Shown here: piece after piece, positions 1 through 64,000 of the stretch
Layout: every line of letters starts with the position of its first letter
Numbering within the stretch: the stretch's first letter is position 1
Origin: Antedon mediterranea
Lineage: Eukaryota > Animalia > Echinodermata
Direction of reading: 5' to 3'
Assembly (NCBI RefSeq): GCF_964355755.1
Contig: NC_092670.1
Span: 20,942,795-21,006,794, forward strand
DNA: 64,000 nt
Translations under genes and position numbers: made by a program
The notes under the pieces: generated by a model
Seen by the model: the letters and a program-made list of their open reading frames with translations, nothing else
Told to the model about the DNA's origin: nothing
Databases searched by the model: none

Positions 1-619
1 ATCATGTGGTCCCGCAGGTTAGAAATAGGACGCCAGCAGTGTTACAGTGCAAATGTACAGAATACCATACGGAACCATATGGACCCTGTGAAATCAACAG
101 GCATCCTAAACATACAAAATTGATATGACAATTACTGGCGATAGAAGTAGACCTAAAACAATAGGACTTATCTATTGTAATGGCCTGATATTCTTTATAT
201 GATAGTTTGCTAAAGGCAATATGGTTGTTCACATCAACTAAGACCACTTGAAACTGATAACAGCTCTATTCAAATCTTTCCTTTATTGATATTCAAGCAT
301 AATGCAATGGCTTTTATTTTACACATTTGGGGTATGTTTTATTTATGATTGGCCAGCAAATTCTTTCATTTATGTACAGTATGGTGGAATACACAACAGT
401 GATATAATTAAGGCAGCATCATTTTTGCATAATAAATCCACGAGCCAGGATCTCAAAACATTAATATACTTTATTGAAAGGGAGAAACTTTATGTTTAGA
501 GATAATTATAGAAAATTACATACAGTATTACAAAGTAATTTGATTTTTTGAAATATTACATATAATCTAATTAGGATTCGCTGATTTCACTAGTCTGGCA
601 TACAAAGTCTAGTAAAAAA

Positions 620-915
620 TGGATCTGGGCTAGTCAGCTTAACTGGCTCTGGGCTAGTCAGTTTAACTGGCTCTGGGCTAGTCAGCTTAACTGGTTCTGG
701 GCTAGTCTGCTTAACTGGCTCTGGGCTAGTCTGCTTAACTGGCTCTGGGCTAGTCTGCTTAACTGGCTCTGGGCTAGTCTGCTTAACTGGCTCTGGGCTA
801 GTCTGCTTAACTGGCTCTGGGCTAGTCAGCTTAACTGGCTCTAGGATAGTCAGCTTAACTGGCTCTGGACTAGTCAGCTTAACTGGCTCTGGGCTAGTCA
901 GCTTAACTGGCTCTG
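620..915. repeat. 24-bp minisatellite (GGCTCTGGGCTAGTCAGCTTAACT)n, about 12 copies
   Basis: Visible tandem units; explains the repetitive ORF 590..928. Confidence 0.95.
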
Positions 916-2374
916 GTTGTCGACTCAACTCGGCAGCTCAGAGATTGCAGTAATAAAAGAATTAGCCCATGAGTGGGCTTGTGAAAAAGCCAGTGTCAGA
1001 GCTATGGAAACTCACAATGAACTAGCCCAGTGGTGAAACAAAAATTTCAAAAATCGAGCCTTCTTATTAATTCTATCTATAACATGGCTAAAGTTCTATA
1101 GCATGACAGGAAAAAATAATTCAACAAAACAAAGTAGAAATAAAATAATCCTATATAAAAACAAATAGAAACATGTTAAAAGGGACAGAATGTCCGCAAT
1201 GAATCGAACTTCCTAAAGTCCAAAATAAAAGAAGGAATGTCGGCCTATTGATTTGACCGGGTTAACTGTTCTGTGTTGTCAGTAACACAGGTATCCTGGC
1301 CATTCACACTTGCTAATCAATACAATTAAATCCATTCTAATAATACTTGCAAAATGTAAGCCTCCCTTTAATTTGTAGTAAATATTGGTTAATTACAGAA
1401 ATACATATCTCCCTTTAATTTTGTAATCAATTTAATTTAATTCTCAATAAGATTTTCTTTTAATAACATTATCAATGCAATTTAACATCTTCATTTTATC
1501 CTGGTGAGCTTAATTGCTCAAATTTCTCTTTAATTAAAAGATGGGATATACCTCAAGAAATTTCTGGATCCAAGCAGATGCATAGGTTATTCCATATGGC
1601 AATATTGTATTTAAAATCTAAATATAGCAACAATGTCAAAATTTGATACAGTTATTGAAGTCGTACTGAAGATAAAACAATAGTTTGGTACACGGCATGA
1701 TGCCCTGTACACACTGACCATATTGTGCAAACACCGATATGAAAGACGATTCCTCTTGACGTCAGCGAACGGACAAGAATCACGAATAACTATGATGACA
1801 CGATATGACATTATTGTAATTGTCTCAGAGACAGCATTAGAAGAGACACAGGCCATTCAAAACACTTTACATATATCAATCAACCAATTACACCCGAGTC
1901 AATTAACTGCTTAGGTACTTGGAATCGAAAACAGCTTTTACTCTATCTGATTTGAAACTATATTCTGCTATTTTGAATATTTATTACTAATAAAATTATT
2001 CTTTAAAGAAACATTCCTAGAATTCTTTTAAGTGACAAGAAGGATTTTATCAAAGAGTTACTAATTTCATCCTCAATCAGAAAAAACGTTTATAAATTGC
2101 TAAGATTTCGCAATTCTTGATTTCTTGGAAATTCATCAAAGGGCAAGCAATTATTGCTATTAAAGATGTCACTGCCTATTACTTATTTATATCAATAAGG
2201 AAAAATAATGTTATGCACTTGAACAAAACAAAATAATTTTGGTTCATTTAGAAACATTTTAGTGTCCAACTACTGTAAGTACCTTCCATGTAAACAAACT
2301 AAAAAAGGTATAGCTATTATCATCCTTAAGCTTATCTGGAAACTGAGGTAATTTGGATTAGGGATCTCTACTCT

Positions 2375-2455
2375 TCGAATAGTGTACCAAGTTCACTGTA
2401 TGTACACAAGACCACCGACTTTATGTCCCATCTTAAGGACAGAGGCAACTACCAC
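2375..2455 (-). mobile_element. Degenerate SINE core fragment
   Basis: Minus strand GTCCTTAAGATGGGACATAAAGTCGGTGGTC...GGTACACTATTCGA resembles invertebrate SINE central domains and the core of the SINE at 6.6-6.8 kb. Confidence 0.4.
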
Positions 2456-2760
2456 ATACTCTCTTTCACAAAATATTTTAAAATAGCAGTTTTATAAAAC
2501 TATTTTTCAACATTTTTGTTTAGCATTAATATTACACAAAGCCATGATAATAAATCATCCATTTTGTTAATAAGTGCTAATGCTTGTCACATATGAAGAA
2601 TCTCCTACTAGCAACAGGCAAAATAAAATTTAAAAAAAATAAATTGACACAATAATAATAGATAAATAAAGAAAATGTTAATACAAGAATAGAGAAAAGT
2701 ATGTTTTGGTAATTATGTTTTTTTACAGGTTTCACAATTAGATATTATTTAATAATTAAT

Positions 2761-3125
2761 ACTCCTCCATTTAAAGACCATTTAAAATAAACACTTCCTC
2801 CATTTAAAGACCATTTAAACTAAACACTTCTTCAATTTAAAGACCATTCACACTAAACACTTCCTCCATTTAAAGACCATTTAAACTAAACACTTAATCT
2901 ATTTGAAGACCATTCACACTAAACACTTCCTCCATTTAAAGACCATTTAAACTAAACACTTCTTCAATTTAAAGACCATTCACACTAAACACTTCCTCCA
3001 TTTAAAGACCATTTAAACTAAACACTTAATCTATTTAAAGACCATTTAAACTAAACACTTCCTCCATTTAAAGACCATTTAAACTAAACACTTAATCTAT
3101 TTAAAGACCATTTAAACTAAACACT
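2761..3125. repeat. 33-bp minisatellite (AAACACTTCCTCCATTTAAAGACCATTTAAACT)n, about 11 copies
   Basis: Period 33 (ACACTT at 2791, 2824, ...), with recurring unit variants. Confidence 0.95.
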
Positions 3126-4204
3126 ACTTCTATATTAAAAAGGCATGCAAACTAAAAATTCTCCCCATTAAAAGGCATACAACAATATTATATTTATAGT
3201 AAAGTTTAGTAGTGTAGTGGAGCTGTAACTTGGTGGTTAAGTAGTGTAGCTGTAGCTTGGTGGTTAACGTGCCAGGGTTGTAACTCACAACTCGTTTAAC
3301 TCCACTCTCTAAGCCTCAAATAAGACTTAGTTTATAAGCACATAAAATAGTTTATCCATCCTGTAATTGACAAATTATTCGATGTTTGATGCGTACTAAA
3401 TAACAAAATTTAAAAACCCCAAATTTTTTATATAAAAGTTAAAAGGATTGCTAAAGCCTCGTCTACAGCAGCAAACTTGAAAATGTTTCTTAGATGTACT
3501 GTATTGCACACATATCATAATTAATAAAAATAACATTTAAAAAAAGAAATTCAACTAATAAGGCAATACATTGGTATAAAGATCCACAATTTAAATCTCA
3601 GATTAGATACGATCGAATTGATGATCTTCCTTTACATACTATAGAGGGCTCACTTCACCTTGTGGTTTAAATTAATTGTAAATAATAATAAATTTTCACG
3701 CCTATATTTCCAAAAATAGAAATATATGGCATCAACAAACATTTTGTTGGTATTGGGTAATGACAAAATATAGTATATTGAAAAGCATTGTTGAAAGAAA
3801 AGATTTAAGCCATGAAAAAATCCTAATTAACCAATTGAAATAAATCCTAATTAACCCAATGAAATAACAAAAGGGTCAGACAAAATATATAAAGGCATCC
3901 TACAGAAAATATTTGTCACCAAAATCTATAAGCTAGTTTCTTGAACCACCTAAAATACTGTACAACATAAATATATTTTGTTTGTATATTGAATGCAAAA
4001 CAAACAACTTCACTTGATTTTAGCATATTTTTGTTGCTCTGTCTGAAAAATAGATAGATCGTTGCTGGACAGAATACTTTTTCTTTTTGCCATATTGCAG
4101 AGTTGCGACCATTTTGACCACCAGTTTTATGAATCTTTGTATACCACAACCAAATGAATTTCCCAGTTTGCGATAATAAAGCTTTATTGAATTAATTACA
4201 GACA

Positions 4205-4308
4205 AAAATAATTCTTGAAATATGGTAGTGATATGATATCCATATAATATGGCCACATCCCTTTTTTTTTTTCACATAAAGTTGAATGATAGTGAAGACA
4301 GAGCTTTA
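4205..4308. mobile_element. Partial copy of MITE family A (ends AGCTCTGTCTACACT / AGTGTAGACAGAGCT)
   Basis: Ends in GATAGTGAAGACAGAGCTTT and has internal ATATGGTAGTGAT, shared with copies at 45.7, 59.3, 59.6 and 62.8 kb. Confidence 0.6.
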
Positions 4309-4759
4309 CAGTAACTACTGTTTGTTGTTTTATCTGCACAGAGCTAGATTATTGCACTTCCTGGAAGTATTTATTAAGTAATCACATGATCTAAATAAAA
4401 TTGACCTTATAGCTTAAAATACTGTATCTTCTATTTTCCTTTAATCCATATCGACATACCACAGATGTCCCCTTAATAGGGGTTCTACTGTCTATAGATG
4501 GGCAAGGAAGTAACTGTTGATTGATTGATTGATTGAGTGGAGAGGGACATGGGTTACGGGGGAAGTTTTAAAGACAGGAGGGATTAATTAGTGTGGAAGG
4601 TGGAAGTGATAATGGGAGAGTAGAGAAGGCATTAGTGGATGTAGAAGATTGGGAGCAGGTTTGGTGAGAGGCAGAGGGGATCCATTGATTCATAAAAGTA
4701 GAATTTCAATAATACAAAGCAATGTACAATGAGTGCATCCTTTGATAATGCAATCATTG

Positions 4760-5442
4760 AGTGATGATTGATTTTGATTGATGATTGATCAATAATTGTT
4801 TGATTGATGATTGATTGTTTGATTGATGTTTGATTGATGATTGACTGATTATTGTTTGATGATTGATCAATAATTATTTGATTGATGATTGATTGATGAT
4901 TGATTTTGATTGATGATTAATTGATTGATGATCAATAATTGTTTGATTGATGATTGATTATTGTTTGATGATTGATTGTTTGATTGATGATTGACTGTTT
5001 GATTGATTATTGACTGTTTGGTTGATTGTTTGACTGATGATTGACTGTTTGATTGATTATTGATTGCTTGATTGATTGTTTGATTGATGATTGATTGTTT
5101 GTTTGATTATTGTTTGATTGATGATTGACTGTTTGATTGATTATTGATTGTTTGATTGACTGTTTGATTGATTATTGTTTGATTGATGATTGATTGTTTG
5201 TTTGATTATTGTTTGATTGATGATTGACTGTTTGATTGATTATTGACTGTTTGATTGACTGTTTATTTAATTGTTTGATGTTTGATTGATGATTGATTGA
5301 TTGATGATTGATCGATAGTTGTTTGATTGATGTTTGATTGATGATTGATTGATGATTGATTGATGATTAATTGACGATTGATAGATAATTGATTGATTGT
5401 TTGATTGACGATTGATTGATTGATGATTGATTTATGATTGAT
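4760..5442. repeat. Degenerate (GATT/GAT/GTTT)n microsatellite tract
   Basis: About 680 bp composed almost entirely of TGAT/TGATT/TGTT units. Confidence 0.95.
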
Positions 5443-5623
5443 AACAACATCTCAGTCATCAGCATATTAAGTATTGCTAAAAGCACCATACTCACAATTT
5501 GTGTTATTTCCAGTCCAACTGCAGTGTCTTTCTATTCAACTCCTTCTTTCTGATGAGTCTTGATTGTTACTGTTTGCTGAAAATGTCTGTTATTAAACAA
5601 AGAAAACAAAACTACTTTACCTT

Positions 5624-8600
5624 CTAAACAAGTTGTCCAAGTTTCAATGACGTCCCGCCTACAGCAATCAGACGTCCACCGTGGGTACTATCAAGTGCTT
5701 GAACAGGCTTGCCGTCCATATCAATTTTTCCCAAAACCTACAAATTGAAAAAATATACATGATATAGTGAATTAACCTAAATAACCTTAGATAAACACAG
5801 TCAATTATAAGGATAAAAAATATACAAATTACATACATATTATTATCATTAATATAACATGCTAGTAAAATAGTTGCTGATATCAATAGGAGTAAGAGAC
5901 ATGTAAAGTTTTCTCTTGTTGCCTTATTCTTTAGGATCGTCTATGGCACTACTGTTATATGTCAATTAAAATGGTTTAAATGTCAATGTACACAGGAAGT
6001 TATAAGGATATTACATACGATTGTATTTTAGTTTGTTTAAAGTGCGCATGGTAGTCAAAGTGCGCATGGTAGTCAAAGTGTGCATGGTAGTCAAAGTGTG
6101 CATGGTAGTCAAAGTGTGCATGGTAGTCAAAGTGTGCATGGTAGTCAAAGTGTGCATGGTAGTCAAAGCGTGCATGGTAGTCAAAGCGTGCATGGTAGTC
6201 AAAGCGTGCATGGTAGTCAAAGCGTGCATGGTAGTCAAAGTGTGCATGGTAGTCAAAGTGTGCATGGTAGTCAAAGTGTGCATGGTAGTCAAAGTGTGCA
6301 TGGTAGTCAAAGTGTGCATGGTAGTCAAAGTGTGCATGGTAGTCAAAGTGTGCATGGTAGTCAAAGTGTGCATGGTAGTCAAAGTGTGCATGGTAGTCAA
6401 AGTGTGCATGGTAGTCAAAGTGTGCATGGTAGTCAAAGTGTGCATGGTAGTCAAAGTGTGCATGGCAGTCAATGTATGCTTGCCATATTTGTTTTGTATT
6501 ATTAATTTATGCTGGGTGAACTCTTCAGTCAAAGACTGGTCTCCCAGAGGGTCCAGACATGATCAGTGGCGGTGATATACTATTACACAGGTAACTCTCT
6601 ACTTGTCTTAAAATATATAATAGGTTTTTTGAAGTGCACATGAGCTAGATGTGAACCCTGGACCCACAGTTTATAGTCCTTATCCGAGAAGACTCGTTCT
6701 ACCACCAGAACCATGAAGTGAGTGAGCCTTGAACCCTTGCCGATGATGGCTACGTAATTACGGTTCCACTGTCTTAACCGCTCGGCCACTCACTCGCTCA
6801 TGACAATAGCGTGTCTAATCCTTCATTCACATGCAAACAAAGTGAGTGCGAGTTGAGAGAAAAAAAACACTTACCTTGCCGGATATTCTACTAATAGCCT
6901 GTACGTTGTTCGTGCCGCTTCCACCCGCAATGATGACATCATTATCACAGAATTGCGCAGCATACAGGAATTCACCAGAAGCTTCTTCTGTCTCCACTGG
7001 TATCGTGGACTCCAGTCGTTGACTTGACCAATCATAAATCTGCAGGGCATCTTTGTTTACCCATGATGCTGTCAGAAGTTTTCCATCCTACCAGGACCAA
7101 GGAATCATATAAATAACGGTTAAACAATGAGACTTTGTTTGTTTGTTGTTTTAAAAGTTTCTCTGCACACACACATAACATTCAAAGTTGCACAAGTTTA
7201 AAAAAAGCGTGCAGAAGGAGATCAAAATAAGTTTGGAGACAAACTTTAAGATGTTAATTATAATATGATTGATGATTGTTAGTAGTCTGTTAATAAACTG
7301 TAGGCTGCTATGGCTGCTGGTGTAGCAGCTGGCGTTTAATATGACCCTTAGCAATACCTATTAAAAACCTATTTGTTTACCTTCACATCCAAACCACTAC
7401 CACATATATGAGGGCCTGCAATGGTTCCTTGCACCCCTTGGCTTGTTCTGCTATCCCAAATCTATAAAATAAATAAATCACATCTTACTGCACTTAAATA
7501 TTGTTCATTTCATTTTCTTTCACTTTACTTATAACATATATAAAGTGGAGGAGCCTAAATGAAAGCATAGATTGTAGTGAATAGGCTCCTGAAAACAAAA
7601 ATATAAAATATAAATATTACAAAATTAGGAACAGCCTTCATATAATAATGAAGATTTTTTTCCTAAACTAATAAGTTTTCTCTATCTTTTAACAAGTTTA
7701 AAACATAAAAAACATGATAATAAATGTATTAACATTGTCAAGGCCATCTTTTGACACCCACAACAACAGCCCCTACACCACTACTACCTAAAGCAATCTT
7801 AATCACACACACCTTAATACAATTGTCCCAACCTCCACTGAAGAATATTCGATCAGCATCAGGGTGATATTTTAGAGCAAATATTCTCTTGCCATGCCCA
7901 CAATCTCCTTGATCGTCAATTATGTTATTTATCGAATTTAAACCGTCGTACTGTCTTGATAACTAAAAAAATAAAAGAATTGATCATGATTATCAACATT
8001 TAATATTGGTAAAATGTGTAATGCAAGTACTGTACTCTTTGAAAAGGTTTTAAACAAAGCAAATATTTTACATATATTATAATTTGTGATGATTTAGGGC
8101 CTCCGCATACTGTGTTGTTGGGTCACTGACTTGTGCCAAGGAATCGAACGAGGAATGTTCCAATGCCCTGCTTGTGAATTTAAGTTAGCTAAGTTCCTGG
8201 ATCTTCGCAGATGGTGTGAGTATGCTTTGAATTGAGCCAAGTGTCATGTCAAATCAAATATGAAGGGCTAGTAATAGGCAAAAACTCTATACTGTAGTCC
8301 TAAAATAAGAAACCATTGGGTACCTCATTTGTTTCTGTGTCATATATTCTGACGGACAAATCTTTTCCTCCTGTTGCAAATGCTTCTCCACTGGAGCTAA
8401 AATCCAAGGCATTGATTTCATTTTTACTCTCTGAAAAACAAAAAAGATCTTTATGTTTAGAATTTCCAGGGGTGAATTGCTATAAGCGGTCTATAAACGG
8501 TCTTAGCGCTTAGCCAGCTACAATTCGTGACATACCAATTAGTCTTTATTACAGACCATTGCTATACCGTGGTCTAACCTGTAAGCGGTCTTTAAAATTA

Positions 8601-10724
8601 AAGCCTACTCGAAGGAGTCTTAAAACTGTCTTAAACCTCTCTTTTAAGTTTTAGTTAAATCAAATAATGGTGATTTTATTCTTATATATGCCTAGAATAG
8701 ATTTTTCTCGCGTAGAAATGTACGTACTGTTATGATTGTGTTTGTTTGTTTGTTTTTATTTCTTGCTCATATAAAAATAATAATTGTACATCAAAAGTCG
8801 CAGACTTTAAAAACAACAAATTTAGAACAAAGAAAAGAAACAAGCAAAGACAGTCCAAAGACAACAAAAAACGAGTAGGAGCAAAGGATAACCCTCTAAA
8901 CCCGGAGGTTTGTATCCTGAGGGGTCCCGAAAGAAAAAGACAAAGGAAAAATGAACAATCAGACGGCAGGAAGCGAAAAAAGGCCAAAGTTAGTCAATTC
9001 GCTCTTTGAGGATTTTCTTTATATGAAGCTTGAAGGTGGACTTTAAATTAATTTCTTTGATATTCTGAGGCAAACTATTCCAGAGAATTATGCTATTATA
9101 AAAAAATGTAGAAGCAATGCAACTGGATTTTTTATAAATGTTTACAAAATCGTGTATGCTGCGCCCCTTGTATTATGGTGATGTCTTTCTGAAACTTTCA
9201 CAAAGTTTTCACGCATATACACAGGGGAGAAATTGTGCATTAAATTAAAAATATGATTGAGTTGCAGTTGTTTCACTCTATTTATAATATTTAGATAGCC
9301 AGCAAGTTTAAAGTCGGAGGCAGAAATGTGATATCGTGGTCCCTTTCCTAGGACTAATCTAATGACCTTATTTTGGACACGTTGGAGTTTGGAGACATAC
9401 AATTTAGAAATACCACAGTACCAAGAGCAACAGCAATAGTCTATAAGAAATAGAGCCAAAGCAGATGCCAATAATCTCTTTGTTTTAAGATCAAGGCGGC
9501 TAGCAGATCTATATAGAAATTTGAGTCTCGAGTTGACCTTTTTGAGGATATGAGAACATATCACCTTCCCCGACAGATTTTTGTCAAATTCAAGGCCCAA
9601 ATAAACTAGATTGTTTAGCTTTGATAGTTGAATTACAAATTTTGATAGTTGCATTCTTAGTATACTTCGTTTTAGATTTTGAGCAAAAGAAAATAAATTC
9701 CGTTTTGTCCATATGAAGGGACAATTTATTGTTTATAAGCCATCTTTGGCAATTTTCAATGTTCTTTTTTAATTCTGCCTTGACCACATCCATGTCCCTA
9801 TGTGACACTAGCAAGGCACTATCATCAGCATACTGCAGCAACTTGCAGTCAACTGATGAAGGCATGTCGTTCATGTAACACAAGAAGAGCAAAGGCCCCA
9901 GTGCTGTCAGTCAGACATAAGTGGAGTGGGTTAACAATTTGCATACAATATAAGTTTGACAGAGGTTAGCAGAAATGTGTAGTGGTTACACAAACAGCTC
10001 AATCAGTGAGTTATCAAGATAAAAAGAACAAAAAGGGGGAAAACAACATACCATTAATTACTGCCATATTTCGGCAGCTATCAATGTTCCAAAGCTTGAT
10101 GTTTCCGTCGCAGTCTACTGACAACATTAAGTCATGCTTGAAAGGGTGAAAGTTCAAACTCATGATAGGAAGTCCAGCATTTGTCCCCTTGTTTAAATTC
10201 TTTGTCATCTTACCAGTGGCGCTATCATATAACTACAACCAAAACAAATTAAAGCTTTAATTAATAATAATACATTCATTCTACATAAAAATAACATCAA
10301 GAACATTTTAATAAAAACAATTAGCCTTTATTTTTCCAAAATGGGGAACAGATAATTATCTAGACCATGGACAATCGGACCCGAGGTGTTCAGGCAGTTA
10401 TAAAGAGATTATTTAGAGGATTAGGTTCAGTTTAATTAGGCGTTAAGTTGATTATTTTGGAAGAGTTAGGCCTAAGTTCAGTTGTTATGGGCCCAATAGT
10501 CCATGGTATCGATCAATAATAAACTTTCTTACACCGACTGCCCCATTTCCACATCCAACAGCAAGAGAACCACCATCCAATGAGAACTGCAGACTATACA
10601 CTCCCATGTAATATTCATTGACCTTTATCTCGAGCATGTTCTTGAGGTCACTGAAGGAGCCACTGCCACTCTTCTCAATTTCTCTTCCAGCACAAATGGC
10701 AGCTTCCAGTCTTCTGCGTGCCAT
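5624..10724 (-). CDS. WD40-repeat protein, 345 aa, 7 coding exons
   Basis: GT-AG, frame-consistent exons 10724-10533, 10232-10052, 8430-8324, 7962-7813, 7461-7381, 7087-6875, 5737-5624. WD motifs include IKLWNI, FATGGKDLSVRIYD, GHGKRIFALKYHP...IKIWD, GPHICGSGLD, LQIYDW. Probable non-coding first exon near 12.7-12.85 kb. Confidence 0.9.
6037..6472. repeat. 18-bp minisatellite (GTGTGCATGGTAGTCAAA)n, about 24 copies, in the last WD40 intron
   Basis: Near-perfect tandem array; produces three spurious ORFs. Confidence 0.97.
6615..6798 (-). mobile_element. tRNA-derived SINE
   Basis: Minus strand A box TGGCCGAGCGG, B-box-like GGTTCAAGGC, then core TCTCGGATAAGGACTATAAACTGTGGGTCC. Confidence 0.7.
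8735..9900 (-). mobile_element. 5'-truncated, frameshifted LINE (CR1/L2-group reverse transcriptase 3' part) in WD40 intron 2
   Basis: ORF 9590..9892 LFLCYMNDMP...QYADDS...WLINNKLSLHMDKT, shifting into ORF 9142..9654 YLGL...LQRVQNK; minus-strand AATAAA plus (AAAC)n tail at about 8735-8762. Confidence 0.9.
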
Positions 10725-11221
10725 TCTTGTTTTTAATTTGCTGTTACCAATTATAACTGGCTGAAGAAAAGAACAGATAGTAAATTTTTAAAAGGAAATT
10801 AGGTGACATGCCTTTATAATAAGGATCAATATTATTTTTAGGCTTGTGTAATACTAGGCCTACTGTACTCTTTAGGGAGGCGGCCCACACACGGGGGGCT
10901 AGACAGGTTTACACCACTCACAGATAGACGTAACACACTCACACGAATGCTAGTCAAGTCGCCTCATCGCAAAGTCGCCCCATACAAATTCGCCCCTCAC
11001 AAAGTCGCCCCATCGCAAAGTCGCCCTATCGCAAAGTCGCCCCTCACAAAGTCGTCCCAACGCAAAGTCGCCCCATCACAAAGTCGCCCCAACACAAAGT
11101 CGCCCCATCGCAAAGTTGCCCCTAGGCCTAAACGTTAAAATAGTTTACAAGTGTGTAAAATTACGCAATTGATATTCTTGGGCAATTTGAACACAAAATA
11201 ACACGGAAGGTGTAGTACTAG

Positions 11222-11340
11222 TAGTCTCAGGTCACAGTACATCGATCGTTTAAGTGCGCGACAGTGAACTGATTATGTACGTCGGGGCTTCCTCTCTGTG
11301 ATAGGAGCGTTGCCGATCAATGTACTGTGACCTGAGACTA
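11222..11340. mobile_element. Small hairpin MITE
   Basis: TAGTCTCAGGTCACAGTACATCGATCG pairs with CGATCAATGTACTGTGACCTGAGACTA (27 bp, 1 mismatch). Confidence 0.75.
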
Positions 11341-11341
11341 A

Positions 11342-11565
11342 AAAGAGTCGATCAACATCAGAAAACATGGAAAAATCATGAACAGAGATGAAGGAGCCCA
11401 CGAATTGTCACACATTTATGATCAACTATTGGAGAAGGGGGGCACGTCCTTTTGGACCTATTGGTGGCGCTATACCAACTCATCGTCGTCATGGGATTAA
11501 CAACGCTAGACGATGAAACGCCAGTTGAGAATGAAACCTGATAGGTTTCGAAACGTACTGTAAGT
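11342..11565 (+). mobile_element. Penelope-like element 3' end (GIY-YIG C-terminus plus pLTR region)
   Basis: Frame from 11342 reads KESINIRKHGKIMNRDEGAHELSHIYDQLL, matching the KE-I-I...NRD-G--LS--Y--LL terminus of Penelope/Poseidon endonucleases; stop at 11498-11500; hammerhead motif follows. Confidence 0.85.
11522..11560 (+). ncRNA. Minimal type I hammerhead ribozyme (PLE type, U3-A8 core variant)
   Basis: CAG-UUGAGAA-U-GAAACCU-GAU-AGGUUUC-GAA-ACGU-A-CUG: 3-bp stem I, 7-bp stem II, palindromic ACGU stem III, predicted cleavage after A11557. Confidence 0.7.
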
Positions 11566-12459
11566 TTGCTTATACTATTTTTGGTTGTTCAAAAAGAAAT
11601 TTTATGTAATAGGTACATAATTATTTAAATGTCAAATTGTATAGGGACCGTAGAATACGTCTTTTATTTTATGCAACAAACTACGTAAAACAATTATTAT
11701 TAATAAACATTCAGTTTACTATTATTAGTATTATAATGAACATTTGATCAATCCCATCATTATCCATTATAAAATTGCATCATATCACCAAATATGTTGT
11801 AAAAATGATGATGTGCATATTCGTCGTACGTGCGTGTACGTATTATTCCGTGACTCTTCACTGTATTGTTTAATTTAAAATTAAATAATCACCCGATATG
11901 AGGATATTTATTAGGTTTGATAATTTGTCCTAGATTGTTTTATAACCAAAAGGGTTGAAAGGAATTTCTTCAGTAAAATGATCATTGTTCTGTTGATTAA
12001 AAGGCGACACACAATTTCTGAAACCAATCGGAGCTGCGCCTTCTGGCAGCTGTTTTCTCACAGTAGTGTTTCTGCTGACCGGGGATTCCTCTTTTTAAAA
12101 AACATGCATAACTGTACAAAATGGTAACTAATTTTAAAATCATATTAAATTAACATTTTCTAAACAGTGGTAATCATATTAGAAACTATTTTTTTAATGA
12201 TTTTCAAAAAGCACATTTCTCCATTAAAACCTGTAAAATAAAAATTAAAACACAAATTATGTATATATTATTATTATAATATATATAAGACATTTTTGAT
12301 GACTAAAGTAACAACGCGATCGATATGATTAAAACAGCGTACTACAGTAGCGGCGATGCGGAATAAAACAGTGAGTTTTGCGATGGGGAGACTTTGCGTT
12401 GACTGGATCATCATGTTGGAGGTATAAAATTAGCTCACACACCCATCACACAGCAAACG

Positions 12460-12860
12460 TCGGCCTAGCTAAGAGAGGCCTAGCCTAGGCCCTAGACCTA
12501 ACCCTAGCTAGCCTAGTAGGCTAGAGAGGCTAGGCCTAGCTAGGCTAAGGCTACTACTACTAGCCTAGCCTACTAGGAGCTTAGCTAGCTAGCTAGGGCC
12601 TATATAGGCCTACCCTACCTAGGCTAGGCCTAGGCCTAGGCCTACTACCTCAATTATCTGTCTCTCTTCCTATTTACAAAGTCAATTTTAATAATAAAAC
12701 TAATCTTACTAGCTAGGCCTAGGCCTATACTGTACTATACAATCAGCTCTTCAGACAGAGCTCTAATTCGTCTGTTTTTGTTGCCATGTGAATTTAAAGT
12801 CAAATTTCGATTTGACCTTTCTCCTTCTTCCGTTCCACACACACGTACGACGACGCTAGC
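12460..12860 (-). promoter_or_regulatory. Putative WD40 promoter/non-coding first exon with TAGGCCTA-rich first-intron flank
   Basis: Minus-strand donor GTAAGA at about 12708; CpG-richer segment at 12830-12880; matching acceptor TTTTCTTCAG at about 10761-10770. Confidence 0.4.
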
Positions 12861-13396
12861 TGTGTGACGTGCCTGTGCTAAAACTGTTATCAAAATTAAA
12901 ACGCGTCAATATTGACAGATAACGCGTTATATGTCAAGAAGTAAGAACATAACGTCATGTGAGGTTTTTTTGGTCCTTCTAAGTCTCTTATTGATAAATA
13001 TATATATTTCTCATCATCACGATACTTAATATAAAGATAAAATTACTGTTTTAGCCACTTTTAATACCCTTGCAGAACTTAACCATAATTGAAAGAGTTA
13101 CGACATTCGTTCACGGATTATAGAAATATATACTCCCTTTTGCGCCCTGCCAACAACCCGTGCAGCGCGCGCATTGTGCAAACTCCGCGCATCACATGGC
13201 GCCGTTCTTATTACTATGGTAATTTACTATGGTAGTAATACAATTTATTTTAGAAGCACCACCACCACCACCTTGCTTACTTTTGTTGCATTGTAAGACC
13301 ATTCCTGTTTTGGGGGCATATATCCAGTCAAAAAATATCGGGTAAAAAACATCAGACCTTGATATGACTAAAGCGATTGAGTTTTAAAACTAAAAC

Positions 13397-14077
13397 ATGT
13401 ACTCAGGATTGTCAACAAGCTCAAACGACACCGCCACTGTCCCGAAAGTTGCCGAAGACACTTTCAGAAAACTTCGGAAAGTTCTGGACAAACAGGTTCG
13501 TTATTCGTTGCATAAGTACACATTGACGCAATATATCAAGTCAGGGCTTATTCCACGAGGTCTAAGAATTCAACTTGAGCCATCGATAGGGAACTGTGAT
13601 GTAACATTTGTCGAGCAATGGGACGCCTTCCTGACCAAAACCTCGAATGAATTGATGGGGATGGTTATAACATTCTGTGATGAGCAAGAAGAACTGTTAA
13701 AACAAGAAGCCGATAAATTAGAATCCCACATAGAATTAGAGATAACAGACCCTGTAGTGTTAGCCAACACTAAGTCACTGCTGTGGACACTGACGGAAAG
13801 AGTTCGTGCCCGGGCACTTGAAACGAAAGAGAGGAAGTTTCATAGAGATACTCACCCTCACGACAGCCTGTCACCAAGCTCACCACGTCATACTCAACAA
13901 GGTGAAACATCGTCTAGAAGTACCCCAAGAACACCCAGATCTCCCATCAGTCCGATGTATTATTCAGAGGCCACACTAGGCTGTGTTTCGCCTCATTTTC
14001 AACCACTTGGTAATGACCACAGCCAACAACATGATTCAGGATGTACGGAAAACAAGAAACAGAGAACGAACACATGA
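13397..14077 (+). CDS. Intronless 226-aa ORF resembling the N-terminal (pre-RT) region of Penelope-like (Neptune-type) element proteins
   Basis: Motifs Y...GLIPRGLRI..P.......F...W...L...S..LM and K.RKF.RD; AAACATGT start context; AATAAA twice after the stop; no RT or GIY-YIG downstream. Confidence 0.6.
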   Translation: MYSGLSTSSNDTATVPKVAEDTFRKLRKVLDKQVRYSLHKYTLTQYIKSGLIPRGLRIQLEPSIGNCDVTFVEQWDAFLTKTSNELMGMVITFCDEQEELLKQEADKLESHIELEITDPVVLANTKSLLWTLTERVRARALETKERKFHRDTHPHDSLSPSSPRHTQQGETSSRSTPRTPRSPISPMYYSEATLGCVSPHFQPLGNDHSQQHDSGCTENKKQRTNT

Positions 14078-14390
14078 GCAGCAGATGATATGACTATACA
14101 TTTTTATTTTTAATAATAAATGAAAGAATAAAGTAAAGTTCAAAGTGCAAAGCGTCTTCGAAGTTTATTTCTACTATTCATAAAGTAGCATGATAAAAAA
14201 ACGATTCTGAAACGATTTTTACATAATTTAACAAAGTTGTGAGGTGAGAGGGAATTGAAAATAAAATAACTTCTGAATTCCCCCACCCCTATAAATGGGT
14301 ATGTGGGTTCAGTATTGATAGACCAGCTAGAAATAGCTGCATTTCGTATAAACTGTATGTTGCCATAGTGAGCAACGCACATAAACAAAC

Positions 14391-14668
14391 TAATCCGTTT
14401 CTATAATTTACAGGCTAAAATAAAATGGTATCAAAGATCAATAGCTTGAACCAGGTTGTAATGTTAATTAAAATTGAAACCAAACATTATATATATAATA
14501 AATGTTTTTTCGGCGTGCTATTGGTGTTTGAAAATACAATCACAATCGACGGCACTTAAAACATTGTACCATGTGTTAATAGGCCTATATATATATATGT
14601 AAACACTTCTTTTTTTTATATATCTTTGATACCATTTTATTTTAGCCTGTAAATTATAGAAAAGGATT
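14391..14668. mobile_element. MITE-like element with about 46-bp inverted repeats
   Basis: AATCCGTTTCTATAATTTACAGGCTAAAATAAAATGGTATCAAAGAT inverted at about 14622-14668. Confidence 0.75.
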
Positions 14669-14786
14669 GTATATAATAACACATCAGGTAAAGAACATTA
14701 ATTCTAAACCGCCCAGTGATATACTAAAATTTAATTAATTAATTTGAAACAATAAAGATGAGGAAATCTGTGAGAATGAGAAAAAG

Positions 14787-14859
14787 TCCCCCCAACCAAG
14801 ACTCGAACTCGGACCGCCTGCTTGATATGCAGATGTTCTAACCATTAGACCACTGGAGA
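14787..14859 (-). pseudogene. tRNA-Asp-like pseudogene/SINE head with ATC anticodon
   Basis: A box TGGTCTAATGG, anticodon arm TCTGC-ATATCAA-GCAGG, T arm CCGAG-TTCGAGT-CTTGG, followed by T5; several G-U pairs. Confidence 0.6.
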
Positions 14860-15730
14860 TTTCATGGTATTGTTCAAACTCGATTGGATAGCGACTCTTT
14901 AACATTCTCGGCGTGGTGTACGGCGGAACAGCACTAGTCCTCAGTTGTACGCACGCGCACCAGTGATAAAATTGATACGCTCTCATCTTTCAGTATTTTT
15001 ATTCACGCGAGGCGGGATCTCCGAAGAGATACTTTTTATATAATAAACAAATCAGGCAAAGAACATTAATTCTACACCGCCCGGTGATATACTGAAATTT
15101 AATTAATTAATCTTAAACGATATAATTATATTGTTGTTGTTTATATATAATTTGTTACAGAGCTATGGAGAATTAAGTTTTTTTTCCGAAATAAAAGATG
15201 AATGAATGAATGGTTATGAACGATCATACGATCGTCGGGCCCACGGAAGATAGGGCCCATTCAAGACGATCAGGTACCCAACACCTTGGACCCGATCGTC
15301 TGTTTACCTGGATGGAACACGTTCAATGAGGATGAAGAGAAGTCTAACGATAAAAAAAAAGTAATACAAAGAAATTGTATTGCAGATATCGTTTTAGTTC
15401 GGTCTTCTTTAAACGGCCACCCGGGACTACTTTCTGTTTCAGGTTCAGATTGCATTGTCTTCAAGAATGAAGCATTCGGATTTCCGCAAAACATGATCTG
15501 ATTTAGCCTCAATTGTTTATAGGCCTAATAGTGGGAAATGGGTCGTGTACATTTGACATTTGATCCCGTAAGTCCTGTCCATGAAATAAAAACAGCATAA
15601 AAATTAAAATAAATTATTATTAATCATAATTATCTTGTGAGTTCCGTATCTGTCTACTACGTATGAATTTTTCGATACAATATTATAACCTGAAATGTGA
15701 TCTCTCGTTCTTCTTAAATCAGGGATGTTG

Positions 15731-18700
15731 CTAAAGTCTAGACGATGTCGATTTCTTTATAACCGTTTCGTTTATGTCACTTAAGGATGGACAACCTGCA
15801 AGCAAAAGAAAATGATATCTAAGCAATGTAACTGAAGATTGAGGTACTCCTCATGAATAGACTGTAGTGCTTCATGTTGACATTATAACTAGGCCTATAC
15901 CATCTCTTTGACTATAATATGCCTATATTCACACAATGCATATCGATGAATTCAATGGATGGTGATCTAAATCACATGGAAAAACAAGGCCATATACAAT
16001 GGCTGCAGTCGCGTGATCAAGTTAGTGTTTACCGACCAACCGACAGACCGATCGACTAAAAAGTTGAATTGGATTGTGGTACGCGCATTTAGTATGACTA
16101 AGAGGAATGTCTTAGGCCATGTTTCCACAGCCACAAATTAACCGATAATTAATCGATAACAATTAACCGATAATAACCGATAAAAATCAACCGATAAACT
16201 GCCTGTGGAAACGGAGTTTAACCGATTTCCCCACTCGAGAAAATTAACCGATAATTATCTCAATCAAATCAGATAATTTTTTACCTTTGACGTGGAGAAC
16301 AAAATGTTTGCGTTGTGATGATCAATCTGGTTGTTTTGGTAATAACTTTAAAGCGCACTTTATTGGTTAAAACATTAACCGATAATTCTGTTTTGGCGTC
16401 GGAAAGACGGCCTTTACATTGTGTCAGACTCACAACTTTACACTACATCGACATGCATATACAAATATTTTAGGCCTAAATCAAATAAAAATAATTACGT
16501 AATCTTACCACATAAACCCATTGATATCCTAAGCTCATTTTTCAGGATTTCAAGTACAGATTTCACCCCGTTTTCACCCTTTAAAATAAAAGAATATCAT
16601 TATGTTAGGCCTACTGTTGTTTTGTTTTGTTTATTTTTATTTTTTTACGGTAAAAAATGTTCACACGTTGAACTTAAAATACTAAAAGAACGTACGTTCA
16701 CTGCGAGTCCCCATACTATTGGTCGTCCAACCATTACAGCTTTCGCGCCAAGTGCGAGCGCTTTAATGACGTCAGTTCCTTTACGTATACCGCTGTCCAT
16801 CAAAATATCAACCCCGGTATGTTTTACAGCGTCTACAATTTCCGACAACGCATCAATCTGTGAAATAAAATGTTACACTTTCTGTATGCAATGTTGAATG
16901 TGTGACGTAATCAACACGACATTTGCCTACAGTACACACAGCATGAGATCAACATTATGTGTCGTATTATCATCTTAACTGAAAGTTATTATTGGAGATG
17001 ACCAACCGAAGCTTCTACACAGTCGAGGGCTCTTCCACCATGGTTTGAAACAACAATACCATCTACGCCGTGTTGAACCGCTTCGATTGCGTCTTCTCCT
17101 AACAAACACAGAAAATTCAAATGAAAATCATCATGAGATTTAATCAACATACGTTATTTTAACTGCTTAATGGTGATTCTTACTTGTCATAATGCCTTTG
17201 ACGGCGACTTGTAACTTTGTAATGCTTTTTAACCAACTAATATCTTCCCAGGATAAAGAAGGTAGATAGAAACTGAAATTATCGTCAGCGGGAACAACAT
17301 TGGGAGAACTGAAAATGTTAAAGAAATATGATTTATACAACTATTAGCGTTATGTGTAGTATTGATGCATTCCGCTTCAAACCTGATACCAAGTACTGTT
17401 TTCGCAGGAAAAGAAAGGGAAAAAACTTGCTGGGTGTATTGTGACGGATTTTGTTCACACGAAGCAACATTATATGATAAAAGGAGCTTAAACATTGGTT
17501 GGTTCCACCAGGAAAAAATGGATCAAGGTTCATAGACATGGGTTACAGACGGCCGGCCGGACATCACTACGCTAGAGACAAAGTATACATGGAAGAAGAC
17601 ACGACAAACAATAATGGTACAAGAGCAGTTTAAGATTGTTCAAGTTAGTGGTGAAATATTCAAGTTGGTTTGTACTTTGTATTGTGTGGATTCGTCCTAC
17701 TTTATTATCACACTCTGTAATAGCATAGCATAGCAATTTTTTCCTCTCGTTTATATGTTACGTTATAAGTAGTTGTAATAAAAACATTTGCATGTATATA
17801 CACAAAATGATTGATATTGATGTTTTTAAAACCATATTTGCATTCGTTATTTTACATTTAAAAAAAAGTAATTTAAATATATATAATATAAAATAGCATG
17901 TCATTATTCTATAAAGCTCGTGTTCGGGTAGAGCTTAGGGGAAAGAGGGCTGAGAGGCTATAAACTAAGGGGATTTTAATCTAATACAAACCGTAACGAC
18001 TTTGGGTTTGCCACTGTGAACTGATTTCTCTTGTCAGTCAACCTGTTTGACGGAATCTTCAGATCGATTGTCACCAATATTGCTTTATAGCCATGTCGTT
18101 CCGCTTTACGGACAACGTTAACAATGACGCGTCGATCTTTGACAAGATAGAGTTGAAGCCACTTTACTCCAGTTGGACTCTCTTTAGCTACGTCGTCTAT
18201 ACTTGTCGTCGTCCACGGGCTGAACGTGAACGCGGTGCCCATTCCAGCACATGCTAAAGGGATATATAACATTATTTATTTAGTTAGTTTCTGGTTAAGT
18301 CGTGTGATGGTCTAGTAGTGGTATTTATTTATGTGTTGAACCAACCATAGGATAACGAACCAACCATAGGATAACGTAACACAACGTAAATGTCTGTTAA
18401 TTATGATGAACCCATTTTTTTTCTTTTTTTTTTATTCAATCGAAACCAACAGCGATAATTACCTTTTGTTGCGTTTTAAGTCAATAAAACATACCTCTGG
18501 CCACTGCATATTCTCCATCTGGGTGGGCCATCTTTGCCGCTGCAAACGGAGCGACGACAACGGGAAAGTCTATGTCGCATCCTAGTACTCTCTGCTTTGT
18601 GTTGATCGTCGATATATCACGCATGTGCCGTGGCCTTAATTTATATCTGAAAAAGTACAATCCAAAACTATATAATTATGGTTACCGGCTTTCATTAATG

Positions 18701-19591
18701 ATCGAATCGCACCGCTCTTGAACAACTCACACCCGCGTCAGCGATTGATTTTCGAGCATTATATTATATTATATTTTCTGCTTACTGTATCTACACGCAC
18801 CATTAATTGTCTTCCTCGCATGAAAAAAAAACCATTTCTTATGCAATTAGTTATTACATAGTTATCCACTTTGGCAAAAAAATTGGATCGATAAAATTAT
18901 TAAAATACTGAAATACACTGTAATTTGAGCAAAAATAGTCTTTTAACCGTTTAGTTGGTGTATTTATTATAAGTGTAAACATTATTATTTTTCATTAACT
19001 TGAATAAAATTGTAAAATGGCCTATTTCAAAGTTTTTTTGTTATTAACATTTATTTTTTTATGTTTTTTGGGGACAATAAATAAGTTTCGCGTACATTCT
19101 AGAAGTTTCGCGTACACCTTGTTCGCCTAGTCTTATCTGTGGTATATCACTACATTAGTCCTACTGATACTATTATGTACTCAGTTAAGAAGGTCATTAC
19201 AGCAATACAGCTTTTAATCTGATATGAGAACAGGACTTCGGTACCTCGATCAGTAGTCAGGGAGAACAATACACTGGCTGTGTGTTACAAGGAAACAAAA
19301 TGAATCAAACATAACATATCAACTATAACATGTGTAGCAATGAATACATTTTGGCATGAAAGATCGTTTCACACACGAAACATGCGTGCGCTGCGCTGTA
19401 TCCATCGAATCCGTTATGGCCTACACTAAAAATATTATTTACCTCGAAAAGGCTGCAAGATTATGACGCAACGTCTCTGTTCCTTCCGTTCCTTCGTTGA
19501 AATAGCCAAGTGCTCCGGTGTCAGTTATTTTCAATTCCGCTTGTTTTTCAAAGTCGGCAACAGAGTAACACTTTTCCTGAGTCTTATCCAT
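15731..19591 (-). CDS. HAO1: FMN-dependent 2-hydroxyacid oxidase (glycolate oxidase family), paralog A, peroxisomal
   Basis: Exons 19591-19443, 18646-18495, 18253-17992, 17308-17184, 17098-17007, 16857-16696, 16578-16509, 15795-15731; motifs [41 protein letters not shown]; C-terminal SRL. HAO1 versus HAO2 orthology not resolved. Confidence 0.92.
16112..16414. mobile_element. MITE with internal AACCGAT repeats in the last HAO-A intron
   Basis: Ends AGGCCATGTTTCC / GGAAAGACGGCCT; repeated TTAACCGATAA. Confidence 0.6.
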
Positions 19592-20531
19592 AGTAGGCTT
19601 ATTGCTATTGCTAACATACTATACTATCCACTTCCTGTTTGTATGCCTTACTGACATCTTAATTGTTTGTAATGGCGGAATCAGAGTTCAGATCGTGAGG
19701 GCGTATAAAATTGAAATATGATACAGTAATAATATAACATTAATAATAGTTTATTGGCCTACGGCATATAAGAATATAGACTACCTCTCTCTCATACGAT
19801 ACTTCTTGGCGCGGCCTAGTATTAAGTATTATTGTTTCCATTTGAATTGTATTCTTGGACGCAACGCAACTTCACAAGTACGTAAGTAAGCGCAACGCAA
19901 TTGACCAATCACAAGCGATGGATTATGCAGTCAATGATCAACTCGCTTTAGTAGCGTATACGTGTGTTGCGTCCCTGTGGCAACCAAGATTGATCACCGT
20001 CATTTCAAAGATGAAAAAAAGCATTTGTATACCGTATGACACCTTGTAGCATTATGGGTGTCTTTTTTAACCGTTCTATTCTGGATTTTGTGAATAAATA
20101 CATAACAATGTAAGACACGTTAAGCTGGTCTGACATTTAAATTTGTGTACCAGGAAAAATGAAAGTTTACATGCGTAGAGCTATTTCTGCCCTCTTCTCA
20201 TTATGTTACACACTATAACTTTTCCTGTTCCGTTTCTAAAACCCATGGAATTTCACGTAGGCCTATCCTTAAATTTATTATTATATTAATTTACTATTAT
20301 ATTAATTTATATTATAATAGAACAGCGAAATCATTATGTAATCGATTAAAAGCAGAGAATAATCCGTAATATGAATGAAGGTGGTGTACTGTTTCCACAC
20401 ATCAATACAATAAATACAATACTATTTCATTCCTTTAATATCCATGCGTACCGACGGGGCTCATCCTACAACATAATATGTTTATCATAATTATTAATTT
20501 AACCCCTCTCCTCATTGAAGCCCCCTCTGTT

Positions 20532-23500
20532 TTACAGTCTGGACGATGTCGATTTCTTGATAACCGTTTGATTAATATCACTCAGAGATTGACAACCTGA
20601 AAAGAAAATATGATTGAACATAGTGTCAATGTTTACACGGAAAGTGGAGATGAAATAAGTGCGGCAATGGCCGATGTGAATTGTTTTCGTTAATCGTTAA
20701 TTGGTCTAGTCTTTCGTAATCTTACCACATAAACCCATTGATATCCTAAGCTCATTTTTCAGGATTTCCAGTACAGATTTCACACCGTTTTCGCCCTGTC
20801 AAAAAAAGAAGAATATAAAAAAATAAAATGTTTTTTGACAAACTCAATGAACTTTAAAGAAGAAGAAAAAGAACGTACATCTACTGCGAGTCCCCATACT
20901 ATTGGTCGACCAACCATTACAGCTTTCGCACCAAGTGCGAGCGCTTTGATGACGTCAGTTCCTTTACGTATACCACTGTCCATCAAAATATCAACCCCGC
21001 TATGTTTTACGGCCTCTACTATTTCCGATAACGCATCAATCTGTGAAATAAAATGATGAAACGTAATACAAATAATATATCGCGTAAAAAAAACCGTTTG
21101 GTTGCTTTAATGACATAACCAACACGGCATTTGTACAGTGCATTACGATATTGCGTCTCATGCAATATCAACCAAAACGAAAAAGGGACCTATAATAGAT
21201 GACATACCGATGCTTCTACACAGTCGAGGGCTCTTCCACCATGGTTTGAAACAACAATACCATCTACGCCGTGTTGGACCGCTTCGATTGCGTCTTCTCC
21301 TATAATTGAAACATTCGAGTTTGACATTGGTATATAAGAGACAATAACCATGACGTCAACAGCATTATTTGATTTGTCTTAAGCCTGTTTTCCTGTCGAC
21401 GTTAGTCGACGCTATCATCGTTAATCGTTAAGAGCCATTGTCTGTAAAAATCAAAGATTTGGTGGCAGATGTAAAAAAATGGATTTCTCTCAAATTTTTA
21501 CCATGAATAGACATTTCAATAAAAATCATATCTACAACATTCATTTTAATTTTTAGCCTCCGTTGCCATGACAACGGTCAATTATCCAAATTTTGATGTT
21601 TTTGCCATTTTTCACAGATTTTCTATAGTGAAAAAGTACAAACTTGTATACTTATTTAAACCAAAAATACTTACAGTATACAGTTTTTGTTTATAGCAGT
21701 GTAAACAACATGTATTGAGTTCCATTTAATGTAGAAAAAAAATAAATTACAAAATGGAGTTTGGTTGATACCATTATTTTAAAAAGGGGTGTTTTTAAAA
21801 AATATTTTTTTTATAAAAGTATACCTCATAAACGTACCTATAACTTCCAAAGTGGTGTTTTTAAATCAATGAGGTTTTTTAATTTGATAGTCAATAGGTT
21901 TTTCAACAATAATCACGAAAAAAATACTGGGGTAAATTTCGTACATAGGTTTTGTGTTGCCAGGAAAATACGAAAAATATAAAAAATATAACAAAATATC
22001 AACAAACAAAACACATGAAACACAATTTAAATATGGCTAATCCAATAATAAAATGTATATGTGGCTTGTCATAATGCTACTAGAGTCATACGAATAGTTT
22101 AGATAAAATAGGAGAATGTGTTGCCAGGTTTATTTAAATTAATTGCCAGAAAAACAGTATTTTGCATTGAAATATTTAGTTGATGGAAAATAATGTTAAA
22201 CTTGGAAATAATTGCGTCAATGGTTTTTATAAATTGTTAAATCTATTTTGTGTAAAGAGATACAGAAAGACCTCCCAAATAATCTGACCTTGTAAATAGG
22301 TCATTTGAGGTAAAAAGGGGTCAGAATGCAAAACAGGACAGGTCCTCACTTTACTACAACTATTAATGTTTGATCAAAATTTACAAGATAGTTCATAACA
22401 ATTCTCAACAATTTTCATATTTTACCTATAGTGTTACCTTAGCAACCATTTCTATGTGTAACTAAGGAAAGTAATTTTTTTTTAAACGTAAAAAATGGCG
22501 TTTTTATAAATACAAAGAATTGATTGCATTTGTAATTTTTCTCAATTTTACTTCTACTGCATTCCATTAATGACAAACTTGACCTTGTAAATTCATTCAT
22601 TTTGAGGTCAACATTTTACCATAGTAACTGTTTCTATGCGAAAATCTAAAAAAAATAAGGGGTTTTTCATAAATACAAAACATTTTTTCTACATAGTTTT
22701 ACATTTCTACTTTTTGCCAAATTTACTTTAAATACTGAATCCTAATAATCTCAGAAAGAACGTCTTGACGAATCTGAATAAAGGTAAACAAAATTACCTT
22801 TAGTGTTATCTTAAACCTGTTTACGTAACAAATGATATTTAAAAAAAAAATTAAATATGGAGTTTCATGAAAAAAAATAAATTTTACATATTGAGGTCAA
22901 ATGACATCAACATTTTACCTATAGTGTATTGTAGCAACTGTTTCTATACGTAACTAAGTACAATATTTTTAATATGGGGTTTCATGACTACAAACAATAG
23001 ATTACATAGCTTTACTACCTTTTCCCAAATTTACTTATCTACTGAATCCCAGAAAATGTCTGACCTTGTGAAAGGGTCATTTGTTGGGTCAAGTTATGTC
23101 AAAATGTATTATTTATGTTATCTTAGAACCTGTTTCTATGCATAACTAAGGATAATTGTTTTTTAAAATACAGTTGAACCTCCCGTAAGTGGCCACCCTC
23201 GGGACCTGGAAAAGTGGCCGCTTACGGGCGGTGACCCCTTACGGGAGGTTCTGCCGATAAAGGGCCAAAATCACTTATTATGGCTATATACGATATTCTT
23301 AACGAAACGAGCCTCTCAATTTTCCAGCTAATTGTAGACCTATTATTATTAATAATCAGGTGGTTTAGTATTTTTTTAGCATTTTCAGACAAATTTTAAA
23401 AACTTTTATCATATGAAAAATGGTCGGTCAAAATCTGTGTAGTTTTCTCATCTCTTCACAGTAATGTTTTTAAAACCTTTTCAAAATAAAGCTAATATAT

Positions 23501-26500
23501 AAAGAAATACAATAAACATGCACCTCTAATTCATAGGTCCATGCAATAAGTATCACATTTTTCGATTTGCCGCTTACAAAAAATCTCATTTTTAGTATAA
23601 AAAGGTGCCCGCAGCTGCTTACGGTAAGCACCAAATGCACTAATTAGATAGGAAGAACCAAACAGGCTTTTCAAAGTGCGTCCGTTAAGGGAGGTGGCCG
23701 CTGTAAATAAAATATGGGGTTTTCATGAATAAAAATAATCACAGAAGAAAGTGCTTACGAATATGACCTTGTGAAACGGTAATTTGAAAATGCAAATAAG
23801 GCATGCCTGCTAATAATCTACAAATTTAAATTTGTATGAGATAAATATGCAAAATCTAAAGAATATCTTTTTAGTTACCATAGTAACTGTTGCTATGCAT
23901 AACTAAGGGAAATTAAATAATTATCAGATAATTATTAATTAATAATTAATACTGAATCCAACCATCACAGTAAAAAAGATATAGAATTTAAAACCAATAT
24001 TTAATAATAAAGTGTGATATTTTACATGCTGACCTTAAATGAAATGAAATTTCAAATCAGGGCTTCAATATTTGTTATGTAGCATTAACATACCTGAGTA
24101 TATCATTGACTTTTGATTGGTTCTATTTTGGGGAGGGGAAAGTGGTGGACCCAGGACTTTTAAATAGTTAGGAGGTTGAAGGCGAGGGTCTAAAAACTTA
24201 ACTTTATGTCCTATCTTTTGCATTGCAATTTTTAACTTGGGGTGGGTGGGGGCTTGGAGAAAGGGGGAGGGGGTGGGATGGAGGAGTTTGAATCCGTCTA
24301 TTTATTGGGGCGATAGTAGCGGCAGTGTGGGTGGTGCTTGAATTCATGCATTTGACACTCTATAGTGGATGATCGACCAAAGTGTTGCAGTTTTATGGTT
24401 ATAGTCGGGGTGGGGGGGGGGGGGGGTAGTAGTCGAAAGTGGTGGTGGATGGGCATGTGGGATCTGCTTAGGTTAGCAAATAAAAGAAGTAAACAAATGA
24501 AAGAGGAGCTTCAAAATAAGAGAGGAGTAATCTGTTGCAAAGATTAAAATTCACAACGATCTGATAATTTATTCAAATTTCCAGAGGATATAACCTATAA
24601 AATGACATTAAAACTGGGAAATGCAGAATCTATAATTAGATTTCTCACAACACAACTAGAACTATATAAAACATTAAGAATTTTTCTGACCAATGAGTTT
24701 CAAATCAAATAATCAAAGAAAATAAAATGTTTTTACTAATATACCATGTTTTTTTTTTATAAAAATGCCTATGTTTCTCGCAACACTGCTTGTAGATTTT
24801 AAATTTACCCCAGTATTTTATTTTAGAAATCAATTATTAAACATTAGAACTACCTATTTGTAATAAATCAGCTAAAAAAATACACCACTTTGGGCGTTAT
24901 GGTGAAGTAAAGTTTAGTTGCATTGAACAATTTAAAAAAAGTGAAAAACACCCTTTTTTAAATAAATGGTATCTCCCAAAGTATGAAATAAAAAAAAATA
25001 AAAAAATTTGAAACAGGTACACAATGCATTGTTATTATGCATACACTAATTATTTTTTATAATTAAATGAACAAAACAAAAATATCGTTCATCAAAGTAG
25101 TACCTATATCCATTTTAAAAAACCTTAAAAAAGGACAAAATTTGTCAAAAACACAAATTTGGCCGTTGCCATGGAAATATACGTGTGAAATAAAAAATAC
25201 TTCATATTTGATTTCTCTCAACACATATATAGCCATGTGCAAAATTTGAAAGAAATCCATTTTTTTGAGTCTGCCACTCTTTTTGATATTTCTTTGATTC
25301 TTACAGACAATGGCTCTTAAAAGTTCAACTTGATCGTTTGAAAACGATCAAGTTGAAATAATAACGATAGCGAGTACCTTTTCCTGTAAATCGTTAACAT
25401 TTCAATGTCTTCGTAGAAGATCGCCGATTATTGTTAACGATAGCGTCGACTAACGTCGACAGGAAAACAGGCTTTACTTGTCATAACGCCTTTGACGGCG
25501 ACTTGTAACTTCGTAATGCTTTTTAACCAACTAATATCGTCCCAGGATAAAGAAAGTAGATGAAACTGGTCTGTATCGTCAATGGAAGCATTGGGGGATC
25601 TGCAAATAATAAAACATTATTATATTAAACATTATAGAAAAATTATTCCTATAATGACAATTTGACAAATCTATTTGAACTATGTATGTTTTGTTCACTC
25701 CGTTTCCTCCTCAGATAGAGTTAGGGTACGCGGATTGTTTGAGGTGCCGGACATCCATGCGAGTGTAGTGGCACCCACCTTTCTCCCTATCCTGGATGAG
25801 CTTCTGACTTTTTGTAACAAAATCAATTGTGATAATAAAGAATTGTATTCATTCTTACAAACCGTAACAACTCTGAGTTTCCCATTGTGAACTGATTCCT
25901 CTTGTCAGTCAGCCTGTTTGACGGAATCTTCAGATCGATTGTCACCAATATCGCTTTGAAACCATGTCGTTCCGCTTTACGGACAACGTTAACAATGACG
26001 CGTCGATCTTTGACAAGATAAAGTTGAAGCCACTTTACTCCAGTTGAACTCTCTTTTGTTACGTCGTCTATACTTTTCGACGTCCACGAGCTGAGCGTGA
26101 ACGCGGTATCCATTCCAGCGCATGCTATGGAACAGAACAAAACTGTTTTTATCATCCGTTAACTTTGCTTAGAACTCTCACCAAAAAACATTTGTCATAG
26201 GCTACTTTGAACGCGTGTGTCAACATTGTCTGGTCATGATAGTCCAAACACTGGCATTTCAAAGTATTGAACAACATGGCTGCATGCATAACCAAATTAC
26301 AGTGCCATAACGTAGGGTAGGTTGTTTTCGACTAGGAGAAAAGACGTAAGTCGGCTAATTTTGACGAAATGATCACCCATCTGAACAACCGGCCGCTTGT
26401 GATTGGATATATAAATATTTGATTGTACGTGTTTGTATTTCCCCCTATATAAGTGGGACCAAGATATAATGATAAATAGACGGCGTAGTTAACCTTACAT

Positions 26501-27587
26501 ACCTCTGGCCACTGCATATTCTCCATCTGGGTGGGCCATCTTTGCGAACGCAAACGGAGCGACGACAACGGGAAAGTCTATGTCGCATCCCAGTACTCTC
26601 TGCTTTGTGTTGATCGTCGATATATCACGCATGTGCCGCGGCCTTAATTTATATCTGAAAAAGTAAAACTTTTAACTAATCTTTATCGGCTATAAATGCT
26701 GTCATTTCTCATTTCTTTATTTGTTTCATTCCACAACAAACATTACATAATAAAATCAAACTTTACCGCTCGTCTGTGTATATTGAAAAAAAAATGTCTT
26801 CGATTCGGTCATTGACGGTTGAATATTGAATAAAATGCAAATTATCTCCTGTACAACCTGCTCTTAAAAGTTGGTTTATATTATTTTGGTGTATTCTTTG
26901 AGAACGGCAATAATTCGGCGTAGTTTTTCATACTCTTCACACATGCCTTTTCATAAGTCTTTGGCGTTTATACAAAGAGGGTAATTTATATGAAATCGAT
27001 TATTAATGATTTAATAGCAAAGCAATCTAACAACAGGGTGCTCTTCGGAGATCAAAGGGTTTATCTGTGGCTGCGACACGATCAGTAGACAGTACTGTTT
27101 GCATTTGTCGCAGCCATACAATCAAAGACTAGAGATATCTTAGTTTTAAATAGAGATTTTTCTATTAATAGATATCTTTATAGTTTAAAACTAAGATATC
27201 TATATTTCCGAATAAAATGACAGCTTGCCGCGCCATAAATTACTGTTACGCGTTCCAATCTTGGCAAGGAAAGCTCAGTGTCCTTTTGCCTTAATCTTAT
27301 ATCTACCAAATTTAAACTTCATTCTTGCATAAAAGAAGCAGGTGAGCTCGTCTCCGGCCAAGCGTGGAAAGCCATTTGTTCGTTAACCCTACCACCAGCA
27401 ATTCGGTATTCAAATAATATTGCCATTTTTACCTCGAAAAGGCTGCAAGATTATCACGTAACGTCTCTGTTCCTTCCGTTCCTCCGTTGAAATAGCCAAG
27501 TGCTGCGGTGTCAGTTATTTTCAATTCCGCTTGTTTTTCGTAGTCGGCAACAGAGTAACATTTTACCCGAGTTTTATCCATCGTCAT
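20532..27587 (-). CDS. HAO1: FMN-dependent 2-hydroxyacid oxidase, paralog B (tandem duplicate), peroxisomal
   Basis: Exons 27587-27433, 26654-26503, 26124-25863, 25599-25478, 21299-21208, 21040-20879, 20795-20726, 20596-20532; same intron positions as paralog A, open frame, C-terminal SRL. Confidence 0.92.
21432..25316. mobile_element. 3.9-kb non-autonomous TTAA-specific DNA transposon (Kolobok-like) with long imperfect TIRs
   Basis: TTAA-GAGCCATTGTCTGTAA ... TTACAGACAATGGCTC-TTAA; inverted similarity extends about 500 bp; internal degenerate repeats at 22.3-23.9 kb; no transposase ORF. Confidence 0.85.
23171..23703. mobile_element. Tc1/mariner-type MITE nested in the Kolobok-like element
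   Basis: TA-CAGTTGAACCTCCCGTAAGTGGCCACC left end; GGGAGGTGGCCGCTG-TA right end; internal inverted CTTACGGGAGGTT. Confidence 0.65.
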
Positions 27588-27985
27588 ATACAATACGAAA
27601 GAATAATAGGTCTCTGTGTATTGTTAAACGACGCCTGGACTTCAGTCCTACACTGATACCATGGATCGAGAATACAGTAGTCAGTACCAGTGACAGCGAA
27701 TCCGCTCACAACGTGGGGGCGCGCAAACATCAAATTTTGTTATGCATTTCCGTGTTATTAGTCGCGTGGACGCGACTCTTTAGTTCACTATGTCGTTCGG
27801 TCGGTCTGTCTGTCGGTCCGGTATCACTATGCGTTTTAGCACGCGACTTATGGCTGTTGGCCTTGTTTACTGATCGGATCACATGTCAGGGAATAGAAAA
27901 GCGTCTGTAGGCCTATAATATCATAACGTTTTAGCATTATTGTCTAAACAATCTGAATATTCTAATAAACGCTGAATTTTAAAAA

Positions 27986-29360
27986 CTAGATGGTACGCTC
28001 GCTTCGCTCGCGTACCATCTAGGTCGTGCCCACAGATGGTTCTCGAATACATAATAATTTCAGCTTAAAAAACTGGCGATTTCAAATGTACGTACCGCAG
28101 GCTGTACAGGAACGAATAAATAGACACTGTGATTTATGTACTCAACTAAAATTAGCACCATGGGAATTACTTCCGAAAGAGAAGCTTGTCACAAAATGAG
28201 ACCAATTTTAAGTCAAATTTAAACAAACTTAATTTGTGTTTTGTATGTAACATTAGGGTTGAGGGATGCGGAAGAGGATGGGTGCAAAAAGGAACAATTT
28301 TTAAATATATTCTTTATCCATTTAGTAACGAAATATTAATTGAACTTATTCAACCTTATGTTCCTAAGCGGTCTCTGATGAGATCTAGATCTGAGTCTCT
28401 TCTTGCCCATATATTTCATCCTTCCACTAAGTTTAATGAAAACCACCTCTATTCGGGGAAAATCATAAATTCGATTTAATCGTCAATAAGTATTAAATTA
28501 TCTAACTCGACTTAATTAGTAGGCCTAATGGTTTTCAATTGTTTCTTAGAGCCAATTCATGCTTAAGTTGGTTCCTACCCTACCCACCAAAGTTGTTCTG
28601 CGTTTAGGGCATGTGATGTAGGCTACCGTAGGCCTATCCTCTACTGGTTTTACAACGCTACTAATGCCAGTGAGGGAAGGGTGATGATGTGGGTGGTTTA
28701 ACTGCAATAATAAAGATTTATACATAATATACGGCAAGTGAAAACGCTAGCTCTTTATCCGTTTAAAAAAATGTCTATTATATCCAACCTCTGCATGCAG
28801 CACAGATTGAAAAAAAAATGGATCGAATTTCTGTTATGAGTATACAGTACTTGCCTACGACGCCTGAGGGAATAGACACTTGTGGAACAGAGATTGGAAT
28901 GTTCCATTCATCGCAAATCAATACATTTGTATAAACGTATATTAAATCTATCAAAATAGTATTTTTTAAAGAAAATCGGCCTGTCTTCAACATTATGATG
29001 CTGTACTCTAGCTGTTCAACCGGTTTTCAGCTATTAAAAACAATTATCGTAGGAGGAGATAGGAAAATGCGAAGCCTCCTCGCATTTTTGTGGCGGGTAT
29101 TTTTCAAGATGGACATCCATTAGACAGTGTATACCACGATCGGAAAACACCCCTATTTGGGGCAAATCGTTGAACCTAAATTCGTTTTAATCGTCAATAA
29201 CTAATTATCTAACTTAATTTAATTAGTAAACAGGGTTACATCAGGTGGTTAAAATCAGTACCGAAAGTACGAACCAACTTTATATACCATCGAGTAAAAA
29301 TTCTAGAAGTAAGGCGCGATTTACCGAATTTTGCCCTTACGTAAATTTATATATAGAAGA
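27986..29360 (-). mobile_element. Non-autonomous Helitron-like element
   Basis: Minus strand starts TCTTCTATATATAAAT and ends in hairpin CTAGATGGTACGC...GCGTACCATCTAG followed by T; the 5' flank is G rather than the expected A. Confidence 0.65.
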
Positions 29361-32300
29361 CAGTAAATCACCTTTTTTACCCACGGTTTTTAAACCGATT
29401 AAAATTACAGTTTGACTCATGCGTGTAAATAAATATACCAGTACAATACAGTAGTTTCTTTTTGGGAAAGGCTTATTATATGTAGACCCTTTCTCTCGTT
29501 TACTTTCTAAATACAGTACACTAAACAAAAGGGAAATGTGGTAATTCATATTTAAAAGTATATTATTACATAATTCTGTCCGTTATTAATTATGTTAACT
29601 CCGCCTTTTTTAGGAAAAAAATAAATGGTTTTGCTTTATATAAGTGCCGATGCTGTATATTTGTTTGTTTTGTTGCTTTTTTTATGTTAGGCTAATTTTA
29701 TCAAATATGTTTGGTGTAATAATAAAGAATGATTAGTAGGCCCTATGGCGAGCTATCGTAATGAATTTAAATTCCCACGCGACATACCAATCCATTACAG
29801 TTAGTAGTAAGCTTACTATTAATTATATACTATTATGTATATTGTTAATATTATTCCTATACTAATAATAGTGATAATAATAATGGCTAGTCAAATACAA
29901 CAGTTAAAAAGCAATGACAACTTTAACAATATTTATAAAGCAATCGTTTATTCTGAAAATAATGCAATTTGATTTTAACAAAGTTGAAACCAAAATAAGC
30001 CATAAAATAAAATAATAAAACACACAACACTGTGGAAAATAATTACAGTATTAACTATAATTACATATATTAACTAAATTTTATGAATCATTACATTTTA
30101 TTCCTAAAAAAAAATCAGAAATCACGGGGGAAAATACAGTATACGTAAGACGAGTGAAGGCTTCTTAGCGATGATGTACAGTACATACATTTGTCTACAG
30201 TAACAATATTTATAGGTAAATCAGGTTAAGACACTGTAAAGTTACCGTTATGAAAGCAATTCGATCAACCCGTTAGTACAGTATCAATCCTTGACAATTT
30301 TATTTTATTAGAATTTAAATTAACTGTCAAAATAAAGAGCTAAAAATATCCTAATTGTATTTATTAATGACTAGAATACATACTACATTTTATATACTAT
30401 TTATGGACCGAATAAATTTGTCTGAGATAAAAAGTATTATATCATCCACAACTAATTCAACAGTTAGATTCTGTGTGCAAACATAGACACAGACAACGTG
30501 TACTAGACCTACATAATATACACCAATAATGGTACAATATCCCATATGATATATTTAACATATTACCAATGCTTAACATGTATATAAACACACATACAGT
30601 AACAGACATTAATATACCAGATATATCTAGAAACAACATTATTTTTCTATTACATTTACAGTATTAATGCATATGATCTATCTATGGTTATTAAATATGA
30701 AGTTATTGCTGTAGAATAAAATGTTTCCTAATTTCTACGATGTTAGAAAACGAAATTGCTTATACTGTATAGGCCATCTAACATTTGAACTTTGACATTT
30801 AATGAGTGAATTTTGATATATAATGGGAGAACTTTATTCAAAATGATATTCAGAGGCTTGTGAAATGTAAACAATAATCAAAATAATGTACATTGTTTCA
30901 TTTTAATTTGTTTAGGGTTGTTTTATGTCGTAACTAAGTTTTTTCTTTAATATTTTTAAAAATTTCAAATTAAGAAAAAATAGACAATTATTTGCAATAG
31001 GACAAGGTAACGAATGATATGTAAATGTATTAATTGTGCTCCCATTCAAATGAGTTTATTAAGTATAAATTCTGGCTACAATTAGGCTGTAGAGCACCTA
31101 TTCCTTTCCGATTACTGTATACAGTTCCAAAAGTAATAAGTCATTAAAGTGATTCAACATAAATTAACTTTATTTAATTTGAGCAAAATGGAATGCAACA
31201 CCTACCAAGAACAAAATTACATTGAATCATTTAATGGGAAAACAAATTACTGAAAATTCATTCTGCTGGAGTAAGTTGTAATGTATTTATCTGTAAATAC
31301 CAATGTTTCCTGTATTTACCATCTATCTTAGAAAATTTTTGTTTCACCTCGCTGAAACGATTTATTTTAATTGAAAACATTTGGTTTCATTTTAAAGGGT
31401 TTTTTTCACAAGGATAGCACAACATTAAATTGATTTTTATTACGAGTGTGGTTTTAAAACTAAATCTAACCTGTTATTCTTCATTGACAATATTTACTGA
31501 AAAGTTTTTAAAGCAATTTAACCGGAATTTGTATAGCACATACTAGAGTAAATCATTGATTCACCTGTTAACTGAAATATCGTCCAATTTATAACTTCAG
31601 AATACATACAGCTCCGTTTCAATACCGGTTCCGAGGATTTTGAAAGTTGCAATATTCCATTTTGTCATCTCTGTAAATAATTCTGCAATTTAAACACACA
31701 AGAAAGATATAGATGACAAAGTTTTCAAGACAAATTTTATATATAGTTTTTGCAATTATTATTATTAAGTATTTTACCAAGAAAATCGGTTGAAGAAAAA
31801 ATATAATAATACTGTAATAATGTCATCATCCCATTCAAATTTATTTTTAATTTTTTTAAATTTCATCATTATTCAAAATTAAAAAAAAAACAACATATAA
31901 TAGCGTATTGCAATGGATGCTTTAGTAAAATGCGACATATTTTGAAACACTTTTTATGATTAAAAAAATCCTTATACAATCCTTTTTTTTTTTTGCTCAA
32001 AAGTATATTAATAATTAATAAGAATTGACAATGTATACTGATTAGTTATTTGTAAGTTACAAGAACAAATCTGTATAAATGCATAACTTTTATGAACAAA
32101 TAAAATTATTTTGTTTGTGATGACAGCTTATTTCTATTTTTCAAAAAAATATATAACTAATTGTATTGTACATTCTGGCAACTTAATTGACCTCTAACCT
32201 TTATAAAGGCAAGAAGCATAATATTGAGAAGTGGACATTTTTATGTCGTGTATGTATCGCTGAACTCTGCCATAATCTCTTGCAATCCACAGAACTTGTA

Positions 32301-32823
32301 GAAATAATTAAATCTAGGAAGAATGGCAATTGGAAATGCCTTTTGTAAAAGATAAACAACCTGAAACAAAACTTTTCCATTAGAAAACAAGAGATACGCA
32401 ATCAACAGCATCCATCTCAGTTGCTCCCGTCCATTTCCAGGAAAGTAACGTGGCCCGTTTATGGAAACACATAATACCTACTGCCGAACTTTAAATTGAA
32501 AATTAAAATGGAACTATTGCCAACTTAACATGCAAGGCAAATTTGATTTTATAAAAGAGTAAAGAAATGTAAAGATGTCATACAGTTTTCCTGATGTAGG
32601 TCAAATTGAGAACAATAAAGGAAGGTAGCAAAGCTATTACATTTTAATCTGAATAGATTTGTTTTTGGCTAGGATGAGTGCGAGGACCAGATCTATTTGA
32701 ATCCATTGTGGTGTGTCAGAAAGCTTAAAAGAGTAATTCCCGACCTTGAGAGAGACTTCATCCCAACCAAAATACATTAATTTAGCATCGAACTCTCAGT
32801 CTCAGATACTAAATTTCTATACT

Positions 32824-33011
32824 ACAGTAAACTCTTCCAATACCGGACTCCGTCAAAACCGAAAACTCTCTCAAAACCAGACTTTTCTTTAGGCCCAAAA
32901 GGTCCCAAATTTGTTTTTACCATAAAAAACACATTCCGAATACTAGACTTTTCAGAAAATCAGACATATTGGGCCAGTCCAAAAGGTGTCCAGTATTGGG
33001 AGAGTTGACTG
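32824..33011. mobile_element. Tc1/mariner-type MITE
   Basis: CAGTAAACTCTTCCAATACCGGAC ... GTCCAGTATTGGGAGAGTTGACTG inverted ends. Confidence 0.7.
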
Positions 33012-33932
33012 TGTATTTGTGGTCTGGAAGCTTAGGTTGGAAAACACTTGTTTTTCATGCAGTTGAGAAGAAAATGTGATGTATTCTTAATAAACAATCG
33101 CCATGCAGCCTTTATCATCATATACAGCACAGCTGCGTAGAAATGCATACAGTATATATGTATATATATCAACCTTTTAATGTAAAAAAGAAATGTACCA
33201 ATTTATGTAAACTCAAGGATTAAGTCAACAAGAGTTGTTGGTTACAAAGCTGGCCATGGACTCTCATGCACACACACACTCAAAATAGGAAACGCTTAAC
33301 CTGTTGGTACTGTACAGGCATTATATACCACGTCAGCAAAACCGACCTGTGTAAAAAATGCTTTTTGTAGGTGGGATATTTTTCTCTTAATTATGCAATG
33401 TTTTAATAGATAAGTATATAAATAGACCAACTTTCACTTGCCTGAGAGGCATACCTTAAATTATGTGTGATCTCCTGTCTCAACTGGTTCTAAAACAATA
33501 GTGTGTTTATACGTCCAGCTGGTGTCATGACAACCGCACTTACGAGGGCGCTTACCGTCTCTTCAACAACCGCCTTATGCAATATTTCAGCATGTGACAA
33601 TTAGACATATGCAATAACAGTGATCTTACAATTTATCTTATTTATCTCTACTACAATATTATTCAATTATAGTTATCTAAGAGATTTTCTTATCAAAATA
33701 TTTAAAAAAAATGTATAATTAACAACAAAAAACATAATTTTGGAAATCTGTAAGCCAAATTTGTAATAATTAAAAATTTTTTAATATTACATAGTTTTTA
33801 AATTTCTGTCTTTTAATAAACATCTATATTTAGTATTTACGATCAAAACTCTATTCTTTTCATACTTTCTTCAAATTTGTAGCCATTCTTGTTGCTGGTC
33901 CCACCTAATATCTACACAATCCACTCACCTTA

Positions 33933-36900
33933 TTAAGCAACATTTTGCTCAACTTTTTCCATTTCTTCTAAGCTAGGCTTAGATTCCAGTGGCTCTGGAA
34001 CAACTGTCTGGTCCTCAACAGGCTCACAGCTGATTGGCTCATCTGGAACCTGCTCTGTTTTGATTTGTTCCATTTCAATAGCATCAGATTCCTTTACCTC
34101 CCTGTTGCCATCTGTAGAAGACACTTCTCCATATTGATGAGGCTCTGATGCTGCTGTTTCCATTTCTTCTGTATTTTCTTCTTTAATTTCTGAAAACAAA
34201 TTCAATTAGTTTTTAAGTCACAGGGTCAGAAATCATCTGTTTTAGAAGAAAAAACTGTTGTGAAGATAAATTGTACATACTGTACAGGCCTTGTCTTTTA
34301 AAAATTATAGGTGTGCTACAAATTGCACTCCTCAATACATTCAGGGGTGATGTAAGTGTTTAACAAATTTAAGTCATAAATCACACACCTTAAGGGCAGT
34401 TTAGGAGTGCCTTAGGCGAGTGATCGTACTCGCTCGCTTTAAAAGACAAGGCCTGTACATAGACACACAGGCACAACTGTAATAATGTCCATTCCAAAGG
34501 ATGACAATAAACTAATCTAATCCTGCCCATTCTACACTATTCATAATTCAATTTTCCTATACTTTTAATCAGAAACTCACTTTCTTGTTGCTCAGCTGAA
34601 GCTTCTTCCTTTTTCTCTCCATCTGACGGCTTCTTTTCTCTACTACGTTCTCTATCACGATCAGTTCTCTCACTGCTCTTTTTTCGTTCATGACTTTTTG
34701 AGCGACGTCTATCTCTAGAGCGTGAACGCGAATATTTTCTGCTGCGAGAACCCGATCTTGATCTTCGCTTATCTCTGCTTCGTGAGCGCGACCGCCTTCT
34801 ACGATCTCGACTACGACTCTTTCTGCGCCTAAAAGTAATAGATAATAAAAATATCATATCCAGTAATTTAGTTTAATTTAAAAGTACTGTATTTAGTATA
34901 ATTTTTTTAATGTATAATACCTGTCCCTGTCTCTATCCCTGTCTCGGCTTTTGCTTCGACGTCTTCGGTCACGGCTCCTCGACCGTCTCCTGTCACGAGA
35001 TCTACTCCTGCGACGACGATCCCTTGACCTAGATCGTGACCTTCTGTCTTTTCGCTCTTTCTCTTTTTTTTTCCGTCTTTCCTCTCTTTCTTTCTCACGT
35101 TCCTCTCTTTCTTTCTCACGTTCCTTTTCCCTTTCTTCTCGCCTTTTTTGACGTTCTTCTTTTTCTTTCTCCCTTTCCTTTTCACGTTCCTCACGTTCTT
35201 TTGCCCGTTTAGCTTCCAGCTCCTCTATTGGACGTCTTTGTTCTTTCTACAACACACAACATGATAAAGCATTATAAATCAAAAAGATTCATCTCATACC
35301 TTCAAACAAATAATAAATGTATATGCAATACAGTGCTAAACAATACTAATAATTGATATTTATTAAATAATAATAATTGACATTACAATACCTTAATTTC
35401 ATCAATGGTGGCTTTAATCTTGGCATAACCCATGTGTTGTTTTCCCATCAAGTGTTCATCTACTCTTGACTTGGCATCTCCTATAATAAGGAAGGCCGCA
35501 CACACCTGGCATACCTCCATCTGCTTCTCTTGTGAAGCTATAGACTCGACAGACTGAAATTGCAAGGGAATTGATATTACAATACTAAGACTCAGCACAC
35601 CCAATATTTATAAAAAAAAATTAACAATTTAAATTAACAAATACATTACAAAATAATGTATTGCCATTCTAGGTGTGGAAGAGAGAACTTATTAATTCAA
35701 GTCAGTTTATTTATTCAAATATCAATAGTATATAAGAAATGAATAAATATAAAAAAGGACTAATAATGCATTAACTATCAGTCAGACGGTAACATGATAT
35801 AACAACAAGTAGTGATGATTTTGGCATCGGAAAAACCCAGGCACAGTAGCAAAGTCAGGATTTAAAATCAGGACTGAACTCTGCAAACATTTTAACAACT
35901 AAGTTGAAGTTTCACTAAATTAATCAATTAATACTCCAAATACACATCAATCATTGGACCATTTAAAAAAGTCACCCATTGTTTTTGTCACCCATTGTTT
36001 TTGTCACCCATTCTTAGTTCCATTTGTTGTCACATAGTGTATATGACATTACCGCGAAAGTGGTAAATCGCAAGCAATTATGTACAGTACGCGAAAATAA
36101 TGGCATATACAGTATTCTTTGTCACCCATCCTGTGCAGTAATAACACACTTACTACTCTTAGCTGTTCTCTCTCATCTTTCAGTTGGTCCACTAATTTCA
36201 TAGTGCCCTCTGCTTCCTCTACTTTACCATCGCATCCCAACTGCTCCACTTGTTCCAGTAAGTTGTTAATCTTCTCAGTCAAAAACTTTATCTTCTCTTC
36301 ATTTTTATTCTTTAATGGTGTGTGAAGCTGTCAATCAAATGAGTAAAATAAATGTCATTCTTTAATTATACAGTAAAACCTCTATTAAGGGGACATATTT
36401 AATAGCTACCAAAGTTCCCCCTGAATACATGTTTGTTGTAGTGTTACAGAACTGGTAAACTTCAATCAAAATACATACTGAATTTGATGTGTTGTTCAGA
36501 GCCAGTCTAGAGTGCCCTCTACGGATGCGTCGTTCAACGTCTTGCATGACCTGTTCTAGGCAACTCAGAAACGCATCCTCGTATCCCATTTTTTTAAACC
36601 TGGAACTCTCACGATATCTATATAAAGAAAATAAGTGCCTATTATTATTATAAGGTATATTTGATTGCTTTGGAATTTGGAGTTAGTTTTAAAGCTATCA
36701 CAACAATTAGTTTGGGAGCATAAATATAATAATTTTTTGATATTTTCTTTGTTTGAACTAAGATAAAGTAAAACTAAATTTCTGGATTTTTGCATTACAT
36801 GATTGTGTAAGATTTAATTGAGTAAACAAATAAAATACTTACGCTTTCCGCAATTCCTCATCATGAAGCTTAGTACATGGTCCTGCAAAAAAACATAAAT

Positions 36901-38726
36901 AATTATTAGGAACAATGCAAACCTATAATATATTTCTTTATTTTGTATCTTAGTTTTAACTTTTATTTAAGCAATAATAATATTTATTTATTAAAGGCCT
37001 CGAACCTTATTATGTCAGGTCAGGGCGAATAAAAAGTACTGTATAATAATATTAATAATTATGGTTTGTGATTTATCTAAATATCTTTAAATTAATGAAC
37101 ATTAAAATTACAAAAAAGCTTGAATTATTTATTTGGAATAAAAATAATAATACTTTACCAAGATCTGATCGTGTGTTAATGAAAAGTTCATGAGGACAAT
37201 ACTGTACTAAAAAATGTTTACACACCTGAAAAAAAAGTTATTCCAATTAAATACACAGTAACTAGGCCTAAATCACTAAATTGACATGATTAAGCCTAAA
37301 TCAGTATTGTGGCTATTTTATTGCTCAATTAAGTGTATTTGTATTGTATATATAATTAAATATAGGGCCTGGCCCTAGGCTAGGCCTAGTAGGCTAGCAT
37401 AGTGATATTTTAAACGCGCAATTTGAACGTGAATTTTCTTGCGCACTTCCACAGTATATATGTCCAAAGGAGGCGCTACTGCAGTTTCGCACCACACTGT
37501 TATATCTTCGATTTCTCACCTAAACTTTCCTTTTTCACACTCACAACATAATATTATGTAACATGTTTATACGATTAAACCACTTACGAAGTAATTTTTT
37601 TTAAATAACAATAGTTTTCAAAACATTTTAAACGATATTGAACTCAGTGTCAACACACTGCGAAATGTTCGCCATCTTATATTTAACAATTAATTGCCAG
37701 AATGTATGCTTCATTTTGCCCAAAATTATTAGAAACTATAAAGGGTAGATTATAAAATCCGATTAAACATGTATTTACTTTTGAAATAGAAACCCGAATA
37801 GAAATGTTTTCAGCTGGCGTAATAGGCCTAGGCCCTAGATGTTAAATTAATATTTCATTATTATTATTCATATTAATAGGGCCTATCAAAGAAAATTATC
37901 TTGGTCACTAATCAATACATTCACTAAAACATAAACAAATCATTTTCTATTTTTAATACAGTATATTAACAATAATTATTTGCTATGACGACGATTTTAG
38001 ATATGAGTTTTACATATTGAAATTGAAATATGGTTAATGTTTTTTAAAACTGTGAATTGTTAAAAAAAAATTTAAATGTTATATGTACGGACTCATATCG
38101 TCGCCCTTTTGATATGTACAGCAGGTTCTTTATAAAACCACACTGCAGTTTTAAAATAAAAACCGAAAAATAAAACATACATTGATTTCTGGCAATTTTC
38201 TGATTCTAAAATGGCCACAGTTCGATCGAAGTATTTGCATTTTTTATTGTGATAAATGTAATTTAACGGTGGCTAAATCATGGATGGGAACATGTTACAT
38301 AATAGCCCAAAATTGTATGATGTGAGTGTGAGAAAAAATGTAGGTGAGAAATCGAAGATATAACAGTGTGGTGCGAAACTGCAGTAGCGCCTCCAAACAA
38401 AGGCTATGTATTTTGTATGTAGGCCTAGACTAGCCTCTGACTATACTATTACTAGCCTAGGCTAGGTTAGTAGAGAGTCTCTAGGCCTACTAGGCCTCAC
38501 AGGCTCAGTCTCTCAGTGTGACTTGGTTTTGGATTGAGGTAGCAAAAACAAACGGGGTTTATAAGCTTAAAATACTACTTATCTTGAATTAAAGACACAG
38601 TATACGAACAAATAAATTACTTACATCTTCACTATCCCATCGTATATTTCTATTTGCGTCATCTGGGCGAAGATTTCGATTTCTGCCCATAAGCTCATCA
38701 AGCAAAGCAGCAGCGGCGTGCGCCAT
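33933..38726 (-). CDS. LUC7L3: Luc7-like protein 3 (U1 snRNP-associated splicing factor), 9 coding exons
   Basis: Exons 38726-38625, 37225-37159, 36882-36843, 36617-36479, 36327-36154, 35553-35392, 35246-34921, 34828-34581, 34189-33933; LLDELMGRNRN, ZnF1 VCKHFL..YCPHELF.NTRSDLGPC.K.HD, ZnF2 MEVCQVCAAFL..GDA..RVDEHLMGKQHMGY, RE/RS tail. Confidence 0.96.
34285..34456. mobile_element. Small MITE in the last LUC7L3 coding intron
   Basis: ACAGGCCTTGTCTTTTAAA / TTTAAAAGACAAGGCCTGT inverted repeats. Confidence 0.75.
37469..38394. mobile_element. About 930-bp MITE in LUC7L3 intron 1
   Basis: Perfect >50-bp TIR GGAGGCGCTACTGCAGTTTCGCACCACACTGTTATATCTTCGATTTCTCACCTA, continuing imperfectly to about 95 bp. 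Confidence 0.9.
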
Positions 38727-39285
38727 TTTTATTTGTCTTTACACAAAAAGGCTTTTTTTTTCGGGGGGAAGAAACTATAGAGGGCGCCGTGTGATTATTT
38801 TTCTTGCTGCTCTAAAAACTTCTGGAAAAAAACCATTTCAGGAAAAAAAACATTGCACTCTAATTGCTTCTGTAGTTTTTAATATTAGCTTCTACGATTA
38901 TATAGAAAACTACCAGAGGGCCTATTTATTTTAGTATGCATATTTTCAATTTTTAACATTAAATAGTGTGAAATGCTATGAATACGAGGTTAGAGCCAGG
39001 CCTCCTAGCCTAGGCACCTACCTACACAATTACATCAGGGCACAGGCTGACCCTGCATGCTGTGTGTGGTGTACTGCACCAATAATGGACATCTGGGTCT
39101 ATGTGTCTCTAACCTTTTGCCAAAACGCATCTCTCTTCCCTTCCTTAAGATGATATAGGCCTAATGCTACCTATGTTGCAATAATCTGCAGAATTTTCTA
39201 AAAATATATTTATTAACACAAGTCACAATGTATTTTTTATTGTATTTTCAGGATTTTTTACTATTATTAAGTTTAACCTCTTTAA
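38727..39285. promoter_or_regulatory. Putative bidirectional promoter shared by LUC7L3 and ANKRD40
   Basis: Divergent ATGs 560 bp apart; includes AGAGGGCGC motif at about 38779 and an ANKRD40 5'UTR acceptor near 39251. Confidence 0.65.
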
Positions 39286-41677
39286 ATGGAAAAAAGGCAA
39301 CAATTACTTTTAGAAGAGAGGCTCAGAGAAGCTGCTTCACTCGGTGACAATGATGAAATAGTAAAGTTATTAAATTTAGGCGTTGAGATCAACAGCAGGA
39401 ATCAAGTCAACGGGTGGTAAGTCATACAGACGGTCATCATACCATAGAGATATTATAGTGAACTATAATATCTCTATGGTCATACTAAACACCACATAAC
39501 ACTACTACTAGTAATACATGCGCCTACTTCACTCCTAAATATAACTTAAGCTAGCCCTCTAAAATAATCTCTTCTAGAAAAATAATGTGCTGTTTAGTAA
39601 GACCGATCATACACTCTACATACAGTGGCAGATCAAGGATTCTGAAATAGGGAGGGCCAGGGCCTACAAATGGTGAAATAAATTAAATGAGTTTAGTTTG
39701 ATTTTCTATCTTTTGCATTACAATTTCCAAAATTTAGGGGGCCTGGGCTGGCTGAGCCTTCCGTTGAATCCCTGACATGCTGGTATATATTTTTAGGTGT
39801 CTTTTTATGCCAAAAATTAATATATTTTTTTTTTTATTAGGTCGCCGCTGCATTGGGCATGCAAGAGGGGTCAAGTAAAATCAGTTGGCATACTGCTGGA
39901 GAGAGATGCAGATAAAACAATAGAAACTAATAGTGGAGAAACACCAGATCAGCTAACAACCAAAACAGAAATACACCAAATGTTAGGAGGTAAGGACAAT
40001 AGTATACTGCAGTAGGACTGTGGTTGCTGCAGTGATTTTACTACAGCTTCCTACTGCAAATCTTGTTTGTGGCACCAAATTGCAGAAGCCAAATTAGACC
40101 ATAAAGCCTATTTTCGACTAGTCAAACATGTGTATTCATGTTTCCATCTTCCAAATCTTATATATGCATGCGTATAAGCTGACGCTTTCAGTGCGCGTGA
40201 ACAAATTTGCCTAGTGGAAAATCGGCTTAAAAGAGTTCTGGTATGCTTTGTCAATACGGAAACAATAGAACATTAAATTAATTTTTTTTATTATATTTAT
40301 TAGTTTCTTCTGTCAATTTAATTTAACCTACTAAAAATTTTAATGGCTTTATATAATTACAGGTTTCATCTCTAACTAATTAAATCATTGATTTCTGTAT
40401 ACTGTACTAGATAGTTTATCAAAGACATAACAAATTTGAAATTATCAAAAACTGATCGTGCACTTTTAATGACCTTCATAATGCAAAACATTATTACTGT
40501 ACTTTTCTTGCTCACGATAATCAAATTACTCTCCATTAAAAATTTAGCTTTAAAAGATATGCTGAACCATTGCTCCAAGGTTTAATTATCTGTTTTATGT
40601 TGTTATGCCTTTACGAGCACCACCAGGCAACGTTTTGAGTTGTGTCTGTAAACTAGATGATTCCAGCTCAAGTGTTATACGTATGAAATGCCATGTGCCA
40701 AAACTTTTTATCAATATTAAGTCGAATTGCCATCTAAAACCTAGACTACCTGAATCAGTAATGATATTATCAGGGAGTTGCAACTCCCTGCTGGATATTA
40801 TATAATAATAAATGTTCATTTTATGATGTTTAGTGAATATTATATTTGTTTACAGTAACACCAGAATCCATAGCATCACCTACAACTTTACCAATCACCC
40901 CAAACTATTTACAACACTCTATAGCAACGTATACCACGTACAATGGTGGTGAACAAAGGTCAGAGGTCAACCCACCAAGTCATCCATCGAAACCAATAGC
41001 AACAACAAACAATGATGGTGAGATTTGTACCATTTAATTGTGGGTTATTATAACAGTCACCAGATATCCTAAATTGAAAAAAATGGAAACTTTACAAATG
41101 CATAGCCAACCCATAGAGGGTGCTACACCATTTGTAAATGACATCCAAACGTAGAAGGTGCTATAAAAATTCTCTAGCATCAGCATCTGTTGTATACAAA
41201 AAGTATGCCATTTCTAGGCACTTAATAATTGTGGAAGATACGTCAATAACAAATTTTTCGGAAAGAAATTGCACATTTAGGGACAGATCACTTGAAATAT
41301 TATTGGAAGACTTTTTAGGATTGAACCAAGAATTATTTATTTTTAATCCAATCATAAATATTAATAATACTATTTCTTTTTTTAAACCAGAACTTGTATT
41401 AAAAGTGCGTGTGGCCAGTGCACTTGAGAGCGACTTTATCGAAGTAGAACTAGATCTAGCAAATCTAACGTTCCAAAACTTGATAGAAGTTTGTTGCCGA
41501 GAGCTTTACATTAAACCGGAACTTTTGGTAAAGGTTCGAAAACTACCAAATACAATTGTGCGGAAAGACAAAGATGTCCAACGATTTCACGACTTCCAGG
41601 AACTCGAGTTTGTCTTACGAAAAACAACGGTGGACAATCATGCTGTCCCGTTCCAAAATCAAAGTATTTATTATTGA
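39286..41677 (+). CDS. ANKRD40: Ankyrin repeat domain-containing protein 40
   Basis: Exons 39286-39416, 39841-39989, 40856-41017, 41391-41677; EERLREAA..GD, N.VNGWSPLHWACKRG, LPITPNYL, C-terminal ELVLKVRVA...DFIEVEL...RKLPNTIVRKDKDV.R. Confidence 0.93.
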
Positions 41678-43454
41678 TAATCTGATTACCGCAATGCTGC
41701 AGTTATCAATTACTGCAGTAATGTAATTGGATTATTAGAATAAAATGATACATGTGATTGTTTGGAAGTGGGCATACACAAACCAAAATGTAAATAAAAA
41801 AAGATGCATGTTGAACTACCACTATTTATTATAGTATTACAAAGTAGGAATACATTTTAATCAGGTAATTGTGATAGCTTTAAGAGCTGTGATTGGTATT
41901 TTTTACAAACGTTAGTTTTTATGGTGTTTTCAATTAATAGGAATTCTAGATACTACATAATAGTAGAACTGAATGTATTTAAAAGTCTGTGTCTACACCA
42001 GGGAGTTGTAATTAATTACAACTCTTTGGTCTACACTATCAAACTAGTTTGACAAAAAAAATTGTTCATATCATCGTGTCCATATTGGCACATCAAAGTT
42101 TGTTGTCACAAAGTAGTGTAGACATAACTTAAGGTGAGGGGTTTTAGCTTGATGCTTGGCTACTACTCGGCCCCTGGTTCAAATCCTGTAAGATACTAGT
42201 ATTTTTTTCAAATACAAAAACATGTGTACCAGTTAATGTAGAGCGTAGTGATAAAATTCACTAACAAATCATTTTCGACAAAATCCTTGAAAATGAATAA
42301 TGAATGACCACCAATATTATCATATTATAGACTGAATACAATAGATATTTCTTCAGTTCCACAATTCTGGGTTCGAATCTTGTGGTAATTAAAGGACTTT
42401 AGCTATACCAGACCTGGCTATACTAATTTGTATTTGTGATAATTTAAATAACATAAATTTAAATAGTTACTCTGAAAGGAACTGACCCTGGATCTTTCAA
42501 TGATTGTCTTCATTTTTCAAGTAACCAATCAGTTACATGCATCATTATATATTGCTGCTGCATTTAATATATGCAAATGATGTTTGTTATTAATATTCAT
42601 TGTATATGAAACTGTCTGGATTGTAGAGTTGATTATGAATATTTATAGGGCGTTATGGTATTGATATGTAATGAGTGTAATTTCAATCAATATTACTTTT
42701 TATTTGGATAAAAATACATTTATTATCTTCCGAAAAATATTTGTTATATATTGGAAGAAATTTAGTCTATACAAACAATTGACTATACTGATAGATTTGA
42801 ACCAGGGTTATTTACTGGGTATTTATTTTTTACATGTGACTCACCGGAAGAATAATTTTGAACGTACTAATTTAAATATTTTTTTCAACTGCACGATTGG
42901 CACAAAATAGGCCTACGCAAGAATTCTTTGTATTGTATGCTTTTGTGAACATAGCGAATTCACTGTATTTTTTTAATGAATAAATACGAAATATTTAGGC
43001 ATTTTAAAAAAGGCTAAGTAAGCCTATGGAGGCCTACACAATTATATTAGGCCTGCTAAAACAGTGACAATCAACACTTTTTGTTTAATATAATAATATA
43101 TTATACATAAATTTAAAAGCGTTTTTTAAACGATATTAAAGGCACAGTTGAACACAACTTTGTAAACAAACTGATTTCAAATATCATTTACCAGTATATA
43201 AAAAGGCGTCATTTTATATGAGAAAACATTTTTTTTGTTACGGAAGGTATTAACTTTATTAAAACTACAAAATAACCTATTCAAAAGTATGATTTAATTA
43301 ATCTTCATTTTTCCTGTATTTATGGGAAAATACATCTTTAAAAATAGGCTATACGCTCTACATCGGTGATCGATTAAGCCCAAGCTGGCTGGCCTATATT
43401 TTCATTTTTATGCCCGAATTTGGTCACCTTGTTGCTAAACAAACAAAGAGTAAG

Positions 43455-44275
43455 ATTTGTTGGAAATTCCCGCGTATAGCCCGGGAAATTTTAAGTTTAT
43501 TTTTAAAAATTGTCTAATCAGTCATATCCGCGTGACAATGACAAATCATATTCATTATAGTCATTATACCAGACGGCTGTGTCGCTGACAGAATCATTAA
43601 GGTAAGCCTAAATCTAATCAATCTCGGTTGGGTTTTTCATTTTCATTTTCTCATCAAACCATCAGAGACTCTAGTGTTTTATATTTATTCCATTCATGAC
43701 ATGATCGGCTCATAGAGGTATAAAATTAGAATTTTATACCTCCATACCATGATCGGCTGACCGTTTTGTTTATGAGTTATAATAAGCATATAGTGACCAT
43801 GTCTATAGCAGATTGCTTCATCATATCACAGAGAGTTAGACCTACCACAATTGTAGTTATTATTCAACTCTGCGTTAAGTTTAAATGTAACCATTAGGCC
43901 TATTTGATTAAAACATCCTAAGTAAAAGTCTAGAGTGGGTAGGCTTAGGCAGCTACATGCTTCTGAATCGGATTTTACAAAAGTCTATTTTTAACCCCGG
44001 AAAAATCCCTCGATATTTAAAGAGACAATAACACGGTTATCAAATGTCACGTGATTAGGCCGTGCCTATCTTTGATCTACCGTATAAGATTCGCAATGAA
44101 ATGGGGACGTAGTGTTGATATTAATGTAGGCTAAATATAGGTATGATAATATGTATCAAAGGTCAACAACCAAACTGTTTGGAAATGGAGTAGGGAATTT
44201 TGTAATACTAAAATAGGCCTTTAGTTTATTTCACGAGGGTGTGGCCGGACATGTCACACTTTGTGAATTTCCATA
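43455..44275 (+). promoter_or_regulatory. Cluster of NF-kB-like sites around the non-coding first exon of the Cys-rich receptor gene
   Basis: GGAAATTCCC 43462-43471 (reverse GGGAATTTCC), GGGAAATTTT 43483, GGAAAAATCCC 43999, GGGAATTTTG 44193, GTGAATTTCC 44263; donor AAG|GTAAGC at 43601/43602. Confidence 0.5.
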
Positions 44276-44371
44276 AAGGCCTAACAAACCGTATTATTAA
44301 TATTAGCTTACTGCTGCTAAAACTTGCTACATTTTTGTTAAACATTATAGGCGTTAAAAAAAAGCACGAAG

Positions 44372-47300
44372 ATGAACAGTACTACTACTAGTAGTACCGG
44401 TAGGCCAAATTCCGGGACCATATTGTATCTAGGACTATGCATATTTATAGCTATACACCTTCAAATGTCGGCGGCAACAAAGACACAGTGGAACGGAGGA
44501 TGTCCAGACAGATGTAAAGAAAACCCAAGCAAATATTGTGACGAAATCACTAAGACCTGTAAGACCTGTTCGTGCACTGATGGGCCAGATGGAAAAGAAT
44601 GTCGTTGGAAGTGCCAAAGTATGTACTTGTTGATCGAAACCAGGAACTCTTCCCTGGTCGAACATTGTATCGAACAGTAATAAGCATAAATGATTTGATT
44701 TATTTGTAGGCCCTTCCTCCATGAAATAATTCACTTGTAATTGTGTAATTTTTTTTTCTCTTTGGTGGGGGGGGGGGGGGGGTGTCGCATGTGCATAAAC
44801 TATTACAGACTAAATAAAATAGCCTATAGGGTTAGTAGGCCTACACCAGTGCCTAACTAATATCCATTATAATAATTTTATTTTATAATAATTCTTGCAA
44901 ACATTAATAAAAGATATGTTTATTGCTTTTCTATTGTATACATCGGCTTTTTTCTTACAGTATTTGCATGAACATTTTCTTCAACAGCATTGTTTTAGCC
45001 TATATTAATTAGCTTTTCTATATATTAACATATAATACTATATATGTTACAAAGGTTATACATAAACACAATCGAGTTAATAATATTCACAATTCTCTCT
45101 TATCCTATTTTAACCATATCATTTTCCTTTCAATCAAGTTGACATTGTTTTTACTAATTAATATTGTTGTTATGATTCCAAATTAGAATATCTCCCAGAA
45201 TCGCGACAGAACGCTTGGGAAGGTTGTATTGATAACTGTCAGCAAGATGTATCATACTTCTGTGATCAAGGCAGCAGAACATGTATGGAGTGCCAAGATC
45301 TTTGTGACAACGAACCACAAGAAAAATGCCTTCAGAACTGTCCAGGTATGTTTATTGATTGTATAACGCAGATTTTGTTTAAATGTGCCTATCGTTTTCT
45401 CACATAATTTCTACTTTGAACCGACTGTTTATTGTATTGATAAAAGAGACCTATGATATTTTTTACAGAACGTACGGAAAGTTGACAAAATATGATAGTT
45501 GCCCTGTATATATCATTATTTACTGTCCTCTATAAATAATAAACTCATTTTGTTGGAGTGACGTTTGAGAACAATTGTTATCAATAATTCAATGGCGTGC
45601 CAAGAAATTCCTTTTATTAGCCTACTGTTTACTGCTATATGTAATGACACATCCTACTTAGCATCGTTGTTTGAACGAGCGCGTCAAAGTCCCAATTGTT
45701 TTCAGATAATAGTGTTACTGTCAGTTGAATAAAGCTCTCTCTACACTACCAAACTAGCTTGAAAAAAAAGTGTGATGTGCCCAAATATGGTAGTGATACC
45801 CATATATGGGCACATCACATTTGTTGTCACATAATAATAATACTTGAGTGTAGACAGGGCTTTAGAAATTACTACAGTACCCATATTCTATTGTTCTATA
45901 CTGCACTACTTCTTTTCATTCCAGCTTATCTGCTGAACAAACAAAAACCAGTGGTGACAAACAGTTGGGAGGGTTGTTACGAGAACTGCCAATACGACAT
46001 TTCATATTTCTGCGAGGCAGGCAGTGGAACTTGTATGGAATGTTATGATCTTTGTGACGCTAAAGCAAGTCATTACCTTAAGCAGAATTGTTTTACAAAG
46101 TGCCCTGGTAACTATATCTATACATCCCGTCCCGGGATTTTGTTCTCTATCCGAATACCATTTTTTCGTGCCTTTCATTAAGCATTGACATAGTATGTCG
46201 TGCACCATACACAATGCATTTTCCCGCACTAAGTATGCCTAGTGGTCAGCTGCACCCCCGTCTAGTCGGAGATTGGTATGATTTGCTAGTTCATTAGAGT
46301 ACACCAGGCCCGTATGCAGCATTTATAATGGGGGGGGGGGGTGCGAGCGAAGCGAGCAACAATGGCTGGGGGCCAGGGGGCCGCCAAGGGCTCCCGGTCA
46401 GAATTTGCGTTATTTGACGTTCTAAAGACTGATTTAAGACTCTCTGTTGTGGCTTGGGCTAGTTGAACGATGGACACCAGAACTTAACGCTTTCATGATG
46501 AGGCCAACTCAGCAGGGGTGGCGCCAGGATCTTCCCGACGCGGGGGCTACATTCCCCGACGAGGGGGCTATGCGAGCGAAGCGAGCATCACTAGGCTGAG
46601 GGCCAGGGGGCCGCCAAGGGACCCCGCTGGGGGTCCAGGGGGCGAAGCCCCCGGAAGCAACGCGTTCTAGCGTCATTTGAGGTCTTTTTAATCAGATTTA
46701 GATTCATTTTTTATAATGCATAAATAAAATACTGCGTGCAAAAAAACGATGCGCGATGACTGTTTCAATCCATATTTTTCAATTTAAAAAATAAAAGTTC
46801 AAAGAAAATTTAGAAAAATAGAGTTGGAGGTCCCGGAAATTGGACTTCAAAACATGAAAAAAAATATATAAGTCCCTATCATGGGTTGTGACTGAGCTAA
46901 GAAATGTTTGAAAAATAGAGATGTTAGGTCCCGGAAAATGTACTTCTTGTTCTTCGAAATATGACCAGCTTTATTGTTGGGGCTGAGCTAAGAAAATGTT
47001 TAAAACTAGAGCTGCAGGTCTTCAAAAAATTGCATTTTATACTTTGGAAACATCAGGCCTAGAGGCTTAAAAAACGCAAGCGTAGACCTTTTTCAGTCGG
47101 GGAAATAAGTTTATTCCTCCCAGGTGTATGCATGCGTACCATCTGGACTTCCGAGTGGTGAGAAATTCATGACATACAGGATATTGAAAATGTAATAACT
47201 ATAGCTATAATGTTGGCTAAGCGAAAATGGCATGTTTTTTTGTTTAGTAATGGATGAAAAAATTATTTTATGTTCCCCACGGTACAGAAGGTTACTTGTA

Positions 47301-50300
47301 AATTAAAAAATTGGTGAACAAACGAACAATTAACATAATTCGTTTTTGCTGTAGTGTAGCGTACGTCGACGCAGTACACGACGTAACCGTCGGTAAACTT
47401 CGCCTGGAAAATAACACATTACACATTTTGGTCCCTGGATGAAACTTGATATCACGCGTCTCGACCCAACGTTGAACGATTCGTACAAAGGGATACCGCC
47501 AGACAAGTGCGTACCTAGCTATTGTTTAGTAGTAAGTTAGATCGCTGGCAATAATGAATGCATATAAAGTGCATAATATCACTCTGACGTACTCTCACGG
47601 TCAATGAAACGTCGCGGTTTTCTAGGCGCTGAAGCTAGCTACGAAGTGAACGCGAACGTTTTTTACTGTATATTATATTCCCCGGCAAAAAGTACACGTG
47701 TTCCCTTCGGTAACCGTCGGTAAACTTCGCCTGGAAAATAACTACATTACACATTTTGGTCCCTGGATGAAACTTGATATCACGCGTCTCGACCCAACGT
47801 TGAACGATTCGTACAAAGGGATACCGCCAGACAAGTGCGTACCTAGCTAATGTTTAGTAGTAAGTTAGATCGCTGGCAATAATGAATGCATAAAAGTGCA
47901 TATTATTATTAGCCCTCTGACGTACTCTCACGGTCAATGGAACGTCGTGGTTTTCTAGGCGCTGAAGCTATATGAAGTGAACGCGAACGTTTTTTACTGT
48001 ATATTATATTCCCAGACAAAAAGTACCCGTGTTCCCCGACGGGGGGGGGGGGGGGGGCTAGGCTCCCCGACGAGGGGGCTAGAGCCCCCGTAATCCCCCC
48101 GCTGGCGCCAACACTGCAACTCAGACGACACTGTCTGAGTTGGCCTTCCCTTGTTTAGGCGCCGTATTCGATAGTGTCTGTATTTCCAGATACGTCTTTA
48201 CCGCCGGTTAGTTGTCTGTATTTCTCCAGCAAACACTTTACCGCGTACCGCGTACATGAAGCGCTAAGCTATTGCTTGTCGTCACATGATCGACTGCGCA
48301 TGTTTTACATCGAGTTTGTAGTCAGTTCAGATTCCGTAATTTAATTACCGGTATTTTTTCATTTTATATTAGCATATTTTTGTTTGTATACCATTGATAA
48401 TGTAAATTTTGTATATATATAATGATATTGTCTTTAGTTAAACAAGACAAGAAAAAATACCAACCGAGAAAATAGTGGACCTTTTGGGACTTGGGGGGGG
48501 GGGGGGTGCGTCTGCACCCAACGCACCCCCCTGGATACGGGCCTGTACACGTATAGATTTCTGAAATTCGTTATCCGATTAAAAAAAAACATTTTAGTAA
48601 CAGCCGGCCCAGCTGTAATTATGTCCAGTTAAACCTCTAAAATCGAAAGTTTATACACACCTATTCTTTGGCACTTGAAAAACGTTCAAACGCCAATTAA
48701 AGGTGGGATCGGAACGTATAATTTATTTTATCGTGGTACATGGCCATAAAGATGGCTGCATATACGCGTGCGCAAATTTGAGTTAGTGTACCGACCGACA
48801 TAGTGAGCTATAGAGTCGACTCGACTAAAATACTGTAAGTTTAACATACACCAATAATCATGTTTTCATGTCTATAGGTTATGTGTCGACGTTTATAACT
48901 ACTGCCCGTCCAACTCCAAGTAAGATGATAGTAACTCCAAGTATACCTGCTACGGGACCTGCTGTAGAGCCGGAGACAACACAGCCACCAATACCAATGA
49001 GTGATTATACAACACAAGTAACCAATTACTCACCAACTAGTGCAGACATGGAAAGCAGAAGCTCTCACATAAATACAATATATATAGCATCAGCCATTGG
49101 CGCAATCATCTTGGTTTTAGTTGTTGTAGGCCTACTTGGCTGTTGTCTGCTTAAAAAATCGAGGCATAGGCCTAAGCAAGACAATAAGAATAAACCTGGG
49201 GACGCAGAAAATGGAATTGCAGTGCAGCAGCAGAATCAACCTCTTGTGGATGGTCATAGTAAGCTTAATTCTGTACTCCAATTTTAACATAGCTCGTCAC
49301 ACATAATACCTGTGGTTCTAAACATAATCAGGCCCGTAGCCACGGGGGGGGGGGGGGTTATGGTTCGGGCGAACCCCAATCCCCCACTCTTTACAGCGAA
49401 TCCCCCTTAACTAACTGCGAACCCCCATCCCCGACATACCCAATACCTCACTCTCATCTCTGATGACGTGCCGCACACAGTACAAAAGGTTATAATTTGA
49501 TAATTCGTAAACTCGTTCGTGAATAACTCGATACATTCTTTGCTGTATGAGCGTACGTCGAGCGATACGTGTCTGTAAATTTCCAAGAGTTGCAAATGAA
49601 TTGCCGATTTTCACCTGAAATCCCTGGATGTAACATGATATTGATGCGTGTATCGTACTCATAAAGTGAGCTGGGGCACAATGATTCGTACAAAGGACAC
49701 CGCCAGACAACCGCGTACCTATATTGTTTAGATCAAGGCAGTCAGCATGCATACAATATACCGTAAATCTTCCAATTGTAACCCTGGGTTATTATTTTTT
49801 GATTGTTTTTTAAGGTGGGTTACTATTAGAAAGGAGATTACTTTTATAGTACTGGGTAACTATTACTAATCTTAATTTAGGCATTTGAAAATAGTTACTC
49901 ACCTCAACTATTCCGTTCAGCAAATCATAGCAAAATAATAAAACAGTACGAATAAACAAATTTGTTTGAACTCTAACTTTTATTTTATAAACTCAAAAAC
50001 ACTCAATTCCCCACTCCCTAGATCAACATGCATTATCTCCTTATTTTCAAAATACGGCTGCATCATAAACGACCAGTCTTCATATGTCATTTGTCAATAG
50101 TTTTTGTGACTCTAATAATAATAATAATAACTTTATTGTTTCTCTTTTATAACAGAGGCACAATTCTCAAGAGATGTGCAACAACAACAAAAAAATATGG
50201 ACTTATCTAATATTAACCCCATGGGTTACTATTAGAGTAGTGGATTATTATTATAGATTGACTTATAGGCCTAAGGTTGGTTACTATTAGAGTAGTGGGT

Positions 50301-52021
50301 TACTATTATAGATTGACTTATAAGGTTGGTTACTATTAGAAGGAGGGTTACTATTAGAGTGTGGGTTACTATTATAGATTGACTTATAAGGTTGGTTACT
50401 ATTAGAAGGAGGGTTACTATTAGAGTGTGGGTTACTATTAGAAGATTTACGGTATAGCCTTCCGACGTAGGCCTACATAAAAAATGGAACGCTGATGCGG
50501 TTACCTACAGTATTTATGTGTGGCTATGAAGTATAGTGTATCATCATCATCATCATCATAGAGGGTTATAGTGAATATTAATATATTACACTATAATATC
50601 TATGGTATCATGTACTGTAGTTTACATTATAGCATCCGATTATTTTGTTCTAGGACCACCAGCCGATACGTGGGCTACTCAACCGTATCAATACCATCTA
50701 TTTACATTGATTAATATTCAATTTCCTCAACAAATTGCTGTAAATAAATATAGGTAGAGCTATAATAAGCATTGAATTTGACTTCTCACACAAAGTGTGC
50801 TTATTTCGGGGATTCCCCTAGGCGTACGTTCACATTGAACTTGAACGCAAAACAAAATACCGAGTGAATGATCAAACAATCGGCGGTAATTATTATAGTC
50901 CACGTGTGTGAGGAGGTGGAAAAAAGTACGAATACGATTGTTTTGCTCATTGGTAGCATGCTGCATGAGAGTGTCTTTTCCGACCAATTAGAGGTACCAT
51001 TTATCATAAATATTATGTGCGAGAGTACCATTTCCGGCTCAGGGGTGTCATTTAACAACCCCTCCCCCCTGGGGCAGTGTCCTAAATACAGTGTCCGAAC
51101 CCCCGATCACACCCCCACCCCCTTTACTGTTTAATCTGATTTTTTCTTCAATGTTTCATTCCAGCTCAGGTGCAAGAAAATGGCCCACATTCCCTTAAAA
51201 ATGTAAAAGCAGACAAACACAATACTGAATATATACCTCTTGTAGAGGAGGAGGATATTTTCCATGGTAAGTCTAGTAGCAGAGGTTGGTACAGTCATTG
51301 AGGAAACCCTCCATGGTACATCATCCCAGTGTTTATGGTTCACATAGCATGAGCACTTTTTACTATTACTTAATGTGTGATTTAAATACAGTATAAAACT
51401 ACATAGTACAGTAAATACACGTGTCAATCCAATATTTCTAGTGAAAATCGTTAGACCTTGATTTTAAGGAATGAAGTTTGACGAACAACCGGACAAAAAC
51501 ACAATTTCGCATACGAGTTTGTAAACACGTAAAATAGGACATATTAACATTATATATTTTGAAAGAATTTCATTTAGCTTCGATTTTGTATAGATGACAA
51601 ATTTCGTTTTTGTAAAAGCACAAGTTAACGGAGTACTTACTCGAACGTTTCGATCTCTATCAGAGATCCTTCTCAACTGACTGCGGAGTGTTAATGCAGC
51701 TTGGTTATTCTTGACGTCATCTGTTGATCTACGAAGTCAAAAACGAAATTTGTCATCTATAACATTATATACTTACTCCAAAAATAATATCATTTTACAT
51801 TACTAACGAAATGACGTGTTTCTTCTGAACTTGCAGATTAGGCCTACTTTCGATCAAAATGTATTAATTTTTTTCTAGCTCAACAAGAGGCTGCAAATGA
51901 CACATCTTCACTTGCTGTTAATGGTAAACCCTACCATTCAAATGCATGCATTAGTAATAGTATGAAGATGACAGAAATTACCACCACCACCACCCATCCT
52001 ATGATGATGCATTCTGGTTAA
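44372..52021 (+). CDS. Type I membrane protein with three tandem 8-Cys modules, Thr/Pro stalk, TM helix and cytoplasmic tail; Grindelwald-like TNF receptor candidate
   Basis: Exons joined by phase-1 introns: 44372-44618, 45187-45345, 45925-46107, 48878-49258, 51165-51266, 51879-52021; signal ILYLGLCIFIAIHL; TM IYIASAIGAIILVLVVVGLLGCCLL followed by KKSRHR. The last two exons are less certain. Confidence 0.8.
45731..45863. mobile_element. MITE family A copy
   Basis: AAAGCTCTCTCTACACT ... AGTGTAGACAGGGCTTT with internal GTGATGTGCCCAAATATGG / CCATATATGGGCACATCAC palindrome. Confidence 0.75.
46305..48546. mobile_element. Non-autonomous DNA transposon (outer), CAGGCCCGTA TIR with poly-G subtermini
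   Basis: CAGGCCCGTATGCAG / CTGGATACGGGCCTG ends, flanked by TACAC on both sides. Confidence 0.75.
46513..48116. mobile_element. Nested non-autonomous hAT-type element with 8-bp TSD CAACTCAG
   Basis: CAGGGGTGGCGCCAG / CTGGCGCCAACACTG ends; TSD at 46505-46512 and 48117-48124; internal tandem duplication of about 327 bp. Confidence 0.85.
49762..50452. mobile_element. Tc1/mariner-type MITE with subterminal GGGTTACTATTA repeats
   Basis: TA-CCGTAAATCTTC ... GAAGATTTACGG-TA. Confidence 0.8.
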
Positions 52022-52759
52022 TATTACAAGAGGCTTTGGTTAAAACAACTCAATTTAATTTTGATTACAACGCCACCATTCGTTGTTAATGTATAGTTGG
52101 GGTGGCGGGGGCGGGTGGGGGGAGTAGGGTTACAGAAAAATCGAATACATTTTTAGTTATATCGTTATTTATTGCTAATCTTGCAAAAAAAATATACAAG
52201 TATCGTACTATTATTTATTGAGCTCCACACTCCATATATATAAAATAAGCATGAATTTACATGTTTATACATTATAAAGTGTTTGTGTGAGGGGAATGAT
52301 TTAGTAATGGTATAATTTTCTATATTTCTGAATAGGCCTATACTGTACATGCTATGTAGAGGGCAGAGAATACAAAACGTTCTAACATTGTATATCTACA
52401 GACTGTGAAACACAGAATTATAAATATTAATTCATTCACAACCTTGATAATACATTAAAACGTTCTATACGCGTTGTATTTGTTCACCCTTTTTTAAACT
52501 TTGTTCTTAACTTTTTTTAAACAAAAACGTATGCCTGTAGGATATCGTGACAAGTTATCAAAATGTCGATTCTGTAGCATTTATTATGTTAGACCAATAA
52601 AATGTTTATTTTCTTGTTAACGGAGCGACGTGTCATGTCACGTGTTTACAGTGCAGCGTTTTTCAATTGCCGGCGCTGCCGGGCTCTTAGCCTGGAATAA
52701 TTTATTAATAATATTATTCTTTTAATTATATTATTTTTAATAATAATATAATTCCTTAA

Positions 52760-53092
52760 AGATATTGTCTGTCCCCCTAAAAAAACATTTTTTTTATTTT
52801 GTTGTTGTTGAATATGCAATTTTAATATCACATAATAGTTAGGCCTATTCACTTGACGAAAAACTTGATCGAAAAAAAATGTTCATGAAAAATGTATTAT
52901 AAAGCATAGCATACCTAAATTGTCTGTCAGCACGGTTTTGGGGTTAAAATTAACAGTTTCTTTGTCATTTTATAAGTGAAATAATTATTGTTGTTGATTT
53001 GTTTAAATAACTTTATTTAAACTTGAAAATGGCCTATTCAAAATCTGATTCATTAATCCTTATTTTTCATGTTTTTGGGGGACAATACATCT
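52760..53092. mobile_element. TTAA-flanked MITE family B copy
   Basis: Right end GGGGACAATACATCT-TTAA; similar ends at about 19075, 43335 and 58720. Confidence 0.55.
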
Positions 53093-53661
53093 TTAATCAC
53101 CGATCGGTAAACATTTTTCACTTTTGTTTGCAATTTAAATGTATCATTTGACTTGATTGAGGATGAATTGATAATAAGCTGCAACACTAATTATCACCTT
53201 GATTTTATAGCCTTGATTCTCGAACATTCCATCCTTTTAATGTATTCAAAGAGCAATATCATATGCAATAAAAATACTGTAGTACATATTAAAATATCAA
53301 GTAGACGACGATGGGCTGATTTTGTAAATAAAATAATGCGCAATTTTTGCATGAAACGATGTGAAACGAATCCGGCAATATTATAATGTTAATTTGCACT
53401 CACTGCAACTATAGTAATCCTCAATTCGTTATGTTTCGACCTACCTGTATGTGAATAAACAAATATAGCCTGTTATACGGCATTGGTTATTTGTTATTTT
53501 GTTTTCAGTAGACCCTACAATTATATTATAGTAGTAAGTAATAGAATCATTCAAAAACGGTGGAGAGGATGCATTCATCATTTATGCAGAAGATTGCAAT
53601 GTAGACGACGGGAACCAGTGAAGAATTAGAGGGGGTGTTTCCCTTGTTTTTTAAAATAAAT

Positions 53662-56600
53662 ATGGCGACCAAACGTCGTAATGGTGGTGGTGTTGATAGA
53701 GTTTCGAAAAAACTAGAAGCTAGCGTTGAACGAGGCGATTACTATGAAGCTCATCAAATGTATAAAACATTGTATTTCAGGTTCGTAATATCTTCGAAAT
53801 GTATAGATAGTTAAAGCCTGTAATCGGTCGAAAAAGATACTCAAAGCTTGGCCTAGGCCCGCTCTCTCGGCGGACTGTTTACTTGCCTTGTTTGGTTATG
53901 GATGTCTAGCGAACCAGGTAGACTAGCCGCGGCCGGGAGGCGGGGCCAGTCCCGACTGATCTGGAATTTGAGCTTAAGTTTTCTAGACTAGCCTAGTAAG
54001 TAGTAGGCTACTTAAATTAGGCCTACGGCGGTCTACTCATTATTGACATCCATTGACATGCATTTTTTTAATCTACGAAAATAAATACAAAATTGCAGTA
54101 AAAATTAAACAAAACTAACTAACTAGGCCCTAGTAGGCCTAGGGAACCTATATAGATAGGCCTAGCCTAGTTTTTAGGCCAATAGTATACTCTTATTAGG
54201 CGTAGCCTACCTACTATTAGTTCTCGTCAGGCCAGGCGGTAACTGTGCTATACAACCTACCTAATACCAGGCCCATTCCCTAGACTCTATCTAGGCATAG
54301 TTCAAAACTAGTTAGTAGGCCTAGTAGGCATCAATAATCACAATTTCTCCACCTAGATTGATGAATCAAAACAAGCACGCTGAAGCAATACAACTAGTTT
54401 ATGCTGGTGCAAGTCTTCTTCTTGAACACAATCAGGTACAGTATAATTATAAGCTTATTACTGTAGGTTGAATCTGTGCAATTATCATTATGGCTATGTT
54501 ATGCGCGATTTGAACGATTTGCGCAATTTGAAATTGCGCAAAAAAATCCTTGCGCAATTTGAAATTGCGCAAAGAATTCTTGCGCAATTTTAAATTGCGC
54601 AAGGATTTTTTTGCGCAATTTCAAATTGCGCAATCAACTTGCGCAATTTCAAATTGCGCAAGAAAATCTTTGCGCAATTTTAAATTGCGCTGCACAATTT
54701 GTAAATTGCGCAAGATAGTTCTTGCGCAATATGACACCTTTGCGCAATTTGAAAACGAACTGTAAATTTTCCCATACATGGCTAGGCTAGGCCTAGGCAG
54801 AGGAGTTTAAAATTTAGTATTTTATTATATAAATAAGACCATTTCAATGAAGATAATGTTTAATACTCACTTTTTAAGTTTTTAATATTAGTTTAAGCTA
54901 GGCCATGTAACCTAGTCAGTATCAGTAGTCCAGACCCTAGCTAGGCTAGAGTAGTATAGCCGGCCGCCCGCGCCGCGCCCGCCTGGTGGAACACCACCGC
55001 TTCGTTTTCCTTCGTCGGTTCTTCGACGGTATGCTAACTTATAACAATATTTGCACTACTAAAATAAGGAAATGCGATATTTATCTTTAATTTTGAATCA
55101 TTCTTAGAAATTACTATAAAAATATGGGTGTGCATGATTTCACAATCTGTCGAAAAACCTTGCGCAATTTGCAGATTACTTGCGCAATTTAATACGTTGC
55201 TTGCGCAATTTGAAACACATGTTTCAATTCAAATTGCGCAAGGATTTTTTTTGCGCAATTTCAAATTGCGCAAATCGTTCAAATCGCGCATAACAGCTAT
55301 ATACTATTCAAACAGTTGGCTGTAACAATTCATTATTCATTCATTATTGTACAGTAGAATTGGCCTGTTGGGTACAATATACTATTTTGTAGTTTTGGTT
55401 TAGATTGTGTTTTTAATGGTTCTTATTCTTATTTAGCATGTAAGTGGAGCAGATTTATGTATGCTACTAGTTGAAGCTTTTGAAGCTTCTGGAGCACCAG
55501 TCAACTCAGCTAACATAGGTAACAATGACTTAATGTACCCTACAATTAGCCCATCAGCTAACATAGGTAACAAAATGCTAAATCCACTCCAGACGTCCAA
55601 TCTAACCTTTTCTGGTTGGCCATCAAAAAAACATAATTTGTAAATTAAAACAAAATCTGGCTTATACACTGTACTACGAAATACCATTACTGTTCTTCAG
55701 TATATTAATAATAATATATAATTATTTAAAACTTTTATTCACTACAGCCAAAGTAACTGAACTATACAAGCAAGTGAGGTCAGACGTACCGGAACGAGAA
55801 CTTTTTCTAAATGCTGCCCTCAAATGGTCGGCAAAGGGTAACCCAAAAAAAGGCTGTAGTCACCCAGATCTACATCAACAGGTTGCCCTTATATTCTGGA
55901 ATGGTAAGTCTAGCTCGGGGTGGCTTACAATAAAGGTCTTTAACAAAGCCTCGGGTTGAAGAATATAAGATATTAAGAATTATTTCATTTTTCATTCAAT
56001 CGTTTATTTCGGAATCTCTGGTCCATAAAAATTAAAACCTTACTAATTACTACTACTCACACCTGAGGATGGCATTCCACCTGGAGAGCATCTTTGACTT
56101 TTATATGACGTTGCCTATAATTGTTGAGACTACAACATTTTCACTTGAATTAAGTCTACACATCAGGCCATATATCGATTTTTTTTATATCGGAATTCTA
56201 CATTCCATAAACATGAGGCTGGAACTACAATGTCGAGGCCTTTGCAACACCATTCTTAACCCAGTATTGTGTTGCCTATTATAAGTTCAAGATATATATG
56301 TACTGATATATCTATTCTGAATGCACTTTCACATTTTATTACAGAGAAATCCTATGCCTTATCCCGTTACCATTTTGTTCATTCCATGGATGGTAAGCAA
56401 TGTGCCTCAATGCTAGTTGAGTTTCATACAACTCAAGGCTACCCAAGTGAAGTAGATATGTTTATTACACAAGCTGTATTTCAGTAAGTATTTCATGGCC
56501 TTAATACCGTGAGTAAGAATGCAATTCGCATATACACTGATCACAAATTTGAGTAACACTCGAAATTCCCATTTTTTTCTGTCAATGTCTTGTATGATGC

Positions 56601-58286
56601 TAATTTACTGGTTCTGATTGGCTACATGAGAACAATCCAATTACTATGACCAGTGGCCTGGAGGTTATGAGGGCCCCCCTCAGCAGTACCAAGAGGAAAA
56701 ACCAGGCATTCAAATAATGTCATAAAAGCTGAAAACACCCACTTAGGGCTTTTAAATCAGGGGCCTCAGGAATCTGTGTTACGCCACTGACTATGACAGT
56801 TCGAGTTTTAAACAGGCATGGATGATTTGTAAGCAATAATTACAAATTTACCGTGTTTATTATGTTAATTTCTATTTAAAATGCTGTATTATGTAAACAT
56901 ATTTTGTTGTTTTTCAGGCTGTTGTGTCGCAAAAATACAACAACTGCGAATGAAACATTTCAGGTTTACACAGAGAGTCACCCCAACATTGAGAAAGGTC
57001 CACCTTTTATTTTACCCCTTCTCAATTTTCTTTGGTTTTTACTGTTAGCAATTGACAGGTACTTTTGAATTATTACTTATTTTTGGTAATTAAAATAGAG
57101 TTTCAAGTTTATTGTTTCACACAATACAATATACAATACATACATACATAAATTAATAAATATAATTGTGGGAGGAGGACACATTAAGCCAAGGCTTTAA
57201 GTTTGGTCCTCCAGATAAATAAATATATATTTAATTTAAGTGAGAGAAAAAAAAACAAATTTCATTAATTTCATTAATAAAACTACAGTTAATGGGTTAA
57301 TAAACCTTTTCCATTTATACCAAATGCTCAAGCAAAAGGCCAATTTACACAAAGGGTAACGGTAAGCGGAAAACCATGTAGCTTGTCCCACGTAGAATCT
57401 GTATCGATCCCGAGCAAAAACTGCTCGTCCGCTCCGCGATGTGAGTAAATCGTAATACGAAGGTTCGAATCCCGTTCATACAACTAAAAACACGGAACTT
57501 TCGCCGATGAGCTATGCTCGACATGATTATAAGATCATGTGCCAAATATGAGCCCTGTTTCTATAATTAGACAGTATGATTAACATATATTCTATATTTA
57601 AATTACCATTACCACTCGTCTGTGTAAATTGGCCTTAAAAAAAAAACAACAACTGAACCTGAACAAGCAAAGAGCTAAAGCAAAAAGTGCAACAGCCAGA
57701 TTGCAATATTTTCAATCAATTTATTCTAATTGCAATACACAATAGATTATTACATACATAAAATGTATACTTCATAATAATAATGTCTGTTGGCTAACAA
57801 ATGTTTTTTATATTGCAGTGGAAAATTAGTAATGTTCACTGTTCTTTGTGAAAAATACAAACCTTCATTGCAAAAGGACCCTACATACAATAGTTACCTA
57901 GACAAGATCGGACAAATATTCTTTGGTCTACCACCACCAAAACCAAGCGGGCCAGAGGGTATAATTGGTAAGTTATAGTGTAGTATGATTAGTAGTACAT
58001 GATTATGACATCACAAACCTGACCTAATTTTAAGTTAACATGATGTGGTAGAATATAGAATACCAACGTGATGTTTTGTTATTTTTACTGATTTTCAAAT
58101 AAAACGTGTTTGCATTTTGAAAGGTGCGTTTTCTGTTACAATACAATAAAGGTAAAAATCTATATTTATCTTACAGGCAACCTTGTTCAGTCACTCTTTG
58201 CAGCTGATATAGATGACAGTGATGAAGATGAAGCCATAGCAGCCAAAAAGCCTGAGGCAGAACTTTGCGGTTTAGACCTTGATTAA
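53662..58286 (+). CDS. GET4: Golgi to ER traffic protein 4 homolog
   Basis: Exons 53662-53780, 54357-54435, 55437-55518, 55748-55903, 56345-56483, 56918-57058, 57819-57967, 58177-58286; [56 protein letters not shown], acidic tail ending LDLD. Confidence 0.97.
54496..55295. mobile_element. MITE with arrays of TTGCGCAA palindromes in GET4 intron 2
   Basis: About 60-bp TIR TGTTATGCGCGATTTGAACGATTTGCGCAATTTGAAATTGCGCAAAAAAATCCTTGCGCAATTTGAA at both ends. Confidence 0.9.
56651..56789. mobile_element. Short hAT-type MITE with 8-bp TSD ACTATGAC
   Basis: ACTATGAC-CAGTGGC ... GCCACTG-ACTATGAC. Confidence 0.8.
57337..57636. mobile_element. MITE in GET4 intron 6
   Basis: AGGCCAATTTACACA / TGTGTAAATTGGCCT inverted ends. 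Confidence 0.75.
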
Positions 58287-58470
58287 TGATGTGTATCAGT
58301 CGCTGCACTGTAATGTACAATCAACCAAGCTTTCATATATTGATTTTTTTCCGTTCTTCGTTTAAAGACTATTTTTTAATAAAATTGTTTGTATTACACA
58401 ACACTCGGACTGTGTTTTTAAAAAGAAATATTTACACATTTATTGTATGTACAGTATTGTGCGATATTAA

Positions 58471-58721
58471 AGATGTATTGTCCCTCACAAACATGAATAG
58501 GTTATTTTGTAGTTTTAATAGAGTAAATCCCTTCCATAGAAAAAAAAAAATGTACTCACTTATAAAATGACAAAATAAATGTTTAAATTCAACTAAAAAC
58601 CCATTGGCTGGCAGCCAATTTGGCTATTTTTGGTCAAAGCGGATAACTATTATGTGACATTAAAATGGCATATTCAACAACAAAAAGTGTAAGAAGTATT
58701 TTTTCAGGGGAACAATACATC
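58471..58721. mobile_element. TTAA-flanked (Kolobok-like) MITE family B copy downstream of the GET4 stop
   Basis: TTAA-AGATGTATTGTCCC ... GGAACAATACATCT-TTAA. Confidence 0.75.
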
Positions 58722-59280
58722 TTTAAAACAAATAGTGGAGTAGTAAAAACCCTTTTTTAGGGTACACATTCAAGAACCAACAACCTGACACCCCCCCCCC
58801 CTCCCTTAACAGGGTCAATGTGTCTCCTGAATATTGGCTTTTGTAGTGTTAAAACACCCTCATATATCCTCTCATTCGTCTCGCGTGTTCCCTCAATAGG
58901 GGGGTTCTTTAAGAATGGTATCAATTGTACAATGTACAATTATCGGTAAGGGATTAAATACTATAGTTACATGGAGTTTTTTTTGGTATATTCTTTTTCA
59001 TGAAAAAACATATGGTCCCATAAAATTTATTAATTTGTCTTACCTACATTTATTGTATTTAAAAGAATATTCAATTTGTTTAATTTACTGTAATAGATTA
59101 AAAGAGTCATAATTTATAATGTTTACTATATTATACTAGATTCCTGATGTGTTAGTTCATGTTTAATAGAAAGAAATTAAATTAAATAAAAGCTTTACTA
59201 CATTAGATAAATTATTTTTCATTAATTTGTCAAAATTTAGGACTGTTTTGGTTCAAATCTATAGCATACTGAACATAAAG

Positions 59281-59697
59281 AAAGCTCTACACTATCAAAC
59301 TAGTTTAACAAGAAAGTGTGATGTCCCCAAATATGGTAGTGAAATGCCCAAATATGGTAGTGATATAACGGCATCACTACCACATATGGGCACATCACAG
59401 TTTTTTTGTCACATAAAGTTTGATAGTGTAGACAGAGCTTTAGAGTTGTGAAATCAGTATCTAAAAAAATCAAATTTCGCCAGCACAAACCCACCTTATA
59501 CGAACTATGCTTTGGAGTTGGAAGCTTACATTCTCAGTGAGAAAAAGCCCTAAAGCTCTGTCTACACTATCAAGCTTTACGTAACAACCAATGTAATGTG
59601 CCCATATATGGACACGATGACGATATATTATTACTACCATAATTAGGCACATCACACTTCTTGTCAAACTCGTTTGATAGTGTGTAGACAGAGATTT
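59281..59697. mobile_element. Two adjacent MITE family A copies (about 59281-59441 and 59552-59697)
   Basis: AAAGCTCT(GTCT)ACACTATCAA ... TTTGATAGTGTAGACAGAG ends. Confidence 0.8.
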
Positions 59698-60026
59698 ACT
59701 CCAAATTCAGATCAGCATTTATGGCTAACCACAATAAAAGTGTTCCTTTCCGATTCTGTCAATCTATCAGAGATCATACAAAACGCAATTCCCCTACTCA
59801 CTGTCAATCAATCTACGGTGACCTTGATGTTACACTGATTTATTAAGTGGTGTTTACCTTTTTCTATTAATTTTGTATTGAATGTTCTATATTTAACATA
59901 ATCAATTCGCATGGGTGTAGGGTTTCTCGTTTTGTATATTGCATTAATAGCTACCAGTGGGTATGTTTGCTTTAGGAGGCCTACTCATTAGTTTCTACGG
60001 AGGCATAAAGTGGCCGAATTTTTGTA

Positions 60027-61613
60027 AAGTTTGGTTCTCACTAGGACGTAAACGCAACGCAAGCGTGTTGACCAATGACAAGCGACAGTTCAAATAATTT
60101 ATCGCTTGTAAGGCTTGGTTCCCACTAGCGACGCAACGCAAGGACGTGATGCAACGTAAGTGATTTGACCAATCACAAGCGATGGATTATTCGAACAGTA
60201 GCTTGTCATTGGTCAACTCGCTTGCTTTGCGCGTACAACGTCTTTAGTGGAAACCACGCTTAATTGGTGAACTGCCTTACGTTACGTCCTTGTCTTGCGT
60301 CTCAAGCATTACCACAAAATACGTATAATATGCGTTAACTTGCCTGTAGTCTCTTTTGTGGAAACACTGGTGAAGGTTGCAGGCATATGCCTGTTTATCG
60401 TGGAATATGCGTGGCTCATGGAATACATTATCATCATTCCATATTTAATTAAGTCTGATACATTTGTTTTTATAATAAATTATTTGCGATATTTCACCTA
60501 GAGCGTCCGTAAAGTTTGTAGTTAAATTTCTCTAACGTAGTTGCAGTGATAATATATGAAATTGAATACACTCTGTTCGATATTCGTTCTAATATAAATA
60601 TATGCACATTTAACTTAATCATGCTTTTAATTAATTTGAACACGTTTCTATTAGGCCAATAATGCAAAAGGACCTTCGTGCTTCTTGACAAAGTGACGGC
60701 ACTGATGTGTTTTCATTATCAAAGCTCGGTTTCCCAGTTCGACGCAAGCGCGTACACAACACAAGTGAGTTGACCAATCACAAGCATGACGGACGGACCA
60801 TCGCGTTGTGATTGGTCAAATTACTTGTGTTGCGCTCTTACGACATTGCGTCCTGGAGGTGGGAACCAAGCTTAAGATATAATACTTAAACAAGTTATTC
60901 TTCCAGACGATAAACGTCCAAATTAAGAAGGTACCGACTAAACTTAGTTTGTTATTTATTTGTCTAAACTTGGTTCCCACTAGAACGTAACGCAAGGACG
61001 TAAACGCAACGCAAGCGTTGTAACCAATGACAAGCAAAGTTATAGACAGTTAGCAATCACAAGCGAATAAGTCATCGCTTGTGATTGGTCAATTCATTTG
61101 TGTTGCGTTACGTCCTTGCGTTGCGTCGCTAGTGGGAACCACGCTTTAGAAAGAAAAGAAAATCAAAGTTTAGGTATAAGGCCTATACTGTAATTGTTGT
61201 AGCAACTATTAAAGCTTGGTTCCCACTAGAACGTAACGCAAGGACGTAAACGCAACGCAAGTGAATTGACCAATCACAAGCGATGGCTTACTCGCTTGTG
61301 ATTGCTAACTGTCTATAACTTCGCCTGTCATTGGTTAAAACGCTTGCGTTGCGTTTACGTCCTTGCGTTACGTTCTAGTGGGAACCAAGCTTAACAATTA
61401 TTTGGTAGCAAATAGTGATTAATTAACACCAAATGAAACAAATAATGTAGAATTGATAGATATATTGCTAAACTGTTTATAATCCCCCAACATGGTGACC
61501 GCCAACAATGACGTAACACACTGATTTGACCAATCACGACGCGATGGGTGATCCAAAATGTCGTTTGAATGGTACGTACGCCATGCGTTGCGTACAAGTG
61601 GAAACCAAGTTTT
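60027..61613. mobile_element. Cluster of at least 6 copies of palindromic MITE family C (TIR AGCTTGGTTCCCACTAG, TAA/TTA-flanked)
   Basis: Copies at about 60027, 60111, 60721, 60966, 61212 (near-perfect 50-bp arms) and 61500; related remnant at about 19855-19990. Confidence 0.85.
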
Positions 61614-62812
61614 AACATCACTTTACGGAGCAGCACAGCGATGACGTACATTTCGGCTATAATTATATTTCCATCGTTTCTACAAAAACAGACGGACGAT
61701 TTCTTCAATGCAATTGCTTAAATTAATTGTAAACACACAGCTACATAAAAAATAGTTTTCGGTTATCTTTTCACTTTTATCGATTTTTAAAATAAATGTT
61801 ATTACTAGATTTTCAATCAATATAAATGGTTTTCACGTTCCCAATAATAAATTGTTTATTAATGATGTTGTAAATTGTTATTTGTCTCTAAGAAGCAAGT
61901 GTCATCATACACTTGCTCGAAGTCTGTATTCATTGTCTTTTTTATTTATTTTTTTTAATCTCGATTTTTGTTATTTGTTTTTTTAATTCTGAAATATCGA
62001 ATCTCAAGTAGTATACGTATGAAACGCCATATGTGCAAAAATATTTATCTTTTTATTAAAATTAGAACAAAACTAGTGTAATCATAATTATTATTATAAA
62101 TCATTTATTCAAATTATCAATAATTACAACGGTATACCAGTTTTTTACCATATAAAGGGTCTATCACAGTTTCGTTTTCATGAGGCTATGCGCATATCGA
62201 TTGGCGCATAGCCGCGTGTAGCGTCGTTAAAACGGAATACTGACGGCGCCGGATTTTGGATATGTATACCAAATATCGATTTATCTGCATCTGCGTCCGT
62301 CAAATTGTGTCTCTTGTGTAAACAGCCAATCATCGCCGAGTGTGTTATATAAAATTGATGGAGGACCGATTGAAGTGCTGTGTTAAAATCAATATCACTG
62401 CGCGCTCTTTAGGCCTAAGTATATTAATGCAGTTAAAATGCAAATAGTTGACACTCAACTTAATCAAACTCAATTTTTAATAGTTTAACTTAACTTTAAC
62501 GTGGCCTTCGGTTCACTGATTGAAATGTGTAATTTTCAATTCAATATTTTTGATTGGATCGTATTAGGCTCTATAAAACAATTTTAAGCTGAAGTTATTA
62601 CACCTTGAGAAAATGACAAAAAAATCTCTCGACGGTTTCGCGTGCGTGTTCGATGTCGACATTATGTGGTAAGTGGTAGCTTGTGTTTGTCAGAGTTGTC
62701 GCCCGCGTGTTTGTCCTGTGCACAATTAGAAAGAAGTCATCATTGTCGGTCTGTTTTACTCGTTATCTTTTTTTTTGTGGTATAGTCAAAAGGTTTTCTC
62801 GTTTTTTTGCGT

Positions 62813-62976
62813 TAAGCTCTGTCTACACTCTATCACACTTTATGTGGCAACCAAATTTGATGTGCCCAATGGACGATGATGATGTCATATCACTGCCATA
62901 TTTGGGCATATCACTGCCATATGGGCAAATCACACTTGTTTTTGTCAAACTAGTTTGATGGTGTAGACGGATCTTA
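62813..62976. mobile_element. MITE family A copy
   Basis: AAGCTCTGTCTACACT ... GGTGTAGACGGATCTT. Confidence 0.75.
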
Positions 62977-63142
62977 AACTACCACTTTTTTCATTTCATC
63001 ATATCATAATAAATACATCATCCTTTTTTATATTGTTATTTTCGTTCTTATATTATATATATATATATTTTTTTTTTTCAGTAAGTGGTTGGATCATTAC
63101 AATTTGATGAATAAGTTACTTAGTTTGATTTGTGAAAACTGA

Positions 63143-63220
63143 ATCACCAGTAGGCCTATCACCAGTAGGCCTATCACCAGTAGGCCTATCACCAGTAGGC
63201 CTATCACCAGTAGGCCTATC
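63143..63220. repeat. 15-bp tandem repeat (ATCACCAGTAGGCCT)x5
   Basis: Perfect tandem copies. Confidence 0.95.
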
Positions 63221-63737
63221 AAATAACACAAAGAGAATGTTTCTATAATGTATTTACAATCCTTTTAATAATTTAATGTTAAACTTTAAAACGACTAAAG
63301 AAAGCAAGGTAATGGACATAAACGTGACGTCAACACGTACGTAGGCCTAATTGTCCTTCTTCTTCTTCCTGTGGCATGCTTCATTAATGCCAGGCACCAT
63401 TATAATGAGAGGCACACAGTTGACGTATGCGTACACACGTTCTTGATGACTCCTTGACGACTACAACTTTTTTTTAAAGTTACATAAAATAATCGTAATT
63501 ATTCTTATGGAACCGAAATCCAAGCATACATTTTCAATTATATTATTTATAGCAACACCATGGCAATCTGTTATAGCAATCTGTCAGATTGCCTTGCAAT
63601 CTGTCAGATTGCCTTGGTGCTAATATTGACGTTACTAAACAATGCTTTTCTAGAATAAATTGCAATCTGCTCAGAGCTGCCATTGTTTTCTATTAAAGGC
63701 GGTAAGAAGATCACTCAGGTCCTACTGTAATTCCTCG

Positions 63738-64000
63738 TCACTTCCACTTGATACATTTTACCATAGCAATCCGGACCTTTTTATTAGTTATGGCGTAAAG
63801 TATGGGATTGAACACGGAATCTGCATACATAATCAAATGTATCCACTTCCAGTGTCTTCTGTCTTCAAACACCATCGTAAAATTTTTCATAACTCCAGTT
63901 ATCCCCAACGGGGCCCAACAAACTAAGAACGTTGATAGTATCACGCCCATCATAATCGCTGGTTTAATGTATCTTCGCTTGAAGTCTACATGTGTCGATG
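63738..64000 (-). CDS. Rhodopsin-family (class A) GPCR, TM6-TM7-helix 8, partial; continues beyond the window
   Basis: Open frame from the window edge: KPAIMMGVILSTFLVCWAP (CWxP) and YADSVFNPILYAITNKKVR (NPxxY plus helix 8). Confidence 0.9.
   Translation of the reverse strand, partial: STHVDFKRRYIKPAIMMGVILSTFLVCWAPLGITGVMKNFTMVFEDRRHWKWIHLIMYADSVFNPILYAITNKKVRIAMVKCIKWK

What the first reader, a model, noticed from the sequence alone, without database searches (positions are those of the whole stretch)
44372..52021. Grindelwald-like TNF-receptor candidate with three exon-encoded cysteine-rich domains
Seen: signal peptide, three 8-Cys modules (GCPDRCKENPSKYCDEITKTCKTCSCTDGPDGKECRWKC; GCIDNCQQDVSYFCDQGSRTCMECQDLCDNEPQEKCLQNC; GCYENCQYDISYFCEAGSGTCMECYDLCDAKASHYLKQNCFTKC), mucin-like stalk, TM with CC, and a tail with no death domain. 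Module 2 is absent from the ORF track. Known: Drosophila Grindelwald, the Eiger receptor, has a single 8-Cys domain with a spacing I recall as C-x4-C-x6-C-x6-C-x2-C-x3-C-x11-C-x3-C-x2-Y; the last six cysteines and the Tyr of module 3 match it. Inference: a multi-domain Grindelwald-type receptor outside insects, possibly linking to TACI/BCMA-like receptors.
Basis: partly seen in the sequence, partly recalled or inferred. Interest (0 to 1): 0.82.

Follow-up and report, generated by a model that had tools for sequence, protein, structure and literature searches.

The report
Feather-star triple-domain Grindelwald/TACI-type receptor
This feather-star gene encodes a 404-residue protein with a membrane-spanning segment and three repeated eight-cysteine domains most like those of the fly TNF receptor Grindelwald and the human B-cell receptor TACI, so it is likely an undescribed echinoderm member of that receptor type, predicted to bind a TNF-family signal.

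Summary
Six exons, all introns phase 1, give exactly NCBI's 404-aa 'uncharacterized protein' of the crinoid Antedon mediterranea: hydrophobic leader, three 8-Cys modules (one per exon), S/T/P stalk, TM, 117-aa tail. One spliced contig (93-99% alike) joins exons 1-2-3-4; the TM itself is bridged by length only. The only relatives found are two 2-module proteins of the crinoid Anneissia japonica. Profiles put Grindelwald (E 0.039, gapless) and TACI CRD2 (E 0.006) first among 177,635 PDB sequences. Foldseek's 4 hits were Grindelwald and BCMA, but weak; VIA-align found none. Cysteine spacings span both types. Both Anneissia tails carry a TRAF6 motif; Antedon has Leu for its Pro, so it may signal weakly or act as a decoy. 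Ligand binding is untested. 'Outside insects' is not new: a preprint reports Grindelwald-like genes in molluscs, annelids and cnidarians, and TACI has two domains. A 2-3-module form in an echinoderm was not found in 10 paper searches. The scan earlier noted an arthropod Grindelwald-like gene, but no sequence look-alike. Verdict: new variant of a known kind, moderate interest.

The parts
44372..44618 (+). Exon 1 of the NCBI model: hydrophobic leader (likely signal peptide, about residues 14-36) and module 1; the 5' end is uncertain
   Evidence: contig covers 44448-44618 only; possible phase-1 acceptor at 44449-44450
44501..44614 (+). Module 1, 8 Cys, spacing 3-7-6-2-1-8-3 (atypical: C-x2-C-x1-C); the most diverged module
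   Evidence: 27-38% identity to the other six crinoid modules
45187..45345 (+). Exon 2, carrying module 2 (Cys 45225-45341), spacing 3-7-6-2-3-7-3
   Evidence: joint 44618 to 45187 GT..AG in the X1 contig
45925..46107 (+). Exon 3, carrying module 3 (Cys 45975-46103), spacing 3-7-6-2-3-11-3; last six Cys and the Tyr match Grindelwald; likely the main ligand-binding module
   Evidence: model with beta-hairpin plus two helices; joint to exon 4 GT..AG
48878..49258 (+). Exon 4: S/T/P-rich stalk, transmembrane helix (about 49078-49152, ending CCLL), basic juxtamembrane stretch
   Evidence: contig covers 48877-49061, the rest bridged by 310 letters against 298 expected, in frame
51165..51266 (+). Exon 5: cytoplasmic tail with LVEEED (51239-51256), aligned to the TRAF6 motifs of the Anneissia relatives but with Leu for Pro
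51879..52021 (+). Exon 6: end of tail and stop codon; AQQE (TRAF2-type consensus) spans the exon 5/6 joint; 3' UTR follows
   Evidence: contig covers 51878-52323

Best explanation
The gene encodes a 404-residue protein with three exon-encoded eight-cysteine modules, a stalk, a membrane-spanning segment and a tail, which is likely a Grindelwald/TACI-type TNF receptor, predicted to bind a trimeric TNF-family ligand and then likely to recruit TRAF adaptors. Shown: gene structure, the splicing of exons 1-4 in one diverged contig, module anatomy, two crinoid relatives with two modules each, and closest solved relatives Grindelwald and TACI. Inferred from Grindelwald's structure: each module is a beta-hairpin (X2) plus helix-loop-helix (C2) with four disulfides. 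A ligand trimer, probably of the Eiger/EDA/APRIL type, would be gripped through hairpin tips, most likely by the membrane-proximal module as in TACI. Three receptors would cluster, and the tails would gather TRAFs for JNK or NF-kB output without a death domain. The extra modules arose by duplication of symmetric phase-1 exons. The TRAF step is well supported for the Anneissia relatives and weakened in Antedon. Step odds: same domain family about 0.9, TNF-ligand binding about 0.75, TRAF signalling by this copy about 0.5.
For: PDB sequence search with the family profile: Grindelwald first of 5 rows, E 0.039, gapless over 46 residues. Module profile: TACI CRD2 E 0.0062 and 0.0092, Grindelwald 0.076, first three of 4 rows. 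ESM Atlas: P0003 scores 0.93 to mollusc TNFR-like and Grindelwald clusters and 0.90 to TACI, 10 of 10 best family hits in one clan; module 3 structure rows 1-8 of 10 are a mollusc cluster, Grindelwald (TM 0.60), TACI, BCMA and Fn14 domains. AF2 model from 5 rows gives a hairpin then two helices; all 4 Foldseek rows among 350,542 chains are Grindelwald or BCMA. The aromatic at Grindelwald Phe46 is kept in 7 of 7 crinoid modules (6 Phe, 1 Tyr) and Ser/Thr at Thr51 in 6 of 7; both residues are needed for Eiger binding. TRAF6 motif PxExx[FYWHDE] lies at one aligned place in both Anneissia tails. Listed coding differences in the contig: modules 4 non-synonymous to 5 synonymous, stalk and tail 19 to 1, Fisher p 0.0055.
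Against: No match reaches a curated threshold: Pfam gave no TNFR-type family for any protein or module, and Atlas structure rows are all under its naming bar. The model is weak (pLDDT 61.7, pTM 0.37); Foldseek E 0.66-9.4, TM 0.34-0.38, rmsd up to 8.5. Scores rest largely on cysteines. Grindelwald's Tyr48, His66, Asn67 and Asp69 contacts are not kept. No module has the full D-x-L motif; module 1 has D-E-I. P0001 lacks the TRAF6 motif, whose Pro appears strictly conserved. Its AQQE arises in 27% of tail shuffles, and the Anneissia motifs in 14% and 19% each. The difference table was cut (40 of 109 rows shown) and comes from one contig.
Confidence: 0.68

Rival explanations
1. A decoy or dampened receptor: it binds the TNF-family ligand, perhaps avidly through its extra modules, but signals little because its tail has lost the TRAF6 motif that its relatives keep.
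For: Leu for Pro at the motif; 9 of 9 listed coding differences in the last exon change the residue; the Anneissia genes are a pair on one contig, so paralogues could diverge in role.
Against: The acidic VEEED core is identical to P0002's, and a TRAF2-type AQQE lies 9 residues on; the 117-aa tail is intact; fish TACI also lacks the mammalian consensus (PMC5360319); invertebrate TRAF preferences are untested.
Confidence: 0.2
2. A membrane protein that shares the fold or cysteine pattern but binds something other than a TNF ligand, or acts without ligand.
For: All matches are weak; several Eiger contacts differ; detectable relatives are only crinoid.
Against: Sequence profiles, language-model features and a model all point to the same small receptor group, and the relatives carry a TRAF motif.
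Confidence: 0.1
3. A mis-joined gene prediction: the cysteine exons belong to a secreted protein separate from the TM exon.
For: The TM-coding part of the contig was not listed as an aligned piece; the contig is 93-99% alike, and its run is RNA only by guess.
Against: The contig joins exon 3 to exon 4 at GT..AG and reaches exon 6 with an in-frame length; the relatives have the same layout.
Confidence: 0.02

Closest known systems
Drosophila Grindelwald (PDB 6ZSY, 6ZSZ, 6ZT0; PMC8024323)
   Same: Eight Cys; last six Cys plus Tyr of module 3 match exactly (6-2-3-11-3, x2-Y); same C1-to-C3 span; Phe46 and Thr51 equivalents; single TM; module 3 is 10 of 46 identical by my count on the alignment.
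   Different: Three modules instead of one; second Cys shifted by one (3-7 against 4-6); acidic residue instead of Tyr48 in the three Antedon modules; His66, Asn67, Asp69 not kept; deuterostome host.
Vertebrate TACI (TNFRSF13B; PDB 1XU1, 1XUT), with BCMA, BAFF-R and Fn14
   Same: TACI CRD2 aligns without gaps over four Cys. Its spacing 14-2-3-6-3 equals Cys 2 and 4-8 of Anneissia P0002 module 1. Asp or Glu at the hairpin Asp position in 5 of 7 modules. Tandem modules, as TACI has two (PMC5360319).
   Different: TACI has six Cys (no counterpart of Cys 1 and 3), the D-x-L motif and no signal peptide; the crinoid proteins have eight Cys and a likely signal peptide.
Invertebrate 'grnd' homologues of molluscs, annelids, cnidarians and others (bioRxiv 10.1101/2024.07.27.603686); mollusc Atlas clusters
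   Same: CXXCXXXC signature (6 of 7 crinoid modules), TM downstream of the domain; Atlas score 0.93 for P0003.
   Different: Described as single-CRD; 'echinoderm', 'deuterostom' and 'chordat' occur 0 times in the main text; figures and supplements were not seen.
Anneissia japonica LOC117109790 and LOC117109774 (uncharacterized)
   Same: Same module type with W-x-G start, stalk, TM and tail motif position; E 1.5e-13 and 7e-11.
   Different: Two modules each; intact TRAF6 motif; shorter tails (70 and 90 aa as cut).

Membership tests
Grindelwald-type TNF receptor | 8-Cys domain with C2 consensus C-x3-C-x11-C-x3-C | tested here: met
   Exact in module 3 and in P0003 module 2; loop of 6-9 in four others; module 1 has x1 instead of x3
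Grindelwald-type TNF receptor | X2 hairpin plus C2 helices fold | tested here: inconclusive
   Secondary structure agrees; Foldseek ranks Grindelwald first but E 0.66, TM 0.38; Atlas TM 0.60, under its bar; VIA none
Grindelwald-type TNF receptor | Disulfide pairing (intercalated, then nested) | not testable with these tools
   No model coordinates were returned
Grindelwald-type TNF receptor | Single CRD | tested here: not met
   Three modules here, two in relatives; hence a variant, not a plain member
Grindelwald-type TNF receptor | Extracellular domain, one TM, no death domain | tested here: met
   signal peptide judged by hydropathy only
Grindelwald-type TNF receptor | Binds a TNF-family trimer | not testable with these tools
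   No genome held and no ligand sequence in session, so no complex job was run
Grindelwald-type TNF receptor | TRAF-binding tail | tested here: inconclusive
   TRAF6 motif in 2 of 3 family members; absent from P0001; AQQE at chance level
TACI/BCMA/BAFF-R (TNFRSF13B/17/13C) | Six or fewer Cys, D-x-L hairpin, type III without signal peptide | tested here: not met
   Eight Cys; D-x-L in 0 of 7 modules; hydrophobic leader present
TACI/BCMA/BAFF-R (TNFRSF13B/17/13C) | Orthology by tree or synteny | not tested
   No vertebrate or insect sequence was in the script box; the synteny hint is recalled only
Canonical TNFR_c6 (PF00020), EGF, ShKT, WAP | Pfam match | tested here: inconclusive
   No such match, but PF00020 also misses Grindelwald per the preprint, and this Pfam copy returned no Grindelwald family

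The most novel reading that the evidence does not exclude
The crinoid receptors are the echinoderm orthologue of the ancestor of vertebrate TACI, BCMA, BAFF-R and Fn14 and of insect Grindelwald. They keep the ancestral 8-Cys module from which the B-cell receptors arose by losing one disulfide, and they reached tandem modules by exon duplication. An APRIL/BAFF/Eiger-type signalling axis would then be pan-bilaterian and predate B cells. The gene's neighbours (LUC7, ankyrin gene, GET4) have human counterparts that, from memory, lie in the 7/16/17/22 paralogon that holds those four receptors.
Probability: 0.45. Interest if true: 0.68.

Novelty: new variant of a known kind. Interest (0 to 1): 0.45.

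Why it matters
The papers read here do not connect Grindelwald to the vertebrate BAFF/APRIL/TWEAK receptors by descent. One preprint calls Grindelwald arthropod-specific. Another finds single-domain forms in other invertebrate phyla and names no deuterostome in its main text. A deuterostome family whose modules match Grindelwald's spacing in some copies and TACI's in others fills that gap. It gives a testable receptor for echinoderm TNF ligands; two of the sea urchin's four are reported as EDA-like (PMC7674686). It is an evolutionary gap-filler, not a new mechanism.

Tried and rejected
No genome was held, so paralogues, ligands and synteny could not be searched. phmmer of module 3 alone against PDB gave 0 hits. 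The single-sequence AF2 model was all-helical (pLDDT 57.5), and its VIA search gave only unrelated rows at Z 3.4 or less; discarded. VIA-align on the better model gave no Z of 2 or more. Word-based homologue searches found only P0001 or P0001 and P0003 (2 of 2201 candidates). Of 6 HMMER representative hits, P0001 is the query; P0004 and P0005 were read and dropped as unrelated repeats without the module; P0006 was dropped unread, on its 19-residue match. No further module or paralogue exists in the window (next hmmsearch hit E 0.038). The module tree was unresolved, 0 of 4 branches well supported. A scan for an alternative first exon in 41700-44400 gave no convincing candidate. A candidate exon at 50156-50225 was dropped: weak donor, inside repeats, not in P0001, and it does not fit the contig's length. 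No paper confirming the paralogon idea was found. PDB search with a LUC7 exon gave only artificial repeat proteins. No complex prediction was run.
Full report
Observation. The region is an intron-containing animal gene. Three 8-Cys modules lie at 44501-44614, 45225-45341 and 45975-46103, each in its own exon. Six exons with five GT..AG phase-1 introns translate exactly to P0001, NCBI's 404-aa 'uncharacterized protein' XP_071949060.1 of Antedon mediterranea, a crinoid. After the modules come a 65-aa stalk (48% S/T/P), a hydrophobic segment peaking at residues 270-288, and a 117-aa tail. Pfam finds no death domain and no domain above a curated cut-off.

Splicing. Five runs were listed and none is on record as RNA; I laid 2 of the 5. 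One 2143-nt contig of X1 (RNA by guess) lacks the introns. It joins 44618 to 45187 (GT..AG), exon 2 to exon 3 (5 letters in place of 8, in frame), and exon 3 to exon 4 (GT..AG). It then has 310 letters between 49061 and 51878, where the model predicts 298, again in frame. The TM-coding part was not among the listed pieces, so it is bridged by length only. The contig differs at 5 of 171, 1 of 159, 12 of 174 and 16 of 185 letters, so it is a diverged allele, sister species or paralogue. Its first 77 letters did not align, and a phase-1 AG sits at 44449-44450, so the start of the model is uncertain; no better upstream exon was found. This is one contig from one study.

Relatives. A three-module profile over 1.84 billion representatives gave 6 hits: the query, two true relatives and three dropped rows. 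The relatives are Anneissia japonica LOC117109790 and LOC117109774, both listed with a 286,626-base contig. Each has a leader, two modules, stalk, TM and tail. Across 7 modules, the spacing is fixed at 3-7-6-2, then 3 (1 in Antedon module 1), a loop of 6-11, and 3. Antedon modules 2 and 3 are 60% identical. A tree could not order the duplications.

What the module is. Against 177,635 PDB sequences, the whole-family profile ranks Grindelwald first (E 0.039, gapless 46 residues; 5 rows, two of them TM matches to a sodium-channel subunit). The five-module profile ranks TACI CRD2 (E 0.0062, 0.0092), then Grindelwald (0.076), then a pheromone (0.86). Antedon-only profiles give TACI at E 0.4-0.6, and module 3 alone gives nothing. 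The ESM Atlas points to mollusc TNFR-like clusters, Grindelwald, TACI, BCMA and Fn14; about 4-10 in 100 shuffled proteins reach 0.9, and the structure rows are under the naming bar. An AF2 model from 5 rows (pLDDT 61.7) has a hairpin at 17-20 and 25-28 followed by two helices, the layout described for Grindelwald (PMC8024323; passages and part 1 of section 8 read). Foldseek returned 4 rows, two Grindelwald and two BCMA, none significant. VIA-align returned none. Each line is weak, they are not fully independent, and all lean on cysteines; but none points to another disulfide family.

Between Grindelwald and TACI. Reading the alignments: module 3 and P0003 module 2 match Grindelwald's last six Cys and Tyr exactly. 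P0002 module 1 matches TACI CRD2's six-Cys spacing (14-2-3-6-3) exactly. TACI lacks counterparts of Cys 1 and 3, which would pair with each other under the intercalated pattern described for Grindelwald (inference). The Phe46 position is aromatic in 7 of 7 modules and the Thr51 position is Ser or Thr in 6 of 7; both are needed for Eiger binding. The hairpin Asp position of TACI is Asp or Glu in 5 of 7, but D-x-L occurs in 0 of 7. Grindelwald's Tyr48, His66, Asn67 and Asp69 are not kept.

Tail. TRAF6 binds PxExx[FYWHDE], with the Pro apparently strictly conserved (PMC9597381, passages). Both Anneissia tails have it at one aligned place; singly it arises in 14% and 19% of shuffles. P0001 has LVEEED there, without the Pro, plus an AQQE that 27% of shuffles also yield. 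Among 29 coding differences in the cut table (40 of 109 rows shown), the modules show 4 non-synonymous to 5 synonymous, the stalk and tail 19 to 1 (p 0.0055). The modules are constrained and the rest is not, which leaves a decoy reading open.

Mechanism. Most likely a TNF-family trimer binds hairpin tips of three receptors, chiefly through the membrane-proximal module; TACI's second domain binds far better than its first (PMC5360319, passages). Clustered tails would then recruit TRAFs. Grindelwald binds Traf2 and fly signalling runs through JNK (PMC7674686, passages). All of this is inference; no ligand was available, because no genome is held.

What is known. bioRxiv 10.1101/2024.07.27.603686 (parts 1-4 of 6 and term searches; figures and supplements not seen) reports 115 grnd homologues including molluscs, annelids and a cnidarian. 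It describes them as single-CRD and never names echinoderms or deuterostomes in the main text. bioRxiv 10.1101/2021.12.26.474206 (passages) calls Grindelwald arthropod-specific. Of ten paper searches, bore on this question, and their listings showed no description of a crinoid or multi-domain Grindelwald-type receptor; most subscription journals are outside the library. The scan's own notes hold no sequence look-alike, nothing on TNF in this genome, and one arthropod Grindelwald-like gene, which I did not test.

Neighbourhood. The gene sits between LUC7 and ankyrin-repeat genes upstream and GET4 downstream. From memory, these resemble human LUC7L3 and ANKRD40 (17q21) and GET4 (7p22), and TACI, BCMA, Fn14 and BAFF-R lie on 17p, 16p, 16p and 22q, the same paralogon. 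No call confirms this; it is a lead only.

Verdict. Real gene, reading supported, new variant of a known kind: it works like a Grindelwald/TACI-type receptor, fails the single-domain criterion of Grindelwald and the six-Cys, D-x-L criteria of TACI/BCMA, and its ligand is unproven. Interest 0.45.

Noticed in passing
window 33900-36700 (-): LUC7-family splicing factor gene with an RS-rich tail (Pfam LUC7, E down to 5e-21); LUC7L3-like by recall.
   Followed up: partly
window 39800-41700 (+): Ankyrin-repeat gene (Pfam Ank) head to head with the LUC7 gene; its last exon resembles ANKRD40 by recall only.
   Followed up: partly
window 53600-58300 (+): GET4 gene directly downstream.
   Followed up: partly
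window 25826-26158 (-): Exon of an FMN-dependent dehydrogenase (Pfam FMN_dh, E 8e-19).
   Followed up: no
window 45760-45840: Very high-copy short inverted-repeat element in intron 2, just upstream of exon 3; similar sequence appears near 42030-42120 and 59300-59500.
   Followed up: no
window 46300-48600 and 49300-49800: Intronic repeats, including a near-duplicate of about 300 bases at about 47380-47690 and 47710-48030.
   Followed up: no
window 594-950 and 6003-6572: Tandem repeats that give long open frames on both strands.
   Followed up: no
window 13394-14074 (+) and 9145-9732 (-): Long open frames without a useful Pfam hit, retroelement-like by recall.
   Followed up: no
window 44448-44451: The spliced contig starts matching at a phase-1 AG inside annotated exon 1; a different first exon is possible.
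   Followed up: partly
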